Shown here: positions 1-64,000 of the stretch, in pieces
Layout: each line of letters begins with the position of its first letter
How positions within the stretch are numbered: position 1 is the stretch's first letter
Program-made: the position numbers and the translations under genes
Assembly: GCA_947624135.1 (NCBI GenBank)
Contig: CANQIV010000001.1
Coordinates: 5,331-69,330, forward strand
Source: an uncultured Bacilli bacterium
GTDB taxonomy: Bacteria > Bacillota_I > Bacilli_A > RF39 > UBA660
DNA: 64,000 nucleotides
Direction of reading: 5' to 3'
The notes under the pieces: generated by a model
The model's input: the letters and a program-made list of their open reading frames with translations, nothing else
Database searches by the model: none
Told to the model about the DNA's origin: nothing

Positions 1-53
1 TTAAGAGAATTTATTGGTGGTAGTTGCTTTAAAAGTTAGAAAGAAGGAATAAA

Positions 54-1061
54 ATGATAAAAGTAGCAATTAATGGATTCGGAAGAATAGGAAGATTAGT
101 ATTTAGAATAATGGAAGAAGATAAAAATTTTGAGGTTGTAGCTATCAATGATTTAACAGATGCAGAACAATTAGCTTATCTTTTAAAATATGATACAAGT
201 CATGGAAATTATAGAGTAAATGATATAAGCTTTGATGGAAATTATTTGATTGTAGGAAATAGAAAAATAAGAGTATTTTCAGAAACTGATCCATCAAAAT
301 TACCTTGGGGTGAATTAAATATAGATGAGGTATTTGAATGTACAGGAAGATTTACAGATAAAGATTCTGCAAGTGCTCATATAACTGCTGGAGCAAAAAA
401 AGTAATAATAAGTGCTCCTGCTAAAGGTGATTTAAAAACTATAGTATATGGTGTAAATGAAAATACATTAGATGGTAGTGAAAAAGTTATAAGTGCAGCA
501 AGTTGCACTACTAATTGTTTAGCGCCCGTACTTAATATAATAGAAAAAAATATAGGAATAACAAAAGGCTTTATGACAACAGTACACGCTTATACAAATG
601 ATCAAGCAACACTTGATATAGCTCATAAAAAAGGAATAAAAGCTAGACGTGGTAGAGCATGTGCAGCAAATATAATACCTGCTTCAACTGGTGCAGCAAG
701 TGCTATAGGATTAGTTATACCATCATTAAAAGGAAAATTAGATGGGGGAGCTTTAAGAGTACCTGTTACAGATGGCTCAATTATAGATTTAACCTTAGAA
801 TTAAATAGAAATGTAACAAAAGAAGAAATAAATAAATTATTTATAGATAATTCAAATAATACTATAGGGTACACATCAGATCCAATAGTATCAAGTGATA
901 TTATTGGTTCATCACTAGGTGCTCTTGTAGATGGTGAACTTACTAATATAGTAGAGGTAGATGGAAAACAATTAGTTAAAATAGTAGCTTGGTATGATAA
1001 TGAGATGAGTTATAGTTATCAAATGGTCAGAACTGCTAAATATTTTGGAGAATTGAACTAG
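54..1061 (+). CDS. gap: glyceraldehyde-3-phosphate dehydrogenase
   Basis: N-terminal NAD-binding motif INGFGRIGR, catalytic region SCTTNCLAP, full-length 335 aa; RBS GAAGGA upstream. Confidence 0.95.
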   Translation: MIKVAINGFGRIGRLVFRIMEEDKNFEVVAINDLTDAEQLAYLLKYDTSHGNYRVNDISFDGNYLIVGNRKIRVFSETDPSKLPWGELNIDEVFECTGRFTDKDSASAHITAGAKKVIISAPAKGDLKTIVYGVNENTLDGSEKVISAASCTTNCLAPVLNIIEKNIGITKGFMTTVHAYTNDQATLDIAHKKGIKARRGRACAANIIPASTGAASAIGLVIPSLKGKLDGGALRVPVTDGSIIDLTLELNRNVTKEEINKLFIDNSNNTIGYTSDPIVSSDIIGSSLGALVDGELTNIVEVDGKQLVKIVAWYDNEMSYSYQMVRTAKYFGELN

Positions 1062-1077
1062 AAATAGTTCTTTTTTT
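1055..1077 (+). terminator. rho-independent terminator after gap
   Basis: GAACTA-GAAA-TAGTTC hairpin followed by T7 run. Confidence 0.6.
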
Positions 1078-1315
1078 AAAAAAATAATAAATATACAGAA
1101 TTTATAAAAAAATTCAAAAAAAAGTATTAAATTTGAATTAAACCTTGCAGAAATTAAATTTTTACTAGATTAAAAATACATAATTTAAAAATCACTATTT
1201 TGACCTTTATTTCATAATGTGTTATAAATATTAAAATTACTTAAATTTTGTTAAATGAAATTTAGTAAAAATGTGTATTTATTATGACAATATATAAATT
1301 AGATAGATAAATATA

Positions 1316-1345
1316 TTGCAAAAAAACATTTGTTTGTGTTACAAT
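1316..1345 (+). promoter_or_regulatory. sigma-A-like promoter upstream of ruvA
   Basis: TTGCAA(-35) 18 bp TGtTACAAT extended -10, about 18 nt before RBS AGGTGA. Confidence 0.4.
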
Positions 1346-1362
1346 GAAATAGGTGATAAAAT

Positions 1363-1914
1363 ATGTATGAATATATAAAAGGTGAAATAACTAAATTAGA
1401 AAGTAATTATATAGTATTAGATAATAATGGAATAGGATATTTAATATATGTACCTAATCCTTATTCGTATGAATTAAATAAAGAATATCAAGTTTATACT
1501 TATCAAAATGTTAGAGAAGATGAAATAACTTTATATGGATTTAAGACATTTGAAGAAAAAGAAATGTTTTTAAAACTTATAAATGTAAAAGGTCTTGGAT
1601 GTAAAATGGCGCTTCCTATGCTTGCTACTGGATCAATAGGAGGAATAATGGATGCAATAGAAAGGGAAAATATATTATATTTAAAGAAATTTCCAAAAAT
1701 AGGAGATAAAGTAGCTAAACAAATAATATTAGATTTAAAAGGTAAATTAAATACAACTATAAATACAAAAAATGAAACTCAAAATGAACTTATAGAGGTA
1801 TTAAAAGGTTTAGGCTATAAACAAGCTGATATAAATAAAGTATTACCTAATATAAAATCAGATTTAGATATAGAAGAACAAATAAAGGAAGCATTAAAAT
1901 TAATGTTAAAATAA
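1363..1914 (+). CDS. ruvA: Holliday junction branch migration complex subunit RuvA
   Basis: 183 aa; OB-fold N-terminus and helix-hairpin-helix region (LINVKGLGCKMA); immediately followed by ruvB. Confidence 0.88.
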   Translation: MYEYIKGEITKLESNYIVLDNNGIGYLIYVPNPYSYELNKEYQVYTYQNVREDEITLYGFKTFEEKEMFLKLINVKGLGCKMALPMLATGSIGGIMDAIERENILYLKKFPKIGDKVAKQIILDLKGKLNTTINTKNETQNELIEVLKGLGYKQADINKVLPNIKSDLDIEEQIKEALKLMLK

Positions 1915-1915
1915 T

Positions 1916-2425
1916 ATGAGAATAGGAATAGATGTAGATGAAACATTAACTGATACTGAAAAATCTTTTAATGATGTTATAAAAAAATATAATATAGATT
2001 TTAAGAAAAAATATAGTGATGAATGGACTAAAGAAGAAAGAGATTACCTTTTAACTGATTATTGTGAAGAAATAATATCGAATGCTAAATTAAAAAAAGG
2101 AGCAAAAGAAGCACTTGACATATTAAAAAGTAAGGGACATGAACTTATAATAATAACAGCTAGGTGCAATAGATATTCTAATTTGATAGAAAAAATTACA
2201 TATGATTTAATAAAAGACAATAATCTAAAAATAGATGAAATTTACTTTGGCGATAGAACAAAATCGGCTTTAGCAAAACGTTTAAAAATAGATTTAATGA
2301 TAGATGATAGTAAAAAAATTATAGAAAATATGAAAAAAGAAAATATAGATTGTATATTATTTGGTGATAAAATAAAAACATGGGAAGAAATTCTTGAATA
2401 CATAGAAAGGAAAAATAATGGATAG
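1916..2425 (+). CDS. HAD-superfamily hydrolase-like protein (possible 5'-nucleotidase)
   Basis: N-terminal DxD motif (IGIDVDETL), 169 aa, sits between ruvA and ruvB; weak RBS. Confidence 0.4.
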
Positions 2426-3422
2426 AATAGTAACAGAAGAAAAGACAATTGAAGATAATTTTGAAAAAAATATAAGACCTAGTAATTTAGAAGAATATGT
2501 AGGACAAACTGAGGTTAAAGAAAATTTAAGTATATTTATTAAAGCAGCAAAATTAAGGGAGGAACCTTTAGATCATGTTTTACTTTATGGCCCACCGGGA
2601 CTTGGTAAAACTACTCTTGCTTTTATAATTGCAAATGAACTTGGAAGCAATATAAAAACTGCTAGTGGACCTTCCATTGAAAAAAGTGGAGATTTAGCAG
2701 CCGTTCTTTCAAATTTAGAGCCAGGAGATGTACTTTTTATAGATGAAATACATAGAATACCTAGATTTGTTGAAGAAATATTATATTCTGCAATGGAGGA
2801 TTTTACACTTGATATAGTAATAGGTTCAGATTCATCAAGTAGAAATATTAAAATAGATTTACCTCCATTTACACTCGTTGGCGCAACCACTAGAGCAGGA
2901 GATTTAACAAGTCCATTAAGAGATAGATTTGGTATAATAAATAAATTAAATTATTATACTGAAGAAGAACTTAAACAAATCGCATTAAGAACAAGTAGAG
3001 TATTAGAATGTCCTATAGATTTAGATGCAGCAAGTGAACTTGCTAGACGTTCAAGAGGAACCCCTCGTATTTGCAATAGACTTTTTAAAAGAGTTCGCGA
3101 TTTCGCACTTGTAATGGGTAATGGTAAAATAGATTTAGAAATAACAAAGGTTGCTCTTGATAAATTAAAAGTAGATAGTTTAGGTTTAGATGAAACAGAT
3201 TATCATTTGCTTAAATCAATAATAGAAAAATTTAATGGTGGACCAGTTGGTATAGAAGCAATAGCGTCCTCAATAGGCGAAGAACAAACTACAATAGAAG
3301 ATGTTTATGAGCCTTATTTACTACAAACAGGATTACTTAAAAGAACTACAAGAGGTAGAATAGTAACAGAAAAAGCATATAAACATTTAGGAATAGCTTA
3401 TAAAGAAAATAATAAAAAATAA
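2418..3422 (+). CDS. ruvB: Holliday junction DNA helicase RuvB
   Basis: Walker [12 protein letters not shown], Walker B FIDEIHR, sensor TTRAG, 334 aa. Confidence 0.95.
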
Positions 3423-3453
3423 AACAAAGTAAATATTAGTAATGGTGATGAAT

Positions 3454-4512
3454 ATGAAAAAAATATTAATTATTTTATTAATTGTTTTAATAACAGGTTG
3501 TGGAAATAAAGAAATAAAAAAAGATGAAAATAATGAAAAAGAAGAAATAAAAGAAGAAAAATCTTTGACAGTAGAAGATTATAAAAATAATAGTGTTAAT
3601 GAACTTGGTGAAGTACCAATTATGATGTATCATGGTATCCATAATAAAAAAAATAGTGACACAGAATATACTGGTGGAAATGTAGATAAAGATGGTTATC
3701 AAAGAACTACTGAAAGTTTCGTAAAAGATTTAGAATTTTATTATGAAAAAGGGTATAGAATGATTAGATTAAACGATTATGTAGATGGAAATATCGATGT
3801 AGAACTAGGTAAAAGCCCAATTATACTCACATTCGATGATGGACTTGAAAATAGTATAAAAGTAACTGGATTAGATGATAAAGGTGAGATAATAATAGAC
3901 CCAAATAGTGCGGTAGGAATATTAGAGCAATTTAAGAAAAAATATCCTGATTATAATGTAACAGCTACTTTCTTTATTAATGGTGGAATATTTCAACAAG
4001 AAAAATACAATGAAAAAATATTAAATTGGTTAGTTGATCATGGATATGATGTTGGAAATCATACAAATTCACATGTAAATTTTTCAAATGTAGATTCAAC
4101 TAAATCACAAGAAGAGGTAGGTAAAATATATAAATTACTAGATAAAATTATTCCTGGTAAATATGTAAATATAATAGCTTTACCATTTGGTTCACCATAT
4201 AATTTTGAACACGCTAATATGCCTTATATTTTAAAGGCTACATATGAAGGTAAAACTTATGAAACAAAATCAGCCCTTCGAGTAGGTTGGAAATCAGAAA
4301 GTTCTCCATTTGATAAAAGTTTTAATCCAAAATTTTTAAAAAGAATTAGAGCATACGATAACAACGGACAAGATTTTGATATTGAAATGAATTTTAAATT
4401 ATTGGATAATACTAGATATATATCAGATGGTGATAAAAATACAATCGTATTTCAAACTAGTATGAAAGAAAAGTTAGGAAATACATATAATAAAAAGATA
4501 ATTGAGTATTAG
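3454..4512 (+). CDS. polysaccharide deacetylase (NodB-type) lipoprotein
   Basis: Lipobox LITGC after signal peptide; NodB motifs TFDDG and HTNSHVN; start re-picked at ATG 3454 after GGTGA RBS. Confidence 0.75.
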   Translation: MKKILIILLIVLITGCGNKEIKKDENNEKEEIKEEKSLTVEDYKNNSVNELGEVPIMMYHGIHNKKNSDTEYTGGNVDKDGYQRTTESFVKDLEFYYEKGYRMIRLNDYVDGNIDVELGKSPIILTFDDGLENSIKVTGLDDKGEIIIDPNSAVGILEQFKKKYPDYNVTATFFINGGIFQQEKYNEKILNWLVDHGYDVGNHTNSHVNFSNVDSTKSQEEVGKIYKLLDKIIPGKYVNIIALPFGSPYNFEHANMPYILKATYEGKTYETKSALRVGWKSESSPFDKSFNPKFLKRIRAYDNNGQDFDIEMNFKLLDNTRYISDGDKNTIVFQTSMKEKLGNTYNKKIIEY

Positions 4513-4557
4513 TTATCCTTTTATAAAAAAAATGATATAATTAATATAGGTGATAGG

Positions 4558-5256
4558 ATGAAACAAAGATTATATAAAACAATTATATTTATTTTATACC
4601 TATTATCATTTTTTATTTTATGCTTTTGTATAAAGGTTAGATTAACCCCTAAAATTTATATAAAAACTGATATTAGAATAATACTACTATTTATATTGTG
4701 TTTATTAATATATATAAATGGATATATTCTTGTAAAAAAAATGAATTATGATAAAAAAATACTTAAAATAAATTTGATAATATACTTTTTAATATATAGC
4801 GTAACTATTTGTACGTTAACACTATTTGACGAAGTATTTGGTAGACAAGGAATAGTAATAATTAAGTGGAATAAAGAATTACTTAATTTGTATACAAAAT
4901 ATTCATTTAATATGATTCTATTTAAAACAATTAACTTATTTTTATCTGGTTATTTAAAAGGTATAGTTAATTTTAAAACATTCAGTATGAATATATTTGG
5001 AAATTTATTTATCTTCATGCCATATGGTATATTTTTACCACTTATATTCAAAAAACAAGAAAAATTTAAAAATTTTTTCTTATCTATAACACTCATAGTA
5101 ATATTAATAGAAATTTTACAATTCTTAACTATGTCAGGTTCATGTGATATAGATGATTTAATATTAAATGTAACAGGAGCTGTTATAGCATTCTTAATAT
5201 TTAAAATAAAATTTTTAAGAAAAATAGTTCATAAAATATTTTTATTTGATAGGTGA
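4558..5256 (+). CDS. VanZ-like family membrane protein
   Basis: Multi-TM protein with FMPYG... and C-terminal DIDDLILNVTGA motif typical of VanZ family. Confidence 0.55.
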   Translation: MKQRLYKTIIFILYLLSFFILCFCIKVRLTPKIYIKTDIRIILLFILCLLIYINGYILVKKMNYDKKILKINLIIYFLIYSVTICTLTLFDEVFGRQGIVIIKWNKELLNLYTKYSFNMILFKTINLFLSGYLKGIVNFKTFSMNIFGNLFIFMPYGIFLPLIFKKQEKFKNFFLSITLIVILIEILQFLTMSGSCDIDDLILNVTGAVIAFLIFKIKFLRKIVHKIFLFDR

Positions 5257-5259
5257 TTT

Positions 5260-5859
5260 ATGAAAAAGCATTTGAAATGGATAATATGTATATTATCTCT
5301 TATATTATTTATAATTTTATCAGTATTAGTATTAACAAAAAATGATATTTATTTAGATAGTATTATTTATGATTTTATATCTAAATACATTAAAAACGAC
5401 TTAACTACTATCATGAAATATTTAACATACATTGGGAGCGCAGTTGTTGTAATCTCGATAACACTCTTCACTTTTCTATTTTTTAAAAATAAAAAATATT
5501 CCCTTTATATGGCCCTAAATTTAATATTAATAACGATATTACAATTAATATTAAAAAATATTTTTTCTAGAAATAGACCACTTGATATAAATTTAATATC
5601 AGAAACTGGTTATAGTTTCCCATCTGGACATTCACTTACTGCTTTTGCTTTTTATGGATTTATAATATATTTAATATATACATCTAAAATAAAAAATAAA
5701 ACAATATATATAATACTTTTTTCCATATTAATATTTATTACAGGATTAAGTAGAATATATTTGGGAGTACACTACTTTACTGATGTGATTGGTAGTTTCT
5801 CATTTTCGTTATTTTATTTAATAATATATATAAATATAGTAAAAAAGAGGTTAGCTTAA
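5260..5859 (+). CDS. PAP2-family phosphatase (phosphatidic acid / undecaprenyl-PP phosphatase-like)
   Basis: PAP2 signature: KxxxxxxRP (SRNRP), PSGH (SFPSGHS), SRxxxxxHxxxD (SRIYLGVHYFTD). Confidence 0.8.
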   Translation: MKKHLKWIICILSLILFIILSVLVLTKNDIYLDSIIYDFISKYIKNDLTTIMKYLTYIGSAVVVISITLFTFLFFKNKKYSLYMALNLILITILQLILKNIFSRNRPLDINLISETGYSFPSGHSLTAFAFYGFIIYLIYTSKIKNKTIYIILFSILIFITGLSRIYLGVHYFTDVIGSFSFSLFYLIIYINIVKKRLA

Positions 5860-6401
5860 TGTATTGTGAAAAATGTAAAGGTAAAGTAGTAGATGGGGTT
5901 TGTATAAAATGTGGAAAAATTAAAGATGGAGATAAAATAGAAGAAAAAAATATAGATAAATTTGAAGATTTAAAATTATTTAATAAAGATTTTGATTCTA
6001 TAAATAGGAATAAAAAACAATATTTACCATTTATATTTGGTCCTATTTATATTTCATATAGAGGTCATTTTTTTACAGGTACAATTCTTGTATTAGTAGA
6101 TTATTTATTATTTTATTTTATTGTTTTAAATAATATATTAAACATCTTTAGCAGTGTTATAATGATATATTTATATATTTTTATAGATAGATTACTTTGG
6201 GCTACATTTTCAAACCCAATATGTATATTATTAGATAAAATAAAAATAAAACAAATAAAAAATAAATATAAAGAAAATTATAAATATGAATTAAAAGTAT
6301 ATAAACATCGTAAAATTTATTCAGTTTTAACAGTACTTATATACATAATATTAATTTTAATATTTATAAAAATTAAAAGAATACAAAATGGAGTTATTTG
6401 A
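5859..6401 (+). CDS. zinc-ribbon membrane protein, hypothetical
   Basis: N-terminal CxxC-x9-CxxC followed by TM helices; start overlaps PAP2 stop. Confidence 0.45.
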   Translation: MYCEKCKGKVVDGVCIKCGKIKDGDKIEEKNIDKFEDLKLFNKDFDSINRNKKQYLPFIFGPIYISYRGHFFTGTILVLVDYLLFYFIVLNNILNIFSSVIMIYLYIFIDRLLWATFSNPICILLDKIKIKQIKNKYKENYKYELKVYKHRKIYSVLTVLIYIILILIFIKIKRIQNGVI

Positions 6402-6466
6402 CTCTTTTTTGTTTGTATATAATTTTCAAAATATATTTTAGTTAATAAAATATAGTGGTGATAGTT

Positions 6467-6709
6467 ATGAAAAAGAAATTGACATCAAGAAAATTTTGGA
6501 TTGCTATAATTACTAATATAGTTTCACTTTCAGTTATATTTAGTAAACTTGGTGGAACTATTGGAATAATAGCAGGTATAATAGGAGTTGTTGGATTATC
6601 TGCAATATATCTAATTACTGAATCTAAAATAGATGTAGCAAGCGTAAGTACAAATTATGAAGAATTATTAAAATTAATAGAAACTATAAAAAAGAAAGAA
6701 GGTGAGTAG
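6467..6709 (+). CDS. small membrane protein, hypothetical
   Basis: two predicted TM helices; start re-picked at ATG after GGTGA; stop abuts ATG of next gene. Confidence 0.35.
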   Translation: MKKKLTSRKFWIAIITNIVSLSVIFSKLGGTIGIIAGIIGVVGLSAIYLITESKIDVASVSTNYEELLKLIETIKKKEGE

Positions 6710-7582
6710 ATGGAAAAAGCAATACTCATGATGGACTATTTAAATGTAACACAAAAAGGAGATGGTAATTTTTCACATAAAGGAGATTTAGCTATAGATA
6801 TAGCAGGAAAAGATTCTAATAAAGATTATTTGAAAGCTCCTTTTACAGGAATTATTAAAAGAATATATAATAATGTTAATGCAGTATGGTTAGAAAGTAT
6901 CGATAAAGTAATATATGCAGATGGAACTATAGATTACATGACAGTTATGACCTTGCACGATGATGATGTATCAAATTTAAAAGTAGGAGATATAATTAAA
7001 CAAGGAGAAATTTATTATAATGAAGGTAGAAAAGGATATACGACAGGAAATCATATACATCTTGCTGTAGGTAGAGGTAAATTTACAGGAAATGGTTGGT
7101 ATCAAAATAATTATGGTAACTGGTGTATAAATAATCAAATCGAAGTAGCTCAAGCACTTTTTATACCTAATAATACTAAAATAATAAATAGTGGAGGATA
7201 TAATTGGATTAAAGAAAATATGTATGTAGAAGATAATAAATATATAAAATATAAAGTAGTAAAGGGAGATACATTAACAAGTATATCAAAAAAATATAAT
7301 ACAACAGTAGATTTATTAGCTAGTCTTAACAATATTAAAAATAAAAATTTGATAAGAATAGGAGATACATTAATTATACCAAACAACATAAAATATTTTA
7401 AAAAATATACTGGTAAAAGTGTATCAATAGTAGATATTTTAAAATCATTAAATGAAAATTCTTCTTATTCATATAGAATGAAAATAGCAAACCTCAATGG
7501 TATAAGTAACTACACTGGTACATCTACACAAAATAATACTTTAGTAAAATTAATAAAACAAGGAAAACTTATTAAGCCTTAA
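6710..7582 (+). CDS. M23-family peptidase with C-terminal LysM domain
   Basis: HxxxD (HKGDLAID) and HxH (GNHIHLA) zinc-ligand motifs; LysM-like YKVVKGDTLTSISKKYNTTVDLLASLN. Confidence 0.7.
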   Translation: MEKAILMMDYLNVTQKGDGNFSHKGDLAIDIAGKDSNKDYLKAPFTGIIKRIYNNVNAVWLESIDKVIYADGTIDYMTVMTLHDDDVSNLKVGDIIKQGEIYYNEGRKGYTTGNHIHLAVGRGKFTGNGWYQNNYGNWCINNQIEVAQALFIPNNTKIINSGGYNWIKENMYVEDNKYIKYKVVKGDTLTSISKKYNTTVDLLASLNNIKNKNLIRIGDTLIIPNNIKYFKKYTGKSVSIVDILKSLNENSSYSYRMKIANLNGISNYTGTSTQNNTLVKLIKQGKLIKP

Positions 7583-7712
7583 CTATCTAAAAGTAATTGA
7601 TTTAGCTCAATTACTTTTTTAATATTTTCATTAACAAATAAAAAAATTAAAAATATTGTAAAAATAATCCTAATTTTTTTTAATTAACATATTATTAACT
7701 GAGGGGAGATAT

Positions 7713-8789
7713 ATGAAGAAAAAATTTTTATTATTTTTAATAATGCTTTTTACATGTTTATTTTCTGTAAAAGCAGCAAGTGTGCAATATTTTAATGTAA
7801 CAGATGAAAAAGGGTTAGATGATTGTCTTAATAAAGACGACATGTGCCAACTTACAAGTGATATAAAAATTACATCAGTTAAAACTATTGAAAATAGAAC
7901 AGTTTTAGATTTAAATGGACATATAATACAACCATCTTCAGATTTAGAACTTGATTCAGGATTACTATTAGTTGGTAGAGGTGGTAAACTTACTATAGAA
8001 GATTCATCTGGTACTGGTAAAATAACATCAGGTAATAATATTATGTCAGCAATTCAAATGATAGATCCAGGTGATACTGGAGAAGAAACAGCAGAATTAG
8101 TATTAAATAGTGGAACATTAGAAGGTTATAATTATGGAATATCTGGTAATGGAAAAAGAGATAATACATCTATTATAGTAAATGGCGGTAATATAAAAAC
8201 TATAGATGAAGATAGTGTAGGTATTTATCAACCACAAATGGGAAAAATAGTAATCAATGGTGGTATAATAGAAGGTGGAACAGGAATAGAAGTAAGATCT
8301 GGAGATTTAACAGTAAATAATGGTAACATAAAAGGTACATCTTCATTTTTAGCAAAAGCAAATGCAAGTGGTACAACTACAGTAGGTACTGGTATAACAG
8401 TCGCACAACACACTACTAAAAATCCAATAAACGTACAAATAAATGGTGGAAACATAAGTGGTCAAAACGCATTTTATGAATGGAATCCACAAAAAAATGA
8501 TAAAGATTCAATTAATAAAGTAAACATTTCTATAAATGGTGGAAACTTTAAAACGACATTATCAGGAGGAGCTGCTGTATATAGTGAAGATTTAACTGGA
8601 TTTATTCATGGTGGAACATTTAATACTGATGTATCAAAATATAAAGCTGCTGATGCTAAAAGCGTAGCTAAAGTTTTAGATAGTACTAAAAGTTCAAATA
8701 GTGGAATAGGTGTATTTTATGTTATTTTAGGTTTAGCCGCACTTTTTGTAGCTTACTATTTATATAAACAATATAAAAGAGTAAATTAA
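7713..8789 (+). CDS. secreted, C-terminally membrane-anchored surface protein with parallel beta-helix-like NGGNI repeats
   Basis: Signal peptide; six or more repeats of (I/V)NGG(N/I)I; C-terminal hydrophobic helix plus KQYKRVN tail; no LPXTG. Confidence 0.55.
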   Translation: MKKKFLLFLIMLFTCLFSVKAASVQYFNVTDEKGLDDCLNKDDMCQLTSDIKITSVKTIENRTVLDLNGHIIQPSSDLELDSGLLLVGRGGKLTIEDSSGTGKITSGNNIMSAIQMIDPGDTGEETAELVLNSGTLEGYNYGISGNGKRDNTSIIVNGGNIKTIDEDSVGIYQPQMGKIVINGGIIEGGTGIEVRSGDLTVNNGNIKGTSSFLAKANASGTTTVGTGITVAQHTTKNPINVQINGGNISGQNAFYEWNPQKNDKDSINKVNISINGGNFKTTLSGGAAVYSEDLTGFIHGGTFNTDVSKYKAADAKSVAKVLDSTKSSNSGIGVFYVILGLAALFVAYYLYKQYKRVN

Positions 8790-8819
8790 TTATTATATGT
8801 TAATATATTATTTAGATTG

Positions 8820-8848
8820 TTGACAAGTTCAATAATCTTTTTATATAT
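8820..8848 (+). promoter_or_regulatory. sigma-A-like promoter upstream of ABC transporter gene
   Basis: TTGACA, 17 bp spacer, TATATA. Confidence 0.35.
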
Positions 8849-8913
8849 TTGAATATAAAATTATTTTAATTTTTAATTTAAAGTAGTATAATTATATAGT
8901 TAAGGAGGAAACT

Positions 8914-11331
8914 ATGTTAGAAATTAAAAATATAACTAAAATTTATAAAACAGATAATTTTACACAAAAAGCTCTTAATAACATAAATATAAATTTTAGA
9001 GAAAACGAATTTGTATCTATATTAGGTCCAAGTGGTAGTGGAAAGACAACTTTACTTAATATAATAGGTGGACTTGATAAATATACAAGTGGCGATTTAG
9101 TAATAAATGAAATAAGTACCAAAAAATATAAAGATAAAGATTGGGATTCATATAGAAATCATAGAATTGGCTTTGTATTTCAAAGTTATAATTTAATTCC
9201 ACATCAAACAGTATTATCAAATGTAGAGTTAGCGCTTACCCTATCTGGAATAGGTAAAAAAGAAAGAAGACAAAGAGCAATAAAAGTATTAAAAGAGGTA
9301 GGATTAGAAAAACATATATATAAAAAGCCAAATCAAATGAGTGGTGGACAGATGCAAAGAGTAGCAATCGCTAGAGCTTTAATAAATAATCCAGACATAT
9401 TACTTGCTGATGAACCAACGGGCGCACTCGATTCTGAAACAAGCATTCAAATTATGAATTTACTAAAAAAAATAAGTAAAGATAAATTAGTCATAATGGT
9501 AACACACAATTCTGAACTTGCTAATGAATATTCAAATAGAATAATAAGTTTAAAAGATGGCGTAGTAACTGGAGATACTAATCCATACGATGGTAAAGAG
9601 GTTATAGAACTTAAAAAGAAAAATACTAAAAAAACAAATATGAGTTTTTTAACAGCTTTATCACTTAGTTTAAATAATTTAATGACTAAAAAAGGTAGAA
9701 CAATTTTAACAGCTTTTGCAGGTTCTATTGGTATAATTGGAATTGCTTTAATACTTTCAATTTCAAATGGGGTTAATAATTACATAGAAAAAGTACAAGA
9801 AGATACTTTAACTAGTTATCCATTATCAATAGAAAAAAACAGTATGGATACAAATACAATTATGTCTTCACTTGCTAAAAATAATTCAACTAAAAATCAT
9901 GATAATGATGCTATATATACAAAAGACATAATGACAGACATGATTACTACTATGTATGGTGGAATAAAAACAAATAATTTAAAAAACTTTAAAAAATATA
10001 TAGAAGAAACATCAAATTTTAAAGAATATGCAAACGATATAAAATATTCATATAACTTAAATTTACAAATATATAATGAAGATTTATTAAAAGTAAATCC
10101 AAGTAATATGATGAAAATATTTGGATTTAATAATGATAACTTTTCAAGTTCTATGGAAATATTTAGAGAATTAACTACTAATAAAGATTTATTAGATAGT
10201 CAATATGAAATTGTAAGTGGTAGAATGCCAAGTTCATACGATGAATTAGTATTAATTGTAGATGAAAATAATGAAATAATAGATTATGTATTATATTCTC
10301 TTGGAATTAAAGATCAAAAAGAAATAGAACAAACAATGATAAATATGATAAGTGGAAAAGAAATACAAAAATTTGAATCTACAAAATACACTTACGATGA
10401 AATATTAAACACTAAATTTAAATTAGTATTAAATTCAGATTATTTTGTAAAAGAAAATGATATATGGGTAGATAAAAGTTCAGATATTAATCATTTAAAA
10501 CAAATAGTAGAAAATGGTTTAGATATAAAAATAGTTGGTATAATAAAACCAAAAGAAGATAGTAAAATTTCTATAACAAACGGAGTAGGATATACAAAAC
10601 AATTAACTGAATATTTGATAAATAGTATTAGAGATAGTGAAATTTCAAAAGAACAAACTAGTAATCCTAATATAAATGTATTTACTAATAAAGAGTTTGA
10701 AGCACTCGATACTTATGAAAATAATTTAATGAAAATAGGAATAGTTGATTTAGACGATCCATATTCTATAAATATATATCCTAAAAACTTTGAATCAAAA
10801 GATAAAATAGAAGAAATAATTAAAGAATATAATGATTCTAAAGAATCTCAAGGACTTGAAGATGACAAAATAGAATATACTGATTATGTTGGCCTTCTTA
10901 TGAGTAGTGTAACTACTATAGTAAATGTTATAGGTTATGTACTTATCGCATTTGTATCAATTTCACTTATAGTATCAAGTATAATGATAGGAATAATTAC
11001 ATATATTTCAGTTCTTGAAAGAACAAAAGAAATAGGAATACTTAGAGCAATAGGTGCAAGTAAAAAAGATATATCAAGAGTATTTAATGCTGAAACATTT
11101 ATAGTTGGTCTTATATCAGGAATAATAGGTATTGTTATAACTATAATATTAAATGTATTTATTAATATAATAATAAAAAATTTAAGTGGTGTAGTAGTAA
11201 ATGCTAGTCTTCCTTTAGTGGCTGCTATAGTATTAATAACTATCAGTGTATTACTTACAGTAATAGCTGGATTAATACCTTCTAAATTAGCAAGCAAAAA
11301 GGATCCAGTAATCGCACTTAGAACAGAATAA
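8914..11331 (+). CDS. fused ABC transporter ATP-binding/permease protein (MacB/FtsX-like)
   Basis: Walker A GPSGSGKTT, signature MSGGQMQRVAIARAL, Walker B LLADEPT; long extracytoplasmic region then C-terminal FtsX-like TM bundle. Confidence 0.85.
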   Translation: MLEIKNITKIYKTDNFTQKALNNININFRENEFVSILGPSGSGKTTLLNIIGGLDKYTSGDLVINEISTKKYKDKDWDSYRNHRIGFVFQSYNLIPHQTVLSNVELALTLSGIGKKERRQRAIKVLKEVGLEKHIYKKPNQMSGGQMQRVAIARALINNPDILLADEPTGALDSETSIQIMNLLKKISKDKLVIMVTHNSELANEYSNRIISLKDGVVTGDTNPYDGKEVIELKKKNTKKTNMSFLTALSLSLNNLMTKKGRTILTAFAGSIGIIGIALILSISNGVNNYIEKVQEDTLTSYPLSIEKNSMDTNTIMSSLAKNNSTKNHDNDAIYTKDIMTDMITTMYGGIKTNNLKNFKKYIEETSNFKEYANDIKYSYNLNLQIYNEDLLKVNPSNMMKIFGFNNDNFSSSMEIFRELTTNKDLLDSQYEIVSGRMPSSYDELVLIVDENNEIIDYVLYSLGIKDQKEIEQTMINMISGKEIQKFESTKYTYDEILNTKFKLVLNSDYFVKENDIWVDKSSDINHLKQIVENGLDIKIVGIIKPKEDSKISITNGVGYTKQLTEYLINSIRDSEISKEQTSNPNINVFTNKEFEALDTYENNLMKIGIVDLDDPYSINIYPKNFESKDKIEEIIKEYNDSKESQGLEDDKIEYTDYVGLLMSSVTTIVNVIGYVLIAFVSISLIVSSIMIGIITYISVLERTKEIGILRAIGASKKDISRVFNAETFIVGLISGIIGIVITIILNVFINIIIKNLSGVVVNASLPLVAAIVLITISVLLTVIAGLIPSKLASKKDPVIALRTE

Positions 11332-11356
11332 AGTACTTGTAATAGTACTTTTTTTA
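11331..11356 (+). terminator. rho-independent terminator after ABC transporter gene
   Basis: AAGTACT-TGTAAT-AGTACTT hairpin followed by T run. Confidence 0.6.
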
Positions 11357-11392
11357 ATATATAATTATTATAGAAACGAAAGTAGGAATAAC

Positions 11393-12361
11393 ATGAAAAT
11401 AACAATACTTGGTGTTGGAGCATACGCACTCGCACTTTCTAAAATATTAATAGAAAATAAAAATGAAGTAACTATATGGACTCAATTTGAAGAAGAAAAA
11501 GAAGAATTATTGAAAACTAAAAAAAGTTCAAAACTTAAAGGTTTTAAACTAGATAGTAAAGTAAATATAACAACAAATTTAGAAGAATCAATAAGCTTTA
11601 GTAAATTAATAATTATCGCAATACCAACTCAATTTATTTCAGATGTATGTAAAAAAATTAATAAATATATAAAAAATGATCAACATATTTGTATTGCAAG
11701 TAAAGGAATTGAACAAGAAAAATGTTTGTTTATTCATGAAATTGTAAAAGAGCAAATAAAAACTAAAAAAATTGCAGTTATATCTGGGCCTAGTTTTGCA
11801 ATTGATCTAATAAATAATATACCAGTAGGACTATCTATCGCTTCAAAAAACACAAATACAATAAAAGTAATTGAAGAAGCTTTTTTAAATGATTACTTTG
11901 TATTAAATAAAACAAACGATATAATTGGAGTTGAAATATGCGGTTCAGTTAAAAATATTATAGCTATAGCTTCTGGAATAATAGATGGACTTGGTTATCC
12001 AATATCTACCAAAGCAACATTTATAACAAAATCTTTAAATGATATAAAAGGACTTATAAATTTATTAGGTGGATCAAATAAGACAATATTAAGTTATGCA
12101 GGATTTGGAGATATTTTACTTACATGTACTAGTGAAAAAAGTAGAAATTATTCATTTGGTAAAATGATAGGTTCAAAAGTTTCTAAAAAAACTATAGATG
12201 ATTATAAAAATAATGCAACTATAGAAGGTTTACATACATTAAATAGTATTCATAAATTACTTAAAAGTAAAAATATTAACATTAAATTAATAGATACAAT
12301 GTATGATATAATATTTAAAGGGGAAAAAGTAGAAAATATAGTTTATTATATTATAAAATAA
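11393..12361 (+). CDS. gpsA: NAD(P)H-dependent glycerol-3-phosphate dehydrogenase
   Basis: N-terminal Rossmann KITILGVGAYALA; conserved GxxKNxIAIAxGIxDGLG block. Confidence 0.75.
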   Translation: MKITILGVGAYALALSKILIENKNEVTIWTQFEEEKEELLKTKKSSKLKGFKLDSKVNITTNLEESISFSKLIIIAIPTQFISDVCKKINKYIKNDQHICIASKGIEQEKCLFIHEIVKEQIKTKKIAVISGPSFAIDLINNIPVGLSIASKNTNTIKVIEEAFLNDYFVLNKTNDIIGVEICGSVKNIIAIASGIIDGLGYPISTKATFITKSLNDIKGLINLLGGSNKTILSYAGFGDILLTCTSEKSRNYSFGKMIGSKVSKKTIDDYKNNATIEGLHTLNSIHKLLKSKNINIKLIDTMYDIIFKGEKVENIVYYIIK

Positions 12362-12385
12362 TATAACTAATTTTGGAGGAGTAAC

Positions 12386-13777
12386 ATGATATTTAAAGGA
12401 TATTTAATTATTTTTAGTTATATATTTTTACTTATTTTTTTAATTGGACCATTTATTAAAAAATTTACAAATATAGAAACATCTAGAAAAATTATTCATA
12501 TATTTTTATTTGCTGTATGGATTTTTATAGATATTTTTATGAAAAATACAATTCATCAAATAATTATACCTATAATATTTTTAATACTAAATATAATGTC
12601 ATATAAGTTTAAAATATATAAAAGTATCGAAAGAGAAACTGAAAATCATTTTGGAACAATATATTTTGCAATCGCTATTACAATTATAATGCTTATATCT
12701 TATATATTTCCAAAGTTTTATTATCCAAGTGGTATAGCAACTTTTTGTTTAACTTTTGGAGATGGTTTCGCCGCACTTATAGGGTACAATACAAATACAT
12801 TTAAAATATATCAAAATAAAACAATAAGTGGATTTATTTCTTGCTTTATATTTTCTTTTATTTCATCGCTTTTGTTTAGTTATTTTTATAACATTCCATT
12901 AAATTTTATGATGTGTTTATTAATTGGTTTAGCGACTGCTATAGTTGAATTAGCAGGTAGGGGACTTGATAACTTTTCTGTTGTATTAATTTCATTTATT
13001 ATGAGTTATATGTTTTTAAATTACCCAACACCCATATTACTTATTAGTATAATTCTTGCTGAAATAATATTCATAATAGTATTTTTTTCAAAATCAATTG
13101 ATTATTATGGCTCAATACTTTCAATGTTTATTGTATTTTCATATTTATTTTTTGGTAATTATTTCACACTTTCAATATTACTTTCCGAATACTTCTTTAT
13201 ATTTTTAATTTCACTTTTCAATAAAAAAGAAAAACATGGTAGAAAATTTTTGCAAATTTTAATTAATGGAGGGCTTGGAACATTATTTATTATTTTATAT
13301 GGAATATTTAAAAATATTAATCTTTTAATAATAAGTATTATTCAAATAAGTGGATGTTTTATTGATTCAGTTTCATCAGATGTTGGAACACTTTCTAAAA
13401 AACAACCATACGATATTTTTAAACGAAAAAGAATCGATAGTGGTCTATCCGGTGGTATGTCTATACTTGGAACACTTTCTTCATTTATATGTTCTATTCT
13501 TATTTCTTTAAGTATGTATTTAGTACTTAATTTAAAAGTTTTAGATTTAGTTATCATTACAATAATAATTTTTGGACAAACTATAATAGATTCATTATTA
13601 GGTTCATGCGTGCAAGTAAAATATAAGTGTAAAGAATGTGGAAAAATAGTTGAAAAAAATAAATGTTGTAATAAAGTAACAAGTAAAATATCAGGTGTTT
13701 CTTGGATAAATAATAATATGGTAAATTTATTATCATCAATTGTAATTACACTAATTTCAATAGCAATATATTTATAA
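12386..13777 (+). CDS. polytopic membrane protein with C-terminal Cys4 zinc-ribbon, function unknown
   Basis: 463 aa, more than 10 predicted TM helices; C-terminal CKECG...CCNKV. Confidence 0.45.
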   Translation: MIFKGYLIIFSYIFLLIFLIGPFIKKFTNIETSRKIIHIFLFAVWIFIDIFMKNTIHQIIIPIIFLILNIMSYKFKIYKSIERETENHFGTIYFAIAITIIMLISYIFPKFYYPSGIATFCLTFGDGFAALIGYNTNTFKIYQNKTISGFISCFIFSFISSLLFSYFYNIPLNFMMCLLIGLATAIVELAGRGLDNFSVVLISFIMSYMFLNYPTPILLISIILAEIIFIIVFFSKSIDYYGSILSMFIVFSYLFFGNYFTLSILLSEYFFIFLISLFNKKEKHGRKFLQILINGGLGTLFIILYGIFKNINLLIISIIQISGCFIDSVSSDVGTLSKKQPYDIFKRKRIDSGLSGGMSILGTLSSFICSILISLSMYLVLNLKVLDLVIITIIIFGQTIIDSLLGSCVQVKYKCKECGKIVEKNKCCNKVTSKISGVSWINNNMVNLLSSIVITLISIAIYL

Positions 13778-13863
13778 TATTTGTTAGACAAAATTTTTAA
13801 TATACGATATAATTAAGTTAGTTTAAGTATATAAAACTAAATAAAAGATAAGGAAGTGAATAA

Positions 13864-14121
13864 ATGACTAAAACAATAGGTAAGGTAATAGATGTTTATA
13901 TTCCAGAACAATATAAAAATGGCGGATTATTAGATGTTATGGATAGGACTAATATTGGTTTTAAAGTAATGGTTAATAATGATATAAAAGAAATTATAGT
14001 AGAAGCAAATGAATTAAATGCAAAAATAATGAAAAATGATTTAGTTTTAATTATAGAGCAAGATATATCAGGTAAACATTTTATCGATATTGAAATTTAT
14101 GAGGGTGATGGTAATGAATAA
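13864..14121 (+). CDS. hypothetical small protein (85 aa), first gene of helicase operon
   Basis: Good RBS AAGGAAG; stop overlaps helicase start. Confidence 0.4.
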   Translation: MTKTIGKVIDVYIPEQYKNGGLLDVMDRTNIGFKVMVNNDIKEIIVEANELNAKIMKNDLVLIIEQDISGKHFIDIEIYEGDGNE

Positions 14122-16720
14122 TAATGAGTTTCAAATGGTTGGATTATATGATCATAATGCGGATAGTTATAGAAAAATAAAATCTGCATTTGAAACTGGA
14201 GAAAATGTAGTTGGAATTGTACATGCAACAGGTACAGGTAAATCATATAATGCATTACAACTTGCTTATGATAACAAAGATAAAAAAATAGTTTATGTAG
14301 TACCATCAAATGGAATAATAGAACACATAAAAAAAATAATAGAAGATAATCCTAATTTAGATTTAACAAGAGATTTTTCAAATTTAGAATTTAGAACATA
14401 TCAAAGTTTTATATCTTTATCAAAAGAAGAAATAGAAGATATTGATTGTGATTTATTAGTTCTTGATGAATTTCATCATATAGGAGCACCTATATGGGGT
14501 TCAAGAATTAATACGATGATAGAAACTCATTCTAATATGAAAATATTTGGTATGACAGCTTATACAGTAAGAGATAGAGGAACTCAGTATGAAAGAGATA
14601 TGGCAAATCCTGATACAGATGAATTATTTTCTAATAAAATAGAGAGTAGATATGATTTATGTGATGCGATGATAGATGGAATTCTTCCAAAGCCAATATA
14701 TAAAAGTGCTTATACTAATTTAATAGGTTTAGAAAGCAAATTAGAAGAAAGAGTTCAAAAACTAGATGAATCTAATAAAGAATATAAAGAATATATGTCA
14801 ATTTTATCTGATGTTAAAAAGAAAATACATGAAGCCCCAAGTATTCCTAATATTTTAAGAAAAAGTATTAAACCAAATGGAAAATATATTTATTTTTGTC
14901 CACCTTGTGTTGAAGAAGGTACTAATGATATTGAAACAATTAAAAGTCAAGCATTTGAATGGTTTAAACAATTTGTACCTGAGGAAGATATAATTTTTTA
15001 TACATCAACAAGTGATATGGGTGAATATGGAAAACTAAATAGAAATTTATTTTACGATGACATAAGTTTAGATGGTAAAAAAGTAGACAATAAATTAAGA
15101 GTAATGTTTGCAATAAATCAATATAATGAAGGAATACACGCACCTAATATAGATGGAGTAATAATGGGAAGAGGAACTACATCGGATATTGTCTATTTTG
15201 AACAATTAGGTAGGGCACTTTCAGTTCGTGGAAATACAAAAGATATGTTTGATGAATTAGAAAAACATTCAATAGAAGAATTAATAGAAATGTGTAAATC
15301 AAGAGATATCCCTATTAAAGAAAATATATCTAAAGAAGAACTAATTGAAAAGTTAGTAGCTCCCGTTGTTATTGATTTAACTAATAACTATGATTTTATT
15401 AAAGAACTTGAAAATAATTTAAGAGATAGGATTAAAGATATACAAAATAATGGATTAGGCAATCATAGAAACATAAAACTAAAAGATGCATCATTTGATA
15501 TTGAAATAGAAAATCAAGATTTATTTGAAATGTTAAGATATGTTAATGATAGATTAACAATGACATGGGAAGACTATTATGAACTTGCAAAAATTTATTA
15601 TAATCATCATGGGAATTTACTAATACCACAAAGATTTAAGACAAACGATGGTTATACATATGATGAAAACGGAACAATAAATTTAGGCTCATGGTTAACT
15701 GTACAAAAAAGCACATTTTCAAAATTATCTGAAGAGAAAAAACAATTATTGCAGTCAATAGACTTTGTTTCAAATTTTCGTAATGATAGATGGCAAAAAA
15801 ATTTTGAACTAGCAAAAATATACTATAATCATCATGGAGATTTACTAATACCACAAAGATTTAAGACAAACGATGGTTATACATACGATGAAAATGGGAT
15901 AGTAAAACTAGGAATATGGTTAAATAATCAAAAACTTAGGTTTTTAACATTATCCGAAGATAAACAGCAATTATTACAATTAATTGGTTTAGTATTTAAT
16001 ACAAATGATGATAGCTGGCAAAAAAATTTTGAACTTGCTAAATCATATTATGAACATCATGGAGATTTATTAATACCATCTAGATTTAAAACAAACGATG
16101 GTTATACACAAGATGAAAATGGAATAAAATTAGGACAATGGTTAGATAGCCAAAGACAGAGTTTTTCAAAATTATCCAAAGATAGACAACAATTATTACA
16201 ATCCATAGGTTTTGTTATTAGTGTATTTGATGATAGATGGCAAAAAAATTTTGAACTTGCAAAAATATATTATGAACATTATGGTAATTTGTTAATACCA
16301 GATAAATTTAAAACAAACGATGGTTATACATATGATGAAAACGGAATAAATTTAGGAAGATGGTTAAATAATCAAAAAATCAGATTTTCAAAATTATCCA
16401 AAGATAGACAACAATTATTGCAGTCAATAGGTATGATTTGGGATATTAAAAAAAATAATGAAGAAATATACAATTTATGTGAACAATATAATATAGATAT
16501 TGAAAGAAATAAAACTATTCTTAAACATATTTCAATTCAAGAACTAAAATCTAAAATTGAGTTTCTTAAGGTAAATAATTTGGAAATAGTAGGTGAAAAT
16601 GGTGCATTAATTGATATATTTTCTATGAGCAGTCCTGATATGAAAGAAAAATATGGTATTTCAATTGAAGAAATTATAGATGAATATTATGTAAAAAATA
16701 AAGAGACTAAAGGTGATTAA
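14114..16720 (+). CDS. SF2 (DEAD/DEAH-like) helicase with four C-terminal helicase-associated (HA) domain repeats
   Basis: Walker A HATGTGKS, DEAH-like VLDEFHH; four ~75-aa repeats WQKNFELAKIYYxHHGxLLIP..FKTNDGYTYDENG..LG.WL; start re-picked at ATG 14114 after GAGGG. Confidence 0.75.
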   Translation: MNNNEFQMVGLYDHNADSYRKIKSAFETGENVVGIVHATGTGKSYNALQLAYDNKDKKIVYVVPSNGIIEHIKKIIEDNPNLDLTRDFSNLEFRTYQSFISLSKEEIEDIDCDLLVLDEFHHIGAPIWGSRINTMIETHSNMKIFGMTAYTVRDRGTQYERDMANPDTDELFSNKIESRYDLCDAMIDGILPKPIYKSAYTNLIGLESKLEERVQKLDESNKEYKEYMSILSDVKKKIHEAPSIPNILRKSIKPNGKYIYFCPPCVEEGTNDIETIKSQAFEWFKQFVPEEDIIFYTSTSDMGEYGKLNRNLFYDDISLDGKKVDNKLRVMFAINQYNEGIHAPNIDGVIMGRGTTSDIVYFEQLGRALSVRGNTKDMFDELEKHSIEELIEMCKSRDIPIKENISKEELIEKLVAPVVIDLTNNYDFIKELENNLRDRIKDIQNNGLGNHRNIKLKDASFDIEIENQDLFEMLRYVNDRLTMTWEDYYELAKIYYNHHGNLLIPQRFKTNDGYTYDENGTINLGSWLTVQKSTFSKLSEEKKQLLQSIDFVSNFRNDRWQKNFELAKIYYNHHGDLLIPQRFKTNDGYTYDENGIVKLGIWLNNQKLRFLTLSEDKQQLLQLIGLVFNTNDDSWQKNFELAKSYYEHHGDLLIPSRFKTNDGYTQDENGIKLGQWLDSQRQSFSKLSKDRQQLLQSIGFVISVFDDRWQKNFELAKIYYEHYGNLLIPDKFKTNDGYTYDENGINLGRWLNNQKIRFSKLSKDRQQLLQSIGMIWDIKKNNEEIYNLCEQYNIDIERNKTILKHISIQELKSKIEFLKVNNLEIVGENGALIDIFSMSSPDMKEKYGISIEEIIDEYYVKNKETKGD
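15558..16450 (+). repeat. four tandem ~225-bp intragenic repeats encoding HA domains
   Basis: e.g. taataccacaaagatttaagacaaacgatggttatacata recurs at 15621 and 15846 (offset 225 bp). Confidence 0.8.
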
Positions 16721-16721
16721 T

Positions 16722-17048
16722 ATGTTTTTAGAAAAGTATTTAAATTCTACATATTTAGATTTAGTTTATAGCAATTATGAAGAAAACTATATAAATTTAT
16801 TAGATGAAGATAATTTTAATAAAATTTATATGTTATTAAAAAATAATAATTTCTATTTCATTGAAGATATTATTTTAAATTATTTAGAATTATTTGAAAT
16901 TGAAGAAAAATATGTGGGACTTGCTATTTCAAGTGTTAAAAAAATTTTAGGAAATGATTTTGTTAAGAAAATTGGTCAAAATTTACAATTAATTGATAAA
17001 GTTATTGAACTTGCAATAGGTTATAGTGATGCGGATAATAAAATATAA
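16722..17048 (+). CDS. hypothetical protein (109 aa), third gene of helicase operon
   Basis: start overlaps helicase stop region; RBS AAAGGTGA. Confidence 0.4.
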   Translation: MFLEKYLNSTYLDLVYSNYEENYINLLDEDNFNKIYMLLKNNNFYFIEDIILNYLELFEIEEKYVGLAISSVKKILGNDFVKKIGQNLQLIDKVIELAIGYSDADNKI

Positions 17049-17055
17049 TTAAAAA

Positions 17056-17098
17056 AACGGAAATTAAAACTTTTTATAAAAGATTTGTTCCGTTTTTT
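17056..17098. terminator. bidirectional terminator between helicase operon and tsaC
   Basis: AACGGAA ... TTCCGTT stem with T run on plus and A run before. Confidence 0.4.
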
Positions 17099-17099
17099 A

Positions 17100-17684
17100 T
17101 TATATATAATCTTTAAATTCTTTTATTAATTTTTTAGAAATAGTTCCTTCTCTTAAAATAATTATTTTATTATTTTCAATTTTGATAAGAGTAGATGGAA
17201 TAGTATTAAGTTTTCCTTTATCATAAATATAATCAATACTATCTTTTAAGTCATTATCCAATTCATTTAAACTACTTATAACATCATTTCCTGATATATT
17301 AGCGCTAGTAGCAACAATTGGTATATTTAATTCTGTTAATAATTCATATAAAAATTTATCATTTGGTATTCTAATTGCAACATAAGAGTTTGGTGATATA
17401 TATTTACTTATTTTGTCATTTTTAGGTAACAATATACTTAATTTACCTGGTGTATATTTATCTATTATTGTATTTTCTAAATTAGTTATATTAGTAACAT
17501 ACTTTTTTAACATTTCTTTATTACTAACTAAAATAGGCATACCTTTATTTAAATTTCTTTTTTTTATTTGAAATATTTTTTTTACCACCTCATCTTTTGT
17601 AGCATCCCCAACTATACCATAAGTAGTATCAGTAGGTATTATAGCTATTTTTCCATTTTTTAATATATTAATTAATTCTTCCAT
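17100..17684 (-). CDS. tsaC: L-threonylcarbamoyladenylate synthase (YrdC/Sua5 family)
   Basis: YrdC-domain motifs IIPTDTTYGIVGDA, KKIFQIKKR, ATSANISG. Confidence 0.8.
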   Translation of the reverse strand: MEELINILKNGKIAIIPTDTTYGIVGDATKDEVVKKIFQIKKRNLNKGMPILVSNKEMLKKYVTNITNLENTIIDKYTPGKLSILLPKNDKISKYISPNSYVAIRIPNDKFLYELLTELNIPIVATSANISGNDVISSLNELDNDLKDSIDYIYDKGKLNTIPSTLIKIENNKIIILREGTISKKLIKEFKDYI

Positions 17685-17945
17685 ATTATCTCCTTTTAAA
17701 AAAATATATTTTTGAAATATAGTAATATTTTATCACAAAAATTATAAGAGTAGGGTATCTAAGTTTGAAAATAATTATGAAAGATTAAATAATTAATGCT
17801 CAAAAAGGTTGAAATAAAATATAATAAAGATGTATTTTATAAATAAATTTATATTTGATATAAGAAAATATTAAAATTCTAAATAGTATAGAAAAATGTG
17901 CTATAATATATTTATAATTATTATTTCAATAGATAGGAGGAAAAC

Positions 17946-18809
17946 ATGGTTTATTTAAAAAATTTTAAGTTATTAGATGAGGATCAAGAATACTTTATAA
18001 CGTATGAAGAACAGAGAAGAATATTTAATAATAATTATCCCTTGCATTTATTTTCAACTAAATCTTTTGAACACATTGATTTTGATAGAATTACAATTTT
18101 TTATGGTGGAAATGGTTCAGGGAAAACAACATTAATAAATATTATTTCACAAAAATTAAAAGCTTCAACAAAGACTCCAATTGATAAAGGTTCATATTTT
18201 GATTTATATGTTAAACATTGCGATTATGAAATGTCTTTTGATCAACCAGTTGAAATAAAATTAATAACAAGTGATGATGTTTTTGATTATCTTTTAAATG
18301 TACGTTCAATAAATTCAAATGTTAATAGACAAAAAGAAAAATTAAGTAAAGAGTATTTAGATTATAAATTTAATAAAAATGTAAATTCATTCGATAATTA
18401 TTATGAATTAAAAACAAGTTATGAAACAAAAAGAAATTCAATGTCTAAATTTGTTAGAGAACGATTGGGAAATAACAATATTATTGAGTGGTCAAATGGT
18501 GAATCAGCTCTTATGTTTTGGGAAAGAGAAATACAAGAAGATGCTATTTACATTTTAGATGAACCAGAAAATAGTTTATCTGCAGAAAATCAATTAAAAT
18601 TAAAAAAATTTATAGAAGATTCTGCTAGATTTTATAATTGTCAATTTATAATTTCAACTCATTCTCCATTTTTACTAAAACTTATAGATGCTAAAATTTA
18701 TGATTTAGATGAAATTCCTGTGACTACTAAAAAATGGACAGAGCTACCTAATGTTTTAGCATATTATAATTTTTTTAAAGAATATGAAAATGAATTTAAT
18801 AAAAAATAG
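17946..18809 (+). CDS. ABC/AAA_21-like ATPase, uncharacterised (island cargo)
   Basis: Walker A GGNGSGKTTL, Walker B IYILDEPE, downstream ISTHSP (H-loop like); 287 aa. Confidence 0.7.
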   Translation: MVYLKNFKLLDEDQEYFITYEEQRRIFNNNYPLHLFSTKSFEHIDFDRITIFYGGNGSGKTTLINIISQKLKASTKTPIDKGSYFDLYVKHCDYEMSFDQPVEIKLITSDDVFDYLLNVRSINSNVNRQKEKLSKEYLDYKFNKNVNSFDNYYELKTSYETKRNSMSKFVRERLGNNNIIEWSNGESALMFWEREIQEDAIYILDEPENSLSAENQLKLKKFIEDSARFYNCQFIISTHSPFLLKLIDAKIYDLDEIPVTTKKWTELPNVLAYYNFFKEYENEFNKK

Positions 18810-18940
18810 ATAATATAAAATTTTATATTTAAATTTATAAAGTTCTAATATATTCATCAGGTCGATAAAATAGTTTTAAATAAAAATAGCTATACTTTTA
18901 TTGATACTTTAGAAAAATAAATGTAGTTTACTTAAGGAAA

Positions 18941-19162
18941 ATGTCTGCAAGAAACTTACGATATATATATAAATTTGTTAGTGAATTTGATAATGATGAA
19001 TTTTTGCAAGGAGTCCTTGCAAAATTACCTTGTAATCATAATCAAGTATTATTAGATGAAAATAAAGTAAATGCAGAATTAGCTTTATTTGATAAAAAAT
19101 ATAAATTTCATGATATAATTTTATTAGTTGAAATACTTGGAGGTAATTATGTATTCTATTGA
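18941..19162 (+). CDS. hypothetical small protein (73 aa)
   Basis: RBS AAGGAAA; 3' end overlaps next ORF. Confidence 0.35.
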   Translation: MSARNLRYIYKFVSEFDNDEFLQGVLAKLPCNHNQVLLDENKVNAELALFDKKYKFHDIILLVEILGGNYVFY

Positions 19163-20150
19163 AGAATTAGCAAATTATATTTCACTAGATGAAATCCCAA
19201 ATGCTTGGAATAATTGTTTTGAAGAAATAAAAAAATCATATAATTATGATTGGTTGAAAAAATATTACTTTGATTTAATTTTAAATTATTATGAACTTGA
19301 TGATAATTTTAAAGAAAGATTTATTGATCAATTAAATTTACTAAATAGTGATAATAAACTTAATCTTATATGCTATATAATGTATTATATTTTATTTATA
19401 GCAGATGACAAGAATTATTATAATGTATGGTCTTGGAAATCAACGTTGAATATATTTAAAAATAATGGTAGTTATATGATTCCTGTTGTAGCGTTATTAT
19501 GTGGTTACGAATTTCATATAAAGAATATGAAATATAGAAATTTTGATAATGAACAAATTGTATTGCAAAAATATAATATTAAATTAGTTTGCACGAATGA
19601 CAAAATAAAGTATGGTATAGATGGAATTAGATTTAGTCAAATGATGTGGGGATCATACTTTATGAAAGGTAATTTGATTCAAATAGGAAGATTACAATAT
19701 GAAATCGTTGTTGAAAATTTTGATAAATTAGATAAATACTTTGAAGAAAAACATAAATATATTTATATTCACATACCAAAAGGTAAAGATTTGAATGAAA
19801 AAGATGTTAATGAATCATTATGTTTGGCAGATAAATATATAAAAAAATATTATCCTGAATTAAAAAATGAAAAACTATCATATTATACAAAGACTTGGTT
19901 ATTGAGTCCTGAAATAAAAGAAATATTATCTAATGATAGTAATATAATAAAATTTCAAAATAAATTTAATATTATAGAATATGAAGAAAATATTAATGAT
20001 TTTTTGAATTTTGTATTTGATGTAGTTATAGATAAAGTAGAATATAATGATTTACCTGAAAAAACAACTTTACAAAAAGAACTAAAAAGAAAACTTTTAA
20101 ATAATGAAAAATTACATTTAGGATTAGGAATTATAAAAAATATACCTTAA
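19149..20150 (+). CDS. hypothetical protein (333 aa), no recognisable motif
   Basis: RBS GGAGG 7 nt upstream of ATG 19149; followed by strong terminator. Confidence 0.5.
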   Translation: MYSIEELANYISLDEIPNAWNNCFEEIKKSYNYDWLKKYYFDLILNYYELDDNFKERFIDQLNLLNSDNKLNLICYIMYYILFIADDKNYYNVWSWKSTLNIFKNNGSYMIPVVALLCGYEFHIKNMKYRNFDNEQIVLQKYNIKLVCTNDKIKYGIDGIRFSQMMWGSYFMKGNLIQIGRLQYEIVVENFDKLDKYFEEKHKYIYIHIPKGKDLNEKDVNESLCLADKYIKKYYPELKNEKLSYYTKTWLLSPEIKEILSNDSNIIKFQNKFNIIEYEENINDFLNFVFDVVIDKVEYNDLPEKTTLQKELKRKLLNNEKLHLGLGIIKNIP

Positions 20151-20155
20151 CAAAG

Positions 20156-20196
20156 GCACTCTAATTGACTATGTCAATTTGCAAGTGCGTTTTTAT
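20156..20196 (+). terminator. rho-independent terminator after 19149..20150
   Basis: GCACT-CTAATTGAC-TAT-GTCAATT-TGCA-AGTGC nested hairpin followed by GTTTTTATTTT. Confidence 0.6.
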
Positions 20197-20214
20197 TTTG
20201 ACAAAATAAATTTT

Positions 20215-20245
20215 AAATAAAAGAAAACTCACACGAAAGTGTGAG
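20215..20245 (-). terminator. terminator for minus-strand XRE regulator gene
   Basis: CTCACAC-GAAA-GTGTGAG perfect hairpin; T-rich on minus strand after it. Confidence 0.5.
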
Positions 20246-20355
20246 TAATTATCATATTGAAGTGAGAACAAAGGTTATTTGAAATTCCTAATAGTAAAGT
20301 TGATAAACAACTAATCATCGAAATAATAACACATTTTTAATTCTTGTCACATTTT

Positions 20356-20598
20356 TTATTCAAATAATTTATCCATTGTTACACATAAAACAACAGAAAT
20401 CTTATACAAAGTATCAACAGAGCAACCAACAGCTCCTTTTTTATATTCGATTCTTCTAATGAAATCATAAGATTTCCCAACATCAACAGCTAATTGTTCT
20501 TGAGTAATACCAGCAATTTTTCTATATTTCCTAATATTCTCTGATACTTTTGACATAATATTATCTTCAAATTTTAAATCTCTTTTAAAAGTAGTCAT
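20356..20598 (-). CDS. XRE-family helix-turn-helix transcriptional regulator
   Basis: HTH_3-like ITQEQLAVDVGKSYDFIRRIEYKK; start chosen at Met27 of the track ORF, preceded by AGGGTG RBS. Confidence 0.75.
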   Translation of the reverse strand: MTTFKRDLKFEDNIMSKVSENIRKYRKIAGITQEQLAVDVGKSYDFIRRIEYKKGAVGCSVDTLYKISVVLCVTMDKLFE

Positions 20599-20654
20599 AC
20601 TATCACCCTTAATAATATTCTCTAATAAAAGGAATTTTATGTCCGGGAACAGAA

Positions 20655-20698
20655 AAGTCCTGTATGGTATTGTCAAGTCCTGTTTTTTGATATATAAT
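20655..20698 (+). promoter_or_regulatory. divergent promoter/operator region
   Basis: direct repeats AAGTCCTGT at 20655 and 20675 overlapping a TTGTCA-17-TATAAT promoter facing the zinc-ribbon gene. Confidence 0.35.
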
Positions 20699-20748
20699 TA
20701 TATGTAGACAATAATTCTTGTTTAAAGTTGTAAGGAGTGTGGAGTAAC

Positions 20749-21555
20749 ATGGCAATTATTAAATGTCCAAAATGCAACGAAGATGTTTCTGATAAATCAA
20801 CTAAATGTGTTCATTGTGGTCAGGTTTTAATTGAAGAACCAAAGCTATTTTGCGAAGAATGTGGAAATGAAATAAAAAAAAGTGATAAGGTATGCAGTAA
20901 ATGTGGTTGTCCAGTAGATAAAAAGCATGAACCGCAACAAGTTGAAGTTACAAAAGTAAAATTGGGTGGAGGAATATCTAAGAAAACAATTATTATAGGA
21001 ATTGTTTCTATTCTAGTTATTGTTGGAATTATCTTTGCAGTAATAACTATTAATAAGAAGAATGAAGAAAGAAAAGCAAGAGAATTAAGCGAACAATATA
21101 AAGAAAATTTAAGTACTATAACATACAAAATGTTAAATGGAGCTGCACAAGCTGAAGATTGTGGCAACAAAATCAAAAAAGTATGGTCTAACACAATTTG
21201 GGAAGATGATGATCCAGAAACAGATAAATATACTAAAAAGAATGGTGTATTTAATGATGATTTCAATGATTCTTTATCAACTTTATTTGCAGATCCAGAT
21301 TTTATTAAAATTACTGATGGTGTTGAACAAAATAAAACTGAAGTTAATAAGTTAATGAAAGATATGAAAAACCCGCCAGAAGAATGGACAGATGCTTATA
21401 GAGATTTAAAAGATTATTATGATGACTATTTAACTCTTACTAATTTATGCACAAATCCAAGTGGTAGTTTAACTACATATTCTTCTAATTTTAGTAATGC
21501 AGATACTGATACAGTTAATGGATACAGCAAAATGAAGTCATATTTAGATTACTAA
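20749..21555 (+). CDS. double zinc-ribbon membrane protein, hypothetical
   Basis: CPKCN..CVHCG and CEECG..CSKCGC ribbons, one TM helix, acidic extracellular domain. Confidence 0.5.
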   Translation: MAIIKCPKCNEDVSDKSTKCVHCGQVLIEEPKLFCEECGNEIKKSDKVCSKCGCPVDKKHEPQQVEVTKVKLGGGISKKTIIIGIVSILVIVGIIFAVITINKKNEERKARELSEQYKENLSTITYKMLNGAAQAEDCGNKIKKVWSNTIWEDDDPETDKYTKKNGVFNDDFNDSLSTLFADPDFIKITDGVEQNKTEVNKLMKDMKNPPEEWTDAYRDLKDYYDDYLTLTNLCTNPSGSLTTYSSNFSNADTDTVNGYSKMKSYLDY

Positions 21556-21593
21556 TAGAATTAGTAATCTTTTTATTTTAGAGGGAGCAAATT

Positions 21594-22799
21594 ATGAAAA
21601 AAATATATTCAATTTTAATTATTCTATTATGTTTTATGTGTTTAACAGGTTGTGGTGGTAAAAATGAAACCAAATCAAATGATACTAAGTATAAAGAAAC
21701 ATATAATCATTCTGATTTGATTGTTCATTCAGATTATGATAAAATCAATGATTTTTTAAACGGGCTATTCAATGAACTTGATTTTGATGGAAAAATGAGA
21801 TTAGCTAGTTCAAATGAAATAGAAGATTATTTTACATTTGCATATATTAATGAGAAAGCAGATACTGTTTTTACATTTTATTTTGGCAAAGATGAGTCAT
21901 TTATGTTTGTAAATATAATTTATGATAAAAATAATAATAATTCAGTAGGTTTATCTAAAGAAGTTATTAAATATTCAAAATTTGGATTTAGTACAGCTGA
22001 TTTATCTACTATAAGAAATATACTCACTTCTTCTTCAACTATAGATGATACTATTGTAGGAAATTATATTGTTTCAAATTTATCAAGTGGTAATATGACT
22101 ATTAAATCAAAAGATAAATATGGTAAAGAAGATAATGCTAAACAAGAAACACAATCATCAAATAATAATATCCAAAATAATACTCAAAGCAATAGTAATG
22201 AGAATAATACAAACAATATTACAAATAATAATACAAATAATAATACAAATAATAATACAAATAATAATACAAATTCAAACAATCAAACAAATACTCAATC
22301 AAATAATAATTCTAATACACAACAAAATAATCAACAACAAACACAACCTGAAAATAATAATCATTCAGTTAGTGTAAGTAAACAAAATGCATTAAAATCA
22401 GCTAAATCATATCTAAATATTTCTGCATTTTCAAAAAAAAGATTAATAGAACAATTAGAATATGAAAAGTATTCTACTGAAGATGCAACTTATGCTGTTG
22501 ATAATTGTGGTGCTAATTGGAATGAACAAGCATTAAAATCAGCTAAATCATATCTAAATATTTCTGCATTTTCTTATAGTGGTTTGAAAAAGCAATTAGA
22601 ATATGAAGGTTTTACTAGTGAACAAGCAAGTTATGGTGTAAATAATTGTGGTGCTAATTGGAATGAACAAGCAATTAAGTCAGCAAAATCATATTTAAGT
22701 TTTTCATCTTTTTCACATGATGGATTAGTTCAACAACTAGAGTATGAGGGATTTACTCATGAACAAGCTGAATATGGGGTTACTCAAAATGGATTATAA
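21594..22799 (+). CDS. lipoprotein with N/Q-rich linker and three Ltp-like (superinfection-exclusion lipoprotein family) C-terminal repeats
   Basis: Lipobox LTGC; 3 x ~48-aa repeat (A/N)LKSAKSYL..S.FS...L..QLEYE.(F/Y)..E.A.Y(A/G)V.NCGANWNEQA resembling the phage Ltp repeat family. Confidence 0.6.
   Translation: MKKIYSILIILLCFMCLTGCGGKNETKSNDTKYKETYNHSDLIVHSDYDKINDFLNGLFNELDFDGKMRLASSNEIEDYFTFAYINEKADTVFTFYFGKDESFMFVNIIYDKNNNNSVGLSKEVIKYSKFGFSTADLSTIRNILTSSSTIDDTIVGNYIVSNLSSGNMTIKSKDKYGKEDNAKQETQSSNNNIQNNTQSNSNENNTNNITNNNTNNNTNNNTNNNTNSNNQTNTQSNNNSNTQQNNQQQTQPENNNHSVSVSKQNALKSAKSYLNISAFSKKRLIEQLEYEKYSTEDATYAVDNCGANWNEQALKSAKSYLNISAFSYSGLKKQLEYEGFTSEQASYGVNNCGANWNEQAIKSAKSYLSFSSFSHDGLVQQLEYEGFTHEQAEYGVTQNGL
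22225..22275 (+). repeat. 12-bp tandem repeat (aataatacaaat) x ~4 inside lipoprotein gene
   Basis: direct reading; encodes NNTN low-complexity linker. Confidence 0.8.
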
Positions 22800-22882
22800 A
22801 AATAACGATGACTTATCTTTCTAAGTCATCATATTGGTGAAATAAAGTAAATGTTGGAAAAATTTAAGAGAAAATACAAGTT

Positions 22883-22905
22883 ATACAATTAATTTGTATT
22901 TTTTT
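22883..22905 (+). terminator. rho-independent terminator downstream of Ltp-like gene
   Basis: ATACAA-TTAAT-TTGTAT hairpin followed by T7 run; an additional 9-bp perfect hairpin GATGACTTA/TAAGTCATC at 22807-22830 lacks a T run. Confidence 0.5.
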
Positions 22906-23007
22906 ATATTCTTTTTGATAAGAAATAATTTGTTTTATAATTATGTTTTAAACTAAAAGTACTATTATCTATTTCATATTGTAAATTATATTTTAAATTG
23001 TTATCTG

Positions 23008-23277
23008 CTACTTGCTTGGCTTGATTTTAAAACATGTAATAAATTTTTCTAAATTTAGTTTTTTATAGGTAGATTCACATGTTTTAAATTTATAATATAT
23101 TTTTTCAGTAATTTTAATATTGTTTGCTTTCGTAGTAAGTAATTGAGTAATATTTTCCAGTCTATCTAAAGAATAAGCATGAGGTCTGGAGGTTCTAAAT
23201 TTCGCATATTTATTTGATATATGACCTTCCAATTGTTTACTTACAATATTAATCATAATAAAATCTTTTATTACCAC
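23008..23277 (-). pseudogene. orphan 89-aa ORF, possible remnant of a mobile-element gene
   Basis: no RBS or recognisable domain; located immediately outside the left att-like repeat. Confidence 0.2.
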
Positions 23278-23334
23278 AAAAAAATATCAACTTTATTTAG
23301 AAATTGATACTTTTCTATATTAAGTTCAAACTAC

Positions 23335-23364
23335 AAAAGTTCGAACAGATTTCCTAATGGAGCG
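23335..23364 (+). repeat. left att-like direct repeat (copy of tRNA-Gly 3' end region)
   Basis: aaaagttcgaacagatt...aatggagcg matches 33360-33389 at 26/30 positions; preceded by inverted repeat TATCAA...TTGATA. Confidence 0.6.
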
Positions 23365-23509
23365 ATTGTGGAAGATATCTACAACTTTTGCTCATAAACA
23401 ATTTGATATATAAAATATCAATCTTTAATAATATTCTAACACAAATTGCCTAGAATAGCTCGGAAAATTTGCTAATTTGTGGTAAAATATTTTATGGATG
23501 TGAATATTT

Positions 23510-25285
23510 ATGAAATTAAAATCTATAAAAATTGAAAATTTTAAATCTTTTGGAAATGATAATAACTTGTTGATTTTAGAAGATATAAATACGATAATTG
23601 GTAAAAATGAATCTGGTAAAAGTAATCTTATTGAATGTTTAAGCAAAATTAATTTATCTGGAATAGATGATCGTGACTTTTTTCTTAATATAAATAAATA
23701 TACGAAGTTAAAGCCAAAGATAGGAATTGTTTTAATACCATCAGAAGAAGAAAAAAATAAACTAAAAGGAGAAACGCTATTAACAATTAATAATAGATTT
23801 GATATTGATATTGAGGGAAGTTTGACAGAATCAATAAAAAATAATACTATTTTTCAGAATAATAGAGATAAAATGAATGAATTAAATCAAAATGTAAGTA
23901 ATTTATTCAGTGATCAGGAACAACGTAAACATTTCAAGGACCTTATTGAAATGATTAATAATGCAGAAAATAAAATTTTTATTAATTATACATATATTGA
24001 TGGAATAATCAATAAAATAAACAAAAGTGAGGAGTTTTCAGAATTTCTAAGGTATTTACAAGATTGCATTTCATATTTAAATAGTTTAAAAAATTCTTTT
24101 CCAACTTTTATTGAAATAGATAATATAACTTTAAAATCCAAGTATACAAGAAAGAATTTAGTTGATGATAACGATTCTAAAATTATGCTTATTCATCTTT
24201 TAAATGCTATGGAAATGGATATGGATTATTTGATGAGGTATTGGGATTTAGATAACCAAGCTGATAAAGAAAATTATATTGAAGATTTTAATTATAAAAT
24301 ACAAGAATTAATTAGTAAATTTAATGATTTTTATTCACAAGAACGTGTTTATATGAAAGCATCTTTTGAAAACGATTCGTTAAATTTTGTTGTTAAAACA
24401 ACAAAAAAATATATGGATTTTGATGAAAGAAGTAATGGACTTAAATGGTATTTAAATATGTATATCCAACTTGTATCAAAAACAAAAAACTCTAATATTA
24501 ATAATTATGTAATTTTAATAGATGAACCAGGTGTTTATTTACATGTCAATGCACAGAAAGAAGTTTTAAAACTCTTTGAAGACCTTTCTAAGAAAAACAA
24601 TATGATAATCTATACAACTCACTCTCCGTTTATGATTTATGAAAATAAACTTTATAGGGTAAGATTAATTATAAAAGATGAAAATGGTAATAGCAATATT
24701 GGTAATAAGTATTATTCATTGCCACATAAAATGGGGTCTAAAACTGAAACAATTACACCTTTATTAACTGCCATTGGTATGAATATGAATTATAATATTT
24801 TATCTTTTAATAGCCAAGAGGTAAATATTATTACGGAAGGTATATCAGATTATAATTACATAAAAGGTTACTTTCTTTTAACAAAAGAAAAAATGCCTAA
24901 TATTATTCCATCAACAAGTGTGGATAATATACATAATATTGTCTCTATTTTGATTGGCTGGGGATGTAATTTTAAAATTATTATGGATCAAGATAATTCT
25001 GGTAGAGGACAATATAAAGTCTTAATTAATAAAGGATTGACTGATATTTCTAATATTTCTTTTGTGGATGGGCTAAATATTCCTGATAATAAAAAAACTA
25101 TAACTATTGAAGACATATTTTCAGAAAAAGATAAACAACAAATTGGAATAACAAATGAAGACTATAAAGAGGAAAAAGCATATTATTCATTAGAAACATT
25201 AAAAAGAATTGAAAACAAGGATTTTGAATATGATCAAGAAACTATGTGTAATTTTGCAAAAATAATTTTTCAATTATTTGATTAA
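23510..25285 (+). CDS. OLD-family ATP-dependent endonuclease (ABC ATPase + Toprim)
   Basis: N-terminal Walker A GKNESGKSNL, Walker B ILIDEPGVYLH, HSP motif; C-terminal Toprim IITEGISD. Confidence 0.75.
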   Translation: MKLKSIKIENFKSFGNDNNLLILEDINTIIGKNESGKSNLIECLSKINLSGIDDRDFFLNINKYTKLKPKIGIVLIPSEEEKNKLKGETLLTINNRFDIDIEGSLTESIKNNTIFQNNRDKMNELNQNVSNLFSDQEQRKHFKDLIEMINNAENKIFINYTYIDGIINKINKSEEFSEFLRYLQDCISYLNSLKNSFPTFIEIDNITLKSKYTRKNLVDDNDSKIMLIHLLNAMEMDMDYLMRYWDLDNQADKENYIEDFNYKIQELISKFNDFYSQERVYMKASFENDSLNFVVKTTKKYMDFDERSNGLKWYLNMYIQLVSKTKNSNINNYVILIDEPGVYLHVNAQKEVLKLFEDLSKKNNMIIYTTHSPFMIYENKLYRVRLIIKDENGNSNIGNKYYSLPHKMGSKTETITPLLTAIGMNMNYNILSFNSQEVNIITEGISDYNYIKGYFLLTKEKMPNIIPSTSVDNIHNIVSILIGWGCNFKIIMDQDNSGRGQYKVLINKGLTDISNISFVDGLNIPDNKKTITIEDIFSEKDKQQIGITNEDYKEEKAYYSLETLKRIENKDFEYDQETMCNFAKIIFQLFD

Positions 25286-25296
25286 GGAGGTGTATT

Positions 25297-27276
25297 ATGG
25301 CTTTTAAAAGTTATAGTTGGTCTATAGGAACGACAAGTTTTAGAACTAGTCAATTAAATTATAAAATTGAAAGGCAATTACAATTATTAAAGAAATTTTG
25401 GAATGACAACCCTAATTTGAATTGGGACAATGAAACTCAAGAAAAATATTATAATTATTTAAAAGAAAATAATTTTTTATATGGTGAGGCTAGGATTCCA
25501 GATAAGGATGCTAGAGAAAAGACATCAGGTTTAGTAGATATTGGTGTATTAACAAGTGATAGAAAATTAACTGAAGTAGGTTCTAACATTGAACAACTAT
25601 TATATAAAGTAATGAACAAAGATAATATCTTTATGATATCTGAAGATAGCTATAAATATTTATTACAATTTTTAAAACTACAAATTAATAATGCTAATGA
25701 AGGTATAAAAATAAAACCTTTTATTGCTCTTATTTACTTAATTGAAAAATTAGATTACTTATCTTATGATGAATTTACTTATTTGCTTCCACTTTGCAAA
25801 AATAAATATGATGTTAAGAAAATGGCTCAAACGATTAAAAATACTGTAAGAGTTGGGTTTCCTGTTGATGATATTATAACCGAAAAAATACTTGATATGA
25901 ATAATTATATTCAAGCATTATATGATTTTAGCAGAGATTATCCTGTAACCGAAGAAACATTTGAAAGAATAGGATTAAATAGAAAAAGTAAAGCATATGA
26001 TAGACCTTATAATGCAATTTATCATACTTTAGTTGATTTAGTGTTTCATTTAAAGCATAATAATCTTAATGAAAGGCTTCCAAAATATAAGGAATTGTTT
26101 GAAGAATGTAAAAAAATATCTGGTAATGCTAGAATGCTATGGCAAAACTATTTATTTATGGGTGTTAAAATTAATAAAATAGATGAAGAATTTGATAACA
26201 AATTTAAATCATTGGATATTAGTTTATCTAGAAATATTATTGATTTTAAAAAAGAATTTTTTTTAAAAATGCATTTATTTAAATGGAAAGTAAATTTAAG
26301 AGATTATTTTGATTTAAATAAGCGATACTTTTCATTAACAGATATAATAAGATTTGAAGATGAAAAGATAGAATTAGATATGTTGCCTAAATATTATTTT
26401 AAAGATATTATTGATGATTTATTAAATGAAAACTTACTTGATAATGAACAATATTTAAAACAATTTTATTCTGATATTCCACTAGAAAGTATTTCTGAAT
26501 TATATAAAATTGATATAACTAATATTGTTAATAACATTAATAATGACTTAGGAATAAACTTAACACCAGAAAATGTAAATTCTTATATTAAAGATGAAAA
26601 GCTTAAAAATTTTAATGACTTAATTGATCATAAATTTAAAAATGAAGATTTAATTAGAATATTAGAACAAATAAAAAATAGAAATGATGAAGAACTAAAT
26701 TCATATATAACAGATAACGCAGATATTCCAACCATTTTTGAATATATACTTGGTATAGCATGGTATAGAATTAGTGGCAAAAAAGGAAATATTTTAGATT
26801 TTATGAATTTAAGTTTAGATGCAGATTTTTTGCCTAAGACTCATGCTAGTGGAGGAATGGCTGATATAGTTTATAAATATGAAAATAATTCATACCCTAA
26901 ACATGATTTATTAATAGAAGCAACTTTATCTGAATCAACTGGACAAAGAGTTATGGAAATGGAGCCTGTATCTAGACATCTTGGTGAAAATATAAAGCTT
27001 ACAAATAATTTAAATGATTATGCTTTATTCGTTGCTCCTAATTTGGAAGAAAGAATAATATTGGATTTTAGAAACATGAAAACAAGATTCTATCCAAAAG
27101 GTAATGGTGAGTTTATAGAAGGATTAAAAATTATACCAATCGACATAAACATATTAATGAAAATATTACAAAACAATATAAATTATAATGAAATATACAA
27201 TTGGTTTGATAAAGCATTTAAATCTACTATTCCAGATCCACTTTGGTATAGAGAAGAAATTTTAAAAAATATATAA
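25297..27276 (+). CDS. candidate type IIS restriction endonuclease (partner of tandem MTase)
   Basis: 659 aa, no NTP-binding motif; C-terminal block (YR.SGKKG ... GGMADIVY ... HDLLIEAT) has FokI-like cleavage-domain layout (PD...(D/E)x(K/T)); context with double-domain MTase. Confidence 0.4.
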   Translation: MAFKSYSWSIGTTSFRTSQLNYKIERQLQLLKKFWNDNPNLNWDNETQEKYYNYLKENNFLYGEARIPDKDAREKTSGLVDIGVLTSDRKLTEVGSNIEQLLYKVMNKDNIFMISEDSYKYLLQFLKLQINNANEGIKIKPFIALIYLIEKLDYLSYDEFTYLLPLCKNKYDVKKMAQTIKNTVRVGFPVDDIITEKILDMNNYIQALYDFSRDYPVTEETFERIGLNRKSKAYDRPYNAIYHTLVDLVFHLKHNNLNERLPKYKELFEECKKISGNARMLWQNYLFMGVKINKIDEEFDNKFKSLDISLSRNIIDFKKEFFLKMHLFKWKVNLRDYFDLNKRYFSLTDIIRFEDEKIELDMLPKYYFKDIIDDLLNENLLDNEQYLKQFYSDIPLESISELYKIDITNIVNNINNDLGINLTPENVNSYIKDEKLKNFNDLIDHKFKNEDLIRILEQIKNRNDEELNSYITDNADIPTIFEYILGIAWYRISGKKGNILDFMNLSLDADFLPKTHASGGMADIVYKYENNSYPKHDLLIEATLSESTGQRVMEMEPVSRHLGENIKLTNNLNDYALFVAPNLEERIILDFRNMKTRFYPKGNGEFIEGLKIIPIDINILMKILQNNINYNEIYNWFDKAFKSTIPDPLWYREEILKNI

Positions 27277-27277
27277 A

Positions 27278-27307
27278 AGATAGGTGTTGAGTATCTATCT
27301 TTTTTTT
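27278..27307 (+). terminator. rho-independent terminator after candidate REase gene
   Basis: AGATAG-loop-CTATCT hairpin followed by T8. Confidence 0.5.
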
Positions 27308-27362
27308 GATATAATGTTATTAGAAAATACGATGCCGAAAATGGAAATGGAGATGTAAAAAT

Positions 27363-29330
27363 ATGAAAACTATTTCAATTAATAATAGAAGATATATAGG
27401 TAGTAAAGCAAGAATGATTGATTTCATTAATGAAACTATAAAAAAAGAAAAAATTGAGTTTTCTTCATTTTTAGATTTATTCGGTGGAACGGGAATAGTT
27501 GGAAATTTTTTTAATGACCAAAAAACAAAAATATATGTTAATGATTTGTTAAAATCTAATTACTTATCATATTTAGCATGGTTTGGAAATGAAAAAATAG
27601 ATAAAAACAAAATAAAGATTTTTATAAATAAATATAATTCTCTTTCTAATTTAGAAGAAAATTATTTTTCAATTAATTTTAGTGATACTTATTTTAGTAA
27701 AGATAATTGTAAAAAAATTGGTTATATAAGAGAAGATATTGAAGCAAATTATCTTTCCAATAATTTAAATACTAGAGAAAGAGCTATTCTTATAACATCT
27801 TTATTATATGCTATGGATAAAATTGCAAATACAGTTGGGCATTATGATGCATATAGAAAAAATGGAAATTTAGATAAAAAATTAGAATTGTGTATGCTTG
27901 ATTTAAAATCCAACATTAATAATAAAAATAATAAAGTCTTTAATGAAGACTCTAATGAACTTGTAAAAAGTATAAAAGCAGATGTTGTTTATATTGATCC
28001 CCCATATAATTCAAGACAATATTCTGATGCATATCATTTATTAGAAAATGTTGCAATGTGGGAAAAAAATGAAGTTCATGGTGTTGCAAAAAAAATGGAA
28101 AGAAATGGAATTAAAAGTAAATATTGCTCTGTGTCAGCTCCTCTTGCTTTTAAAGATTTAATTGATAACATAGATGCTAAATACATAATTGTTTCATATA
28201 ACAATATGGGAACAAAAGGTGCAGGAAGGTCACAAGCTAAAATAAGTGATGATGATATAATAAATACTTTAAGATTGAAAGGAAAAGTAAAAGTATATGA
28301 AACTGATTTTAATCAGTTTAACACAGGAAAAACCCATATTGACAATCATAAAGAAAGATTATTTATATGTAAAGTTGGAAAAAGCACAAAGAAAAAAACT
28401 AGACATATAGAACCGATTATTGATAAAGTAAAATCTCCATTAAATTATACGGGTGGGAAATATAAATTATTAAATCAAATAATACCTATATTCCCTAATA
28501 ATCTAGACTTATTTGTAGATTTATTCTCTGGTGGATCTAATGTTGGTGTTAATGTTAATGCTAAAAGAATAGTATGTGTAGATAAACAAGAAGAGATTAT
28601 TAGAGTTATGGAATTGTTTAAAAAATATGAAGATGGTTTTATTATAAGTTCTTTAGAAAAAATTATTGATAAATATAATTTAAGTAATTCTTTATTAAAT
28701 GGATATAAAGCATATAATTGTACTAGCGATAAGGGATTAGGAACATATAATAAATCAAAATATTTAGAATTGAGAAAAGATTATAATAATATGAGAGATA
28801 ATTCTACAGAAAAAGATTTATTATTTTTAACATTAGTAATTTATGGATTTAATAATCAAATTAGATTTAATTCTAATGGTGAATTTAATATGCCTGTCGG
28901 GAAAAGAGATTTTAATAATTCTTTAAGAAAAAATTTAAAAAATTTTATAACAAAACTGAAGTCAAAAAATATAGAATTTATTAATTCTGATTTTAGAGAA
29001 TTTGCAATTGAAACAACCAATAACACTTTAGTATATTGCGATCCACCTTATTTTTTAGGGACAGCAAGTTATAATGAAAATGGTGGATGGACAAAACAAG
29101 ATGAAATAGATTTATTAAATTATTTAGCTGTTTTAGATAGTAAAGGTGTAAAATTTGCATTATCAAATGTAATCGAACATAAGGGTAATAAAAATATTAT
29201 ACTTGAAGCTTGGATTAAAGAACATAAATATAATGTTCATATAATTGATTGTGATTATAATAATTCTAATTATCACAAACAACAAGGAAGTATTACGAAA
29301 ACAACAGAAGTCTTAATAACAAATTACTAA
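27363..29330 (+). CDS. tandem two-domain N6-adenine DNA methyltransferase (Dam/D12 class fused pair)
   Basis: two FxGxG motifs (FLDLFGGTG, FVDLFSGGS) and two DPPY motifs (YIDPPYNS, YCDPPYFL); 655 aa. Confidence 0.85.
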   Translation: MKTISINNRRYIGSKARMIDFINETIKKEKIEFSSFLDLFGGTGIVGNFFNDQKTKIYVNDLLKSNYLSYLAWFGNEKIDKNKIKIFINKYNSLSNLEENYFSINFSDTYFSKDNCKKIGYIREDIEANYLSNNLNTRERAILITSLLYAMDKIANTVGHYDAYRKNGNLDKKLELCMLDLKSNINNKNNKVFNEDSNELVKSIKADVVYIDPPYNSRQYSDAYHLLENVAMWEKNEVHGVAKKMERNGIKSKYCSVSAPLAFKDLIDNIDAKYIIVSYNNMGTKGAGRSQAKISDDDIINTLRLKGKVKVYETDFNQFNTGKTHIDNHKERLFICKVGKSTKKKTRHIEPIIDKVKSPLNYTGGKYKLLNQIIPIFPNNLDLFVDLFSGGSNVGVNVNAKRIVCVDKQEEIIRVMELFKKYEDGFIISSLEKIIDKYNLSNSLLNGYKAYNCTSDKGLGTYNKSKYLELRKDYNNMRDNSTEKDLLFLTLVIYGFNNQIRFNSNGEFNMPVGKRDFNNSLRKNLKNFITKLKSKNIEFINSDFREFAIETTNNTLVYCDPPYFLGTASYNENGGWTKQDEIDLLNYLAVLDSKGVKFALSNVIEHKGNKNIILEAWIKEHKYNVHIIDCDYNNSNYHKQQGSITKTTEVLITNY

Positions 29331-29339
29331 GATAATAAA

Positions 29340-29383
29340 AGATGATATAAGCATTTAAATTAATGCTCAATATCATCTTTTTC
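29340..29383. terminator. bidirectional terminator between MTase and relaxase genes
   Basis: AGATGATAT...ATATCATCT 9-bp stem with nested AGCATT/AATGCT hairpin, T run after; overlaps relaxase stop. Confidence 0.5.
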
Positions 29384-30739
29384 TATTGCATAATCTTTTA
29401 AATTATTTAATTTACTTGGATTAGAAAGCAAATTGAAATTATCTTTATCTAAAGCACCATGTTCATATAATTCTTTAGCAAATTCTTCATATCTTTTGTC
29501 TTTTTTAACAAAAATTTTATCCATTAAGAATTGAACTAATCGATAAATCATATCTTTAAAATGTTCAAGTGTTGACTTTAAAGAATGATTTTCTTCTTTT
29601 AATTCTTGAATTTCATTTTCTTTTTCTTTGATATTTTCGTTTAATTTATCAACTTCTTGGTTAAGTGATTCATTATTTTTTGTTAATAATTTTAATCTTT
29701 GTCGATTACTAATTAACTCATTACTAATTTCTTTTAAAGTAACGGATAACTCTTGAATGTTTTGATATTCAGCAATAGTTTTATCTATTAAATCTATAAA
29801 AACAATTGCTTTATCACGATCCTTAACATCTATAACTAACTGATTTTTAATAAGCCCTTTTGCTTTTAAGCTTTCAAGAATTTCTTTAATTTCAGAAATA
29901 TTATTAGATAATTTTTCTGTTTTTTCTTTAGCACTTTTTAAATTATTTTGATGTATTTCAATAGACTTTTTAATCTTTTGGTAGTTTTCCATTTCAGTTA
30001 TATGATAATCTCGATTTCTGCCTTTTAATTTAGCCTTTAATTGATAATTTACTTGATATTCTTTGTTAAAAGATTCCATACAACGCACTCTCATTTTATC
30101 TTGAATTTTTGTTAATGATTCTTTAGTAAAGACATCAGATTTTCCAACTTGTTTAGACATTCCATATTTATTTTTATATTTAACTGGAACACCAATTATA
30201 TGAAGATGTGGACTTGTTTCATCATAATGAATGATTGCACTTGCTATTTTAAAGTTAGGGACAACAGTTTCTAAATCGTTAACTTGTTCTTTAAATACAT
30301 TAGTCATTTTCTTTTTATAATCAATAACTTTTGTATTCCAAAATTCCATATCACCAAGCTCAATAATTATTTCACAAGCCAAATCTTTTTTAGAATTATT
30401 GCTAATATGAGTGAAGTAATCTTTTATTTTTCTATCATCGCGAGCTTGTTTGTTATTATATTCAAGTTTTGCTTCTTCAAACTCATCTATATATAATTTT
30501 TTAATATCATCAACTATCGAAAATGAACCTCTAATAACTTCAATATTTTCTCTATCATTATCATATTTTCTACAATTATGATTATCACATTTTGCTAATC
30601 CTGATGCACTTTGAATAGCACTATTACCCATAGAAGTAGAACCACTAACATTACTTTTACCACTTTTTCTAGAACTATTTTTCTTATTTTTATCATTACT
30701 TAAATGGAAAGAGTAACTTAAGGTTGCTATATAAATCAC
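29360..30739 (-). CDS. MobV/Pre-family relaxase (plasmid recombination enzyme)
   Basis: Mob_Pre motif III HYDETSPHLHIIGVP (HxDExxPHxH), upstream HN.R-like segment, C-terminal coiled coil. Confidence 0.8.
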   Translation of the reverse strand: MIYIATLSYSFHLSNDKNKKNSSRKSGKSNVSGSTSMGNSAIQSASGLAKCDNHNCRKYDNDRENIEVIRGSFSIVDDIKKLYIDEFEEAKLEYNNKQARDDRKIKDYFTHISNNSKKDLACEIIIELGDMEFWNTKVIDYKKKMTNVFKEQVNDLETVVPNFKIASAIIHYDETSPHLHIIGVPVKYKNKYGMSKQVGKSDVFTKESLTKIQDKMRVRCMESFNKEYQVNYQLKAKLKGRNRDYHITEMENYQKIKKSIEIHQNNLKSAKEKTEKLSNNISEIKEILESLKAKGLIKNQLVIDVKDRDKAIVFIDLIDKTIAEYQNIQELSVTLKEISNELISNRQRLKLLTKNNESLNQEVDKLNENIKEKENEIQELKEENHSLKSTLEHFKDMIYRLVQFLMDKIFVKKDKRYEEFAKELYEHGALDKDNFNLLSNPSKLNNLKDYAIEKDDIEH

Positions 30740-30780
30740 ATCTCCTTTCTTTGTTTGTTTTTAGAGTATATTTTGTCTTT

Positions 30781-30849
30781 GACAAAATTATTAACCCCCT
30801 AGGAATTTTGTCATACTAACAAAATACTGGGGGCTAAGGCTCGCCTTAG
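30781..30849. promoter_or_regulatory. putative oriT / mob promoter region
   Basis: GACAAAATT/AATTTTGTC 9-bp IR, CCCCC/GGGGG IR, CTAAGG-CTCG-CCTTAG IR, all in the 150-bp leader upstream of the relaxase gene. Confidence 0.4.
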
Positions 30850-30890
30850 AATCCGAAATTAACTATCGTTAATTTTATAAGTAGAAGAAA

Positions 30891-32825
<1,935 letters not shown>

Positions 32826-32924
32826 CTAAAATCATCTCCTTTTCTCATTTTAAATTCAAAAAAGAGAAGTAAAGGTACTACTATAAAATAATACTTTCAC
32901 TTCTCTAAACTACATTGTAAGACT

Positions 32925-32939
32925 CTTGGTAACTTGGTT
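32925..32939. promoter_or_regulatory. perfect inverted repeat GGTAAC-TTG-GTTACC upstream of recombinase gene
   Basis: direct reading; candidate operator. Confidence 0.25.
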
Positions 32940-33000
32940 ACCATCTATATTAATTATACAACATTTGTCGTAAAAAGTCCATTGTCTAGGAAGTGGTGTA

Positions 33001-33327
33001 TTACTTGATTTTATTGATATATTCTTCTAAATCTGATAATTCAATTTTATTTTTCAAATTTTTAATATAAATATCAGTAGAATAATTAAATGCAAGAAAT
33101 GTTATACCTTTGATAATAATTCTATGAGGTTCTACATAGTTAAGATTAGATTTATCAATTTTTCTAATACTGCCGTTAATGAAAGTAGGAGTCGTCTTAC
33201 AAAACTCACAAATAAACTCTAATCTTTGTTTTAAAGACTTTTCAAAGGGTATTTCTTGTTTAAGTATCTTAATCATAAACACCATCCTTCCTTTAGGATG
33301 ATTTCTTTGTAACAACAAAAAAACCAA
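33001..33327 (-). CDS. hypothetical protein between recombinase and tRNA (possible directionality factor)
   Basis: 108-aa ORF, no motif recognised. Confidence 0.3.
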   Translation of the reverse strand: MVFLLLQRNHPKGRMVFMIKILKQEIPFEKSLKQRLEFICEFCKTTPTFINGSIRKIDKSNLNYVEPHRIIIKGITFLAFNYSTDIYIKNLKNKIELSDLEEYINKIK

Positions 33328-33359
33328 TCTTTCGATTGATTTCTATATATCAATGTTCG

Positions 33360-33389
33360 AAAAGTTCGAACAGATTCGTCAATGGAGCG
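33360..33389 (+). repeat. right att-like direct repeat overlapping tRNA-Gly 3' end
   Basis: see 23335-23364; flanked by ATTGAT...ATCAAT inverted repeat and tandem GTTCGAA half-sites. Confidence 0.6.
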
Positions 33390-33456
33390 GGTGATGGGAA
33401 TCGGACCCACGTTATCAGCTTGGAAGGCTGGAGTTCTACCATTGAACTACACCCGC
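33383..33456 (-). tRNA. tRNA-Gly (anticodon UCC)
   Basis: cloverleaf folded by eye: acceptor GCGGGTG/CACCCGC, D-arm AGTTCAATGGTAGAACT, anticodon loop CUUCCAA, T-arm GTGGGTCCGATTCCCAT, encoded CCA. Confidence 0.85.
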
Positions 33457-33641
33457 GTTTTCTAAACAATTAACATTATACTATTAACAATCTATTAAGT
33501 CAATACTTTTTTTAAAATTATCTAATTATTAAAACAATATTACATCAATATTATATGCAAATATTAATAAATAATGAATTTAGTTATTAATATTTCTTTT
33601 TTTAAAAATTAAAATAATGTATAATATAAATAGGTGGTAGA

Positions 33642-35954
33642 ATGTTTGAAAATATAAAAAACGATTCAATAATAATATGCAGTACCGATTGTAAAATTAA
33701 AATACTTAAAAATATAAAAAAAATAATAAACTTAAAATTTATGACAATGAATGAATTTATAAAATCATATTGTTTTGATTACGATGAAAAATCAATATTA
33801 TATTTAATAAAAAAATATAACATTAAATATGAAATCGCACTTGAATATTTAAAAAATATATATTATGTAGAAAATAAAAAATATAATCAAGAAAAATTAG
33901 ACTTTTTAGTAAATATAAAACAAGAACTAATAGATAATAATTTATTAATCTTCAATAATAAATTTAAAAATTATATAAAAAATAAAAACATAATAATATA
34001 TAACTATACTTTAAGTAAATTTGAAAAATATATATTAAGAAATTTAAAAATAGAACAAATACATGAAACAAATAAAAACTATATACCTAAAATATATGAA
34101 TTTGAAACAGTAGAAGAAGAGGTAGACTTTACCGCACGTTATATATCTAATTTAATAAATAAAGGCGTTAACATAGATAAAATTAAGTTAACAAACATCA
34201 GCGCCGATTATATAAACATAATAACTAAAATATTTAATTACTATAATTTAAAAATTAACAAATTTAATGATATACCTATAATATCCACTATAATAGGTAA
34301 AACATTTTATAATAATTTAGATCAAGGTTTGGAAGAATCATTAAAACTACTAAAAAATTATAAAGATACAGATATTTATAATAAAATAATAGATATATGC
34401 AATAAATATATATGGTGTGATGATAAAAACGATTTAAAAATATTAATCGAATATGATTTAAAACATACATATATAGAAAATACAATTTATACAAACATGA
34501 TTGAGGTAGTAGATTATAAAACATATACCTTTACAGATGAATACGTTTTTATGTTGGGATTTAATCAAGGAATAATACCGAATATAAAAAAAGATGAAGA
34601 TTATATAAACGATGATATTAAGCCAAATTATTTAGATAATACAGTTGAAATAAATAAAAGAGAAAAAGAAGAAACATTAAAAATTATAAAAAACATAGAG
34701 AAAATAATAATCACATATAAAAATACAAACTTATTTAACAAATTTTATCCATCTAATTTAATAGATGATTTAAATGCTAAAGTAGAAAAAATAAATATAG
34801 ATTATACTACAAGTTATAGTAAGTTAAGTGATAAATTAAAATTAGCCACTTTAATAGATGATTTAATAAAATTTGGAACTAAAAGTGATACATTAAACTT
34901 ACTTATATCAAATTACGATATACCATATAATACATATTCTAATGAATTTACTAAAATAAACAAAGAAAAAATAAATAAATATTTAAATAGTTTAAAATCT
35001 TTTAATTTATCATATACATCAATGGATAACTATAATAGGTGTGCGTTTAGATTTTATATAGATAAAATATTAAAATTAGTAAAATCAAAAGATACATTTA
35101 CATGCACTCTTGGTAATATTTATCACGCCGTACTTGAACAAGCAGTAAAAGGTGATATAGATGTTAAAGAATTTGTAGATAAATATATAGAAGAAAAAAA
35201 TATAAAACTTACAGAGTCCAATAAATTCTTTGTAAAAAAAGCAACCTCTAATATTGAATATTTAATAGGAATTTTAAAAGAACAAAATAAATTTTCAAAA
35301 TTAAAAAAACAAGAAACAGAAAAAGAAATAATTATAAATTTAAAAAATAATATCAATTTTAAAGGATTCATAGATAAAATCGTTTACGATACATTTGATG
35401 ATACAACACTCGCAGCAATCATCGATTATAAAACTTATGTTAAAGAACCAAGCTTAAAATATATAAATTATGGTATAGGTCTTCAACTCCCAACATATAT
35501 GTATTTAGCTAAACAAAGTCTAAATAATATTAGATTTGTAGGATTTTATCTTCAAAATATAACTCTTGATAATAAATCAAACGAAGAAAAAGAAGAAAGT
35601 TTAAAATTAATAGGATTTACCAATAAAGATGAAACCATACTTGAAAAATTTGATAGTAATTATAAAGATAGCAAAGTTATAAAAGGAATAAAAGTAAATA
35701 AAGATGGTAACTTTTCTTCTAGTAGTTTATCACATATGTTAAGTGATAATGAAATAAATGATATTATAAATTATACAGAAGAAAAAATAAAAGATACAAT
35801 TGTCAATATTTATAATTCTAATTTCGATATAAATCCTAAATATGATAATGGATGTATAGGATGTGAATTTTGCGAGTACAGTGATTTATGCTTTAAAAGA
35901 GCAAAAGATTATGTAAATATAAAACCTAATAATAAATATGAGGAAGTGATATAA
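33642..35954 (+). CDS. rexB: AddB/RexB-like helicase-nuclease subunit (short form) with C-terminal Fe-S/PD-(D/E)xK nuclease domain
   Basis: 770 aa; C-terminal AIIDYKT ... CIGCEFCEYSDLC; stop overlaps start of addA-like gene. Confidence 0.65.
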   Translation: MFENIKNDSIIICSTDCKIKILKNIKKIINLKFMTMNEFIKSYCFDYDEKSILYLIKKYNIKYEIALEYLKNIYYVENKKYNQEKLDFLVNIKQELIDNNLLIFNNKFKNYIKNKNIIIYNYTLSKFEKYILRNLKIEQIHETNKNYIPKIYEFETVEEEVDFTARYISNLINKGVNIDKIKLTNISADYINIITKIFNYYNLKINKFNDIPIISTIIGKTFYNNLDQGLEESLKLLKNYKDTDIYNKIIDICNKYIWCDDKNDLKILIEYDLKHTYIENTIYTNMIEVVDYKTYTFTDEYVFMLGFNQGIIPNIKKDEDYINDDIKPNYLDNTVEINKREKEETLKIIKNIEKIIITYKNTNLFNKFYPSNLIDDLNAKVEKINIDYTTSYSKLSDKLKLATLIDDLIKFGTKSDTLNLLISNYDIPYNTYSNEFTKINKEKINKYLNSLKSFNLSYTSMDNYNRCAFRFYIDKILKLVKSKDTFTCTLGNIYHAVLEQAVKGDIDVKEFVDKYIEEKNIKLTESNKFFVKKATSNIEYLIGILKEQNKFSKLKKQETEKEIIINLKNNINFKGFIDKIVYDTFDDTTLAAIIDYKTYVKEPSLKYINYGIGLQLPTYMYLAKQSLNNIRFVGFYLQNITLDNKSNEEKEESLKLIGFTNKDETILEKFDSNYKDSKVIKGIKVNKDGNFSSSSLSHMLSDNEINDIINYTEEKIKDTIVNIYNSNFDINPKYDNGCIGCEFCEYSDLCFKRAKDYVNIKPNNKYEEVI

Positions 35955-38900
35955 TGGCATTTACTAAAGATCAGGAAAAAGCAATAACAACTACTGGTTG
36001 TAATATAATAGTAAGTGCAGGAGCTGGTAGTGGAAAAACTGCGGTACTTACAGAAAGAACAATTAGAAAATTAAAAAATGGTACAAATATAAATAGACTT
36101 TTAATACTTACATTTACAAATGCAGCTGCAGGAGAGATGAAAACAAGAATTAGAGAATCGATAAAAGAATCAGGATTAAAAGATCAACTTGATTTTATAG
36201 ATTCTTCATATATAACAACATTTGATTCATTTGCTTTATCCGTTGTAAAAAAATATCACACATATCTTTCTATACCACTTAATATATCAATAATGGATTC
36301 ATCAATAGAAGATTTAAAAAGTAAAGAAATATTAGATTATATATTTGAAAAATCATATCAAGATAAAAATTTTGATAAATTAATATATGATTTTTGTATT
36401 AAAACAGATGATAATATAAAAAAAATAGTAAGACAATTATCAGATAAATTAAGTTTACTACAAAATAAAAAAGAATATTTAGAAAACTACGTAAGTTCTC
36501 ATTATAGTGATGAATATATAAATGATAAAATAGATGAATATATAAATTTAATAATAAAAATAAAAGAAAATATAAATACATATTATAAAGAATTAAAAGC
36601 TAGAGTAGATAATAAATTTATTGAAAGTTACAACATAGAGCCATTACTTGAATCAAATACATATAATGAAATAAAACTAAACTTAGAAAAGATAGGTTCA
36701 CCTAGAAAGAATAAAAATTGCGATGAAGATTTTAAAATATATAAAGATTCAATCACAAATATCTTAAAAGATTTAAAAAATTTAACTAGATTTAAAAATT
36801 TAGATGAAATAAAAAAGTCAATATTTAAAACAGAACCGTATATAAATGCGATAATTAAAATAATACTTGAATATGATGAAATATTTTCAAAATATAAAAA
36901 TGAAAATAATATATATACATTTCAAGATATAGCCTTAATGGCAATAAAAATAATAAAAGAAAATCCAAAAATACAAGAAGAATTAAAATCTAGTTTTGAT
37001 GAAATAATGATTGATGAATATCAAGATACAAGTGATATACAAGAAGAATTTATAAATTTAATTTCAAATAATAATGTATATATGGTAGGAGATATAAAAC
37101 AATCAATTTATAGATTTAGACATGCTAACCCCTATATATTTCAAAAAAAGTATGAAGAATATTCAAAAAATAATGGTGGGATCAAAATAGATTTACTTAA
37201 AAATTTTAGATCAAGACCTGAGGTTTTAAATAATATAAATTTAATATTTAATCTAATTATGGATGATACATTAGGAGATGCAGATTATAAAAAATCTCAC
37301 CAAATGAATTTTGGAAATATCGATTATATCGAATCTTTTAAAACAAATCAAAATAGCGATATGGAAATACTTACGTATGATAAAAAAGAAATAGAAGATT
37401 ACACTACTGATGAAATAGAAGCCTTCACAACAGCTTACGATATAAAGAAAAAAATTGAATCACAATATTTGATAGTAGATAAAGAGAAAAAAACATTAAG
37501 ACCCTGTAAATATAGTGACTTTGCTATAATAATGGATAGGGGAGGAAGCTTTAATTTATATAAGAAAATATTTGAATATGTTGGTATACCTATAGAACAA
37601 ATTCAAAATGAAAAATTAACTATCGGTGAAGAAATATTAGTAATAAAAAATTTAATTAATTTAATAATCAAAGTTAATTTAAATGAAATAGATGATGATT
37701 TTAAATATTTATATACTAGTATATCTAGATCATTTATATTTAAAACTAGTGATGAAGAAATATTTGATATAGTAAAAAGCGGCGATTTTTATAATTCAGA
37801 AATTTATAAAAAATGTAAAAAAATTAATATATTTGAAATGTCTAACTTAGATTTATTAAATCAAATAATAGATGAATTTGATATATATGAAAAAATAATA
37901 ACTACAAATAATATAAAAGATACTATGATTAGATTAGATTATTTAAAAGATTTAAGTATAAATTTATCATCTATAGGTCTTACTCCAATAGAGTTTGCTA
38001 AATACTTAAACGATATGATTGAAAATGGTAAAATTGAATATTCACTGAATGCTAGTGAAAGTAATACAGTAAAAATATTAAATATACATAAAAGTAAAGG
38101 ACTAGAATATAGTATATGTTATTTTACTGGTCTTAGTAAAAAATCAAATGATGAAGATAAAAAAATAAAATTTACTATAGATCAAAATTATAACATAGTG
38201 GCTCCATATTTTGATGATGGAATAAAACAGACAATATATAAAGATTTACTTTTAAAAGAATACGAAAGGCAAAATATAAGTGAAAAGATAAGATTATTTT
38301 ATGTCGCATTAACTAGAGTACGTGAAAAAATTATAATAATTTGTCCTTTAGATAAAACTAAAGATGGATATGATTCATTAGTACCCTCTAATATTAGATT
38401 AAATTACAATAAAATAATTGATATGTTAGAATCTATAATACCAGTCCTTAAACCATATATAAAAGATATAGATTTTAACTATGTAAAACTTACAAGAGAC
38501 TTTGAAAATATAAAAAATATTAACTATAAAAAAAATACCAAAAAAGTGAATACAAAAATAAAATATGTAGAAAATAATATAAAATATGAAAAATTAAATC
38601 AATCTAAATTTTCTAAAAATAGTAATAAATTAATAACAAAAGCTGAATATGAAAATATGAAAAAAGGAACTCAGCTACACTATTTATTTTATATAGAAGA
38701 TTTTAAAAATACAAATAACCCATATATATTAAATTTTTTAAGTAAGATAGATAAAAATTATATAAATTGTTATAAAGAATATGAATTTATATATTACGAT
38801 GATAATACTTTAAAACATGGATTTATCGATTTAATGTTAGAATATGATAATCATATAGATATAATAGATTATAAAACTAAAAATATAGATGATGAAAATT

Positions 38901-39022
38901 ATATAAAACAATTAAATGGTTATAAAAAATATGTTGAAAGCAAAGTAAAAAAGACAGTAAATATATATCTTTATTCTATAGCAGAAGAAAGATTAGAAAA
39001 ATTAGAACCTATATATAATTAA
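35954..39022 (+). CDS. rexA: AddA/RexA-like ATP-dependent helicase-nuclease (UvrD-family helicase + C-terminal nuclease)
   Basis: Walker A AGAGSGKTAVL, UvrD motifs DEYQDTS, FRSRPEVL, HKSKGLEY; C-terminal IDIIDYKT nuclease motif. Confidence 0.85.
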   Translation: MAFTKDQEKAITTTGCNIIVSAGAGSGKTAVLTERTIRKLKNGTNINRLLILTFTNAAAGEMKTRIRESIKESGLKDQLDFIDSSYITTFDSFALSVVKKYHTYLSIPLNISIMDSSIEDLKSKEILDYIFEKSYQDKNFDKLIYDFCIKTDDNIKKIVRQLSDKLSLLQNKKEYLENYVSSHYSDEYINDKIDEYINLIIKIKENINTYYKELKARVDNKFIESYNIEPLLESNTYNEIKLNLEKIGSPRKNKNCDEDFKIYKDSITNILKDLKNLTRFKNLDEIKKSIFKTEPYINAIIKIILEYDEIFSKYKNENNIYTFQDIALMAIKIIKENPKIQEELKSSFDEIMIDEYQDTSDIQEEFINLISNNNVYMVGDIKQSIYRFRHANPYIFQKKYEEYSKNNGGIKIDLLKNFRSRPEVLNNINLIFNLIMDDTLGDADYKKSHQMNFGNIDYIESFKTNQNSDMEILTYDKKEIEDYTTDEIEAFTTAYDIKKKIESQYLIVDKEKKTLRPCKYSDFAIIMDRGGSFNLYKKIFEYVGIPIEQIQNEKLTIGEEILVIKNLINLIIKVNLNEIDDDFKYLYTSISRSFIFKTSDEEIFDIVKSGDFYNSEIYKKCKKINIFEMSNLDLLNQIIDEFDIYEKIITTNNIKDTMIRLDYLKDLSINLSSIGLTPIEFAKYLNDMIENGKIEYSLNASESNTVKILNIHKSKGLEYSICYFTGLSKKSNDEDKKIKFTIDQNYNIVAPYFDDGIKQTIYKDLLLKEYERQNISEKIRLFYVALTRVREKIIIICPLDKTKDGYDSLVPSNIRLNYNKIIDMLESIIPVLKPYIKDIDFNYVKLTRDFENIKNINYKKNTKKVNTKIKYVENNIKYEKLNQSKFSKNSNKLITKAEYENMKKGTQLHYLFYIEDFKNTNNPYILNFLSKIDKNYINCYKEYEFIYYDDNTLKHGFIDLMLEYDNHIDIIDYKTKNIDDENYIKQLNGYKKYVESKVKKTVNIYLYSIAEERLEKLEPIYN

Positions 39023-39025
39023 TTT

Positions 39026-39054
39026 TTGACTATAAAATAAATATTTGTTATAAT
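39026..39054 (+). promoter_or_regulatory. near-consensus sigma-A promoter
   Basis: TTGACT, 17 bp spacer, TATAAT, 22 nt upstream of ATG 39077. Confidence 0.5.
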
Positions 39055-39076
39055 TATCATGATAGGAGAGTGTGTT

Positions 39077-40006
39077 ATGAACTTAATCGAGACATTAAAA
39101 AAAGAAATAAACGATAAAAAAATAACTGATAAACTTGAAATAGCAAGATATATTTATAAAAAAGTAGGTAATTTATTTAAATATGATCCTAAATGGTATT
39201 TTTCAACTCCTGAAGAAAAAGAAGAATTAAAATCCAAAAAAATTGATATTTCTAACGTAACAGATAATTATATTACTAACTGTTCATGGGCAAATATGTA
39301 TAGTGATTTACTAACTAATTTTGATATTACATCTAAAATTAATTCAGTAGACATAAATTTATATAATTCAGTTACAAAAAAATATCACACTAAAAATATG
39401 GGAGTTAATGTAGAGGTACTTATAGATGGTAATTCATATACTGCAGATTTAACTAAAAATTTAAATGACTTAATAAGTTTAAAATTTGGATTACCTACTA
39501 ATTATAATTGTAGGACAAATGATGAAATAAAAAATGAACCAAATGGTAATTTAATGAATATTAAAAATAAAACAAAAAATTTAAAAGATAAATTAGAAAC
39601 AATGAAGAAAGAAGAAAAATTAAACGATCAAGAATATATTTATCAAGTATATAAGGCAATAGAAAGTAATGTAAATTTTTCAAAACCAAATATTGGATTT
39701 AGTGAAGGAAAAACATATATAGATTTACTTTTAAGTTCCATTTTAGGTAAAAATTATACATCTAATAATATTTGTTTTTACGATAAATATTATGATAAAT
39801 ATATATCAGTTTATATAGTACCTGTAAATGGCGTTAATATATTTTTCTCATATGAAAAAGGTTCAAGTGTAGTATATAAATTCAAAACAATTCCAAAAGA
39901 AACACTAGATTTTTATTTTAAAAATTACGAATATATATTATCAGATAACTTAAAAACTATGATAAATAAAAATTCTAATCAAACAGTAAATAGTAGAAGA
40001 ATGTAA
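39077..40006 (+). CDS. hypothetical protein (309 aa)
   Basis: RBS AGGAGAG; no recognisable motif. Confidence 0.45.
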   Translation: MNLIETLKKEINDKKITDKLEIARYIYKKVGNLFKYDPKWYFSTPEEKEELKSKKIDISNVTDNYITNCSWANMYSDLLTNFDITSKINSVDINLYNSVTKKYHTKNMGVNVEVLIDGNSYTADLTKNLNDLISLKFGLPTNYNCRTNDEIKNEPNGNLMNIKNKTKNLKDKLETMKKEEKLNDQEYIYQVYKAIESNVNFSKPNIGFSEGKTYIDLLLSSILGKNYTSNNICFYDKYYDKYISVYIVPVNGVNIFFSYEKGSSVVYKFKTIPKETLDFYFKNYEYILSDNLKTMINKNSNQTVNSRRM

Positions 40007-40033
40007 AACATATTTTAATTAATATGTTTTTTT
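40007..40033 (+). terminator. rho-independent terminator
   Basis: ACATATT-TTAATT-AATATGT hairpin followed by T6. Confidence 0.55.
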
Positions 40034-40057
40034 GATATAATATTTATTGGTGATACA

Positions 40058-42628
40058 ATGGAAAAAATAATAATGGTAGATGGAAACAATTTACTTTTTA
40101 GAAGTTATTATGCAACCGCATACAGTGGTCAGTTTATGAAAAATAGTAAGGGATTCCCAACAAATGCTTTATTTGGATTTGCAAATATGATAAATAAAAT
40201 AGTAACAGATGAACAACCAGTATATATGGTAGTAGCGTTTGATAAAGGTAAAACATTTAGGCATGAAAAATATTCATTCTATAAAGAAGGTAGGAGTGAA
40301 ACACCAGAAGAATTGAAAATGCAATTTCCAAAAGCAAAAGAATTATTAACTCTTATGGGAATTAAATATTACGAAATAGATGGATATGAGGCAGATGATA
40401 TAATAGGAACATTTGCTAAATATTGTGAAAATGATAGTAATTATAATGGACTTATAATAAGTAGTGATAAGGATTTATTACAATTAATATCTAAACATGT
40501 AGAAATGAAATTATTGAAACAAAAAGATTATATAAGATACAATGAAATATTATTTAAAGGTGAATGGGGAATAAATCCCATAAATGTAATAGATTTAAAA
40601 GCCTTAATGGGAGATGCAAGCGATAACATACCTGGTGTAAAAGGAATAGGAGAAAAAACAGCTTTAAAATTATTAACTCAATATAAAACACTTGATGGTG
40701 TATATGAAAATATTGATAAAATAAAAGGTGCTACTAAAGAAAAACTATTGTTAGGTGAAGAAAGTGCTTATATGAGTTATGAAATAGCTACTATATATAA
40801 AGACGTACCAATGGATATAAATATACCTGATATAAAATATTTAGGCCCTAAAGCAGAACTTGAGGATATGTATCAAGAACTTGAATTTTATTCTTTACTT
40901 AAAAATTTAAAAAAAGATGATACAGTAGTTAAAGAAAAAATAGAATATAAACAAGTAACCGATATAAAAGAATTAGATAATATAAAAGAATGTGCAATAT
41001 ATTTAGAGGTAGATAATTCAAATTATCATAATTCAAATATAATTGGTATGGGTATATATAATAAAGATGTTTCATATTACATAGATGGAGAAAAATTAAA
41101 AGATAATCCTAGCTTTTTAGTTAATTCTATAAAATATACATATGACTATAAAAAATTACTTGTTATGTGCAAAAAAAATAATATCAAATTAGATAATGTA
41201 GTTTTTGATATCGCCCTTGCAGCATACTTACTTGAATATAATTTAAAAGATGATATAGCTTATCTATCCAATCAACTTGAATGTAATATTCCATTTAAAG
41301 AAGAAATATTAAAAAATAATTTAGATATAAAAGAAATATGCGTTCAAAAAGCAAAATTTATATACGCAAACAAAGAAAAATTTGAAAAAGAATTAAAAGA
41401 TAAAGAAATGTATGATTTATTTTTTAATATAGAATTACCTTTAAGTAAAGTTTTAGCGGATATGGAATATACAGGATTCAATGTAGATAAAAATAAACTA
41501 ATTGAAATGGGAGAAGAAATAAAAATTAAGATAGATTTAATAAGTAATACAATTTATAATTATGCAGGAGAAGTATTTAATATATCATCACCTAAACAAT
41601 TAGGAGAAATATTATTTGAAAAATTAAAATTACCTCATAAAGGTAAAGCAGGAAGAAATGGATATTCGACAAGTGCAGAGGTTTTAGAAAAATTAAAAGA
41701 TAAACATCCAATAATAGAATCTATACTAGAATATAGAATGCTTACAAAGTTATATTCAGCTTATATAGAAGGTTTAATTTCATATATACATGAAGATGGT
41801 AAAATACATACAATATTCACTCAAACATTAACAAGAACAGGTAGACTTTCTAGTATAGAACCAAATCTTCAAAATATACCTATTAGAAATGAATATGGAA
41901 AATTAATTAGAAAAGCATTTATACCAAGTCCTGATTCTATAATAGTAAGTGCTGATTATTCACAAATAGAACTTAGAATATTTTCTTGTATGGCAAATAT
42001 AACTGCTTTAAAAGATGCTTTTAATAATAATATAGATGTTCATTCAAAAACAGCAAGTGATATATTTAATGTACCAATAGAAGCAGTAACAAAAGATATG
42101 CGAAGAATGGCTAAAGCAGTTAATTTCGGTATAATATATGGTATAAGTGGATTTGGACTTTCTGAAAATCTTAACATAGATACTAAAGAAGCAACTAAAT
42201 TTATAAATCATTATTTTGAAACATATCCAGGTATAAAAAAATATAAAGAAGAATCATTACAAGAAGCACATAAAAAAGGATATGTTAAAACAATGTTTGG
42301 TAGAATAAGAACACTAGATGAACTTGAAAATAAAAATTATATGATTAGGAGTGCAGCTGAAAGAATAGCGCTCAATACACCAATTCAAGGTACGAGTGCT
42401 GACATACTTAAAATAGCTATGATAAGATTATTTTCAGAATTTAATAAAAATAATTTAAAAAGTAAATTACTCGTAACAGTGCACGATGAACTTGTAGTTG
42501 ATTGTAAAAAAGATGAATTTGAAATAGTAAAAAAACTTATGAAAGATGTTATGGAAAATGTAGTTAAACTAGATGTACCACTTACTGTAGATGTAGAATA
42601 TGGTGATGATTGGTATCAAGCAAAATAA
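40058..42628 (+). CDS. polA: DNA polymerase I
   Basis: 5'-3' exonuclease N-domain, polymerase motifs RRMAKAVNFGIIYG and VHDELVVD; 856 aa. Confidence 0.9.
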   Translation: MEKIIMVDGNNLLFRSYYATAYSGQFMKNSKGFPTNALFGFANMINKIVTDEQPVYMVVAFDKGKTFRHEKYSFYKEGRSETPEELKMQFPKAKELLTLMGIKYYEIDGYEADDIIGTFAKYCENDSNYNGLIISSDKDLLQLISKHVEMKLLKQKDYIRYNEILFKGEWGINPINVIDLKALMGDASDNIPGVKGIGEKTALKLLTQYKTLDGVYENIDKIKGATKEKLLLGEESAYMSYEIATIYKDVPMDINIPDIKYLGPKAELEDMYQELEFYSLLKNLKKDDTVVKEKIEYKQVTDIKELDNIKECAIYLEVDNSNYHNSNIIGMGIYNKDVSYYIDGEKLKDNPSFLVNSIKYTYDYKKLLVMCKKNNIKLDNVVFDIALAAYLLEYNLKDDIAYLSNQLECNIPFKEEILKNNLDIKEICVQKAKFIYANKEKFEKELKDKEMYDLFFNIELPLSKVLADMEYTGFNVDKNKLIEMGEEIKIKIDLISNTIYNYAGEVFNISSPKQLGEILFEKLKLPHKGKAGRNGYSTSAEVLEKLKDKHPIIESILEYRMLTKLYSAYIEGLISYIHEDGKIHTIFTQTLTRTGRLSSIEPNLQNIPIRNEYGKLIRKAFIPSPDSIIVSADYSQIELRIFSCMANITALKDAFNNNIDVHSKTASDIFNVPIEAVTKDMRRMAKAVNFGIIYGISGFGLSENLNIDTKEATKFINHYFETYPGIKKYKEESLQEAHKKGYVKTMFGRIRTLDELENKNYMIRSAAERIALNTPIQGTSADILKIAMIRLFSEFNKNNLKSKLLVTVHDELVVDCKKDEFEIVKKLMKDVMENVVKLDVPLTVDVEYGDDWYQAK

Positions 42629-42701
42629 ATCATAAATATTTAGTTTTTTCTTTCTTTTTTATATAAAGTGTAGTAAAATATTAATAGTAAGGGTGAACGA
42701 T

Positions 42702-43670
42702 ATGGGATTATTCAATAAATTTAAAAACTTATTTACTAAAAATAATAAAGAAGATATAGAAGCATTTGATAAAGGACTAGAAAAGACAAGAAAAGAATTT
42801 GTAAATAAAATAGGTATATTAAATAGTAAATATAAAAAAGTAAGTAATGAATATTTTGATGAATTAGAAGAAATTCTCATAATGGCTGATATAGGAGTTA
42901 ATACTGTTATTGAATTTATCGATAAATTAAAAAAACGTGTAAAGCATGAAAATATAACTGATAGCGAAGATTTAAAAGAGGTTATAATAGATGAGATGTT
43001 CATAATTTATGTAAATAATCAAATAGTAGTAAATAAAATTAATTATGCTACATCAGGACCAACAGTTATTTTATTTGTAGGAGTAAATGGTGTAGGTAAG
43101 ACAACTACTATTGGTAAATTTGCATCTAAATTAAAAGATATGGATAAAAAAGTAATGCTTGTTGCAGGCGATACATTTAGAGCAGGCGCACAAGAGCAAT
43201 TAAAAGAATGGGCACAAAGGACAGATTCTAAAATAGTAAGTGGAGAATCTAAAGATCCTTCTAGCGTAGTTTATGATGGTGTAAAACAAGCAATAGAAGA
43301 AAATTATGATGTAGTTTTAATAGATACAGCAGGAAGGCTTCAAAATAAAACTAATTTAATGAATGAATTAGAAAAAATGAATAAAGTAATAGGTAAATTA
43401 ATACCTAATGCTCCACATGAAACTTTACTTGTAATAGACGCTACAACAGGTCAAAATGGAATTAGTCAAGCAAAAAGTTTTAAAGAAATAACTAATATAA
43501 CAGGAATAGTTTTAACAAAACTAGATGGTACTGCAAAAGGTGGAATAGTACTTGCTATAAAAGAAGCAGTAGATATTCCAGTAAAATTTGTAGGACTTGG
43601 AGAAAAAGAAAAAGATTTAAGAACATTTGATATAGAAAAATATATATATGGATTATTTAAGGATATGTGA
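42702..43670 (+). CDS. ftsY: signal recognition particle receptor FtsY
   Basis: SRP GTPase motifs GVNGVGKTTT, DTAGRLQ, TKLDG; start re-picked at ATG after AGGGTGA. Confidence 0.9.
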   Translation: MGLFNKFKNLFTKNNKEDIEAFDKGLEKTRKEFVNKIGILNSKYKKVSNEYFDELEEILIMADIGVNTVIEFIDKLKKRVKHENITDSEDLKEVIIDEMFIIYVNNQIVVNKINYATSGPTVILFVGVNGVGKTTTIGKFASKLKDMDKKVMLVAGDTFRAGAQEQLKEWAQRTDSKIVSGESKDPSSVVYDGVKQAIEENYDVVLIDTAGRLQNKTNLMNELEKMNKVIGKLIPNAPHETLLVIDATTGQNGISQAKSFKEITNITGIVLTKLDGTAKGGIVLAIKEAVDIPVKFVGLGEKEKDLRTFDIEKYIYGLFKDM

Positions 43671-43673
43671 TTT

Positions 43674-43943
43674 ATGAATACAAAAATAGTAGATGTAAAA
43701 GAATTTAAAAATGATAGAGTAGGAATACTTGTAGAGGTAGTTTTAATTGAAATGATGATAATATTTTCAATACTTAATTTAATTAATGAAGCTTTTTTAC
43801 CCGCACTCTATATAATAATATCTATGATATTATTTACAATGGCTTATAATAATATTAAAATATTTAAGAAAAAATATATGACGCCAGTATATATAATAAC
43901 AGGTTTATTTGTTGTTATTACAACATTTATGGAGTATTTATAG
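43674..43943 (+). CDS. small membrane protein, hypothetical
   Basis: two TM helices, 89 aa, wedged between ftsY and ylxM. Confidence 0.35.
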   Translation: MNTKIVDVKEFKNDRVGILVEVVLIEMMIIFSILNLINEAFLPALYIIISMILFTMAYNNIKIFKKKYMTPVYIITGLFVVITTFMEYL

Positions 43944-44227
43944 TGAATATATATTATGTAGAACTTTTTGATTATTATGGTGAACTTTTTACCGATAAAC
44001 AAAAAGAATATTTTAAAGATTATTATTTTAATAATTTAACGCTTCAGGAAATAGCTGATAATAATAAAGTAAGTAAAAATGCAGTTCATAAGAATATAAA
44101 AGATATAACAAAAAAGTTAGAATATTATGAAGATAAATTAAAACTATATAATAATAAAAAAGAAATAGAAAAATTGATAATTAATATAGATAAAGGAATA
44201 AAGGAAAAAATAGAGGAGTTGATTTAG
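43943..44227 (+). CDS. ylxM: UPF0122 / YlxM-like putative HTH protein
   Basis: conserved position after ftsY; sigma-70 region-4-like LTLQEIADNNKVSKNAVHKNI. Confidence 0.65.
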   Translation: MNIYYVELFDYYGELFTDKQKEYFKDYYFNNLTLQEIADNNKVSKNAVHKNIKDITKKLEYYEDKLKLYNNKKEIEKLIINIDKGIKEKIEELI

Positions 44228-44228
44228 T

Positions 44229-45983
44229 GTGTTTGGTAAAATATTATATATTAGTGATAGTATAGCTAATATAGGAATACCTAATGGTACGCCTATTAAT
44301 ATGGATCTTTTAAATATGCATATAGTATTTGAAGATGGGGAAAGAAAAGTACTTGGTGAGATAGAAGATGTATCAGAATCTACTATAAAAGTACATTTTT
44401 TAGGTGTAATAGAAAATAATAAATTTATAGGTGGAGTTCTTAGAAAACCTACTTTGGAAGCTAAAATTAGATTTGTGACAGATGATGAATTAAAACTTAT
44501 AACAGGTGAAACAGGAGAAGGAATGTTTAAATTAGGAGTTAGTCCTCTTTATAATGATAAACCAATATATGTAGATATAAATGAATTATGTAGTAATCAT
44601 TTAGCAATCTTTGGTAATACTGGTAGTGGTAAATCATATGGTGTAGCAAGTTTTATACAAAGTATGTTTTATAATACTAATTTTCAACCTTATAGAGCAA
44701 ATTATATGATATTTGATGCTTATGGTGAATATCATAATGCATTTGAAAGATTAAGCGAAGTTAACCCTAATTATCAATTCAAGTACTACACAACAAATAG
44801 AACAGATACAAATGGAGAATTAATAAGAATACCTCTTTGGTTACTTGATATAGATGATTATGCTCTTCTATTGAATGCAGAAAGACATTCTCAATTACAA
44901 ATAATAGAAAAAATGATTAAACTTGCAAGAATAATATCAATGGATACTACTGAAGCAGTAGCTTATAAAAATCATTTAATAGCTAAAGCAATTTTAGATG
45001 TCCTATATACCAATCAAACATCTTCTAGTAAAAGAAATGATATATTTACAATAATTGCAAGTTGTAATACAGAACAATTTAACTTAGAAACACCTATTCA
45101 AGGAATAGGATATGTTAGAAAATTTAGAGAATGTTTTACAATAGATAGATCAGGAGATTTTACTGAAAGTGTACTTATAACTCAATATATAACAAGTTTT
45201 ATAAATGAATCTCTTGATAACTATGAAGCACCTAATGATCATTTATTTACGTTAGATACATTAGAAAAAGCTTTAGATTTTACACTTATTAGTGATGGAT
45301 TTTTAAGAAATAATAAACTATATGATGAAGCAATAACTTTAAAAGTTAGATTACATTCTATCGCAATTAGTGAAGATGCAGAATTTTTCAATTTTCCAAC
45401 ATATGTCGATTTAAATAATTATATAGGTAGTTTAGTTACTAAAAACAATAAGAAATCTCAAATAGTTAACTTTAACTTAGAAGATATAGATGATAGACTT
45501 GCTAAAACTATGGTTAAAATATATTCAAAAATGTTATTTACATTTACAAAACATTTACAATCTCGTGGTTCGATACCATTCCACATTTTACTTGAAGAAT
45601 CACATAGATATGTACAAAATGATAATGATAATTTTTTACTTGGATATAATATATTTGAAAGAATTGCAAAAGAAGGTAGAAAATTTGGGCTTATATTAAA
45701 TTTAGTTTCACAAAGACCAGTTGAACTTTCTGAAACAGTTATATCTCAAATAAGTAATTTCTTAATATTTAAAATGACACATCCAAGAGATTTAGATTAT
45801 ATAAAGAAAATGTTACCAAATATGAGTGCTGAAATAATGGAAAAACAAAAAAGTTTACAACCTGGTATGTGCGTTGCTTTTGGTAGAGCATTTAAAGTAC
45901 CAATGATAATTAAAATGCCATTACCTAATCCAGAACCACATTCAAGTAACGTTGATGTAGTAAAAATTTGGCAAGCTGTATAA
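44229..45983 (+). CDS. HerA/FtsK-superfamily (DUF87-like) ATPase with N-terminal HAS-barrel-like domain
   Basis: Walker A FGNTGSGKSYG, Walker B HILLEESHRY, EGRKFGL...SQRP arginine-finger region; GTG start 1 nt after ylxM stop. Confidence 0.7.
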   Translation: MFGKILYISDSIANIGIPNGTPINMDLLNMHIVFEDGERKVLGEIEDVSESTIKVHFLGVIENNKFIGGVLRKPTLEAKIRFVTDDELKLITGETGEGMFKLGVSPLYNDKPIYVDINELCSNHLAIFGNTGSGKSYGVASFIQSMFYNTNFQPYRANYMIFDAYGEYHNAFERLSEVNPNYQFKYYTTNRTDTNGELIRIPLWLLDIDDYALLLNAERHSQLQIIEKMIKLARIISMDTTEAVAYKNHLIAKAILDVLYTNQTSSSKRNDIFTIIASCNTEQFNLETPIQGIGYVRKFRECFTIDRSGDFTESVLITQYITSFINESLDNYEAPNDHLFTLDTLEKALDFTLISDGFLRNNKLYDEAITLKVRLHSIAISEDAEFFNFPTYVDLNNYIGSLVTKNNKKSQIVNFNLEDIDDRLAKTMVKIYSKMLFTFTKHLQSRGSIPFHILLEESHRYVQNDNDNFLLGYNIFERIAKEGRKFGLILNLVSQRPVELSETVISQISNFLIFKMTHPRDLDYIKKMLPNMSAEIMEKQKSLQPGMCVAFGRAFKVPMIIKMPLPNPEPHSSNVDVVKIWQAV

Positions 45984-45987
45984 ATTA

Positions 45988-46010
45988 AAAAGCAGATTTC
46001 TGCTTTTTTT
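45988..46010 (+). terminator. rho-independent terminator after HerA-like gene
   Basis: AGCAGA-TT-TCTGCT followed by T7. Confidence 0.6.
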
Positions 46011-46095
46011 ATTGTGTTTAACCTTGATAAAAATTAATATAAATGTTATTATTTATATAGATAAAAAGTATAGATAATAAGAGAGGAATAAAATT

Positions 46096-49000
46096 ATGAA
46101 AAAAGAAAATAAAATAAAAGCATTTACACTAGTAGAACTTTTAACTGTAATAGTAATATTAGCAGTAATAGCTTTAATAGCTGTTCCAAAAATATTAGGA
46201 ATAATAAATAATACAAAATTTAAAAAATATAAAATAGAAGAAGAATATATGAAAGAAGCAGCAAAATTATATTATACTAGTAATAATATGGACGAATATG
46301 AACCAGTAGATTTACAAACATTAGTAGATAATAATTTTACAAATCCAGTAGTAGATTCAGGAAATGGAGGCTATTGTAAAGGGAAAGTTATAGAGGATGA
46401 AAAAGGAGTTTTAAAAGGTTGTTTAAAATGTAGTAATTATATTACTAAAGGTTGTGGATATACAGAAGATGATCCAGATGATAAACCAGTAGAAGAACCA
46501 GATGAACCAGTAATAATAGATGCAAATCCGGGAATAATATGTGGAGATAAAAAAGAAGAAGAATACGATAGTATGACAGAATGTCATATAAAAAGTGTAG
46601 AAGATTTAGTAGAATTTACAAAAATGGTAAATGATGAAAAACACACATATACATTTTTAAATAAAATAGTATATTTAGATAAGAATTTAGATATAAAAAA
46701 TTATGAAAAAGGTAAATCATACTTAAATGCAGATGCTCTTGCAGATTTTGATATAAATGGTGATGGAGACGTTACTAGTTTAAAAGATGAAATGACAACA
46801 GATAAAGGATTTTTACCAATAGGAACAAAAAGTCATAGTTTTGCAGGGACATTTGAAGGAAATGCTTACACAATAAAAAATTTAATGATAAATAGACCTG
46901 ATGTTGATAATGTAGGATTATTTGGATATGCTTATTATGCAGAAATAAAAGGATTTAATTTAGAGAATGTAAATATAACAGGTAATAATAATGTAGGAGG
47001 GGTTGCAGGATATAGTTATACAGGTAAAGTTAAAGAAATAACATTAAGCGGAAATATAACAGGTCATGACTATGTTGGAGGAATAACAGGGCATTATGCT
47101 AATGGAGCAAACTCCATAAGTGTAATATTAAATGCAAATATTACAGGTAATGATCATGTATATGGAATAAGTGATTCTAATTCTAACAGCAAAGGAGTAG
47201 TAGAAAGTGGAACTATAACAGGAAATTTAAATGTATATGGAGGTTCTTCTTCTAGTTCATCATCACTTGTAAATGAAAAAGTAATAATTGATGCTCCAGA
47301 AGATGCTATAACCCTTGGTGGAACTTTATATAAAGATACTACATATGGAGATTTAAATTTATACGATACTCCTAATAATGCAAGCATAATAGATACATAT
47401 TTAGGTGGAGATAATGATAGTTCAGGGTATTATTTTGATTATAATAAGAATGGAAAATTAGTAATAAAGAGTACAAAAAAAGACCCATTAGATTACACTT
47501 TACAAGGAGAAGGAACAAAGGAAGACCCATATTTAATATATACTTATGAAGATTATAAAAAAATAGCGTTAATGCCAACAGAAGCAAACTATTATAAATT
47601 GATGGCTGATATAGATTTTACAAATAAAAAATATTATATGATAGGAACATATGCATATAATTTTAAAGGAAATTTTGATGGTAATGTTCATACATTAAAA
47701 AATATGGAATTAGAGGGATATAATTATGTCGGTCTATTTGGATATTTAGATGGTGGCGAAATGAAAGGATTTAATATAAAAAATATAAATGTATTAGGTC
47801 AAAATGATTATGTAGGAGGGGTTGCAGGATATAGTTATACAGGTAAAGTTAAAGAAATAACATTAAGCGGAAATATAACAGGTCACGACTATGTTGGAGG
47901 AATAACAGGGCGTTATGCTAATGGAGCAAACTCCATAAGTGTAATATTAAATGCAAATATTACAGGTAATGATCATGTATATGGAATAAGTGATTCTAAT
48001 TCTAACAGCAAAGGAGTAGTAGAAAGTGGAACTATAACAGGAAATTTAAATGTATATGGAGGTTCTTCTTCTAGTTCATCATCACTTGTAAATGAAAAAG
48101 TAATAATTGATGCTCCAGAAGATGCTATAACCCTTGGTGGAACTTTATATAAAGATACTACATATGGAGATTTAAATTTATACGATACTCCTAATAATGC
48201 AAGCATAATAGATACATATTTAGGTGGAGATAATGATAGTTCAGGGTATTATTTTGATTATAATAAGAATGGAAAATTAGTAATAAAGAGTACAAAAAAA
48301 GACCCATTAGATTACACTTTACAAGGAGAAGGAACAAAGGAAGACCCATATTTAATATATACTTATGAAGATTATAAAAAAATAGCGTTAATGCCAACAG
48401 AAGCAAACTATTATAAATTGATGGCTGATATAGATTTTACAAATAAAAAATATTATATGATAGGAACATATGCATATAATTTTAAAGGAAATTTTGATGG
48501 TAATGTTCATACATTAAAAAATATGGAATTAGAGGGATATAATTATGTCGGTCTATTTGGATATTTAGATGGTGGCGAAATGAAAGGATTTAATATAAAA
48601 AATATAAATGTAATAGGTCAAAATGATTATGTAGGTGGAATAACAGGATATAGTTATAATCCAAGTAGCGTTATTAAAGAAATAACATTAAGTGGAAATA
48701 TAACAGGTCATAATAGTGTTGGAGGAATAGCAGGTTCTACTGGAAATGGTGCAGTAGTTTCAAGTGTAATAGTAAATGCAAATGTAACAGGTAATACTTA
48801 TGTATATGGAATTTCTTATAATGGTACAGGAGTAATCGAAAGTGGAACTATAAAAGGAAATTCATCAGTATATGGTGGTTTTGGTTGGGGTTCTACAGCA
48901 TTCGTAAATAAAAAAGTTAAAATAGAATCAGAAAGTACACCTAATGTAGGTGGAACACTATATGAAGATACAATATATGGAAACCTAAATTTATATGATA

Positions 49001-50355
49001 CTCTTGATAAAACAAATATAATAGATACATATTTAGGTGGAGATAATGATAGTTCAGGATATTATTTTGATTATAATAAGAATGGAAAATTAGTAATAAA
49101 AAGTACAGAAAAAGACCCAATAGATTACACCTTACAAGGAGAAGGAACAGAGGAAACCCCATATTTAATATATACTTATGAAGATTATAAAAAGATAGCG
49201 TTAATGCCAACAGAAACAAACTATTATAAATTAATGGCTGATATAGATTTTACAAATAAAAAATATTATATGATAGGTACAAATGCATACAGATTTAAAG
49301 GAAATTTTGATGGTAATGCTTATACATTAAAGAATATGGAATTAGAAGGATATAAATATGTTGGATTATTTGGATATATGGATAGTTCATCAGAAATAAA
49401 AGGTTTTAATGTAGAAAACATAAATGTATTAGGACAAAACGATTATGTAGGTGGAATTGCTGGAGAGTGTTATTCTAGTCAAGTTAAAGAAATAACATTA
49501 AGTGGAAATATAACAGGTAATAATCGTGTTGGAGGAATAGTAGGTCATAATGAAGGTAGTACAACATCAATAGCGAGCGTAATAGTAAATGCGAATGTTA
49601 CAGGTAATACTTATGTATATGGAATTTCTTATAATGGTACAGGAGTAATCGAAAGTGGAACTATAAAAGGAAATTCATCAGTATATGGTGGTTTTGGTTG
49701 GGGTTCTACAGCATTCGTAAATGAAAAAGTAAAAATAGAAGCAACAGGTACACCTAGTTTAGGTGGTAAACGTTTCCCTGAAAATCATTATAATGTTTTA
49801 AGTGAATATGCACTATTAAAAAATAGTAGTAATTATATAATAGATACACCATATAGTGGAGATACAGATAATTCAGGATATTGGTTTGATTATAACGATT
49901 ATGGAGATGACATAATAGTAGTAAAAGCAGGAAGCGCAGCAACAAATCCAAATGTTAATCCAAATAATCCTGGCGAAACATCAGAACCAACAATAGTACA
50001 TGAAAAAACAACAAATCCAGATAAACCATTCCCAGAATGTAAAGTAACTAGATTTGATACATATGGAAGAGGATTTACCGCATCATATTCATGTACAGAT
50101 GCAGAGTCAATAGTTGAAATAAAACACATATATTGGGTAAAAGCGGATGTAGATGATTATGATTCATTAGTAGAGTGGAAAAACATAACTCCAGGACCAT
50201 CTACAAGTTATAGTAGTGTATGGACAGAAAGTAGTGCGGCTGGTCAAGGAATAACACCGCCATATCCAGGAAATTGTTATTATTTCTATTACGGCGCTAA
50301 AAACCAAGCAGGTAATGAAAGAATATACAGAACTGGTTATTGTTTAAGTTATTAA
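46096..50355 (+). CDS. giant type IV pilin-like protein with GLUG-motif repeat modules
   Basis: class III (prepilin) signal MKKENKIK-AFTLVELLTVIVILAVIALIAVP; four ~273-aa modules with GLUG-like YVGG(I/V)(A/T)G motifs; Cys-containing C-terminal domain; 1419 aa. Confidence 0.75.
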   Translation: MKKENKIKAFTLVELLTVIVILAVIALIAVPKILGIINNTKFKKYKIEEEYMKEAAKLYYTSNNMDEYEPVDLQTLVDNNFTNPVVDSGNGGYCKGKVIEDEKGVLKGCLKCSNYITKGCGYTEDDPDDKPVEEPDEPVIIDANPGIICGDKKEEEYDSMTECHIKSVEDLVEFTKMVNDEKHTYTFLNKIVYLDKNLDIKNYEKGKSYLNADALADFDINGDGDVTSLKDEMTTDKGFLPIGTKSHSFAGTFEGNAYTIKNLMINRPDVDNVGLFGYAYYAEIKGFNLENVNITGNNNVGGVAGYSYTGKVKEITLSGNITGHDYVGGITGHYANGANSISVILNANITGNDHVYGISDSNSNSKGVVESGTITGNLNVYGGSSSSSSSLVNEKVIIDAPEDAITLGGTLYKDTTYGDLNLYDTPNNASIIDTYLGGDNDSSGYYFDYNKNGKLVIKSTKKDPLDYTLQGEGTKEDPYLIYTYEDYKKIALMPTEANYYKLMADIDFTNKKYYMIGTYAYNFKGNFDGNVHTLKNMELEGYNYVGLFGYLDGGEMKGFNIKNINVLGQNDYVGGVAGYSYTGKVKEITLSGNITGHDYVGGITGRYANGANSISVILNANITGNDHVYGISDSNSNSKGVVESGTITGNLNVYGGSSSSSSSLVNEKVIIDAPEDAITLGGTLYKDTTYGDLNLYDTPNNASIIDTYLGGDNDSSGYYFDYNKNGKLVIKSTKKDPLDYTLQGEGTKEDPYLIYTYEDYKKIALMPTEANYYKLMADIDFTNKKYYMIGTYAYNFKGNFDGNVHTLKNMELEGYNYVGLFGYLDGGEMKGFNIKNINVIGQNDYVGGITGYSYNPSSVIKEITLSGNITGHNSVGGIAGSTGNGAVVSSVIVNANVTGNTYVYGISYNGTGVIESGTIKGNSSVYGGFGWGSTAFVNKKVKIESESTPNVGGTLYEDTIYGNLNLYDTLDKTNIIDTYLGGDNDSSGYYFDYNKNGKLVIKSTEKDPIDYTLQGEGTEETPYLIYTYEDYKKIALMPTETNYYKLMADIDFTNKKYYMIGTNAYRFKGNFDGNAYTLKNMELEGYKYVGLFGYMDSSSEIKGFNVENINVLGQNDYVGGIAGECYSSQVKEITLSGNITGNNRVGGIVGHNEGSTTSIASVIVNANVTGNTYVYGISYNGTGVIESGTIKGNSSVYGGFGWGSTAFVNEKVKIEATGTPSLGGKRFPENHYNVLSEYALLKNSSNYIIDTPYSGDTDNSGYWFDYNDYGDDIIVVKAGSAATNPNVNPNNPGETSEPTIVHEKTTNPDKPFPECKVTRFDTYGRGFTASYSCTDAESIVEIKHIYWVKADVDDYDSLVEWKNITPGPSTSYSSVWTESSAAGQGITPPYPGNCYYFYYGAKNQAGNERIYRTGYCLSY
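46990..48633 (+). repeat. perfect (or near-perfect) 819-bp tandem duplication inside pilin-like gene, plus two diverged downstream copies
   Basis: identical antisense ORFs 47154-47387 / 47973-48206 and 47372-47587 / 48191-48406; GTTGCAGG at 47002 and 47821. Confidence 0.85.
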
Positions 50356-50367
50356 AAAAAATTTTTA

Positions 50368-50392
50368 AAAAAGCAGTTTTTCTGCTTTTTTT
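50368..50392 (+). terminator. rho-independent terminator after pilin-like gene
   Basis: AGCAG-TTTTT-CTGCT followed by T7; near-identical to terminator at 45988. Confidence 0.6.
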
Positions 50393-50528
50393 ACTGAAAT
50401 TATTAAAAAATTGAGAAAATCGCCTCTAAAATTAAAAAATTACATTTTTGTGAGTGTAGAAATTCAAAAACGTATGTTTGACCTTTAAATACAACTATGT
50501 TACTATGTTTTTGAAAGGAGGGAAATTT

Positions 50529-50846
50529 GTGCTTAATCAAGCAGTTTTAGTTGGAAGAATAGTTGAAGATCCTGAACTAAAAGATACAGAAAAAGGCAAA
50601 GTAACTAACATAACTTTGGCTGTACCAAGATCTTTTAAAAATTCTAACGGAGAATATGATACTGACTTTATTTCCTGTGTTTTATGGAAAGGTGTAGCAG
50701 AAAGTACAGTAGAATATTGTAAAAAGGGTGATTTAGTTGGAATTAAGGGAAGAATTCAAACTAGAAACGTAGAATTTGAAGATCAAAGCCATAAACAATT
50801 TGTGGAAGTAGTAGCAGAAAAAGTCACATTTTTATCTAGTAAGTAA
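50529..50846 (+). CDS. ssb: single-stranded DNA-binding protein lacking acidic C-terminal tail (SsbB-like)
   Basis: OB-fold LVGRIVEDPELK...; ends ...VTFLSSK with no DDDIPF tail; GTG start after GGAGGG RBS. Confidence 0.7.
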   Translation: MLNQAVLVGRIVEDPELKDTEKGKVTNITLAVPRSFKNSNGEYDTDFISCVLWKGVAESTVEYCKKGDLVGIKGRIQTRNVEFEDQSHKQFVEVVAEKVTFLSSK

Positions 50847-50870
50847 GCAGATGAATAATCTGCTTTCTTT
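50846..50870 (+). terminator. terminator after ssb
   Basis: GCAGAT-GAATA-ATCTGC hairpin then TTTCTTT. Confidence 0.45.
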
Positions 50871-50938
50871 CATTAGAAATTTTTAATTTTTTCATATAAA
50901 TTTCATAAATGAGTAATACTATTAATATGGAGGTCAAT

Positions 50939-52219
50939 ATGGAAGAGAAAGATAAAAATGTTAAAAAAGAGGTAGAGGAAGAAAAAATTATTGATGCAGA
51001 AATAATAGAAGAAAAGGATATCGATAAAGAAGAAAAAACTATCGATAAAAAAGAAATTAATGAGGAAGAAAAAATTATCGATAAAGAAGAAAAAAATATT
51101 GATAATGAAGAAAAAAATAGTAATAATTCCTTTTTTAAGTCTAAAATTTTTCTTAGTATTATTATGTTTTTATTAGGAGCACTTATTATGTATGGACTAA
51201 TTATGGCTAGTAATAAGGGTTTACTTATTCAAAAAGTTACAAGTGAAAATATAAAAACTACTACTGTAGAAGAAGAAAGTGATTTAAAAACTGCAATTAA
51301 TAATGTTTATGAAGCAACAGTATATATTAATGTTTCATCACGTATTGGTAGCTCTTCAGGTTCAGGATTTATATATAAAAAAGATGATGATTATGGATAT
51401 ATATTAACTAATTATCATGTTATAAAAGATGGAACTAAATATTTAGTAACTCTTACCGATAATACAGAGGTAGAAGCAACTCTTATAAGTGGTGATGAAT
51501 ATTACGATATAGCTATTCTTAAAATAGATGCTGATAAAGTAAAAAAAGTAGCTACTTTAGGTAATTCTTCTAATTTGGAATTAGGTGATACTGTATTTAC
51601 AGTAGGCGCGCCTTTTGGAAAAGAATACATGGGAACCATAACAAAAGGAATAGTTTCTGGAGTAAATAGAATGCTTTCATCAGAAGGTTCAGGTTCATAT
51701 TTAACAGAGGTTATTCAAACTGATGCATCTATAAATTCTGGTAATAGCGGTGGACCTATATGTAATATAAAAGGAGAGGTAGTTGGAATTACGTCATCTA
51801 AATTAATGGGTAACGGAATAGAAGGTATGGGATTTGCAATACCTATTAATTCAATAATACCTATAATTGATAGTATAGAAAATGGAAAGAAAATAGAAAG
51901 ACCATATTTAGGTATACAACTTGTTAATTTAACAAATACATTTATGCTTCAATATTATTATGGAATAAAAATAAATGACGATGTAGAATTTGGAGCAGTT
52001 ATAAGTTATGTTGAAGAAGGAAAATCAGCTGATGAAGCAGGACTTGAACTTGGAGATGTAATAGTTGATATGGATGGAGAAAAAGTAGAAGATACACAAC
52101 ATTTTCAATATTTACTATATAAACATAAAATAGGAGATAAAATTAAAATAAAATATTATAGGAATAATAAATTATTAGAAACTACAATTGAACTTAAAGA
52201 CTCAATTAAAAATGAATAA
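50939..52219 (+). CDS. htrA: HtrA/DegP-family serine protease with PDZ domain
   Basis: trypsin-like GNSGGP, TM anchor, C-terminal PDZ; N-terminal acidic EEK-IDK repeats; start at ATG after GGAGG. Confidence 0.88.
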   Translation: MEEKDKNVKKEVEEEKIIDAEIIEEKDIDKEEKTIDKKEINEEEKIIDKEEKNIDNEEKNSNNSFFKSKIFLSIIMFLLGALIMYGLIMASNKGLLIQKVTSENIKTTTVEEESDLKTAINNVYEATVYINVSSRIGSSSGSGFIYKKDDDYGYILTNYHVIKDGTKYLVTLTDNTEVEATLISGDEYYDIAILKIDADKVKKVATLGNSSNLELGDTVFTVGAPFGKEYMGTITKGIVSGVNRMLSSEGSGSYLTEVIQTDASINSGNSGGPICNIKGEVVGITSSKLMGNGIEGMGFAIPINSIIPIIDSIENGKKIERPYLGIQLVNLTNTFMLQYYYGIKINDDVEFGAVISYVEEGKSADEAGLELGDVIVDMDGEKVEDTQHFQYLLYKHKIGDKIKIKYYRNNKLLETTIELKDSIKNE

Positions 52220-52245
52220 ATACTTTTATAAGTATTTTTTTCTTT
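52218..52245 (+). terminator. rho-independent terminator after htrA
   Basis: AAATACTT-TTAT-AAGTATTT followed by T6. Confidence 0.6.
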
Positions 52246-52322
52246 TAAATGGTTGAATTTTTGTAAAGTAATTGATATAATATTAATATAGTAGTAAAAG
52301 AGTAAGAAAGTAGGGTTTATTT

Positions 52323-53543
52323 ATGAATAACAAATTTGTATATAGAATACTTGGCGCTGTAGCATCCGCTATGGTTATAGTTTCAGTTTTTATTCCTTTT
52401 TTCAGTATTTCTGGATTTTCACAAAGTATATGGGAAATAAATGAAAATTTTATATTTTTACCTATATTGATAATTGCTTTTGGACTTATTGGTGTAATAG
52501 TATTTTCAATAAATAAGAAAATTGAATTTGCTTATGCTACATCAGGTGCGATGATATTTTATTCAATGATGAGAACTTTTGAAATAATCAATGCAGATCA
52601 ATTTGGTAGTTTAAGTGTTGGATACTATGTGTTATGTGCAGGTTCAATATTAACTGGTGTTATGGCGTATCTATGTAACGTAGTACCAAAAGAAATTATT
52701 GATAATATTGATATGACACAGACAACAAATAATATTAATATGTCGAATTTATCAGGAAATAATGTAGGATTAAATAATAATGCAGATTCATTAGTTGATA
52801 TGTCTAATTTTAATAGTATACAAGGTATGAATCCATTAGAACAACCAGTTTCAAGTGATTTACAGCCATTAAATGAAATGATTAATCCAGCACCACAGCT
52901 TGATATACCAAGTGAATCAGGCTCACCAGAACAAATAAATTTTGGACCAGAGGAACAAATAAATAATGAATTAAATGAGATTCCAACTGAGCGAGTTAAT
53001 GTACCAAGTGAACCAGTAATAAGTTCACCAGAACAAATGACTTTTGAACCAGAAGAACCAATGAACAATCAAATAAATGAGATTCCAGTTCAACCACTTG
53101 ATATATTAAATAATCAAGTGGTAAGTACATCAGAACAAATAAATGTTGAACCAGTTCAATCAATAAGTAATCAAGTAAATGTTGTTCCAACTGAGCAAGT
53201 TAATGTATCAAGTGAATCAATAATAAGTACACCAGAACAAATAAATGTTGAGCCAGTTCAACCAATGAATAACCAAATAAATGTTGTTCCAACTCCACAA
53301 ATTCAACCACAATCAATTGCGCCAGATACATTTCAACAACCTGCTCAGCCACAACAACCTATAAATAATCAACAAACAGGTTCTATCGTATTTGACCAAA
53401 CATCACAGCCAATGATTAATACACCAATTCAAAGTAATCAGCCAATGCAAGATATGTCATATTTTAATAATTCATCAAATGTAACTCAACAAAATACAAG
53501 TAATGCATTTGATATATTTAATCAACCAATTAATAGAAATTAA
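52323..53543 (+). CDS. membrane protein with P/Q-rich EQINVEPVQ-type repeats, hypothetical
   Basis: four N-terminal TM helices then repeated (S/T)PEQINVEPVQP(M/I)NNQ(I/V)N units. Confidence 0.5.
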   Translation: MNNKFVYRILGAVASAMVIVSVFIPFFSISGFSQSIWEINENFIFLPILIIAFGLIGVIVFSINKKIEFAYATSGAMIFYSMMRTFEIINADQFGSLSVGYYVLCAGSILTGVMAYLCNVVPKEIIDNIDMTQTTNNINMSNLSGNNVGLNNNADSLVDMSNFNSIQGMNPLEQPVSSDLQPLNEMINPAPQLDIPSESGSPEQINFGPEEQINNELNEIPTERVNVPSEPVISSPEQMTFEPEEPMNNQINEIPVQPLDILNNQVVSTSEQINVEPVQSISNQVNVVPTEQVNVSSESIISTPEQINVEPVQPMNNQINVVPTPQIQPQSIAPDTFQQPAQPQQPINNQQTGSIVFDQTSQPMINTPIQSNQPMQDMSYFNNSSNVTQQNTSNAFDIFNQPINRN

Positions 53544-53590
53544 GAAAAATTGACAATATTTATATACATTTTTAATTAAAATTTCATAAA

Positions 53591-53614
53591 AATTGATGAA
53601 AAAGTCAATTTTTT
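53591..53614 (+). terminator. rho-independent terminator
   Basis: AATTGA-TGAAAAAG-TCAATT followed by T4. Confidence 0.45.
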
Positions 53615-53676
53615 CTTGCAATAATTTTATTTTTATAGTATAATTTATAACTGGTTTGTCAAAAAGGGGGTGTCTC

Positions 53677-55161
53677 ATGCAAGGAATATTTTATTTTAAA
53701 ACTGCTAACGATGAAATTTATTGTATTAACTGCTACGGTAGAAAATATGAAAAAATAAATGAATTCATAGTTGATAATTTTAGTGTAGAAGAAGATATAA
53801 TACGTGTTTCATTATCACGAGATAATAAAAGAATACTTATTAAATTAGAAAGTAAAGCAGTACTTATATTTGATGATATAAATATGTTATTAAATAAAAA
53901 GTTTAGATCTTTACTTAAATATAATAAAGTTAAAGTAGCGTACTTTAAACATAAAATAAAAAATAAAACAAAGAATGCTAAAGCTGTTTTATGTAAAGAG
54001 TTAGATCCAAAAAAAATTTCAGTATTGTCAACAGCAACCGCTATATTACTTGCTAATGCTATAACTGTAAAAGCTGGGACATCTAGAACAGAAACTTTCA
54101 ATAATAAAGTTGTAATAGAAGAAAATATAGATAATAAAACAGATATCACATCAAATTTGAATAGTTATAAAAAAATAGAATCTCCAAAAGTAGAAAAACC
54201 ATCTGAAATTAAAGTAATAAAAGAAGAAGAAAAAGTACCACTAAATGATAACAATTTGACAACTAGTGAACCTGAAGCACACGTATATAATATAAAAAAT
54301 GATGATTCAACAGTTTCATATGATAATATAACACAAGCAGAACAAATACAAAGCGCTTTTGATTATTATGAAGGAGATGAATATAATTATTATTCAAATT
54401 TAATGAATGATTACTATGTAACAGAAGAATTAAATAGAAAAATTAACTCTTATATTAATAATAATTTAAGTGATGTAATGTGGGGAAATGCATATAATCA
54501 AGGATATAATGATTATACAATTCCAGAAAAATATAAAAATGGTACATTTACACTAAATGAATTATTTGATGATGTATCTAATACCTTTGGTGTACCTAAA
54601 GATATTCTTGTATCTATATCTGAACATGAATGTTCACAAAGTTATTACTTAAAAAATTCTTATACAGGAATTTATGAGAAAAACTGCGGTGGGATGATGG
54701 GACATATTAACTTATATGAAATGTCTTCAGATCATTTACCAAACGGTGGATATGATGGTTGTGATGTTGCAACAAATCCAGCACTTTCTATTTATTCTTA
54801 TGCATCAGCAGTTAAGTTTTTTCATGATAATTTTAAAGACATAGATTTAGGATATGGATTTGATTCATGGGATTTATCTTCTTATATGGTCGCTATGGGT
54901 CAAGGATATGTATCAGATTATGCTGTTGGATTTAAATATCGCTATGATTTTGATGAAAGTGGAGTTTCTCAATTAAATATATGCGCACCACAATTTAAAG
55001 TACTTAGAAATGCATACTTAAATAATACACTTGGCGTAAATGATTTAACATTTACTGCAGAAAATGGGTATATAACTCATTGGTCTGATGGAGATAAATT
55101 TTATTATAAAAATGGAGAATATACATTCAGTAAGATGGATAACTCATCAAAAAGATATTAA
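53677..55161 (+). CDS. hypothetical protein with N-terminal Cys motif, one TM helix and large C-terminal extracellular domain
   Basis: start at ATG after AAGGGGG RBS; YCINCYGRKY; no catalytic motif recognised. Confidence 0.45.
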   Translation: MQGIFYFKTANDEIYCINCYGRKYEKINEFIVDNFSVEEDIIRVSLSRDNKRILIKLESKAVLIFDDINMLLNKKFRSLLKYNKVKVAYFKHKIKNKTKNAKAVLCKELDPKKISVLSTATAILLANAITVKAGTSRTETFNNKVVIEENIDNKTDITSNLNSYKKIESPKVEKPSEIKVIKEEEKVPLNDNNLTTSEPEAHVYNIKNDDSTVSYDNITQAEQIQSAFDYYEGDEYNYYSNLMNDYYVTEELNRKINSYINNNLSDVMWGNAYNQGYNDYTIPEKYKNGTFTLNELFDDVSNTFGVPKDILVSISEHECSQSYYLKNSYTGIYEKNCGGMMGHINLYEMSSDHLPNGGYDGCDVATNPALSIYSYASAVKFFHDNFKDIDLGYGFDSWDLSSYMVAMGQGYVSDYAVGFKYRYDFDESGVSQLNICAPQFKVLRNAYLNNTLGVNDLTFTAENGYITHWSDGDKFYYKNGEYTFSKMDNSSKRY

Positions 55162-55221
55162 AATAATCTTAATATCTTTTCTTTTTTTTTAAAATATTAT
55201 ATAATTGTACTGGAGGTATGT

Positions 55222-55848
55222 ATGATTAAGGAAAATAAAATAACTTTAAAAAATTTAGTATGTGCATTATTATTTTTAGTACTTGGAATAATATTACTTA
55301 CAAGTAGGGAAGATATTGTAGGTATGGTATCAAAGGTTATTGGTATAATTCTTATAATATTTGGAATTGTAAAATCTATAGTATACATTTATATGAAAGG
55401 TAAGCTTGGAGAATATAGTATGTCCGAATTATTAATAGGCATTGTAATAATGGGATTAGGAATACTATTTGTAACACTTTCAGGAACACTTAGTTTTGCA
55501 ATTAGAGTAGTAATAGGTGTTTGGGCATTATTAGCTGGTATTAATAGAATAATATTTGCAATATCTATAAAGCAAATTGATAATGTTGGTTTTAAAATGT
55601 ATCTTGTATCTGCTCTTATTATGATTATAGTAGGTGTATTACTTATTTCAGGAATATTTGATAAAATAATAGGATTATTAATAATAATATATTCCATATC
55701 TGAAATAGTAGATTATATTTATTATATGAGCAAAGATAAAAGATTTGAAAAAGAAACAAGTATTGTTAAATCAAAAAACTCAAAGAAAAATATTAAAAAT
55801 AAAAAAGGTAAAGTAATAGATGCTTCATTTGAAGAAGAAAAAAATTAA
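55222..55848 (+). CDS. HdeD/DUF308-like membrane protein
   Basis: six TM helices with paired-repeat GIILL/GIIL pattern; lysine-rich C-terminus. Confidence 0.45.
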   Translation: MIKENKITLKNLVCALLFLVLGIILLTSREDIVGMVSKVIGIILIIFGIVKSIVYIYMKGKLGEYSMSELLIGIVIMGLGILFVTLSGTLSFAIRVVIGVWALLAGINRIIFAISIKQIDNVGFKMYLVSALIMIIVGVLLISGIFDKIIGLLIIIYSISEIVDYIYYMSKDKRFEKETSIVKSKNSKKNIKNKKGKVIDASFEEEKN

Positions 55849-55878
55849 AGCTATTTTCTAAGAAAATAGCTTTTTATT
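55849..55878. terminator. bidirectional terminator between convergent genes
   Basis: AGCTATTTTCT / AGAAAATAGCT perfect 11-bp stem followed by TTTTTATT. Confidence 0.65.
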
Positions 55879-57832
55879 CTAATTTTACAGTAGGTATTAA
55901 ACTTTCTAAAGATGTATCCTTATAAGTAGGTTCAGTTCCTTTAATATAATAAAACATAGTAGCATTCTTAGTATCACTTGTTGCAACCTCACCACTTATT
56001 GGATTAACTAAAACACCAACGACATTATTAGGTAGTTTATACCAACTTTTTTCTTTATCTTTCATATAATTTTCAACAACACTAGCCCATATATCCCTAA
56101 TATATTTACCACTGTCATTATCAGTAGATTTATTATCGTCATATCCACTCCATATACCAACAACAATGTCAGGATTATATCCAAATATCAAATGATCATT
56201 ATCGGTAGTACCAGTTTTAATTGAATATTTACTAGTCAGTTTACTAGATAAATCAAAGCAAGTAGGATAATTAAAATCTATAAAATTATAATTATATGTA
56301 CTAGTTAATGTTTCGTTCATAATATAAACAAGACTTGAATTAAGTACAAGTTCTTTATCATCTTTATGTTCATATAGAATATTTCCATTAGAATCTTCTA
56401 TTTTTTTTATAAGATATGGTTTTGATTTATATCCGCCGCTAGCAAGCGTTCCATATGCTTCCATCATTTCCATCAAAGATATTTCTTCGCTTCCAAGAGC
56501 TAGAGATGGTATTGCTTCAAGTTTAGATGTTATACCAACTCTTTTTAACATTTCAACTAAAGTTTCCTCTCCTAAAAACAGATGTGTCTTAACAGCGTAT
56601 ATATTATCAGAATATGATATAGCAGCAGCCATTGTTATATCTTTATTACCATATTTATCATTGTAATTTGCTGGACTATATGTTTTATCATTTGCGAAAA
56701 CAAATGTAGTTTCTTGACTAGCAAAAGTTGTAGATTCAGTAAATCCATTTTCCAAAGCAGCATAATATAAAAAAGGTTTTAAAGTAGAGCCAACTTGTCT
56801 TTTTGCTTTTGTTGCTCTATTAAATTGACTTTTACTATAATCAGTACCGCCTACGAGCGCTAAAATTTCACTTGTTTTAGGATTTAAAACTATACTAGCA
56901 ATTTGTAAATCATTGTCTGGATAAATTTCATTAATAGAGTTTTCTAGTATAGTTTGAGTATCGATATCTAGAGTTGTATATATTTTAAGACCACCCGTTT
57001 CAAGAAAAGAACTAGGTAAAGTTGTAGTGCTTAATTCATCCATAACCGCATCTTCAAAGTATCTTAATGTTTTTAATTTGTTATTTTCTAAATATCCATG
57101 GAAAACAAGTTCAGTATTATATGCTTCTTCCATTTCTTCTTTTGTAATAAACTTACTATCAACCATAGAAGATAATACAATATATTGTCTTTCTTTAGCT
57201 TTTTTTAAATTGAGTATCGGAGAATAATTAGAAGGCGATTTTGGAATACCAGCAATTATCGATGCTTCTGCTAGGGAAAGTTCACTAGAACTTTTATTAA
57301 AATAATAGTAGCTAGCATTCTCAATTCCATATATCCCACCATAATTGATAGTATTTAAATAACCTTCAAGTATTTCATCTTTACTATATTGACTTTCTAA
57401 TTTAATAGTTAACCAAGCTTCCTTAACTTTTCTTTCCCAAGTCTTATCAAAAGTTAGAAATAAGTTTTTAGCGTACTGTTGTGATATAGTAGACGCACCC
57501 TGTAAAGTTTTTTTATTTACTAAATTTATGTAAAGTGATTTAAAAATTCTTAAAAAATCAAATCCATCATGTTTATAAAACTTTCTATCTTCTACAGCTA
57601 TAGTAGCTTCCTTTAAATATTTAGAAATTTTATCTAATTTAATCCATCTATCACTAATACCATTTATAGGTTTATTATTAGAATCATATAAATAATAACC
57701 ACTCGCACTATTAATATTTAATTTACTAGTTATAGATGCAAAAAAATAAATTCCGTGATATAAAATTATAAAAAAAATTATAACAATACCTAGAATTTTA
57801 ACAACTTTTTTAGTCTTTTTCATATATTTCAC
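55874..57832 (-). CDS. class A penicillin-binding protein (transglycosylase + transpeptidase)
   Basis: GT51 motifs EDRKFYKHDGFD, GASTISQQYAKN; transpeptidase STLKP; N-terminal TM anchor. Confidence 0.85.
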   Translation of the reverse strand: MKYMKKTKKVVKILGIVIIFFIILYHGIYFFASITSKLNINSASGYYLYDSNNKPINGISDRWIKLDKISKYLKEATIAVEDRKFYKHDGFDFLRIFKSLYINLVNKKTLQGASTISQQYAKNLFLTFDKTWERKVKEAWLTIKLESQYSKDEILEGYLNTINYGGIYGIENASYYYFNKSSSELSLAEASIIAGIPKSPSNYSPILNLKKAKERQYIVLSSMVDSKFITKEEMEEAYNTELVFHGYLENNKLKTLRYFEDAVMDELSTTTLPSSFLETGGLKIYTTLDIDTQTILENSINEIYPDNDLQIASIVLNPKTSEILALVGGTDYSKSQFNRATKAKRQVGSTLKPFLYYAALENGFTESTTFASQETTFVFANDKTYSPANYNDKYGNKDITMAAAISYSDNIYAVKTHLFLGEETLVEMLKRVGITSKLEAIPSLALGSEEISLMEMMEAYGTLASGGYKSKPYLIKKIEDSNGNILYEHKDDKELVLNSSLVYIMNETLTSTYNYNFIDFNYPTCFDLSSKLTSKYSIKTGTTDNDHLIFGYNPDIVVGIWSGYDDNKSTDNDSGKYIRDIWASVVENYMKDKEKSWYKLPNNVVGVLVNPISGEVATSDTKNATMFYYIKGTEPTYKDTSLESLIPTVKLE

Positions 57833-57920
57833 CTAACTCTAACATTAGTATTAGAAAAAAATATAAAAATATGAGTGCAAAATAAAAAAAAGTATGCTAT
57901 AATGTTTGGGAGTTGATATT

Positions 57921-58271
57921 ATGAAAATTAGTTTAAATGTTAAATTAATATCAGATGAAGATAACTTAAACATTAAAACAACTGGTATTAAGACAAAAAA
58001 TACAATTATTTATAAAGAAAATGATATAAATGTAATCATTAAATTATTAAATAATAAAATAGAAATGAATAGATCATGTAAAGATTATAATATAAATTTA
58101 ATTTTTGAGAAAAATAAAAAAACTATATCAACTTATAAATTATTTGGTACAAGTAAAGAATTTTTACTTGAAACAAAAACGAATAAATTATTAATACAAG
58201 AAAATAAATTAAGTGTAGATTATGAACTTGAGGGAAATAAATTTATGTTTTGTATAGAGTTTGGAGGATAA
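57921..58271 (+). CDS. hypothetical protein (116 aa)
   Basis: RBS GGGAG; no motif. Confidence 0.4.
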   Translation: MKISLNVKLISDEDNLNIKTTGIKTKNTIIYKENDINVIIKLLNNKIEMNRSCKDYNINLIFEKNKKTISTYKLFGTSKEFLLETKTNKLLIQENKLSVDYELEGNKFMFCIEFGG

Positions 58272-58272
58272 T

Positions 58273-59970
58273 ATGGTTATTGATGTTTTAAGTAATATAC
58301 TAACAGATGCCTCAAAAAAGTTAGGATATGAAGAAAATTTAGTAGTTATAAAATCAAATAGACCTAATTTATGTGATTATCAATGTGATGGAGTATTTAA
58401 TCTTTCAAAAAAATATCATAAAAATCCTATAACAATTGGAGAGGAAATAGTAGAGCAGGTTAAAAAAATAGAAAATTTTAATGAATATTTTAAAAGCATA
58501 GAACTTTGTAAACCAGGTTTTATTAATATAATTATTAGTGATACATTAATAAATAAATGTCTAATAAGTATGGATACAAATTATAAATTTAATTTAAAAA
58601 TGCCTAATCAAAAACTTACTTATGTAATAGACTATGGTGGACCTAATGTAGCAAAGCCGCTGCACGTAGGTCATATGAGACCTGCTATAGTAGGTGAGTC
58701 AATTAAAAGAATAATAAATTATGTAGGTCATAATACTATATCAGATGTACATTTAGGAGATATTGGACTTCCAATAGGTGAAATAATATATGCTTGTATA
58801 AAAGATAACATTAAACCAAATGAAATAACTTTAGATTATTTAAATAAAGTATATCCTATGATGAGTAACATTATTAAAGAAGATGAAGAAATAAAAGAAA
58901 AATGTTCAACTATCATTAAAAGTGTACAAGAACGTAAAGATTATTTAGATTATTGGAAAAAAATTTGTGAAATTTCCGTTCAAGATATAAAAAGACTTTA
59001 TAAATATTTAGATGTTTCATTTGATTATTGGTATGGTGAAAGTGATGCATATGATTATATTCCTAAAGTAAAACAAATACTTGAAGAAAAAAACTTATTA
59101 GTAGATAGTAACGGAGCTAAAGTGGTATTTATAAATGAAGATTTAGATAAAATAAAGCATCCACCACTAATATTTGAAAAAAGTAATGGAGCTTATCTTT
59201 ATGAAAGTTCAGATATTGGAACAATATATCAAAGAACGAAAGATTTTAATCCTGATTACATATTATATGTAACAGATGCAAGACAAAGTCTGCACTTTAC
59301 TCAAGTATTTAGAGTATGTGAAAAAAGTGGTATAAGTAAAAACGCAAAATTAATACATTTACCTCATGGAACTATAAATGGACTCGATGGTAAACCATAT
59401 AAAACTAGAAGCGGTGAAACACCAAAACTCGATAATTTATTTAAAGAGGTAAAAGAAATATTTATATCTAAAAAAGAATCTAATAAAAATATGAAAGAAA
59501 ATGATATAAATATAATAGTAAATTCAATATTAAAATTTGCTGATTTACAAAATAGTCGAGATAAAGATTATATATTTGATATAAATAAATTTAGCGATAC
59601 ACAAGGTAAAACAGGACCATATATTTTATATACATATTTAAGAATGAATAAAATTATAGAAAAATTTTCACCAAATATAAATAATTTATCTAATAACATA
59701 TATAATAATTATGATAGAGAATTAAGAATTGGTATATTAGATTTTCACGAATATATAATGAGTGCGTTTAAAACATTTAAACCATCCATTGTAGCAGATT
59801 ATATTTATAATATTTGTGTACTTATGAATTCTTTTTATCAAAATAATCATATATCTAATTTAGAAAATAAAGAAAAATTAAACGATTGGGTAAGTGTAAT
59901 AAACCTTGCAAATAAAATAATTAAAGAAATGTTAAAATTACTTATAATAGATATACCTACTGAAATGTAG
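58273..59970 (+). CDS. argS: arginine--tRNA ligase
   Basis: class I HIGH motif PNVAKPLHVGHMR, C-terminal DALR-type anticodon-binding region; ATG after GGAGG. Confidence 0.88.
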   Translation: MVIDVLSNILTDASKKLGYEENLVVIKSNRPNLCDYQCDGVFNLSKKYHKNPITIGEEIVEQVKKIENFNEYFKSIELCKPGFINIIISDTLINKCLISMDTNYKFNLKMPNQKLTYVIDYGGPNVAKPLHVGHMRPAIVGESIKRIINYVGHNTISDVHLGDIGLPIGEIIYACIKDNIKPNEITLDYLNKVYPMMSNIIKEDEEIKEKCSTIIKSVQERKDYLDYWKKICEISVQDIKRLYKYLDVSFDYWYGESDAYDYIPKVKQILEEKNLLVDSNGAKVVFINEDLDKIKHPPLIFEKSNGAYLYESSDIGTIYQRTKDFNPDYILYVTDARQSLHFTQVFRVCEKSGISKNAKLIHLPHGTINGLDGKPYKTRSGETPKLDNLFKEVKEIFISKKESNKNMKENDINIIVNSILKFADLQNSRDKDYIFDINKFSDTQGKTGPYILYTYLRMNKIIEKFSPNINNLSNNIYNNYDRELRIGILDFHEYIMSAFKTFKPSIVADYIYNICVLMNSFYQNNHISNLENKEKLNDWVSVINLANKIIKEMLKLLIIDIPTEM

Positions 59971-59987
59971 TTGAAAGGAGTTTATTT

Positions 59988-60425
59988 ATGAAATTAAAAG
60001 ATATGAAAAAAGAAGAATTGGAGGTTTTATCATATACAGATTTAACCGAAATGATATTAAAAGAAAATAAAAAATCTATGAATACAGCTAAAATATTTAA
60101 AAAAATTTGTGAATTACTTGAGTTAAGTGATGATGAATATACTACTAAAATAGGAGATTATTATACATCACTTACTACTGATAAAAGATTTGTATTATTA
60201 GAAAATGCTGAATGGGATTTAAGAGATAAACATAAAGTAGATATAATACTTGATGAAGAAGATGAAGAAGACGTATTTAGCGATGAAGATTCTTTAGATG
60301 AAGAAGAAACAGAAGATATGAGTGAAAGCGTTGAAATAACTGATGATGAAATAGATTTAGATGACGACGATGATATGAGTGATTTAAATATAATTAGCGA
60401 TGATGAACTTGAAGAAGAAATGTAA
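59988..60425 (+). CDS. rpoE: DNA-directed RNA polymerase subunit delta
   Basis: N-terminal HARE-HTH-like domain and long acidic D/E C-terminal tail typical of Firmicutes delta subunit. Confidence 0.7.
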   Translation: MKLKDMKKEELEVLSYTDLTEMILKENKKSMNTAKIFKKICELLELSDDEYTTKIGDYYTSLTTDKRFVLLENAEWDLRDKHKVDIILDEEDEEDVFSDEDSLDEEETEDMSESVEITDDEIDLDDDDDMSDLNIISDDELEEEM

Positions 60426-60537
60426 TCTTCTTTTTGTTTATATGAAAAATATATAAAAATAAAATTTATGCTTTATAAAACATTGAAAGTTTAATATAAT
60501 TATAGTATAATTTATATGTTTTGAAAGGGAGAATCTT

Positions 60538-61593
60538 ATGATAGAAAGATTAGAAAATATAGAAAAAAGATATAATGAAATAATGGAAGAATTAACAAAC
60601 CCAAATATAATAGGAGATATAAAAAAGACAACCGCACTTAGTAAAGAACAAGCATCACTTCGTGAAAATTATGAAGCATATCAAGAATATAAAAAAATAT
60701 TAAATAATATAAGTGCAGCAAAAGAACTTATGAAAGATGATGAAATGGGTGAACTTGCTAAATTAGAGTATGAAGAAAACGAAGAAAAAAGAAAAAAAAT
60801 GGAAAATGACTTTGAAATAATGCTTTTACCAAAAGATCCTAATGATGGAAAAGACGTTATAGTTGAAATAAGAGGAGCAGCAGGTGGAGATGAAGCAAAT
60901 ATATTTGCTGGAGATTTATATAGAATGTATACATATTATGCTGAAAAACAAGGATGGAAAGTAGAAGAACTTTCTGCTTTAGAAGGTGAAGCAGGTGGTT
61001 ATTCACAAGTAGAATTTAAAATAAAAGGAGATAATGTATATTCTAAATTAAAATATGAAAGTGGTTCACATAGAGTTCAAAGAGTTCCAGCAACAGAATC
61101 TCAAGGAAGAATACAAACCTCAACTGCAACAGTACTTGTTATGCCAGAAGCAGATGATATCGATATAGAAATAAAAGATAGTGATATAAGAATAGATACA
61201 TATTGCGCATCAGGACATGGAGGTCAAGGCGTTAATACAACACCATCAGCTGTTAGAATAACACATTTTCCAACTAATACAGTAGTTACTTGTCAAAATC
61301 AAAGAAGTCAAATACAAAACAAAGCAGAAGCAATGGAGGTATTAAAATCAAGACTTTATCAATTAGAACTTGAACGTCAAGAACAAGAACTTGGAAGCGA
61401 AAGAAGAAACAAAATAGGTACAGGAGATAGATCAGAAAAAATACGTACTTATAATTACCCTCAAAACCGTGTTACAGATCACAGAATAGGTTTTTCAACA
61501 ATGCAACTTGAAAAAGTTATGGATGGAGATCTTGATGATATAATAAACGCTCTTATAACAGAAGATCAAGCAAGAAAACTTAGAGGAGAATAA
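60538..61593 (+). CDS. prfA: peptide chain release factor 1
   Basis: PAT tripeptide (RVQRVPATESQGR) and GGQ motif (SGHGGQGVNTT). Confidence 0.88.
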   Translation: MIERLENIEKRYNEIMEELTNPNIIGDIKKTTALSKEQASLRENYEAYQEYKKILNNISAAKELMKDDEMGELAKLEYEENEEKRKKMENDFEIMLLPKDPNDGKDVIVEIRGAAGGDEANIFAGDLYRMYTYYAEKQGWKVEELSALEGEAGGYSQVEFKIKGDNVYSKLKYESGSHRVQRVPATESQGRIQTSTATVLVMPEADDIDIEIKDSDIRIDTYCASGHGGQGVNTTPSAVRITHFPTNTVVTCQNQRSQIQNKAEAMEVLKSRLYQLELERQEQELGSERRNKIGTGDRSEKIRTYNYPQNRVTDHRIGFSTMQLEKVMDGDLDDIINALITEDQARKLRGE

Positions 61594-61601
61594 TTAAATT
61601 A

Positions 61602-61630
61602 AAGACACTTGAAAAAAGAGTCTTTTTTTT
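61602..61630 (+). terminator. rho-independent terminator after prfA
   Basis: AAGACACTT-GAAAA-AAGAGTCTT imperfect hairpin followed by T8. Confidence 0.5.
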
Positions 61631-61653
61631 ATATAATATTTTTGGTGATTTAA

Positions 61654-62379
61654 ATGTTATATACATCTGTTAAAAATGAAAAAATAAAAAACATAAAAAA
61701 ATTAAATAATAAAAAATATAGAGATAAATTAAATTCTTTTTTAATAGAAGGAGAACATTTAGTAAAAGAAGCACATAAAAATAATTGCTTAAAAGAATTA
61801 ATTGTAGATGAAAATACTGATTTTAATTTAAATATGGAAACAATTCATGTAACAGAAAACGTTTTAAAATATTTAACAGATTTAGATAATCCTCCAAAAG
61901 TAATGGGTATATGTAATAAATTAAAAGAAAATCCAATTGGTGATAGAGTAATAATATTAGATGATATACAAGATCCAGGTAATTTAGGTACAATAATTAG
62001 AAGCGCAGTTGCTTTTAATATAGATACAATTATACTTAGTAAAAATACAGTAGATTTATATAATAATAAAGTAGTAAGAGCAACTCAAGGTATGATTTTT
62101 AATGTAAATATAATAATAAAAGATTTAAAAGAAATAATACCGACATTAAAAAATAATAATTATAAAATATATGGTACAAAGGTAACAAATGGAAAAAATA
62201 TAAAAGAACTTGAAAAAACTTCAAAATTTGCTATAATATTAGGAAACGAAGGAAACGGTGTTGATAGTGACATACTAAAAATGTGTGATGATTACATTTA
62301 TATATCTATGAATAAAGTTTGTGAAAGTTTAAATGTAGGAGTTGCAGCTAGTATAATAATGTATGAATTTAATAAGTAG
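61654..62379 (+). CDS. TrmH/SpoU-family RNA 2'-O-methyltransferase
   Basis: SpoU motifs ILDDIQDPGNLGTIIRSA and ILGNEGNGV. Confidence 0.75.
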   Translation: MLYTSVKNEKIKNIKKLNNKKYRDKLNSFLIEGEHLVKEAHKNNCLKELIVDENTDFNLNMETIHVTENVLKYLTDLDNPPKVMGICNKLKENPIGDRVIILDDIQDPGNLGTIIRSAVAFNIDTIILSKNTVDLYNNKVVRATQGMIFNVNIIIKDLKEIIPTLKNNNYKIYGTKVTNGKNIKELEKTSKFAIILGNEGNGVDSDILKMCDDYIYISMNKVCESLNVGVAASIIMYEFNK

Positions 62380-62385
62380 GTGACT

Positions 62386-62871
62386 ATGAATTTAATATAT
62401 ATAGGTAAATTAGTTAACACTCATGGACTTAAAGGTGAGGTTAAAATTATAAGTGATTTTGAATATAAAAATGATGTATTTAGTATTGGTAATGAAATAA
62501 TAATAAATAATACTGCACATAAAATAAATTCATATAGACATCATAAAATATTTGATATGGTAACTTTAAGTAATATTAATTCTATAGATGATGCAGAAAA
62601 ACTAAAAGGTTTAAATGTCTATATAGATAAAGATAAATATAAATTTAACGGATATTTAAATAGTGATTTAATAGGAATGGATGTTTATGATAATAATAAA
62701 TATAAAGGAAAAGTAGTAGATATATACAAAACAGATAACAATGATATATTAGTAATAGACGGAATAAAAAGACACATGGTACCAAATATTAAAGAATTTG
62801 TTAAAAAAGTAAATTTAGAAAAAAAACAAATAGAAATAAAGTATATAGAGGGATTAGATAATGAAAATTGA
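62386..62871 (+). CDS. rimM: 16S rRNA processing protein RimM
   Basis: N-terminal IGKLVNTHGLKGEVKI; conserved position upstream of trmD; ATG after AGGTGA. Confidence 0.8.
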   Translation: MNLIYIGKLVNTHGLKGEVKIISDFEYKNDVFSIGNEIIINNTAHKINSYRHHKIFDMVTLSNINSIDDAEKLKGLNVYIDKDKYKFNGYLNSDLIGMDVYDNNKYKGKVVDIYKTDNNDILVIDGIKRHMVPNIKEFVKKVNLEKKQIEIKYIEGLDNEN

Positions 62872-63529
62872 TATTTTAACACTCTTTCCAAATATGTTTG
62901 ATGGATTTATAAGCGAATCTATAATAAAAAGAGCAATTGATAAAAAATTAGTAGAAATAAATATATATAATATAAGAGATTACTCTAAAGATCCACATAA
63001 AAAAGTCGATGATTATGGATTTGGTGGAGGAGCTGGAATGGTGTTAATGCCACAGCCAATATTTGATGCAGTAAATTCATTAAAAACTGATATTTCAAAA
63101 GTTATTCTTTTAACTCCTCAAGGAATTAAATATAACCAAGAAGAAGCATATGAACTATCGCACGAAAAACATTTAATAATTATTTGTGGTCACTATGAGG
63201 GATTTGATGAAAGAATTAGAACTATAGCAGATATAGAAATAAGTATTGGTGATTTTGTACTTACAGGTGGTGAGATACCAGCTATGGCTATAAGTGATAG
63301 TATAATTAGATTAATAGATGGCGTAATAGAAAAAGAATCGCATATAAAAGATTCTTTCAACGATAATTTACTTGATTATCCAGTATATACTCATCCAAGT
63401 GATTTTAGAGGAATGAAAGTACCGGATGTATTACTTTCAGGACACCATGAAAATATAGATAAATGGCGAAAAAATGAACAGATAAAAAGAACTAGAGAAA
63501 GAAGACCTGATTTATTAGAAAAGAGATGA
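62861..63529 (+). CDS. trmD: tRNA (guanine37-N1)-methyltransferase
   Basis: N-terminal MKIDILTLFPNMF, SPOUT-knot region GGEIPAMAISDS. Confidence 0.9.
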   Translation: MKIDILTLFPNMFDGFISESIIKRAIDKKLVEINIYNIRDYSKDPHKKVDDYGFGGGAGMVLMPQPIFDAVNSLKTDISKVILLTPQGIKYNQEEAYELSHEKHLIIICGHYEGFDERIRTIADIEISIGDFVLTGGEIPAMAISDSIIRLIDGVIEKESHIKDSFNDNLLDYPVYTHPSDFRGMKVPDVLLSGHHENIDKWRKNEQIKRTRERRPDLLEKR

Positions 63530-63533
63530 CATT

Positions 63534-63989
63534 ATGAGTGAGAGACGTTATTTCATACATAAAGAAGGAAATACAAATGAATTAGTATTTTTAGATTATA
63601 GTAAACTAAAAGGATTTGATTTTAAACCTCAAAACAATATTAAATACGATGGTATTATTGTTAATAAAATGGTTATTATAAAATCATCTATGATAGAAAA
63701 AATATTAAAAAGAAAAATAAAAAGAAAATTAGAACTATATTTAAAATTAATAATTAATTACTTAAATAGTGATGACGATGATTCTTCTGATATACTTAGA
63801 GAAGCACTAAATGATTTAACTAGATATAAAAGTATAATAGATAAAAAATATAAAAAATATTTAGATGAAAAATATTTAAAAATACTTTTAAGAAAAATAA
63901 GTCTTTTAGAATATGAAATAAAATCAAAAATAATTAATATTGAAAATGAAATGGAACTAGAAGAGAAAAGAACACATAAATCTAGATAG
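63534..63989 (+). CDS. hypothetical protein (151 aa)
   Basis: ORF after trmD where rplS is often found; no motif recognised. Confidence 0.35.
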   Translation: MSERRYFIHKEGNTNELVFLDYSKLKGFDFKPQNNIKYDGIIVNKMVIIKSSMIEKILKRKIKRKLELYLKLIINYLNSDDDDSSDILREALNDLTRYKSIIDKKYKKYLDEKYLKILLRKISLLEYEIKSKIINIENEMELEEKRTHKSR

Positions 63990-64000
63990 GGGAATACAAT

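Follow-up and report, generated by a model that had tools for sequence, protein, structure and literature searches.

Evidence for an integrative mobilizable element inserted by a large serine recombinase at the CCA end of a tRNA-Gly gene, next to a decayed relative

Results

We find that positions 23358-33382 (10,025 bp) of the window, the 64,000-nucleotide stretch of DNA analysed here, most likely (probability roughly 0.85) represent an intact integrative mobilizable element (IME), inserted by a large serine recombinase (LSR) where a tRNA-Gly gene ends in CCA (Table 1). The first-pass annotation had placed such an element at the 3' end of tRNA-Gly(UCC), and the tRNA, the LSR, a MobV relaxase and cargo genes are all in place to support this. 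The anatomy and boundaries of the element, the mobility and target choice of its family and the relic beside it are established below; we infer activity for the window copy itself, and the 10-kb island is probably still active.

Table 1. Features of the intact element, its tRNA target and the decayed neighbour
Feature	Position	Strand	Basis
tRNA-Gly(UCC), integration target	33383-33456	-	ARAGORN; junction comparison
Recombinase-proximal (near) attachment arm TTGACGAATCTGTTCGAACTTTTCGAAC of intact element	33355-33382	-	Arm present in all family loci
Element-borne hairpin and U7	33316-33344	-	Fold -9.8 kcal/mol, z -3.5, 0/200 shuffles as good
Conserved 91-aa protein, directly upstream of LSR	33001-33276	-	Present in every family locus
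Large serine recombinase, 644 aa, TTG start	30891-32825	-	Pfam Resolvase E=7e-33, Recombinase E=2e-17
Inverted-repeat-rich block between LSR and mob genes	30769-30855	-	14-member family alignment
MobV-type relaxase, 459 aa	29360-30739	-	Pfam Mob_Pre 50.9 bits (cut-off 25.5), E=2e-13
Fused double N6-adenine DNA methyltransferase	27363-29330	+	Pfam MethyltransfD12, two stretches; PADLOC MTase_II E=5e-205
AlwI-family restriction endonuclease	25297-27276	+	Pfam RE_AlwI E=7e-72; PADLOC REase_II
OLD/AriA-like ABC-type ATPase	23510-25285	+	Pfam AAA_15; PADLOC Old E=2e-26, AriA E=3e-22
Far-end module and far attachment arm of intact element (...TTGATATTTTATATATCAA...GTTGTAGATATCTTCCACAATC)	23364-23447	-	Sister-element comparison
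Second core copy GCTCCA, junction of intact and decayed element	23358-23363	-	Junction comparisons
Relic near end: arm, hairpin, leader, first ~10 codons of 91-aa gene	23227-23357	-	Match to L014; four-way alignment
Decayed element body, without LSR, oriT or mob	20267-23226		Pfam; far-arm alignment
Chimeric 89-aa ORF in decayed element	23008-23277	-	
Ltp-repeat lipoprotein in decayed element	21594-22799	+	Pfam
Zinc-ribbon protein in decayed element	20749-21555	+	Zn-ribbon 18.5 bits, below cut-off 25.3
HTH regulator in decayed element	20356-20676	-	Pfam
Far arm of decayed element	20267-20320		Aligned to L007 far arms
Degenerate core CTCAC (20262-20266), then native-type tRNA terminator	20219-20266	-	Alignment to L017 native distal flank

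The order 91-aa protein, LSR and Mob_Pre relaxase is kept in all family loci, and in the window the three open reading frames are full length compared with their homologues and both attachment cores are intact. The 91-aa protein has 3992 homologues, the best 120 listed being at least 76% identical. It has no match in Pfam, NCBIfam or PADLOC and its AF2 model is unusable; we regard it as a candidate directionality or regulatory factor. The LSR, correctly noted in the first-pass annotation as the only recombinase in the interval, is full length by comparison with homologues of 640-647 aa and contains a recombinase domain, the catalytic motif YLRVSTEDQ and cysteines in a CxxC...CxxC arrangement, while its ∼300 C-terminal residues match nothing. 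XisF and CcrB are its nearest NCBIfam models, far below cut-off (117 bits for CcrB, with a cut-off of 900).

The relaxase carries the motifs HNCR and HYDETSPHLH, its GTG start is confirmed by an ATG at the same position in loci L017 and L018, and it scores 36.7 bits against the NCBIfam MobV model, below the cut-off of 100. It had been described as lying behind an inverted-repeat-rich leader, and we recover both the Mob_Pre domain and a conserved hairpin block. Among 14 family members the first hairpin of this block changes on both sides and still pairs, and CCTAGGGGGTTA is invariant; the LSR-mob spacer is kept, with covarying hairpins, even where the LSR is just 53-61% identical. We interpret the block as a putative origin of transfer (oriT). 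Cargo is found between mob and the far arm and is exchangeable, its contents varying across the family around a fixed backbone. In the window copy an AlwI-type restriction-modification pair is accompanied by an OLD-like ATPase that may be a single-gene defence nuclease, in agreement with the defence cargo reported earlier.

We compared sister elements at ∼45 public loci from uncultured gut Bacilli. The family is large, found in low-G+C members of this group and apparently not described before. Backbones 96-98% identical to that of the window occur at tRNA-Gly(UCC) (window/L032, L033, L036, L037) and at tRNA-Gly(GCC) (L031, with L022 at 97.5%), and backbones 91-98% identical at tRNA-Gly(CCC) (L034/L035; decayed in L030). 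Near-identical backbones occupy all three tRNA-Gly isoacceptor genes in the samples of one study; the chromosomal contexts of window-like backbones differ (addB, LtaS, ABC transporter), and more distant family members are also found at a tmRNA end (L024). An identical 91-aa protein is present on at least 38 contigs and, together with the near-identical backbones at three tRNA-Gly genes, calls for recent site-specific insertion. L006 and L007 have 8.9 kb in common at 99.6% identity at two different sites, the L006 element lying between tRNA-Gly(CCC) and a plain terminator and the L007 copy between two other family elements, which shows whole-element transposition.

These findings, along with the intact backbone reading frames and cores, stand against the strongest alternative, in which the interval is a fixed island, no longer mobile, in a recombination hotspot whose strain differences arise by homologous recombination between the oriT/mob and far-end modules and not through the LSR. 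This alternative is in keeping with the visible decay of the neighbouring element and with L048 and L049, which keep the relic junction, are 97% identical through the far-end module and differ in cargo alone, the pattern to be expected if cassettes were exchanged through homologous recombination. The cargo differences between these two loci and the window could indeed stem from recombination between conserved modules and not from site-specific insertion. The locus is hypervariable: two contigs of the same species, L041 and L042, show 99.9% identity as far as window position 19120 and diverge beyond it. The first-pass annotation had proposed a search for an empty site among related genomes. No such site, with the relic directly abutting the tRNA, was found for the window copy or its species, nor was a circular joint: a pattern scan returned only occupied or relic-bearing sites, and in exact-protein look-ups the contigs break at the tRNA or inside the element. 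On balance, we consider a fixed island unlikely.

The preferred reading, a mobile element, requires a redefinition of its ends. Two copies of the 30-mer aaaagttcgaacagatt-NNNN-aatggagcg (26/30 identical) had been taken as its bounding repeat. Both are present, at 23335-23364 and 33360-33389, together with the inverted repeats and GTTCGAA motifs said to adjoin them, and the right copy does overlap the last 7 nt (cgctcca) of the tRNA, the single one found by ARAGORN. The pattern has only these two matches in the window, even with three mismatches allowed, and none in 100 dinucleotide-preserving shuffles. Its 17-mer alone is weak evidence, since exact chance repeats of this length are not rare in a window of 23% G+C (∼30 independent dispersed pairs, almost all of them made up of A/T only); what gives the repeat its significance is the additional 9/9 G+C-rich match, together with its position.

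GCTCCA is the sole sequence constant across all junctions of the sister elements. It corresponds to the last six bases of the tRNA gene (33383-33388), namely the final two bases of the acceptor stem, the discriminator U and the CCA that the gene encodes, and is the core that the tRNA and the element attachment site have in common; the gene stays intact. At the window junctions the shared stretch is 9 bp, CGCTCCATT. In L021, L016, L033, L015 and L028 the two junctions of each element have different bases immediately before and after GCTCCA, which places the exchange inside the 6 bp. In nine of nine reconstructed element sites, which are mutually related and hence not independent, dyad symmetry peaks at the CT of G-CT-CCA (10-12/24 matches, 11-12 in eight of the nine, compared with about 6 at most other centres; summed over the sites, 100 at CT and 81 at the next-best centre). 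The CT dinucleotide is thus the putative crossover point.

It is very unlikely that the 30-bp repeat is itself the attachment repeat, made up of the tRNA end and a native 3' flank beginning TTAGGAAATCTGTTCGAAC, an arrangement customary in tRNA-targeting islands, and delimiting an element at 23335-33389. The repeat is real, unique in the window and abuts the tRNA, and in L013 a similar stretch of ∼50 nt, readable as native flank, comes after a tRNA-Gly(UCC) that has no element. However, the 23 nt next to the tRNA, which the near arm contributes to the right copy (23/30 nt), travel with the element: L006, L007 and L010 have an identical arm next to three flanks that differ and are unrelated. Elements at otherwise unoccupied sites (L006, L017, L020, L021, L014) have plain terminator flanks with only 6-8 bp in common with the near junction, and in the first four the junctions share just GCTCCA and 0-2 further bases. 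The left copy, moreover, runs on for ∼130 bp, taking in the leader of an element gene and its start codon. We therefore read the 30-bp repeat as the 9-bp core joined to homologous near arms of two different elements; its remaining 21 bp are element sequence, one near arm each from the intact and the decayed element. As the left copy is the homologous arm of the decayed neighbour, the left boundary shifts from the 23335 first proposed to 23358, and the locus is a two-element tandem array.

Two further parts of the intact element are shared with its relatives. The far-end module shares 80-88% identity with its counterparts in L006, L007, L016, L017, L020, L021, L028 and L033. The near-end hairpin has counterparts in L005, L023 and L019 with different stems that still pair, and may act as a replacement terminator for the tRNA gene.

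The adjoining 3.1 kb (∼20262-23357) are a decayed sister element that has lost its recombinase and relaxase. Its near end matches the intact one in L014 at 89% identity along 135-138 bp, into the coding start, and holds 21/30 nt of the left repeat copy; the relic belongs to a different subfamily from the intact element. Past its degenerate core, a native-type tRNA terminator (hairpin 20228-20245 and U-run; fold -11.1 kcal/mol, z -5.0) sits 13 kb from tRNA-Gly. It is the displaced native terminator of the tRNA (20219-20245).

A phage satellite or prophage remnant, not conjugatively mobilized, is scarcely credible: two family near-ends lie on IMG/VR contigs labelled viral (L050, L051) and the relic encodes a lipoprotein of the Ltp type, a class of genes that first became known in prophages, but neither the six ORFs nor the sister elements include a gene for a capsid, terminase, portal or primase or one related to packaging, a Mob_Pre relaxase follows the conserved hairpin block in every member, and none of the LSRs in 50,697 phage records reaches 30% identity to that of the window.

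Discussion

We propose that the LSR would recombine two sites, the 3' end of tRNA-Gly genes and the element site, in which GCTCCA lies between the far arm and the near arm. Exchange inside GCTCCA would leave the tRNA intact, with a new hairpin terminator presumably supplied by the element. Excision would be expected to create the circle joint CTTCCACAATCGCTCCATTGACGAATCTG and the chromosome joint CCCATCACCCGCTCCATTAGGAAATCTG. For transfer, the MobV relaxase would nick the predicted hairpin-rich oriT upstream of the mob gene, and the element would depend on a co-resident conjugative element for the mating pore; no such helper is visible within the window. The tandem array may have formed otherwise than by LSR insertion beside a resident element, because recombination of an element site with a hybrid junction is a reaction that canonical serine integrases do not perform.

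The first-pass annotation had called an LSR at a tRNA end unusual, and this departs from a 2017 review, in which serine-recombinase IMEs integrate within genes (PMC5704250). The pairing of LSR and MobV relaxase is not itself unusual and has a precedent in Tn4451/Tn4453 of Clostridium perfringens and C. difficile, with TnpX as the LSR and TnpZ as the relaxase (PMC5704250). Like the window family, these elements are small (about 6 kb) and combine a single LSR, a Mob_Pre/MobV relaxase with oriT upstream of mob and cargo with exchange at a short identical sequence and no mating-pore genes, but Tn4451 inserts with low specificity (PMC5704250) whereas the window family is specific for GCTCCA at tRNA-Gly ends. 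The two LSRs are remotely related, a TnpX fragment in the PDB comparison matching only the N-terminal 90 residues (E=8e-5), and the window family differs in its extra conserved 91-aa gene and its tandem arrays. Tn4451 has a GA dinucleotide at its ends.

Serine-recombinase IMEs of streptococci and other Firmicutes reside, for example, in rumA or in ICE genes such as SNF2, traG or maff2 and disrupt the protein-coding genes in which they integrate (PMC5704250). In the window family the target is a tRNA gene end, the gene stays intact and the element brings in a presumed terminator. The Dehalococcoides ssrA islands, whose CcrB-like serine recombinase DsiB targets the 3' part of the tmRNA gene, resemble our locus in tandem accretion downstream, in members lacking integration modules and in hypervariability (PMC3146451). 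They differ in a 20-bp repeat, insertion in the T-loop region of ssrA, a six-gene integration module (which includes another, small serine recombinase as well as ParB- and RecF-like genes) and the absence of a relaxase (PMC3146451). Tyrosine-integrase islands and prophages likewise target tRNA 3' ends, preserve the gene and leave arrays and displaced fragments downstream (PMC4383910). Their recombinases are of an unrelated family and chemistry, and they use a long tRNA 3' segment as repeat, compared with 6-9 bp shared and exchange at the discriminator/CCA end in the window element.

In SCCmec/SCC, CcrAB or CcrC insert at the 3' end of rlmH/orfX without disrupting the gene, and several cassettes accrete in tandem, a core copy bounding each. 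LSR insertion at the undisrupted 3' end of a conserved gene and tandem accretion are thus common to both systems. Unlike the window element, SCC cassettes have a protein-gene target, mostly two recombinases, longer repeats and no relaxase or oriT, and the similarity of their recombinases to the window LSR lies below family cut-offs.

An element and a decayed neighbor at tRNA-Gly(UCC)

The imperfect 30-bp direct repeat described in the first-pass annotation, aaaagttcgaacagatt-NNNN-aatggagcg, is present in two copies that are 26/30 identical. No other position in the window matches it with up to three mismatches, and none of 100 dinucleotide-preserving shuffles contained a match. This control matters because the window has a G+C content of only about 23%, and about 30 exact 17-mers, nearly all pure A/T, recur in it by chance. 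ARAGORN locates a single tRNA in the window, tRNA-Gly(UCC), and its last 7 nt (cgctcca) indeed lie inside the right repeat copy. The interval contains six substantial ORFs (see the table). The integrative mobilizable element (IME) proposed from the sequence exists and the main claim about it stands; its boundary and the meaning of the repeat required correction, and the locus is an array of two elements. We place high confidence in this anatomy and in mobility at the level of the family.

Features of the tRNA-Gly(UCC) locus and of the remaining window (window coordinates)
Feature	Position	Strand	Evidence
Intact IME, 10,025 bp	23358-33382		junction rule
Left copy of the 30-bp repeat	23335-23364		repeat search
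Right copy of the 30-bp repeat	33360-33389		repeat search
tRNA-Gly(UCC)	33383-33456	minus	ARAGORN
tRNA promoter, TTGACT-17-TATAAT	33475-33503	minus	promoter scan
Hairpin and U7, putative replacement terminator	33316-33344		fold
91-aa ORF	33001-33276	minus	ORF
Large serine recombinase (LSR), 644 aa	30891-32825	minus	ORF, domain search
Putative origin of transfer, 87 bp	30769-30855		conservation
Mob_Pre relaxase	29360-30739	minus	ORF, domain search
Fused double adenine methyltransferase	27363-29330	plus	ORF, domain and PADLOC searches
AlwI-family endonuclease	25297-27276	plus	ORF, domain and PADLOC searches
OLD/AriA-like ATPase	23510-25285	plus	ORF, domain and PADLOC searches
Near-end stretch matched to L014 (decayed element)	23228-23364		alignment with L014
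89-aa ORF	23008-23277		ORF
Far arm of the decayed element	20267-20320	minus	alignment with L007
Variable stretch with a GNAT_C-domain gene	19121-20218
1419-aa ORF	46096-50355
Helicase with tandem repeats	14090-16720

We compared the window with related public loci from uncultured gut Bacilli (L005-L051), reading all junctions in the orientation of the LSR. At the near junction, next to the tRNA and the LSR, all loci read ...[C/T]GCTCCA followed by TTGACGAATCTGTTCGAAC..., and at the far junction ...GTTGTAGATATCT-N8-GCTCCA followed by the flank. The 23 nt beside the tRNA had been taken for tRNA 3' flank; they belong to the element, because L006, L007, and L010 all carry them unchanged, each next to a left flank unrelated to the other two. 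The far flank in L006, L017, L020, L021, and L014 is a plain hairpin terminator, which has only GCTCCA and 0-2 further bases in common with the near junction. The bases directly before and after GCTCCA differ between the two junctions of one and the same element in L021, L016, L033, L015, and L028, and strand exchange must therefore occur inside those six bases. Junctions could be defined in 9 elements, and the resulting rule sets the bounds of the window element, with one copy of the core on each side. Its ends share 6-9 bp and the remainder of the 30-mer is element sequence. As judged from these alignments, the repeat is a composite: two different elements each contribute a homologous near arm, and the rest is a 9-bp shared core, CGCTCCATT. 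The left copy is the near arm of a decayed element rather than the boundary repeat initially proposed. Excision of the window copy would generate the circle joint GATATCTTCCACAATCGCTCCATTGACGAATCTGTTCGAAC and leave the chromosome joint GATTCCCATCACCCGCTCCATTAGGAAATCTGTTCGAAC (both 40-mers).

Over 135-138 bp, the near end of the decayed element matches, at 89% identity, that of an intact L014 element, which belongs to another subfamily. The match begins with the arm, hairpin, leader, and ribosome-binding site and runs through the first ~10 codons of that element's 91-aa gene, where similarity ends in the alignment; the 89-aa ORF is thus a chimera. We had considered this ORF as a homologue of the 91-aa protein and rejected it, as it has no BLASTP similarity and consists of ten relic codons and unrelated sequence. 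On the other side, the far arm aligns with that of yet another subtype, which is present twice in L007, and is found next to a degenerate core, CTCAC. Beyond this core we locate a hairpin terminator much like the native distal flank of L017 (fold of the window hairpin -11.1 kcal/mol, z -5.0). Because a relic near arm, a second far arm, a degenerate core, and a native-type terminator are all found, the order of the locus, as reconstructed by comparison, is tRNA-Gly, intact element, 3.1-kb decayed element, and displaced native terminator. The relic lacks the 91-aa gene, LSR, oriT, and mob but retains an HTH regulator, a zinc-ribbon protein, and an Ltp-type lipoprotein.

A hairpin followed by U7 is positioned just inside the near arm of the intact element (fold -9.8 kcal/mol, z -3.5), and the stems of its homologues differ in sequence and still pair. 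This hairpin would replace the displaced tRNA terminator, a role we propose with moderate confidence. A promoter scan returned 105 matches in the window compared with 93 expected, which is uninformative at 23% G+C; only the near-consensus tRNA promoter just upstream of tRNA-Gly stands out (11/12). L029, L036, and L037 share the tRNA and 56 nt upstream of it with the window, and L029 is dissimilar beyond.

Targets and mobility of the family

Public metagenomes contain thousands of full-length relatives of the window LSR. In the contexts inspected, the 91-aa gene, the LSR, and the Mob_Pre gene form a constant backbone, behind which the cargo varies. In a genome scan, gut MAGs from rabbit, goat, mouse, and human place the hosts among uncultured low-G+C Bacilli and Erysipelotrichaceae, and all fetched loci have a G+C content of 20-30%. 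The family appears to be abundant in uncultured low-G+C gut Bacilli, with thousands of 90%-identity clusters for the LSR and the 91-aa protein alike. Two contigs from MAGs classified as Muribaculaceae, L023 and L024, contain the Bacilli-type element at a G+C content of 26%; they are probably mis-binned.

The near junction is formed with tRNA-Gly(UCC) in the window, L005, L012-L015, L029, L032, L033, L036, and L037, with tRNA-Gly(GCC) in L016, L021, L022, L023, L028, and L031, and with tRNA-Gly(CCC) in L006/L009, L030, and L034/L035. Backbones are 96-98% identical to that of the window at UCC and GCC genes and 91-98% identical at CCC genes, in different chromosomal contexts. Near-identical backbones at different tRNA-Gly genes indicate that the lineage has therefore inserted recently and repeatedly. 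L006 and L007 encode the same LSR and have 8.9 kb in common at 99.6% identity between different flanks. The elements are thus delimited by junctions (in 9 cases) and have moved between sites, as seen from L006 versus L007 and from the three isoacceptors; the identical element at different sites is what points to a putative integration and excision activity of the LSR.

The family also targets tRNA 3' ends truncated to only 12-25 nt (L020, L050, and L051). In L050 and L051, IMG/VR contigs classed as viral, the near arm is joined to just 12-17 nt of a tRNA-Gly 3' end, and these may be insertions into a prophage-carried tRNA fragment. Two further loci (L019, 8138-8330; L024, 7536-8040) encode LSRs about 61% identical to that of the window and have nearly the same near arm. 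The first is located at the end of tRNA-Thr(GGU) (…GCACCA) and the second at the end of tmRNA (…CCACCA). Because both targets thus carry CACCA with discriminator A, compared with CTCCA in tRNA-Gly, they provide a hint from sequence that the discriminator lies within the crossover. We searched for the far junctions of these two elements but could not locate them.

Recombinase, putative crossover site, and 91-aa protein

The LSR has an N-terminal catalytic domain of the resolvase type (PF00239, E=7e-33, residues 10-156), which also matches the catalytic domain of the TP901-1 integrase (E=9e-20) and carries the motif YLRVSTEDQ, which we take to harbor the serine nucleophile. A recombinase domain follows (PF07508, E=2e-17). 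The zinc-ribbon PF13408 scores 18.5 bits, below its cut-off of 25.3, with the CPKC...CNEC cysteines visible, and residues ~330-644 have no match in Pfam or the PDB. The enzyme falls well short of the cut-offs set for XisF, CcrB, and CcrC (CcrB 116.9 bits versus 900; CcrC 100 versus 900), and the plasmid and phage collections searched contain no LSR at least 30% identical to it.

The attachment sites display imperfect dyad symmetry and a short identity, the 6-bp common core. When we reconstructed element sites, the symmetry maximum fell on the CT of G-CT-CCA in 9/9 cases. Scores at this center are 10-12 of 24 matches (11-12 in 8/9 sites) compared with ~6 at most other centers, and the summed symmetry is 100 at CT versus 81 at the next-best position. 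An inner half-site, C-N-ATTG-NN-GAA, can be read by eye on both arms. With moderate confidence we place the putative crossover at CT, where the LSR would make the usual 2-bp staggered cuts and exchange partners, leaving the tRNA sequence unchanged.

Among the homologues listed, the 91-aa protein shows stronger conservation (76-100% identity) than the LSR (61-98%), and it has no detectable family in Pfam, NCBIfam, or PADLOC. An AlphaFold2 model computed from a 31-sequence alignment has a mean pLDDT of 51 and is too poor for use. The protein may be a new directionality or site-selection factor and is a candidate for such a role.

Relaxase, putative origin of transfer, and cargo

The relaxase belongs to the MobV family by its PF01076 (Mob_Pre) score of 50.9 bits (cut-off 25.5), and its translation contains HNCR and HYDETSPHLH, presumably the MobV motifs HxxR and HxDE..PHxH. 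It scores 36.7 against the NCBIfam MobV equivalog, below the cut-off of 100, and has no match in the PDB, so it is a divergent member. Between the relaxase and LSR genes, an 87-bp block is conserved even where LSRs are only 53-61% identical; its first hairpin is altered on both sides with pairing kept, and CCTAGGGGGTTA is invariant. This block, we infer with moderate confidence, serves the MobV relaxase as its origin of transfer. An integration module and a relaxase are thus combined in an element whose six ORFs include no mating-pore or coupling-protein gene, as expected for an IME. The element has no mating-pore gene and the window no conjugative helper, so transfer would need a helper element, with putative mobilization in trans.

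The cargo is an AlwI-type, type IIS restriction-modification system (PF09491 243 bits; PF02086 in two stretches; PADLOC MTase_II E=5e-205) and an ATPase that matches PADLOC Old (E=2e-26 over residues 241-535) and AAA_15 (E=2e-21); domain and PADLOC searches gave no separate Toprim-domain match in the latter. The family shuttles restriction-modification and OLD-like defense genes between species. L033 has a window-like backbone (96%) in a 7.7-kb element with DUF4379 and OLD-like ATPase cargo.

L047 has the same arrangement as the window. The relic and the far-end module are also present in L048 (1-1919) and L049, at 97% identity to window 23001-23447, with a different 358-aa cargo gene; their oriT-like core is followed by no mob gene, and the element may be a relaxase-less derivative. 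L041 and L042, from the same species, are 99.9% identical to the window over 7100-19120; past that point they diverge completely, up to another far junction whose core is intact. These contig differences define the region downstream of the tRNA as hypervariable and the cargo as modular. Next to the point of divergence, the window has the GNAT_C-domain gene, and L041 has two other genes and a 22-nt piece resembling a tRNA-Gly anticodon arm, which adjoins the far junction of another element; variability may thus reach further than the two elements.

An empty site and a circular joint, suggested earlier as checks of mobility, were found for the window copy in neither look-ups nor scans. Exact-protein look-ups with addB, tsaC, the zinc-ribbon protein, and the 89-aa ORF returned no empty site for the species, and the same-species contigs they hit end at the tRNA, within the element, or at 19120-20250. 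Those with the LSR, the Ltp protein, a GTG-start zinc-ribbon ORF, and an 82-aa ORF gave no matches. A scan of JGI metagenomes for tRNA end, NNNN, and arm yielded 4 loci, all occupied or relic-bearing and none with the predicted AGGA pre-insertion joint, and a near-arm scan of IMG/VR returned two contigs and no circular form. We have moderate confidence that the window copy may be currently active.

Tandem arrays

An arm-like far flank is found in the window, L007, L016, L015, L028, and L033, and the near flank is the far arm of another element in L007/L008, L010/L017, and L027. Such tandem arrays would need recombination between an element site and a hybrid junction. Canonical phage serine integrases avoid this reaction; Ccr recombinases are permissive. 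TnpX of Tn4451 acts in both directions without an accessory factor (PMC5704250). By analogy with these two precedents, enzymatic tandem insertion by the window LSR is plausible.

Three other arrangements were observed. L013 (2690-2836) contains tRNA-Gly(UCC), a ~50-nt solo near arm, and then a terminator, with the element absent; the arm is a minimal relic, or else a scar left when an element was lost. In L034 (3749-3800) and L035 (960-1010), a family far junction with the same orientation lies upstream of the occupied tRNA-Gly(CCC), at a distance of 3.3 kb that includes an ABC transporter operon. In L027, a different 6.8-kb mobilizable element (4788-11573), which encodes a 549-aa LSR, a 428-aa Mob_Pre, and an HTH regulator, sits within the 91-aa gene of a backbone 97-99% identical to that of the window.

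Relation to known elements

Insertion at tRNA genes counts as a hallmark of tyrosine integrases. These enzymes use tRNA ends (PMC5704250, PMC4383910); here serine recombinases use the CCA end and leave the gene intact. The window element has no tyrosine recombinase ORF and only 6-9 bp shared between its ends, which sets it apart from tRNA-targeting tyrosine-integrase islands. The pairing of an LSR with a MobV relaxase is not unusual, being already known from Tn4451/Tn4453 and from streptococcal IMEs (PMC5704250, PMC5357655). Tn4451/Tn4453 insert with low specificity through TnpX, to which the match is weak and N-terminal (E=8e-5), whereas the present family inserted site-specifically, at GCTCCA of tRNA-Gly or at sister-element junctions, in every locus examined. 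Serine-recombinase IMEs are reviewed as integrating within genes (PMC5704250). Among known cases, the Dehalococcoides ssrA islands come closest, in that a serine recombinase acts at a small-RNA gene and islands accrete in tandem; they use a CcrB-like enzyme and a partner, have a 20-bp repeat, and carry no relaxase (PMC3146451). The window element, with its single recombinase gene, differs from these islands (Ccr/DsiB) and from SCC and shares tandem accretion with them as an analogy only. Our literature search returned no description of a serine-recombinase IME at tRNA-Gly, an absence that is no proof of an undescribed family.

The clade would be an undescribed, very abundant group of serine integrases with the crossover in the tRNA-encoded discriminator/CCA end, and one enzyme lineage would use all tRNA-Gly isoacceptor genes and even 12-25-nt tRNA 3' fragments. 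Sister lineages may have been retargeted to discriminator-A RNAs (tRNA-Thr, tmRNA) via a changed central dinucleotide. Hybrid junctions formed by resident elements may also be substrates for the enzyme, so that tandem arrays are built, which would mean an enzyme without the strict site-pair selectivity of phage serine integrases. That the CCA-end clade, multiple targets, retargeting, hybrid junctions, and the 91-aa factor all hold together is a tentative reading, to which we assign a probability of roughly 0.3. With a short, near-universal tRNA end as target and a specificity that seemingly shifts with the discriminator, the LSR family could be a natural start for studies of serine-integrase retargeting. 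The locus also illustrates that a long tRNA "direct repeat" can be a composite of a very short core and the homologous end of a decayed neighbor; boundary callers that trust the repeat would misplace the end by ~20 bp and miss the tandem array.

Additional features of the window

Two repeat-containing genes are found elsewhere in the window. The 1419-aa ORF consists of 3-4 tandem copies of an ~819-bp repeat, some of them 100% identical, and looks like a large repetitive surface-type protein. The helicase contains a ResIII domain and four Helicase-associated (HA) domains encoded by 222-225-bp tandem repeats.

Follow-up and report, generated by a model that had tools for sequence, protein, structure and literature searches.

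The window (the whole 64,000-nucleotide stretch that was analysed) encodes a 591-amino-acid protein that is a member of the OLD family. We put at roughly 80% the probability that it is a class 1 OLD, combining an ABC ATPase with a two-metal Toprim nuclease, that works alone as the leading cargo of an integrative mobilizable element (IME) and is packaged there with a restriction-modification (R-M) system. It was assigned to class 1 because it has no UvrD-like, reverse-transcriptase or split-Toprim partner, none of which was found among the ORFs of the element (23335–33389). The features on which this reading draws are collected in Table 1.

Table 1. Coordinates of the OLD gene, its neighbours and the element that carries them (window numbering).
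Feature	Position	Strand	Basis and remarks
Left direct-repeat copy (attL-like), 30 nt, element boundary	23335..23364	.	Repeat search; 26/30 identical to right copy
Promoter-like TTGATA-18-AATAAT ahead of OLD	23403..23432	+	Consensus scan, weak
OLD-family protein (class 1 the favoured assignment)	23510..25285	+	591 aa, ATG start; ABC ATPase with helical insert and predicted C-terminal Toprim
Walker A / P-loop GKNESGKS, residues 31–38	23600..23623	+	Regex match
Walker B and D-loop ILIDEPGVYLH, residues 335–345	24512..24544	+	Conservation and alignment to Ts OLD
Predicted Toprim nuclease domain, about residues 436–560	24815..25189	+	Family profile, conservation, AF2 topology
Shine-Dalgarno-like GGAGGTG for restriction gene, directly past OLD stop codon	25286..25292	+	Sequence read
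AlwI-family (type IIS-like) restriction endonuclease, 659 aa	25297..27276	+	Pfam RE_AlwI 6.7e-72; PADLOC REase_II 2.9e-35
AT-rich hairpin with T-run, overlapping promoter-like TTGAGT-17-TATAAT (TG-extended), ahead of methylase; putative	27278..27315	+	Sequence read and consensus scan
Two fused D12 (Dam-like) N6-adenine methyltransferase domains, 655 aa	27363..29330	+	Pfam MethyltransfD12 2.5e-60 in two stretches
Mob_Pre-family relaxase, 459 aa, mobilisation function	29360..30739	-	Pfam Mob_Pre 2.2e-13
Large serine recombinase, 644 aa, integrase of the element	30891..32825	-	Pfam Resolvase 7.3e-33, Recombinase 1.6e-17
108-aa ORF near right end, inside element	33001..33327	-	ORF list; no Pfam match
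Right direct-repeat copy (attR-like)	33360..33389	.	Overlaps last 7 nt of tRNA-Gly
tRNA-Gly(TCC), integration target	33383..33456	-	ARAGORN; Rfam tRNA 67 bits

The motifs quoted in the original prediction, GKNESGKSNL (from residue 31), ILIDEPGVYLH (335), HSP (371) and IITEGISD (440), are all present in the 591-aa ORF, which also carries DQD at 493 and TIED at 532. The elements of an ABC ATPase are in place: the P-loop, a signature SNG (residues 308–310), the Walker B DE (338–339), the D-loop H345 and the H-loop H371. Database searches returned 1964 homologues, those listed being full length, and in an alignment of 63 of them reaching down to 27% identity the motif residues were invariant or nearly so; because homologues are numerous and these residues are retained at such divergence, the motifs are not there by chance. 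Walker A, the signature, Walker B and the D-loop histidine are invariant across the 63 homologues (G31, G36, K37, D338 and H345, with E339 nearly invariant); the H-loop histidine is replaced by glutamine in part of the close clade. Searching genome contigs with the single protein yielded no relatives, and repeating the search from the alignment succeeded.

By profile search the protein belongs to the OLD family and not to a non-nuclease ABC family. Its ABC ATPase domain was the sole Pfam finding (AAA_15, 1.8e-21; AAA_21, 1.4e-14), and no NCBIfam family reached its cut-off. The best PADLOC model was Old (1.6e-26, residues 241–535), the only listed match to reach into the C-terminal part; AriA matched residues 1–376 (3.2e-22), GajA models matched ATPase segments only with scores far under that of Old, and HEC-04 was absent from the best 25 PADLOC matches. 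A profile built from the 63 homologues matched the class 1 OLD structure 6p74 (Ts OLD, from Thermus) with an E-value of 2.3e-18, the match running through the Toprim motifs. In this profile the ATPase region aligns to the heads of both Ts OLD and Rad50, and ILIDEPGVYLH aligns to VIIEEPEMYLH of Ts OLD, within which the D-loop residue H283 falls (PMC7049728).

In isolation, the C-terminal 196 residues gave no match to NCBIfam, nor to Pfam or PADLOC with relaxed thresholds; the support for a Toprim domain therefore comes from the family profile, from conservation and from predicted structure. The profile aligns the EGxxD and DxD motifs to E377/D381 and D431/D433 of Ts OLD, and PF20469 (OLD-like_TOPRIM, Pfam) was found in 38 of the 63 family members. 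Metal-ligand roles have been described for six residues of Ts OLD (PMC7049728), and counterparts were found for all six. E443, D493 and D495 are candidate ligands of metal A (E377, D431 and D433 in Ts OLD), and D447, T532 and E534 are candidates for metal B (D381, S478 and E480), with only motif and conservation linking T532-x-E534 to S478-x-E480. All six positions are invariant or nearly so in a family diverged to 27% identity, and K556 is invariant. The acidic residues on which the original prediction depended are thus present and conserved on alignment, and the C-terminal part has the features of a putative Toprim domain: a conserved glutamate, a DxD motif and a second acidic cluster.

The predicted structure agrees with this assignment. 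An AF2 model with a mean pLDDT of 90.4 places E443 after a strand (438–442) and D493/D495 after another (487–492) in a beta-alpha-beta arrangement. Between elements of the ATPase core, at about residues 104–275, it has an insert that is for the most part helical and may correspond to the helical dimerisation domain of the OLD family. The top PDB match of the model in Foldseek was 6p74 (E 2.3e-13), and GajA and the Eco8 OLD were also matched. Identity to 6p74 in the structural alignment is only about 13%, and global TM-scores against it are low (0.32–0.36 with whole proteins superposed), an expected outcome of rigid-body superposition of multi-domain proteins. The OLD/GajA-like architecture originally proposed is therefore borne out by the profile searches (with Old as best PADLOC model) and by the fold match.

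The gene had also been proposed to be element cargo, and the surrounding DNA bears this out. Two direct repeats, spaced 10,025 nt and with the right copy at a tRNA-Gly gene, bracket the OLD, restriction, methylase, relaxase and recombinase genes and the 108-aa ORF, with OLD as the first cargo gene of a segment of about 10 kb. This layout points to an IME inserted at the 3' end of tRNA-Gly. The serine recombinase also has a weak match to Zn_ribbon_recom (0.0026, under the curated cut-off). Short metagenome contigs with the cassette begin at the equivalent of position 23358, within the left repeat. An empty integration site was sought through an 89-aa flanking ORF, a search that found only sister elements with other cargo. 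Genes for an Ltp lipoprotein, an HTH protein and a small ABC ATPase (17.9–22.8 kb) lie outside the direct repeats and were rejected as parts of the element; a retron or other ncRNA component was likewise rejected, Rfam finding the tRNA alone.

In line with the original prediction, no GajB follows the OLD gene; the next gene has no P-loop (a regex for Walker A found none in 25297–27276) and encodes an AlwI-family restriction endonuclease, of which 3822 homologues were found. It adjoins a methylase with two catalytic domains (PADLOC MTase_II, 4.9e-205; DPPY at residues 212 and 560), a feature of type IIS R-M systems of the AlwI family. An RE_AlwI endonuclease beside a two-domain adenine methylase is the usual layout for the asymmetric-site enzymes of this family. 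The gap between the OLD and restriction genes is 11 nt, and a consensus scan found no terminator-like site anywhere in 23250–29500. The two genes probably share one transcript; the restriction gene seems to have no promoter region of its own and to use the OLD transcript, and the double methylase appears to have its own promoter. The promoter and terminator calls behind these statements are consensus matches only, the promoter scan giving 65 sites against 59 expected from shuffles, and serve as a pointer and not as proof. When the region 5' of the restriction gene was aligned among relatives, the 3' end of the OLD gene appeared possibly to overlie the former promoter region of the cassette, in an AT-rich alignment that we do not trust.

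The genomic contexts of homologues are variable. Homologues at 57–70% identity stand alone in five of eight contexts, plasmid homologues stand alone as well, and some are found in chromosomal, non-mobile settings beside ribosomal protein, polysaccharide or permease genes. Because the 105 proteins encoded by operonic neighbours fell into nothing larger than small clusters, the idea of any conserved protein partner was dropped, and so was that of a conserved small downstream partner, the ORFs of 67–99 aa after stand-alone homologues having no mutual similarity. About one third of the distinct near-family loci (about 12 of 38) are nevertheless operonic with R-M or BREX genes. Overlaps with R-M genes reach 26 nt for a type III system and 20 nt for an MmeI-like one; the other operonic partners are type I hsdM-hsdS, a PstI-like pair, an Eco57I-like enzyme and BrxL of BREX, and within type I loci relatives are embedded in the order hsdM-hsdS-OLD-KAP-hsdR. 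Among 79 GTDB loci, methylase- or HsdS-like matches were seen in 12 of 138 cases at gene offsets -1/-2 versus 0 of 413 at +3 to +10, in a test that is biased by seeds drawn from the neighbours themselves.

Viewed from the R-M side, three of the four closest relatives of the AlwI-type cassette have an OLD-family module upstream, and three different modules fill this same slot; one is a Gabija pair (GajA and GajB, locus L115) upstream of a cassette whose endonuclease is 84% identical. A cassette with 84% endonuclease identity also occurs without any OLD-family gene, and OLD-family neighbours are missing from about 90% of the surveyed AlwI-family R-M loci. Pairing of OLD with R-M is therefore recurrent but optional, as homologues lack a fixed partner and the R-M relatives carry other OLD-family modules or none. 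The original prediction had left a choice between a single-gene class 1 OLD and one coupled to the adjacent R-M pair. The comparative context favours the former, a class 1 OLD able to work alone, with homologues standing alone in most of the loci examined and no conserved partner. The latter does not hold as an obligate system, each module occurring without the other; adjacency to R-M genes recurs in relatives, and most homologues are without it.

If the favoured reading is correct, the ATPase part would act as a sensor or switch and the Toprim part would cut nucleic acid on detection of a phage or another invader. Its target might be DNA, through nicking or 5'-3' degradation as for the Thermus and Vibrio OLDs, or tRNA as for P2 Old, and the outcome would be that phage replication is blocked or the infection aborted. 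OLD would act alone and, with the AlwI-type R-M system on the same element, would provide two layers of defence.

It is also conceivable, although unlikely, that OLD and R-M form one system in which OLD serves as a second-line sentinel, set off once restriction has failed or been blocked, the trigger being anti-restriction proteins (DNA mimics) or unrepaired restriction breaks. There are precedents in PARIS, where AriA senses Ocr, in PrrC, which is released when Stp inhibits EcoprrI, and in embedded ABC-ATPase defences. The short intergenic gap with a ribosome-binding site right after the OLD stop and no terminator-like site, the overlapping or abutting of near homologues with many kinds of R-M genes, the clustering of methylase/HsdS-like matches at gene offsets -1 and -2 and the three modules sharing one slot would all fit such a system. 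Most homologues, however, have no R-M neighbour and most AlwI-family loci no OLD-family one, including a locus with a closely related endonuclease. Further, the partner R-M types have no protein in common, so that a specific contact like that of PrrC with EcoprrI is unlikely. Defence genes in any case gather in islands, and the offset counts come from biased seeds. An obligate OLD–R-M system is thus weakened, and OLD may still act in synergy with R-M. A broader form of the idea, which we regard as doubtful, is that this OLD clade is a portable restriction back-up that plugs into R-M types I, II, IIS, IIG and III and BREX and fires when restriction is inhibited or overwhelmed.

A different question is whether the nuclease does the work. 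OLD might act mainly via its ATPase, which could bind or sequester a target or adopt a toxic conformation under ATP control, with the Toprim domain dispensable or otherwise used. The anti-phage phenotype of E. coli YbjD persists after deletion of its Toprim domain and in a Walker A mutant (PMC13261556), and the Toprim domain in the window is too divergent to match any profile alone. In view of YbjD, nuclease action need not be the effector step here; nuclease residues are, however, needed in P2 Old, Ts OLD, Vc OLD and HEC-04, and the conservation of the six metal positions and K556 down to 27% identity argues for selection on catalysis, which makes an ATPase-driven mode quite improbable. We give very little weight to the proposal that OLD serves the element itself, as an addiction or stabilisation toxin or by processing DNA in excision or mobilisation. 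It does lie on an IME with recombinase and relaxase genes, and AAA_21 is annotated in Pfam as an AbiEii-type toxin domain; R-M systems, too, can behave as addiction modules. Homologues nevertheless occur in chromosomal, non-mobile contexts and have no antitoxin-like conserved partner, and a sister element with the same left end has its whole cargo swapped for an unrelated HD-like gene, so the element can function without this cargo. A class 1 OLD that works alone remains our preferred explanation.

Few class 1 OLDs have been tested (P2 Old, Vibrio OLD and E. coli YbjD), and the locus adds a large clade from gut Firmicutes (387 clusters at E<1e-30), whose members travel on small serine-recombinase elements, often in operons with restriction systems. 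The family numbers about 4900 members. Current annotation gives the clade no label beyond 'AAA family ATPase', and the Pfam Toprim model does not pick it up, so that defence-system counts probably overlook it. The cassette is compact and clonable, and with it one can ask if a class 1 OLD protects alone, or synergises with or guards restriction. Were a restriction back-up role true, it would extend the logic of PARIS and PrrC to fused OLD nucleases, and would explain the repeated recruitment by the AlwI-type cassette of differing OLD-family modules into the same upstream slot.

The protein is a new example of a known family, not a new system, and the general theme of OLD with R-M is already published: ABC-ATPase/Toprim modules have been described in R-M-like (Hma), type I R-M and BREX loci (Payne et al., preprint 10.1101/2024.01.29.577857; BREX survey, preprint 10.1101/2025.10.09.681413), and the view that this was not a described pairing was too strong. 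HEC-04-type defences, to which we liken the window protein by description, similarly attach a fused ABC ATPase-Toprim protein to a modification-based system, and relatives of the window OLD lie embedded within type I loci or come after BrxL; in the window, by contrast, the partner is a type IIS AlwI-type R-M system and OLD lies upstream of it rather than embedded. Gabija GajA (class 2 OLD) has the ATPase-Toprim architecture in common, with both GajA models and GajA structures matched, although no UvrD-like GajB is found anywhere in the element. With PARIS (class 4) the window protein has in common an OLD-type ABC ATPase (AriA) and, by analogy, may share the concept of a Toprim effector that backs up restriction and is triggered by anti-restriction proteins. 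Its ATPase and Toprim domains are fused, unlike those of PARIS, there is no AriB/DUF4435 gene, and the AriA model covers only the N-terminal 376 residues.

The closest comparison is with the class 1 OLDs (Ts OLD, P2 Old, Vibrio cholerae OLD and E. coli YbjD/OldB), among which 6p74 was the best match by both profile and fold. Reviews call class 1 OLDs isolated genes (PMC10568477) with a general defence role still open, and a role in defence is known for P2 Old, Vc OLD and YbjD (PMC12445682, PMC12392090, PMC13261556); the window protein may have a similar role. Unlike those described, it belongs to a Firmicute/gut clade, its own Toprim domain escapes Pfam and its gene appears to share a transcript with that of a restriction enzyme; and in contrast to the hosts in which P2 Old monitors RecBCD, the hosts of this clade have AddAB without RecBCD. 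The window protein nevertheless carries residues equivalent to the six metal ligands and the D-loop histidine, has, like class 1 OLDs, no helicase or reverse-transcriptase partner, and is borne on a mobile element as P2 Old and Vc OLD are.

[quoted passage not shown] Pfam detected the ABC ATPase part alone (AAA_15, 1.8e-21; AAA_21, 1.4e-14; SMC_N and DUF2813 weakly). The top PADLOC model was Old (1.6e-26; residues 241–535 against profile positions 189–487), the only listed match to reach C-terminal sequence; for AriA, GajA, PtuA and HEC-01A the best of the listed stretches stayed within the ATPase part. As the C-terminal 196 residues searched in isolation matched no Pfam or PADLOC model, the Toprim assignment was tested via the homologue family.

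Homologues numbered 1964 in the 90% database and 4913 in the 50% library at E ≤ 0.001 (387 at E ≤ 1e-30), most of those listed being full length at ~600 amino acids. Across an alignment of 63 sequences, with identities down to 27%, the Walker A residues G31, G36 and K37, signature residues S308 and G310, Walker B D338, D-loop H345 and C-terminal E443, G444, D447, D493, E534 and K556 were invariant; E339, H371 and D495 were at least 90% conserved. The profile of this alignment matched the class 1 OLD of Thermus scotoductus (Ts OLD; PDB 6p74; E 2.3e-18) over a span running from Walker B through 'EGxxD' to 'DxD', and 38 of its 63 members individually matched OLD-like_TOPRIM (PF20469). Metal A is bound in Ts OLD by E377/D431/D433 and metal B by D381/S478/E480 (PMC7049728); the candidate ligands in the window protein are E443/D493/D495 and D447/T532/E534 respectively, where E443, D447, D493 and D495 were placed by profile alignment to 6p74 and the S-x-E pair (T532/E534) only by motif and conservation. 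Modelling with AlphaFold2 from the alignment (mean pLDDT 90.4) predicted a C-terminal domain of alternating beta-alpha units, with E443 just past strand 438–442 and D493/D495 just past strand 487–492. In a Foldseek search of the PDB the top match to this model was again 6p74 (E 2.3e-13), with GajA and the retron-Eco8 OLD also listed; global TM-scores were low (~0.3), which is to be expected where the domains of a multi-domain protein are mobile. PADLOC, the family profile and Foldseek agree in assigning the protein to the OLD family of ATPase-Toprim proteins, and the acidic Toprim residues on which the prediction hinged are in place. In part of the clade with 57–62% identity (alignment A1 of homologues) the H-loop histidine (TTHSP; residue 371, nt 24620–24622) is replaced by glutamine (TTQLP), including in a MmeI-linked homologue; the remaining ATPase motifs are retained.

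Under the published scheme (PMC6755086; PMC10568477) the protein is a class 1 OLD, because the scanned ORFs of the element encode neither a UvrD-like helicase nor a reverse transcriptase, ATPase and Toprim are fused in one protein, and tRNA was the sole RNA detected by Rfam in the element region. The absence of a GajB partner was correctly foreseen, as was that of a P-loop in the next gene, which encodes an AlwI-family endonuclease.

Judged by its repeats and gene content, the locus is an integrative mobilizable element of ~10 kb whose cargo is exchangeable, in line with the proposal that OLD is element cargo. The gene lies, with those for a relaxase and a serine recombinase, between 30-nt direct repeats (26/30 identical; spacing 10,025 nt), the right copy covering the last 7 nt of tRNA-Gly(TCC). 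Several short metagenome contigs with exactly the OLD–R-M cassette start within the left repeat, as is usual for assemblies at a repeat. Sister contig L108 shares 97% identity with the window over the left flank, the repeat and the sequence up to position 23447 (aligned 23001–23447), beyond which a weak-HD protein replaces OLD and R-M behind the same leader; the slot is thus exchangeable. The sister element is without most of the Mob gene. Upstream of the element, the genes for a small ABC ATPase, a 73-aa ORF and a GNAT_C-domain protein may form a separate defence or toxin-type module. They are followed by a lipoprotein of the Ltp family, which is known from prophage superinfection exclusion.

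Features of the window and of loci carrying relatives of its genes (positions on the window or on the contig named)
Locus	Feature	Position	Strand	Remarks
Window	876-aa protein, ResIII helicase and HA domains	14090–16720		just upstream of Sua5/YciO/YrdC gene; domains from precomputed Pfam for 868-aa gene call in identical contig L001
Window	287-aa small ABC ATPase, 73-aa ORF, 340-aa GNAT_C-domain protein	17946–20150		ATPase: AAA_15/AAA_21; weak PADLOC mad3/PtuA/AriA
Window	divergent XRE-type HTH gene (-), double-zinc-ribbon membrane protein, 401-aa lipoprotein	20356–22799		lipoprotein: three Ltp repeats (PF07553, 5e-47), Asn-rich linker
Window	left direct repeat	23335–23364
Window	OLD gene	23510–25285	+	591 aa; fills slot upstream of cassette
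Window	restriction endonuclease, AlwI family	25297–27276	+	RE_AlwI 6.7e-72
Window	methylase, two fused D12 adenine-methylase domains	directly after restriction gene		655 aa; DPPY in each domain
Window	Mob_Pre relaxase	29360–30739	-	between repeats
Window	large serine recombinase	30891–32825	-	between repeats
Window	108-aa ORF			between repeats
Window	right direct repeat	33360–33389
Window	tRNA-Gly(TCC)	33383–33456	-
L108	358-aa weak-HD protein	322–1398	-	in cargo slot
L112–L114	608-aa OLD-like protein	L112 4048–5874		upstream slot; three different flanks
L115	Gabija GajA-GajB pair	2575–5797		upstream slot; serine recombinase adjoining
L195	no OLD-family gene			upstream slot
L043, L045, L046	type I hsdM-hsdS			upstream of OLD homologue
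L042	type III R-M			upstream of OLD homologue
L044	MmeI-like			upstream of OLD homologue
L047	Eco57I-type methylase and PstI-family nuclease			upstream of OLD homologue
L029	Eco57I-like 1072-aa enzyme			upstream of OLD homologue
L041	N6_N4 methylase			upstream of OLD homologue
L025	BrxL			upstream of OLD homologue
L046	hsdM-hsdS-OLD homologue-177-aa ORF-KAP NTPase-hsdR	1756–11726		type I R-M locus
L007	255-aa AAA_15 and 150-aa OLD-like_TOPRIM proteins	8543–9798	-	split pair

Gene neighbourhoods were compared in eight distinct contexts of close homologues (57–70% identity) and in 30 near-family loci from GTDB genomes. Three of the eight were R-M operons: the window, a type III Mod-Res pair whose Res gene shares 26 nt with the OLD homologue, and a gene for an MmeI-type enzyme with a 20-nt overlap. 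The other five held stand-alone homologues, beside ribosomal protein genes or a polysaccharide cluster, as cargo of a small integrase/RepA_N element and in other unrelated neighbourhoods. An R-M or BREX gene lay directly upstream on the same strand, mostly 1–50 nt away, in 9/30 near-family loci, the remainder having housekeeping or unrelated neighbours. R-M families were again the commonest neighbours of distant relatives (HsdR, three; N6_N4 methylase, three; D12, two; DpnII; GmrSD), alongside aconitase, ribonucleotide reductase and similar. Methylase/HsdS-like matches occurred at 12/138 positions at gene offsets -1/-2 from OLD versus 0/413 at +3 to +10, a test biased by seeds drawn from the neighbour proteins themselves. 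No common partner emerged, as 105 operonic neighbour proteins yielded no large cluster and the small downstream ORFs compared were mutually unrelated. Among GTDB loci L021–L100, R-M genes are almost always upstream with OLD last; OLD comes first in the window and L064. The embedded arrangement of L046 resembles those exploited in 'guilt by embedding' defence discovery. The split pair of L007, 2.3 kb from a stand-alone homologue 68% identical to the window protein, is a second OLD-family locus, either PARIS-like or decayed.

With near-identical copies set aside, relatives of the restriction enzyme reach 93% identity and the closest OLD relative only 70%. The closest cassettes (83–98% REase identity) have four known contexts of the upstream slot, those outside the window being at 83–84%, and the slot is filled by three different OLD-family modules; the 608-aa protein is 24% identical to the window OLD and keeps the EGxxD, DxD and xE motifs. 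Across the wider AlwI family only ~6 of 79 metagenome loci had an OLD-HMM-positive neighbour, and none was found among the relatives of 63–71% identity. Repeated filling of the slot could result from selection for synergy or simply from the shuffling common in defence islands. GGAGGTG directly abuts the OLD stop codon and the restriction gene ATG lies 11 nt past it; by consensus matches only, no terminator-like site was found in 23250–29500, and the methylase gene is preceded by a TG-extended promoter-like site and by a hairpin that is AT-rich and carries a T-run. OLD and the restriction gene are therefore probably co-transcribed. The last ~50 nt of OLD (25240–25296) resemble the promoter-like region before the restriction gene in L112 (5950–6000) and L195 (4095–4145), which hints that OLD was joined straight onto the cassette's leader, although the sequence is very AT-rich (window G+C ~23%) and the similarity may be chance.

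We favour, with a probability of about 0.8, the reading that the window OLD is an autonomous class 1 defence enzyme. Its ABC ATPase, probably dimeric via the helical insert, would serve as sensor or switch, and the two-metal Toprim site would cut DNA or tRNA; Ts OLD and Vc OLD act on DNA, which they nick or degrade (PMC7049728; PMC12392090), and P2 Old acts on tRNA, stripping the anticodon arms upon RecBCD inhibition (PMC12445682). On the same element, the R-M pair would serve as a first line of defence by restriction.

That OLD is instead functionally coupled to the R-M pair as its restriction back-up sensor is unlikely: the pairing is clearly recurrent, and it is not obligate, because each module occurs without the other and the OLD partners share no common protein. 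Of the two options originally offered, a single-gene and a coupled OLD, the former is favoured, often stand-alone and with no fixed partner, and coupling as an obligate system does not stand; a portable restriction back-up module is similarly doubtful. Action through the ATPase alone, as in YbjD, is improbable beside the conserved metal-site residues. Maintenance of the element itself, conceivable for a gene carried between its repeats, is very improbable given homologues next to ribosomal protein genes.

The pairing of OLD with R-M was at first thought undescribed, which is only partly so. OLD-type ABC ATPase nucleases attached to modification-based systems are already known, as with HEC-04, presented together with the guilt-by-embedding approach (preprint 10.1101/2024.01.29.577857), and OLD-ABC/Toprim modules at BREX loci (preprint 10.1101/2025.10.09.681413); Schiltz et al. 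counted 107 old genes, out of 837, that belong to species-specific operons, of which some include defence genes. Reviews do describe class 1 OLDs as isolated genes, away from other defence genes (PMC10568477), and the recurrent R-M operons are partly at odds with this textbook description; the comparative addition here is a recurrent, optional operon fusion of class 1 OLD with R-M of all types. The defining partners of Gabija, PARIS and retron OLDs are missing at the window locus, and the window OLD has its nearest known counterparts in the class 1 OLD nucleases.

Follow-up and report, generated by a model that had tools for sequence, protein, structure and literature searches.

The herA-like gene described here lies at the end of a tight block of four genes, all read from the forward strand of the 64,000-nt stretch of DNA that was analysed (hereafter the window). 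The block opens with ftsY (42693–43670), encoding the SRP receptor, which was assigned from TIGR00064 (358.6 bits against a cut-off of 260.7) and from the Pfam domains SRP54_N and SRP54. A hydrophobic ORF of 89 amino acids follows (43674–43943), predicted to encode a small membrane protein with hydropathy peaks at approximately residues 20–55 and 75–85. This ORF matched no model in Pfam or NCBIfam and was absent from the first-pass annotation of this DNA; its stop codon overlaps the GTG start of ylxM (TAGTG). The product of ylxM (43943–44227) is a UPF0122/p13-like helix-turn-helix protein (Pfam UPF0122, 8.2e-23; NCBIfam NF045758, 90 bits against a cut-off of 80). The herA-like gene itself occupies positions 44229–45983, and the block is closed by an intrinsic-terminator-like hairpin with a T run on the same strand (45987–46013, hairpin 45987–46008), which was found by pattern scan and RNA folding (-10.8 kcal/mol, z = -2.9).

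The 584-aa ORF with a GTG start, as proposed in the first-pass annotation, was borne out by direct reading of the sequence, and the GTG (44229) indeed stands 1 nt past the stop codon of ylxM (TAG, 44225–44227). The start is further backed by the N-terminus MFGKI..., which is kept in 16 homologues with identities down to 42%. Within the 3′ end of ylxM, 10 nt upstream of the GTG, the sequence GAGGAG (44213–44218, forward strand) probably serves as the Shine-Dalgarno motif of herA. The gap between ylxM and herA does not exceed 25 nt in any of the 49 related SRP-linked loci, and this spacing suggests that herA is translationally coupled to ylxM and reached by transcriptional read-through from it. 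The GC3 of herA (0.089) is the same as that of the adjacent genes and of the host.

Downstream of the terminator, the next gene (46096–50355) carries an N-terminal methylation (pilin) motif, in agreement with the earlier description of a giant pilin-like gene parted from herA by a terminator. Tandem Repeats Finder detected no repeats in this gene because their period exceeds 500; they were resolved by a general repeat search. The linkage of herA to this pilin-like gene does not hold across relatives, as the slot 3′ of herA is filled by many unrelated genes in different species, among them genes for PBP5-like carboxypeptidases, GDPD, RecA, Cys-rich secreted proteins and pilin-like proteins. The wider context in the window is of a housekeeping kind (addB, addA, polA, ssb and htrA), with an AddAB-type pair, consisting of an AddB-like PD-(D/E)XK protein and an AddA-like UvrD-family helicase, located just upstream. 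The window also holds a mobile/defence island at approximately 18–33 kb, which ends at a tRNA-Gly gene about 9 kb upstream of ftsY and does not include herA. The absence of NurA, Sir2 or another known HerA partner next to the gene was confirmed and extended: no Sir2, DUF4297 or NurA gene adjoins herA at this locus, nor at any of about 60 related ones.

The first-pass assignment of the herA product to the HerA/FtsK superfamily was upheld by three lines of evidence. The protein matches Pfam DUF87 (PF01935; 3.6e-25, 89.8 bits against a cut-off of 23.2), its best PADLOC match is the HerA model PDLC04102 (3.9e-104 over aa 47–581), and Foldseek retrieved solved HerA structures at a probability of 1.0, headed by the HerA of the Staphylococcus aureus Sir2-HerA system (8yhx, TM 0.75–0.77). 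HerA subunits were likewise the best matches in a sequence search of solved structures, with 9c1m first at 6.3e-42. The AF2 monomer model (pLDDT 86, pTM 0.82) is beta-rich at the N-terminus, where nine strands fall within residues 5–116, and helical in the middle, giving a layout of a HAS barrel (approximately aa 1–105), a RecA-like ATPase core (approximately aa 110–205 and 410–570) and an inserted helical bundle (approximately aa 208–402). Since the full-length Foldseek alignments to solved HerAs (600–650 columns) span the barrel, the HAS-barrel-like N-terminus noted earlier is also supported. The herA product is thus a HerA-family P-loop ATPase of the FtsK-HerA superfamily. By analogy with the solved HerAs it most likely forms a hexamer, and the same analogy points to a nucleic-acid motor with DNA as the probable substrate. 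Four longer family members (P0121, P0122, P0127 and P0124) were searched for an extra Pfam domain as a clue to function, and none was found; their extensions are low-complexity tails only.

The catalytic motifs listed in the first-pass annotation were all recovered, with key residues that show little or no variation among 44 family members. In the Walker A motif GNTGSGKS (aa 129–136; 44613–44636, forward strand), G129, G132, G134 and K135 do not vary in either family alignment (16 and 44 sequences), while S136 is invariant in the smaller and kept by at least 90% of sequences in the larger; the motif aligns with GSTGSGKS of the 9c1m HerA. The Walker B strand with its catalytic acidic pair, FHILLEESH (aa 451–459; 45579–45605, forward strand), aligns with the EEAH motif of solved HerAs, and in the same family alignments E456 never varies, whereas at least 90% of sequences retain E457 and H459. 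The segment GRKFGL...SQRP (aa 483–497; 45675–45719, forward strand) corresponds to EGRKYGL...VSQRPSE of the 9c1m and 8ziq HerAs; here no sequence deviates at G483, K485, G487 or Q495, and at least 90% keep R484, R496 and P497. R496 is the presumed trans-acting arginine and, judging from family membership, would act as the arginine finger.

The order ftsY-ylxM-ffh is the usual one in Firmicutes, and the function of ylxM has long been unexplained. The present locus resembles this arrangement in having a genuine ftsY and ylxM in the usual order, and in relatives ffh follows downstream in the same direction; it differs by two lineage-specific insertions, the 89-aa membrane ORF and herA, by a variable gene slot between herA and ffh and, in this strain, by an ffh located approximately 50 kb upstream. 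The first-pass annotation had herA occupying the position of ffh, a claim that we do not sustain. A canonical ffh follows 0–5 kb downstream of herA in 25 related loci, and a search for ffh elsewhere in the genome located an intact copy in this strain approximately 49.5 kb upstream of herA, just beyond the window. It is carried by contig L074, which overlaps positions 1–4724 of the window at 99.98% identity, and its product has the SRP54 N, G and M domains. In this lineage, herA was inserted ahead of ffh, after ylxM, without replacing it. An Rfam scan of the window returned tRNA-Gly only and no SRP RNA.

The unusual character of the arrangement, remarked on earlier, proved to be real and conserved. 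Of 61 related loci at species level, 49 show the order ftsY, 89-aa ORF, ylxM, herA, and the flanking genes differ from one locus to the next; a similar hairpin with a T run lies 3′ of herA in 27 of 60. Homologues of the 89-aa ORF were detected by phmmer at the same position in most SRP-linked loci, with a dN/dS of 0.24–0.30. One locus (L048) holds the small membrane ORF, herA and ffh together without ftsY and ylxM. Some genomes carry paralogous copies of herA, an example being the contig with L051 and L059. The SRP-linked copies of herA form one clade nested among orphan copies; in the sister clades, the neighbours of herA are yqeG-yqeH, sepF-divIVA, HIT or prsA-like genes, and no SRP genes, ylxM or conserved membrane ORF were seen beside it. 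HerA identity tracks FtsY identity (r = 0.90), with means of 76% and 80%, respectively, and the dN/dS of herA (~0.10–0.12) compares with 0.06–0.08 for ftsY. Recent horizontal transfer or carriage on a mobile element is contradicted by a GC3 equal to that of the host and by synteny combined with FtsY-tracking divergence. No close homologue was found in phages, and the homologues on plasmids share no more than 30% identity. The herA clade is thus vertically inherited, core-gene-like and under purifying selection. All family members come from uncultured organisms, and literature searches returned nothing relevant on HerA together with ylxM, on HerA in RF39 or on HerA/DUF87 in housekeeping.

Bacterial HerA ATPases are known as helpers of the NurA nuclease or as scaffolds and activators of toxic anti-phage effectors. 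In fold, the protein comes closest to HerAs from Sir2-HerA anti-phage systems (S. aureus SaHerA, 8YHO/8YHX; Escherichia coli, 8J4U/8SU9), the best match having a TM of 0.75–0.77, and these HerAs share the Walker A, EE(A/S)H and GRK-G...QRP motifs with the herA product. SaHerA is also built from the same three parts, a HAS barrel, an ATPase and an extended bundle of helices; in Sir2-HerA complexes, Sir2 binds to the face formed by the HAS barrel (PMC11514289). Sequence identity is only 20–30%, however, and the gene upstream is ylxM and not SIR2. The HerAs of DUF4297-HerA systems (9C1M, 8ZIQ) are the best sequence matches among solved structures and align well over the C-terminal ATPase half, but the match is split in two, the middle helical region cannot be aligned by sequence, and no DUF4297 nuclease gene lies near. 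With the HerA-NurA end-resection machinery (Sulfolobus, 4D2I; Thermococcus, 9X1M; Deinococcus), the protein has the fold family and motor motifs in common. NCBIfam models for repair HerAs scored below their cut-offs (NF040819, 108 against 970; NF040937, 116.9 against 800). NurA is often accompanied by Mre11-Rad50; no NurA gene was found among the annotated neighbours at any locus. FtsK/SpoIIIE belongs to the same P-loop superfamily, but the match to Pfam FtsK_SpoIIIE (PF01580) is limited to the P-loop region (aa 100–150), and the herA product has no membrane anchor, FtsK_alpha or FtsK_gamma, whereas FtsK proteins encoded in related loci carry both alpha and gamma.

Among the alternative explanations, that of a divergent Ffh or an assembly chimera has virtually no chance of being correct. 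The protein matches none of the SRP54 N, G and M domains, a phmmer search with the NG domain of FtsY recovered FtsY alone from the window, and a canonical Ffh is encoded in the same strain; the gene order recurs in dozens of independent assemblies and is, as shown above, conserved in related loci, and therefore does not stem from a chimera. It is highly improbable that the protein substitutes for FtsK/SpoIIIE as the chromosome-segregation translocase of a reduced genome. Such a role would fit the shared superfamily, the location of some sister-clade copies next to sepF-divIVA and the long disordered tails of some members, which recall FtsK linkers. L071 and L064, however, encode a complete FtsK (alpha, motor and gamma domains) 2–3 kb from herA, and L037, from a genome of the SRP-linked clade, has an FtsK ORF with the alpha and motor domains; FtsK thus coexists with the HerA clade, and a replacement is therefore disfavoured. 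A role in anti-phage defence would make the protein an ATPase of the Sir2-HerA or DUF4297-HerA kind, acting alone or with an effector encoded elsewhere in the genome. The PADLOC HerA model is the best match, the best solved relatives are defence HerAs, and the plasmid homologues nearest to it belong to SIR2-HerA pairs from Enterococcus and Listeria, of which they form the HerA half. In these plasmid pairs the SIR2 gene overlaps herA, unlike at the present locus, and identity to any defence HerA does not rise above 30%. The scores against the NCBIfam anti-phage HerA models are far under their cut-offs (NF042944, 164.7 against 850; NF042943, 147.1 against 800), and none of the roughly 60 loci, which cover several clades, has an adjacent effector. 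The chromosomal housekeeping context outside the window's own mobile/defence island, the stable synteny, the vertical inheritance with divergence following that of FtsY and the low dN/dS (~0.1) also set the gene apart from Sir2-HerA systems, and we consider a defence role unlikely.

We also considered whether HerA is functionally tied to its operon partners, either to YlxM or to the 89-aa membrane protein, the latter in a membrane-associated transport or SRP-related process like those of VirB4/CedB-type ATPases. In favour of such a tie, ylxM holds the upstream slot that Sir2 has in Sir2-HerA pairs, its short distance to herA is kept in 49 of 49 loci, the membrane ORF is conserved within the block, and L048 retains this ORF with herA and ffh. 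The variable slot after herA is, moreover, rich in secreted or pilin-like proteins, and there are weak matches to CedD (51.8 against a cut-off of 600) and to the VirB4-like family CD1110 (26.9 against 325). These matches are partial and far under the cut-offs, however, and the only membrane gene nearby, in contrast to VirB4/CedB-CedD systems, is the 89-aa ORF, which is parted from herA by ylxM. The SRP linkage arose a single time, and the sister clades manage without adjacent SRP genes, ylxM or the conserved membrane ORF. A tie of this kind is accordingly quite doubtful. A specific form of it, in which herA would encode a hitherto unrecognised, non-defence cellular HerA motor of reduced-genome gut Bacilli with a new operon partner, the small DNA-binding protein YlxM being the candidate and the 89-aa membrane protein perhaps involved, is put forward only tentatively, as a long shot.

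The explanation that we prefer, and which we hold to stand about evenly between right and wrong, is that of a vertically inherited HerA motor of a distinct clade, partnerless at its locus, with a housekeeping or constitutive role and placed at the SRP operon for co-expression. In this account, very AT-rich, uncultured gut lineages of Bacilli/Mycoplasmatota-like bacteria have passed on the orphan HerA vertically, like other core genes, and in one sub-lineage, including the present genome, herA became fixed between ylxM and ffh together with the small membrane ORF. The outcome is the tight block of ftsY, membrane ORF, ylxM and herA with a terminator at its end, ffh being kept downstream of herA in relatives and presumably relocated some 50 kb off in this strain. 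The protein would most likely act as a hexamer that threads nucleic acid through its central pore at the expense of ATP, powered by the intact Walker A, Walker B and arginine-finger residues. Its cellular role may lie in DNA maintenance or surveillance, for example, and the site in the SRP operon would then reflect co-expression with essential genes and not a role in protein targeting. Against this explanation, the closest characterised relatives, at no more than 30% identity, are all defence proteins, and the conserved tight linkage to ylxM could reflect a functional tie and not an incidental one. Nor is there an obvious vacant DNA-handling job, AddAB, RuvAB and FtsK-type translocases being present in this or related genomes.

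The practical weight of these findings is limited, because all carriers are uncultured. If HerA does have a new partner in the operon, the SRP operon would be connected with a DNA or RNA motor and a function could be given to YlxM, and the conserved coupling to ylxM makes this a concrete, testable hypothesis. The gene is effector-less at its locus, conserved about as strongly as the adjacent essential ftsY, and retained in a small, reduced genome, a pattern that would mean either that the HerA ring has an unrecognised stand-alone job in the cell or that a defence scaffold has been domesticated.

The HerA-like gene (44229-45983, + strand), which encodes 584 aa, closes a block of four genes on the same strand in a window with a G+C content of 24%. 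It is preceded by ftsY (42693-43670), an unannotated hydrophobic ORF of 89 aa (43674-43943) and ylxM (43943-44227), where ftsY and ylxM both score above the curated NCBIfam thresholds. The intergenic gaps are 3, -1 and +1 nt, and a single base separates the ylxM stop codon TAG (44225-44227) from the herA start codon GTG. A GAGGAG motif is located before this start (44213-44218), and the choice of GTG is backed by the N-terminus MFGKI, which is conserved in homologues down to 42% identity. Directly 3′ of the block, a hairpin followed by a T run (45987-46008) has a folding energy of -10.8 kcal/mol (z = -2.9). The 89-aa ORF, the stop codon of which overlaps the ylxM start, is without a Pfam or NCBIfam family, and its position between ftsY and ylxM is kept in most related loci. 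At one locus (L048), a similar small transmembrane ORF is found directly 5′ of herA-ffh without ftsY or ylxM.

The encoded protein belongs to the HerA family, as every feature that can be checked by sequence or model is present. It scores 89.8 bits against Pfam DUF87, the HerA central domain, and matches the PADLOC HerA profile PDLC04102 over residues 47-581 (3.9e-104), while its FtsK_SpoIIIE match is confined to the P-loop region. The best sequence matches among solved structures are all HerA, led by 9c1m (HerA-DUF4297; 6e-42) and including 8ziq, 8xau, 8wiv, 8j4u, 8yho and Sulfolobus 4d2i. An AlphaFold2 model built from an alignment of 44 sequences was confident (pLDDT 86, pTM 0.82) and predicts a beta-rich N-terminus (residues ~1-105), a RecA-like core and a helical insertion (~208-402). 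In Foldseek searches against the PDB, only HerA chains were matched with a probability of 1.0, the top match being Staphylococcus aureus SaHerA (8yhx, TM 0.75-0.77). SaHerA consists of a HAS domain, an ATPase and an extended nine-helix bundle (PMC11514289), the same build as that of the window protein. Throughout the family, little or no variation is seen in Walker A (GNTGSGKS), in the acidic pair within LLEESH or in the GRKFGL...SQRP segment. Among members from other metagenomes, P0121, P0122, P0124 and P0127 have low-complexity C- or N-terminal tails of 170-360 residues rich in S/T/N/P, with the motif (E)HNPALDFG occurring three times in P0121. Both Walker A (GNDGFGKS) and Walker B (LLIDNAH) are degenerate in P0127, which suggests an inactive paralogue. 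Existing annotations of the window protein are limited to “ATP-binding protein” or “DUF87 domain-containing protein”, and our literature search returned no paper dealing with the window protein.

The first-pass annotation described a HerA/FtsK-type ATPase coupled to ylxM in place of ffh; the observation itself is largely right, while the reading as a replacement of ffh is wrong. The protein is not an Ffh, since profile searches detected no SRP54-type domain in it and a phmmer search of the window with FtsY as query retrieved FtsY alone. At 25 related loci an FtsY paralogue of 431-442 aa is encoded 0-5 kb 3′ of herA, immediately adjoining it at four of them (L017, L018, L027 and L048). The copy at L010, named signal recognition particle protein by NCBI, has the SRP54_N, SRP54 and SRP_SPB domains of a canonical Ffh. 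The window strain is represented by a contig (L074) that overlaps window positions 1-4724 at 99.98% identity, and here the sought ffh was located at 9047-10351 of that contig, flanked by tgt and a class I aminoacyl-tRNA synthetase gene. In window coordinates, it precedes base 1 by 5.3-6.6 kb and herA by ~49.5 kb. The herA gene has thus been inserted between ylxM and ffh, and the herA-ffh link in the window strain has been broken by rearrangement. At L016 (11785-16359), L024, L017, L019 and L010, ffh is directly followed by a gene for a protein of ~1500 aa in which two stretches match FtsK/SpoIIIE ATPases; it probably resembles the type VII secretion ATPase EssC.

Between herA and ffh, the gene content differs across species and comprises many unrelated genes, mostly for secreted proteins. 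The gene 3′ of herA may encode a PBP5-like carboxypeptidase, a glycerophosphodiester phosphodiesterase, a Cys-rich secreted protein, RecA or a pilin-like protein, the last in the window and at L019, L043, L045 and L065. A conserved partnership with the giant pilin-like gene is therefore rejected. In a strain that shares 99.67% identity with the window (L075), a 1.6-kb element encoding a UPF0236-family transposase (11791-13379) is inserted just past the herA terminator, and the 8 bp at window positions 46011-46018 are duplicated at its borders, which again identifies this site as an insertion-prone slot. In the window, the gene next to herA encodes a 1419-aa protein (46096-50355, + strand) with a prepilin-type N-terminal methylation motif, GLUG/M26-N-like segments and three to four modules of 813-819 nt in tandem, two of which are 99-100% identical; same-strain assemblies break within this gene.

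One genome per GTDB species was scanned, which gave 61 herA loci in animal-gut MAGs of uncultured “Bacilli”, “Tenericutes” and Mycoplasmatota. Carriers include Candidatus Fimihabitans, placed by NCBI under Mycoplasmatota incertae sedis, and presumably belong to the GTDB order RF39. In 49 of the 61 loci, ftsY(-TM ORF)-ylxM lies directly 5′ of herA with unrelated outer flanks, and all 49 have a ylxM-herA gap of ≤25 nt (mode 9). In a neighbour-joining tree these SRP-linked copies group as a single clade within the non-SRP copies, with defence-type HerAs falling outside. Across 50 loci, the identities of HerA and FtsY to the window proteins are correlated (r = 0.90), with means of 76% and 80%, respectively; YlxM and the TM ORF are lower than FtsY. 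Against three relatives, dN/dS is 0.10-0.12 for herA and 0.06-0.08 for ftsY, and the herA GC3 (0.089) equals that of neighbouring genes. The FtsY-tracking divergence, low dN/dS, host-like GC3 and stable synteny point to vertical inheritance under strong purifying selection.

Sister clades of orphan HerA relatives are 36-48% identical and occupy other housekeeping neighbourhoods, after yqeG-yqeH, before sepF-divIVA, or near HIT, cotE, rpsP or prsA-like rotamases. In one of them (L060, L062, L064), herA lies immediately 5′ of sepF-divIVA, a cell-division neighbourhood; a full ftsK is located just upstream at L064, together with two genes for M16 peptidases. Some genomes contain one copy linked to SRP genes and another linked to yqeH, such as L051 and L059 on contig CAMXQX010000002.1. 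Further pairs, with one paralogue in the SRP operon and one after yqeG-yqeH, are L047/L057 and L044/L058. Paralogues are ~46% identical to each other's clade and lie ~16 kb apart on one contig.

The window also contains an apparently integrated mobile and defence island (~17.9-33.4 kb; about 17946-33456) ending at a tRNA-Gly gene (33383-33456, - strand). It encodes AAA_15/AAA_21 ATPases (17946-18809 and 23510-25285), an AlwI-family restriction endonuclease (25297-27276), a D12 adenine methyltransferase (27363-29330), a Mob_Pre relaxase (29360-30739, - strand) and, beside the tRNA gene, a large serine recombinase (30891-32825, - strand). The genes addB, addA and polA lie between the island and the ftsY-herA operon. 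Elsewhere, an 876-aa protein (14090-16720, + strand) has a ResIII helicase domain and, C-terminal to it, four helicase-associated (HA, PF03457) repeats, and a 111-aa ORF without a family match overlaps the end of its gene.

The protein is a clear family member, yet it is without the defining context features of each characterised HerA system. It could be a defence ATPase whose effector is encoded far away or is lacking, as its closest characterised relatives are defence proteins; the evolutionary behaviour of the gene, however, speaks against this. Its scores fall well short of the NCBIfam cut-offs for both anti-phage and repair HerA, no Sir2, DUF4297 or NurA gene adjoins herA in the window or in related loci including the sister clades, and the phage genomes searched gave no close homologue. 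The nearest plasmid homologues (27-29% identical) are the HerA halves of SIR2-HerA pairs in Enterococcus and Listeria, in which SIR2 overlaps the herA start, whereas herA in the window has no adjacent Sir2. The invariably tight ylxM-herA spacing would fit a HerA that genuinely works together with YlxM, the product of the membrane ORF or SRP, but the SRP linkage arose only once and none of the sister clades has SRP neighbours.

The data show that the HerA motor is intact and that its gene is retained as part of the core genome with no effector encoded next to it. Such a protein would form a hexamer, translocate nucleic acid at the expense of ATP and serve the cell constitutively, and the operon position would mainly provide co-expression with essential genes. 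The main weakness of this housekeeping explanation is that no specific vacant job was found: the AddAB-type gene pair in the window already covers end resection, and replacement of FtsK is unlikely given the full FtsK genes 2-3 kb from herA at L071 and L064 and the FtsK alpha-plus-motor ORF in a genome of the SRP-linked clade (L037). The window protein belongs to a core-genome clade of effector-less HerA proteins that has become fixed in the SRP operon. All carriers are uncultured organisms. The existence of this clade is surprising for researchers working on HerA and defence systems.

What the first reader, a model, noticed from the sequence alone, without database searches (positions are those of the whole stretch)
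46096..50355. 1419-aa modular type IV pilin-like protein with GLUG-repeat modules
A canonical prepilin leader plus hydrophobic helix (MKKENKIK-AFTLVELLTVIVILAVIALIAVP) is fused to more than 1300 aa. This region contains four ~273-aa modules with GLUG-like YVGG(I/V)AG beta-helix motifs and a Cys-containing C-terminal domain. Ordinary pilins are 120-170 aa. Giant modular pilins are rare, and this one carries an adhesin/IgA-protease-type repeat. No prepilin peptidase or pilus assembly genes lie in the window.
Basis: partly seen in the sequence, partly recalled or inferred. Interest (0 to 1): 0.7.

Follow-up and report, generated by a model that had tools for sequence, protein, structure and literature searches.

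The report
Giant modular type IV pilin adhesin
This gene encodes a very large pilin-type surface protein: a small pilus-subunit head carrying four beta-helix repeat modules and an end domain. It is real and belongs to an abundant but unstudied family in uncultured gut bacteria, and this kind of architecture (modular pilins) has already been described.

Summary
ORF 46096-50355 (+) encodes 1419 aa with these parts:
- a prepilin-type N-terminus (Pfam N_methyl and TIGR02532, both above their cut-offs);
- a small pilin head;
- an acidic Pro-rich linker;
- four tandem ~273-aa GLUG/Peptidase_M26_N-like beta-helix modules (819-nt DNA period);
- a conserved ~120-aa Cys-containing beta-sandwich end domain.

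It has no metalloprotease domain. The gene has its own promoter and terminator and sits among housekeeping genes. No pilus machinery lies in the window.

More than 860 relatives exist in metagenomes. Nearly all start K/R-G-FTL(I/V)ELL and carry 2-4 or more modules. They come from low-GC uncultured gut Bacilli/"Tenericutes" MAGs.

The best reading is a modular minor type IV pilin, as defined by Raynaud et al. 2021. That paper's census already lists the N_methyl+GLUG architecture. The protein is probably shown at a filament tip as a long adhesin.

Three points stay open:
- residue -1 is Ala, not Gly;
- a prepilin peptidase and assembly genes could not be checked in this genome, although relatives carry a solitary PilB;
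- the module count rests on short-read assemblies.

In this lineage, large prepilin-type adhesins look unusually numerous. That leaves a bindosome-like display mechanism possible.

The parts
45987..46008 (+). Terminator-like hairpin plus T-run that ends the upstream HerA-like ATPase gene. It marks the 5' boundary of the pilin transcription unit.
   Evidence: sequence
46024..46052 (+). Sigma-70-type promoter-like site, TTGATA-17-TATTAT, with an extended -10 TG
   Evidence: 10 of 12 matches, the best in the region. This is a consensus match only.
46080..46088 (+). Ribosome-binding site AGAGAGGAA, 7 nt upstream of the ATG
   Evidence: read directly from the sequence
46096..50355 (+). Complete ORF of 1419 aa plus stop codon: a modular prepilin-type protein
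46096..46122 (+). Leader peptide MKKENKIKA (residues 1-9), basic and short (type IVa-like). The predicted prepilin-peptidase cleavage site lies after Ala9.
   Evidence: The family alignment places G/A at this position in all members.
46123..46185 (+). alpha1N: FTLVELLTVIVILAVIALIAV (residues 10-30). Phe+1 and Glu+5 are followed by 21 mostly hydrophobic residues. This is the membrane anchor and filament-assembly interface.
   Evidence: F10, T11, L12, E14 and L15 are invariant in the family. PDB pilin alignments start at F10.
46186..46458 (+). Remainder of the pilin module (residues 31-121): alpha1C to residue 62, a short helix, and a small beta-sheet with Cys94/109/112/120
46459..46518 (+). Acidic, Pro-rich linker GYTEDDPDDKPVEEPDEPVII (residues 121-141)
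   Evidence: pLDDT below 50 from residue 126
46519..47502 (+). Module 1 (residues 142-469). It has a family-conserved cap (NPGIICG...ECHIKSVEDLV, Cys149/Cys163), followed by the GLUG beta-helix and a YYFDYN hairpin.
47503..48321 (+). Module 2 (residues 470-742), 84% identical to module 1 over the shared part
48322..49134 (+). Module 3 (residues 743-1013)
49135..49923 (+). Module 4 (residues 1014-1276). The beta-helix is predicted with pLDDT 85-94.
   Evidence: weak Foldseek match to the S. pneumoniae IgA1 protease (6xja, 7jgj)
49924..50352 (+). Pro/Asn-rich linker plus the C-terminal ~120-aa beta-sandwich domain (residues 1277-1419; Cys1315/1333/1394/1416; ends ...CYYFYYGAKNQAGNERIYRTGYCLSY)
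   Evidence: It is conserved at the extreme C-terminus in relatives with 2, 3 or 4 modules. Only 27 representatives exist among 1.84 billion proteins, most of them with a prepilin N-terminus. There is no specific PDB match.
50367..50391 (.). Bidirectional terminator-like hairpin (AAAAAAGCAGTTTTTCTGCTTTTTT), 12 nt after the stop codon

Best explanation
The gene encodes a multi-modular type IV pilin, that is, a 'modular pilin' in the sense of Raynaud et al. 2021.

Shown:
- It has a class III (prepilin-type) signal peptide and a small pilin-fold head.
- An acidic linker follows, then four tandem GLUG/M26_N-type beta-helix modules.
- A conserved terminal beta-sandwich domain ends the protein.
- It is one monocistronic unit.
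- It belongs to a large family whose members keep the two ends and vary the number of modules.

Inferred mechanism:
- The precursor is inserted into the membrane through its hydrophobic alpha1N helix.
- A prepilin peptidase encoded elsewhere in the genome cuts after Ala9 and methylates Phe1.
- The pilin head is then incorporated as a low-abundance (minor) subunit of a type IV filament.
- The most likely position is the tip, because about 1280 extra residues cannot pack in the filament body.
- There the four beta-helix modules form a rigid stalk a few tens of nanometres long.
- The stalk presents the conserved C-terminal domain, and possibly the helix surfaces, to a ligand on host mucus, food particles or other cells.
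- Changes in module number, and gene conversion between modules, tune the length and antigenicity of the stalk.
For: Prepilin N-terminus:
- N_methyl and TIGR02532 score above their cut-offs, and there is a GspG-like match over residues 9-100.
- F+1, T+2, L+3, E+5 and L+6 are invariant, and -1 is G or A, in family members that are only 30-50% identical overall. A plain signal-anchor would not conserve a charged residue inside its membrane helix.

Pilin fold:
- All 20 PDB profile hits are pilins or pseudopilins. The best are S. sanguinis PilE1 (8pfb) and a Geobacter pilin, and the alignments start at the mature Phe1.
- The AlphaFold model shows alpha1 (residues 12-62) plus beta-strands at pLDDT 80.

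Passenger region:
- Glug and Peptidase_M26_N score above their cut-offs.
- The module-4 model is a beta-helix with pLDDT 85-94, followed by a beta-sandwich.
- There is no HExxH motif.

Family:
- The search found 862 hits, almost all carrying N_methyl.
- The C-terminal domain is retained at the very end in members of ~890, ~1190 and ~1490 aa, which corresponds to 2, 3 and 4 modules.

Precedent:
- S. sanguinis PilB and PilC are modular pilins presented by the pilus. The InterPro architecture N_methyl + IPR011493 is listed with 6 proteins.

Machinery in the lineage:
- In an Erysipelotrichia MAG, a multi-module GLUG protein lies next to PilB and six pilin genes (L009).
- A relative with 26% GC, whose HA-helicase is 54% identical to the window's, has a solitary PilB next to two minor-pilin-like genes among housekeeping genes.
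- So an absence of machinery near the gene is normal in these genomes.
Against: - Residue -1 is Ala, whereas bacterial prepilins are described as ending invariably in Gly, a residue that is critical for cleavage. Tolerance of Ala is known to me only from P. aeruginosa mutagenesis (Strom and Lory 1991, from memory).
- No prepilin peptidase, assembly ATPase or platform protein could be tied to this genome. None is in the window, and attempts to link one failed.
- No pilin of this size has been shown in a filament. How a ~150-kDa passenger would cross a Gram-positive wall is unexplained.
- The adhesin role and the ligand are pure inference. The C-terminal domain has no informative structural or sequence match.
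Confidence: 0.6

Rival explanations
1. Display without a pilus (bindosome-like). The class III signal peptide serves here as a general export and anchoring device. After processing, or even without it, the protein stays anchored in the membrane by alpha1N, or sits on a very short pseudopilus. It then acts as a cell-surface fibrillar adhesin rather than the tip of a long pilus.
For: - In 760 kb of relatives' DNA chosen without regard to pilins, there are 14 canonical prepilin-type ORFs and 0 in the reversed control. Eleven of them encode at least 317 aa.
- Their passengers are the usual Gram-positive wall-adhesin repeats: Flg_new, InlB B-repeat, fn3, Ig-like.
- Only one LPXTG-like protein was seen in the same sample by a crude regex.
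- These genes are scattered as single units among housekeeping genes.
- The archaeal bindosome is a precedent for class III signal peptides on non-filament surface proteins.
Against: - Glu+5 and the whole alpha1N are conserved as in filament-forming pilins.
- A folded pilin head with disulfides is retained in every member, which a mere anchor would not need.
- PilB and clusters of small tandem major-pilin genes exist in the lineage.
- The gene-density estimate comes from regex scans of unbinned metagenome contigs.
Confidence: 0.25
2. Generic signal-anchor. The N-terminus only resembles a prepilin leader, is never processed by a prepilin peptidase, and the protein is an ordinary membrane-anchored surface protein.
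For: Ala at -1 instead of Gly. No peptidase could be demonstrated for this genome.
Against: - Most family members have the full K/R-G-FTL(I/V)ELL motif.
- Both curated prepilin models are passed.
- The PDB profile hits are exclusively pilins, and the predicted head has a pilin-like fold.
Confidence: 0.06
3. A pilus-borne M26-type (IgA1-protease-like) peptidase, as the InterPro label of this architecture might suggest.
For: Peptidase_M26_N hit of 45 bits. Raynaud et al. describe IPR012902-IPR011493 as a 'predicted peptidase'.
Against: - Only positions ~188-250 of the non-catalytic N-terminal model are matched, once per module.
- There is no M26 catalytic-domain hit even at E<=1.
- There is no HExxH anywhere in the protein.
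- The matched region of the pneumococcal enzyme gives only a weak Foldseek match (E 0.14).
Confidence: 0.02
4. Assembly artefact. The long ORF, or its four modules, result from mis-assembly of near-identical 819-nt repeats.
For: Modules 1 and 2 share 99-100% identical 300-nt stretches. Most contigs of the same species end at or inside the gene.
Against: - Three independent assemblies give 1419, 1419 and 1415 aa with the same four-module order.
- Relatives on contigs of 350-850 kb have the same architecture.
- The reading frame is intact throughout.
Confidence: 0.05

Closest known systems
Modular type IV pilins: Streptococcus sanguinis PilB (pilin + vWA) and PilC (pilin + lectin) (Raynaud et al. 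2021, PMC8179133; Shahin et al. 2023, PMC9934059)
   Same: [quoted passage not shown] Both come from a monoderm (Bacilli) background. The best PDB sequence match of the head includes S. sanguinis PilE1.
   Different: The passenger here is about 1280 aa, made of four tandem beta-helix modules plus an end domain, rather than one ~300-aa domain. The gene is solitary rather than inside a pil locus. Residue -1 is Ala. Nothing has been shown experimentally.
InterPro architecture IPR012902-IPR011493 (N_methyl + GLUG) in the modular-pilin census of Raynaud et al. 2021 (Dataset S1, 6 proteins)
   Same: It has the same two signatures in the same order.
   Different: The census entry is a bare domain string that the authors read as a possible M26 peptidase. 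Here the protein lacks the catalytic part, carries four modules plus a conserved C-terminal domain, and belongs to a family of more than 860 metagenomic proteins.
N-terminal beta-helix region of the S. pneumoniae IgA1 protease ZmpA (Pfam Peptidase_M26_N / GLUG; PDB 6xja, 7jgj)
   Same: The repeat signature (V/I)GG(I/V)xG and the FxGxFDGNxxTIxNL cap are shared. Peptidase_M26_N scores above its cut-off, and there is a weak structural match of ~230 columns.
   Different: There is no zinc-metalloprotease domain and no LPXTG or G5 region. The beta-helix unit is repeated four times and sits on a pilin N-terminus.
Tip-located minor pilins with extra domains: ETEC CofB (pilin + beta-repeat + beta-sandwich) and Thermus ComZ (pilin with beta-solenoid) (cited in PMC8179133; PMC6561018)
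   Same: A pilin module carries beta-rich extension domains that end in, or contain, a beta-sandwich or beta-solenoid and are proposed to sit at the filament tip.
   Different: There is no detectable sequence relationship. Those proteins are 500-550 aa and are encoded in their pilus operons. A trimeric tip arrangement is unknown here.
Sulfolobus bindosome (surface sugar-binding proteins with class III signal peptides, assembled by the Bas system) (reviewed in PMC4471445)
   Same: A class III signal peptide is attached to large functional surface proteins that are many per genome and are not obviously filament subunits.
   Different: It is archaeal, its passengers are solute-binding proteins, and it has a dedicated Bas machinery. 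Here it is only an analogy for the rival mechanism.

Membership tests
Type IV pilin / class III signal peptide protein | Short hydrophilic leader peptide ending in Gly(-1) | tested here: inconclusive
   The leader MKKENKIKA is short and basic, but it ends in Ala. Most family members have Gly; this species and P0024 have Ala. The review states that Gly is invariant in bacteria and critical. Ala tolerance is known to me only from memory of P. aeruginosa mutagenesis.
Type IV pilin / class III signal peptide protein | Phe(+1), Glu(+5) and about 21 mainly hydrophobic residues; match to curated N-terminal models | tested here: met
   The sequence FTLVELLTVIVILAVIALIAV is present. Pfam N_methyl scores 22.6 against a cut-off of 21.2, and TIGR02532 scores 20.2 against 16.3. 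These positions are invariant in the family.
Type IV pilin / class III signal peptide protein | Pilin fold: a long alpha1 helix packed on a small antiparallel beta-sheet, usually with a C-terminal disulfide | tested here: met
Type IV pilin / class III signal peptide protein | A dedicated prepilin peptidase, assembly ATPase and platform protein encoded in the same genome | not testable with these tools
   Only 64 kb of the genome is available, and none of these genes is in it. Attempts to link one to this genome failed. Relatives have PilB.
Type IV pilin / class III signal peptide protein | Cleavage, N-methylation and incorporation into a filament | not testable with these tools
   This is an experimental question.
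Modular pilin (Raynaud et al. 2021) | An N-terminal pilin module (IPR012902) followed, via a linker, by at least one domain not specific to type IV filament biology | tested here: met
   The order is pilin head (residues 1-121), acidic linker (121-141), then Glug/Peptidase_M26_N modules.
GLUG motif proteins (Pfam PF07581) | Score above the Pfam gathering threshold | tested here: met
   31.0 bits against a cut-off of 20.5, in 3 stretches. Eight (V/I)GG(I/V)xG motifs are present.
M26 IgA1-specific metalloendopeptidase | Catalytic M26 domain with an HExxH zinc-binding motif | tested here: not met
   There is no catalytic-domain hit at E<=1 and no HExxH in the protein.
M26 IgA1-specific metalloendopeptidase | The N-terminal region (PF05342) matched over its full length | tested here: not met
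   Only model positions ~188-250 of 250 are matched, once per module.

The most novel reading that the evidence does not exclude
In this uncultured, ~24-30% GC gut Bacilli lineage, the prepilin (class III) signal peptide may have become the main way of exporting and displaying the cell's adhesin repertoire. By rough extrapolation (about one such gene per 54 kb sampled, genome size assumed), that would be some tens of large prepilin-type proteins per small genome. They carry GLUG, Flg_new, InlB-B, fn3 and Ig-like passengers and are scattered as solitary genes. The 1419-aa protein would then be one member of a 'pilin-anchored surfaceome' shown on short pseudopili or directly from the membrane. 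That would be a bacterial counterpart of the archaeal bindosome, not a classical pilus-tip subunit.
Probability: 0.25. Interest if true: 0.7.

Novelty: new member of a known kind. Interest (0 to 1): 0.4.

Why it matters
Modular pilins are the current explanation for how simple type IV filaments gain many functions, but only two (S. sanguinis PilB and PilC) have been studied in any depth. This protein and its family of more than 860 members extend the idea to very large, multi-module, length-variable passengers. They come from abundant but uncultured gut bacteria.

If the protein is really assembled into a filament, it would be among the largest pilins known. It would also raise the question of how a ~150-kDa passenger is moved through a Gram-positive wall.

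The conserved, rare C-terminal domain is a candidate new ligand-binding domain for gut colonisation. The apparent excess of large prepilin-type adhesins in the lineage could be tested directly on complete genomes.

Tried and rejected
1. HerA-like ATPase as a partner of the pilin.
- The upstream gene (44229-45983) has orthologs next to pilin genes in L042 and L094. This suggested a new ATPase-pilin system.
- An unbiased set of 80 ortholog loci showed immediate adjacency in only 2 of 80. Prepilin gene density there was no higher than in the single 64-kb window.
- The conserved synteny is ftsY-orf89-ylxM-HerA-[variable slot]-ffh. The slot holds unrelated genes in the closest relatives.
- Rejected as a functional link.

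Two PilB look-ups led to another species. The look-up of the window protein itself returned 'not on record'. The downstream end of the contig holds no pilus genes.

4. Foldseek of module 4 plus the C-terminal domain: no hit at E<0.05. phmmer of one module and of the C-terminal domain against the PDB: nothing.

5. Tandem Repeats Finder found nothing because the period (819 nt) exceeds its limit.

6. The word-indexed search with the 123-aa head alone gave only 6 hits.

7. Spurious Pfam hits were disregarded: COX5B (on the YYFDYN hairpin), BOP1NT, HigB and Aspzincin.

8. Phage origin: PHROG hits are to families of unknown function only, and there is no phage context.

9. A literature search for GLUG together with pilin found nothing relevant.

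Full report
**1. Observation**

The ORF 46096-50355 (+) is intact and encodes 1419 aa.

- N-terminus. MKKENKIKA|FTLVELLTVIVILAVIALIAV passes the curated thresholds of Pfam N_methyl (22.6 vs 21.2 bits) and NCBIfam TIGR02532 (20.2 vs 16.3). Residues 9-100 also resemble GspG-type pseudopilins weakly. It is the only prepilin motif in an open frame in the window. A stricter scan gave 1 hit and 0 in the reversed-sequence control.
- Repeats. The DNA holds four copies of a unit with 819/813/816-nt spacing. Modules 1 and 2 are 99-100% identical over 300-nt stretches. At protein level the modules are 52-84% identical, and each has two (V/I)GG(I/V)xG motifs.
- Domains. Pfam Glug and Peptidase_M26_N score above their cut-offs. 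No M26 catalytic domain is found and there is no HExxH.
- Cysteines. Eleven cysteines cluster mainly in the head (94, 109, 112, 120), the cap of module 1 (149, 163) and the C-terminal domain (1315, 1333, 1394, 1416); one more lies in module 4 (1125).

**2. Gene and surroundings**

The gene is its own transcription unit.

- A terminator-like hairpin closes the upstream gene.
- An extended -10 promoter-like site lies at 46024-52, and a ribosome-binding site lies 7 nt before the ATG.
- A bidirectional hairpin follows 12 nt after the stop codon.

The window is ordinary chromosome with ~24% GC. Its genes include gap, ruvAB, addAB, polA, ftsY, ylxM, a HerA-like ATPase, the pilin gene, ssb, htrA, a class A PBP, argS, prfA, rimM and trmD. 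A small restriction-modification/Mob/recombinase island lies at 23.5-33 kb.

No T2SSE ATPase, platform protein or A24 peptidase is present. This rests on Pfam scans and on local PilB/T/C/D HMMs that recovered the machinery genes near the pilin genes of the cultured Bacillales loci, used as positive controls.

**3. The parts**

- Linker. Residues 121-141 (GYTEDDPDDKPVEEPDEPVII) are acidic, Pro-rich and disordered in the model.
- Modules. Module 4 is predicted as a beta-helix (pLDDT 85-94), followed by a hairpin (YWFDYN...IVVVK). The only recognisable structural neighbour of the helix is the pneumococcal IgA1 protease, and the match is weak.
- C-terminal domain. It is a beta-sandwich of ~120 aa with no informative match. 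It is rare: 27 representatives among 1.84 billion proteins. It always sits at the extreme C-terminus, mostly of proteins that start with a prepilin motif and contain GLUG-like motifs.

**4. Family**

- The full protein finds 862 relatives at E<1e-5. The nearest non-self relatives are only 48-50% identical. Almost all are annotated with N_methyl and are 865-2133 aa long.
- Their N-termini read K/R-G-FTL(I/V)ELL. This species and P0024 have Ala at -1.
- F+1, T+2, L+3, E+5 and L+6 are invariant across members that are 30-50% identical overall. So is a cap motif, NPGIICG...C(H/Y)I(K/R)S(V/I)EDLV, at the start of the passenger.
- In the closer subfamily the C-terminal domain is kept while length falls into classes of ~890, ~1190 and ~1490 aa. 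That corresponds to 2, 3 or 4 modules.
- A strain variant (P0121) carries the same eight changes in module 1 and module 2. This points to gene conversion between modules, or to read mixing.
- Hits in species-representative genomes come from uncultured gut 'Tenericutes', Bacilli and Erysipelotrichia MAGs. The nearest is UMGS872 at 50% identity.

**5. Context of relatives, and the machinery question**

- Relatives' genes also lie alone among housekeeping genes, for example upstream of murG-murB-ftsQAZ.
- Among ~70 gut-MAG loci holding prepilin-type genes, only two have a PilB-like ATPase within 10 kb.
- One of them, L009 (an Erysipelotrichia MAG), has a multi-module GLUG protein ending 66 nt from a convergent PilB. 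Two minor and four tandem major pilin genes follow. The N-terminus of that GLUG protein is cut off by the contig end.
- In a relative with 26% GC, whose HA-helicase is 54% identical to the window's, PilB is a solitary gene among mutS, lon, priA and fmt. It is flanked only by two minor-pilin-like genes, one of 558 aa.
- Scattered type IV filament genes are therefore the rule in this group. The lack of machinery in the window says little.
- I could not show a peptidase or ATPase in this very genome.

**6. Mechanism**

The best-supported reading is a modular minor pilin. It would be inserted into the membrane through alpha1N, cut after Ala9 and methylated by a prepilin peptidase. Its head would then be incorporated into a type IV filament, most plausibly at the tip. 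The four beta-helices would act as a stalk, and the conserved end domain as the binding part.

- Shown: the sequence signatures, the predicted folds, the conservation pattern, the module-number variation and the monocistronic organisation.
- Inferred: processing, filament incorporation, tip position and the adhesin role.

The main weaknesses are Ala at -1 (the review calls Gly invariant and critical in bacteria), the unverified machinery, and the absence of any precedent for a pilin this large.

**7. Rival and novel reading**

- In 760 kb of relatives' DNA selected through the HerA-like gene, not through pilins, I found 14 canonical prepilin ORFs and 0 in the reversed control. Eleven encode at least 317 aa.
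- Ten large ones from this set and from the pilin-selected loci carry Flg_new, InlB B-repeat, fn3 and Ig-like domains.
- A crude scan found a single LPXTG-like protein in the same DNA.
- So the prepilin N-terminus may be the lineage's general display device for adhesins, as in the archaeal bindosome. The protein would then be membrane- or pseudopilus-anchored.
- I give this reading 0.25. It rests on regex counts in unbinned contigs.

**8. Comparison with what is known**

- Raynaud et al. 2021 defined modular pilins. They showed that S. sanguinis PilB is a pilus-borne adhesin.
- Their census covers more than 1200 proteins in 264 architectures. It includes IPR012902-IPR011493 (N_methyl + GLUG; 6 proteins), which they read as a possible M26 peptidase.
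- The present protein meets the definition of a modular pilin and of a GLUG protein. It fails the defining feature of an M26 peptidase.
- It is therefore a new, unusually large, multi-module member of a known kind. It belongs to a large uncharacterised metagenomic family.

**9. Rejected lead**

The HerA-like ATPase just upstream has orthologs beside pilin genes in three lineages. However, 80 unbiased ortholog loci show this is a variable slot in a conserved ftsY-ylxM-HerA-...-ffh arrangement. It is not a functional pairing.

**10. Verdict**

Novelty is modest at the level of kind. Interest is 0.4. The open and testable points are the processing of an Ala(-1) prepilin, filament incorporation of a ~150-kDa subunit, and the lineage-wide excess of large prepilin-type adhesins.

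Noticed in passing
Loci L096-L175 (relatives, 760 kb); also L003, L004, L042, L043, L056, L082: Large prepilin-type proteins are unusually frequent in this lineage. About one canonical K/R-G-FTLIEL gene occurs per 54 kb, and 11 of 14 encode at least 317 aa. Their passengers include Flg_new, InlB B-repeat, fn3 and Ig-like domains. Only one LPXTG-like protein was found in the same DNA.
   Followed up: partly
window 44229-45983 (+) and 42693-44227: A 584-aa HerA/FtsK-superfamily ATPase (DUF87; below all NCBIfam HerA cut-offs) sits directly after ftsY-orf89-ylxM, where ffh is normally expected. In relatives the order is ftsY-orf89-ylxM-HerA-[variable gene]-ffh. The variable slot sometimes holds a pilin gene (window, L042, L116, L128). 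No ffh lies downstream of the pilin gene here (ssb and htrA follow), and none was found in the window.
   Followed up: yes
L094 200-4380: This locus holds a compact cluster: two small prepilin genes (137 and 119 aa), a DUF2207_C membrane protein, a HerA ortholog (45% identical to the window's) and a thermonuclease. The 137-aa pilin is the closest stand-alone relative of the giant protein's head, at 38% identity.
   Followed up: partly
L009 1-6206: In an Erysipelotrichia MAG, a multi-module GLUG protein (N-terminus lost at the contig end) ends 66 nt from a convergent PilB. Two minor-pilin-like genes and four tandem ~165-aa major-pilin genes follow.
   Followed up: partly
window 47245-47295 and 48064-48114 (residues 384-399 and 657-672): Strain variant P0121 differs from the window protein by the same eight changes in module 1 and in module 2. 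This suggests gene conversion between modules, or mixing of reads during assembly.
   Followed up: no
L088-L093 (the same species in other samples): Most contigs carrying the upstream ATPase end just after it or about 1.9 kb into the pilin gene. This is consistent with assembly breaks caused by the 819-nt repeats.
   Followed up: partly
window 23510-33327: This looks like an integrated mobile element. It holds an AAA_15/AbiEii-like ATPase, an AlwI-type restriction endonuclease, a fused D12-class adenine methyltransferase, a Mob_Pre relaxase (-), a large serine recombinase (-) and a 108-aa ORF. GC skew inverts locally at 30-34 kb.
   Followed up: no
window 50478-50846 (+): A short single-strand DNA-binding protein (122 aa, TTG start) lies directly downstream of the pilin gene. 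Its best match is a short-SSB model (PRK06752). An SSB also precedes a 548-aa prepilin gene in L062.
   Followed up: no
window 14090-16720 (+) and 21594-22799 (+): The first gene is an 876-aa ResIII helicase with four 'helicase-associated' HA domains. It has a 54%-identical ortholog near the solitary PilB in L176. The second is a 401-aa protein with three Lipoprotein_Ltp repeats.
   Followed up: no
L176/L178 7708-9905 (-): Divergent from the solitary PilB are two minor-pilin-like genes with non-standard motifs (G|FLLTE and G|ITIVE). One encodes 558 aa with an ALK_LTK_GRD glycine-rich domain, so it is another kind of large pilin.
   Followed up: no
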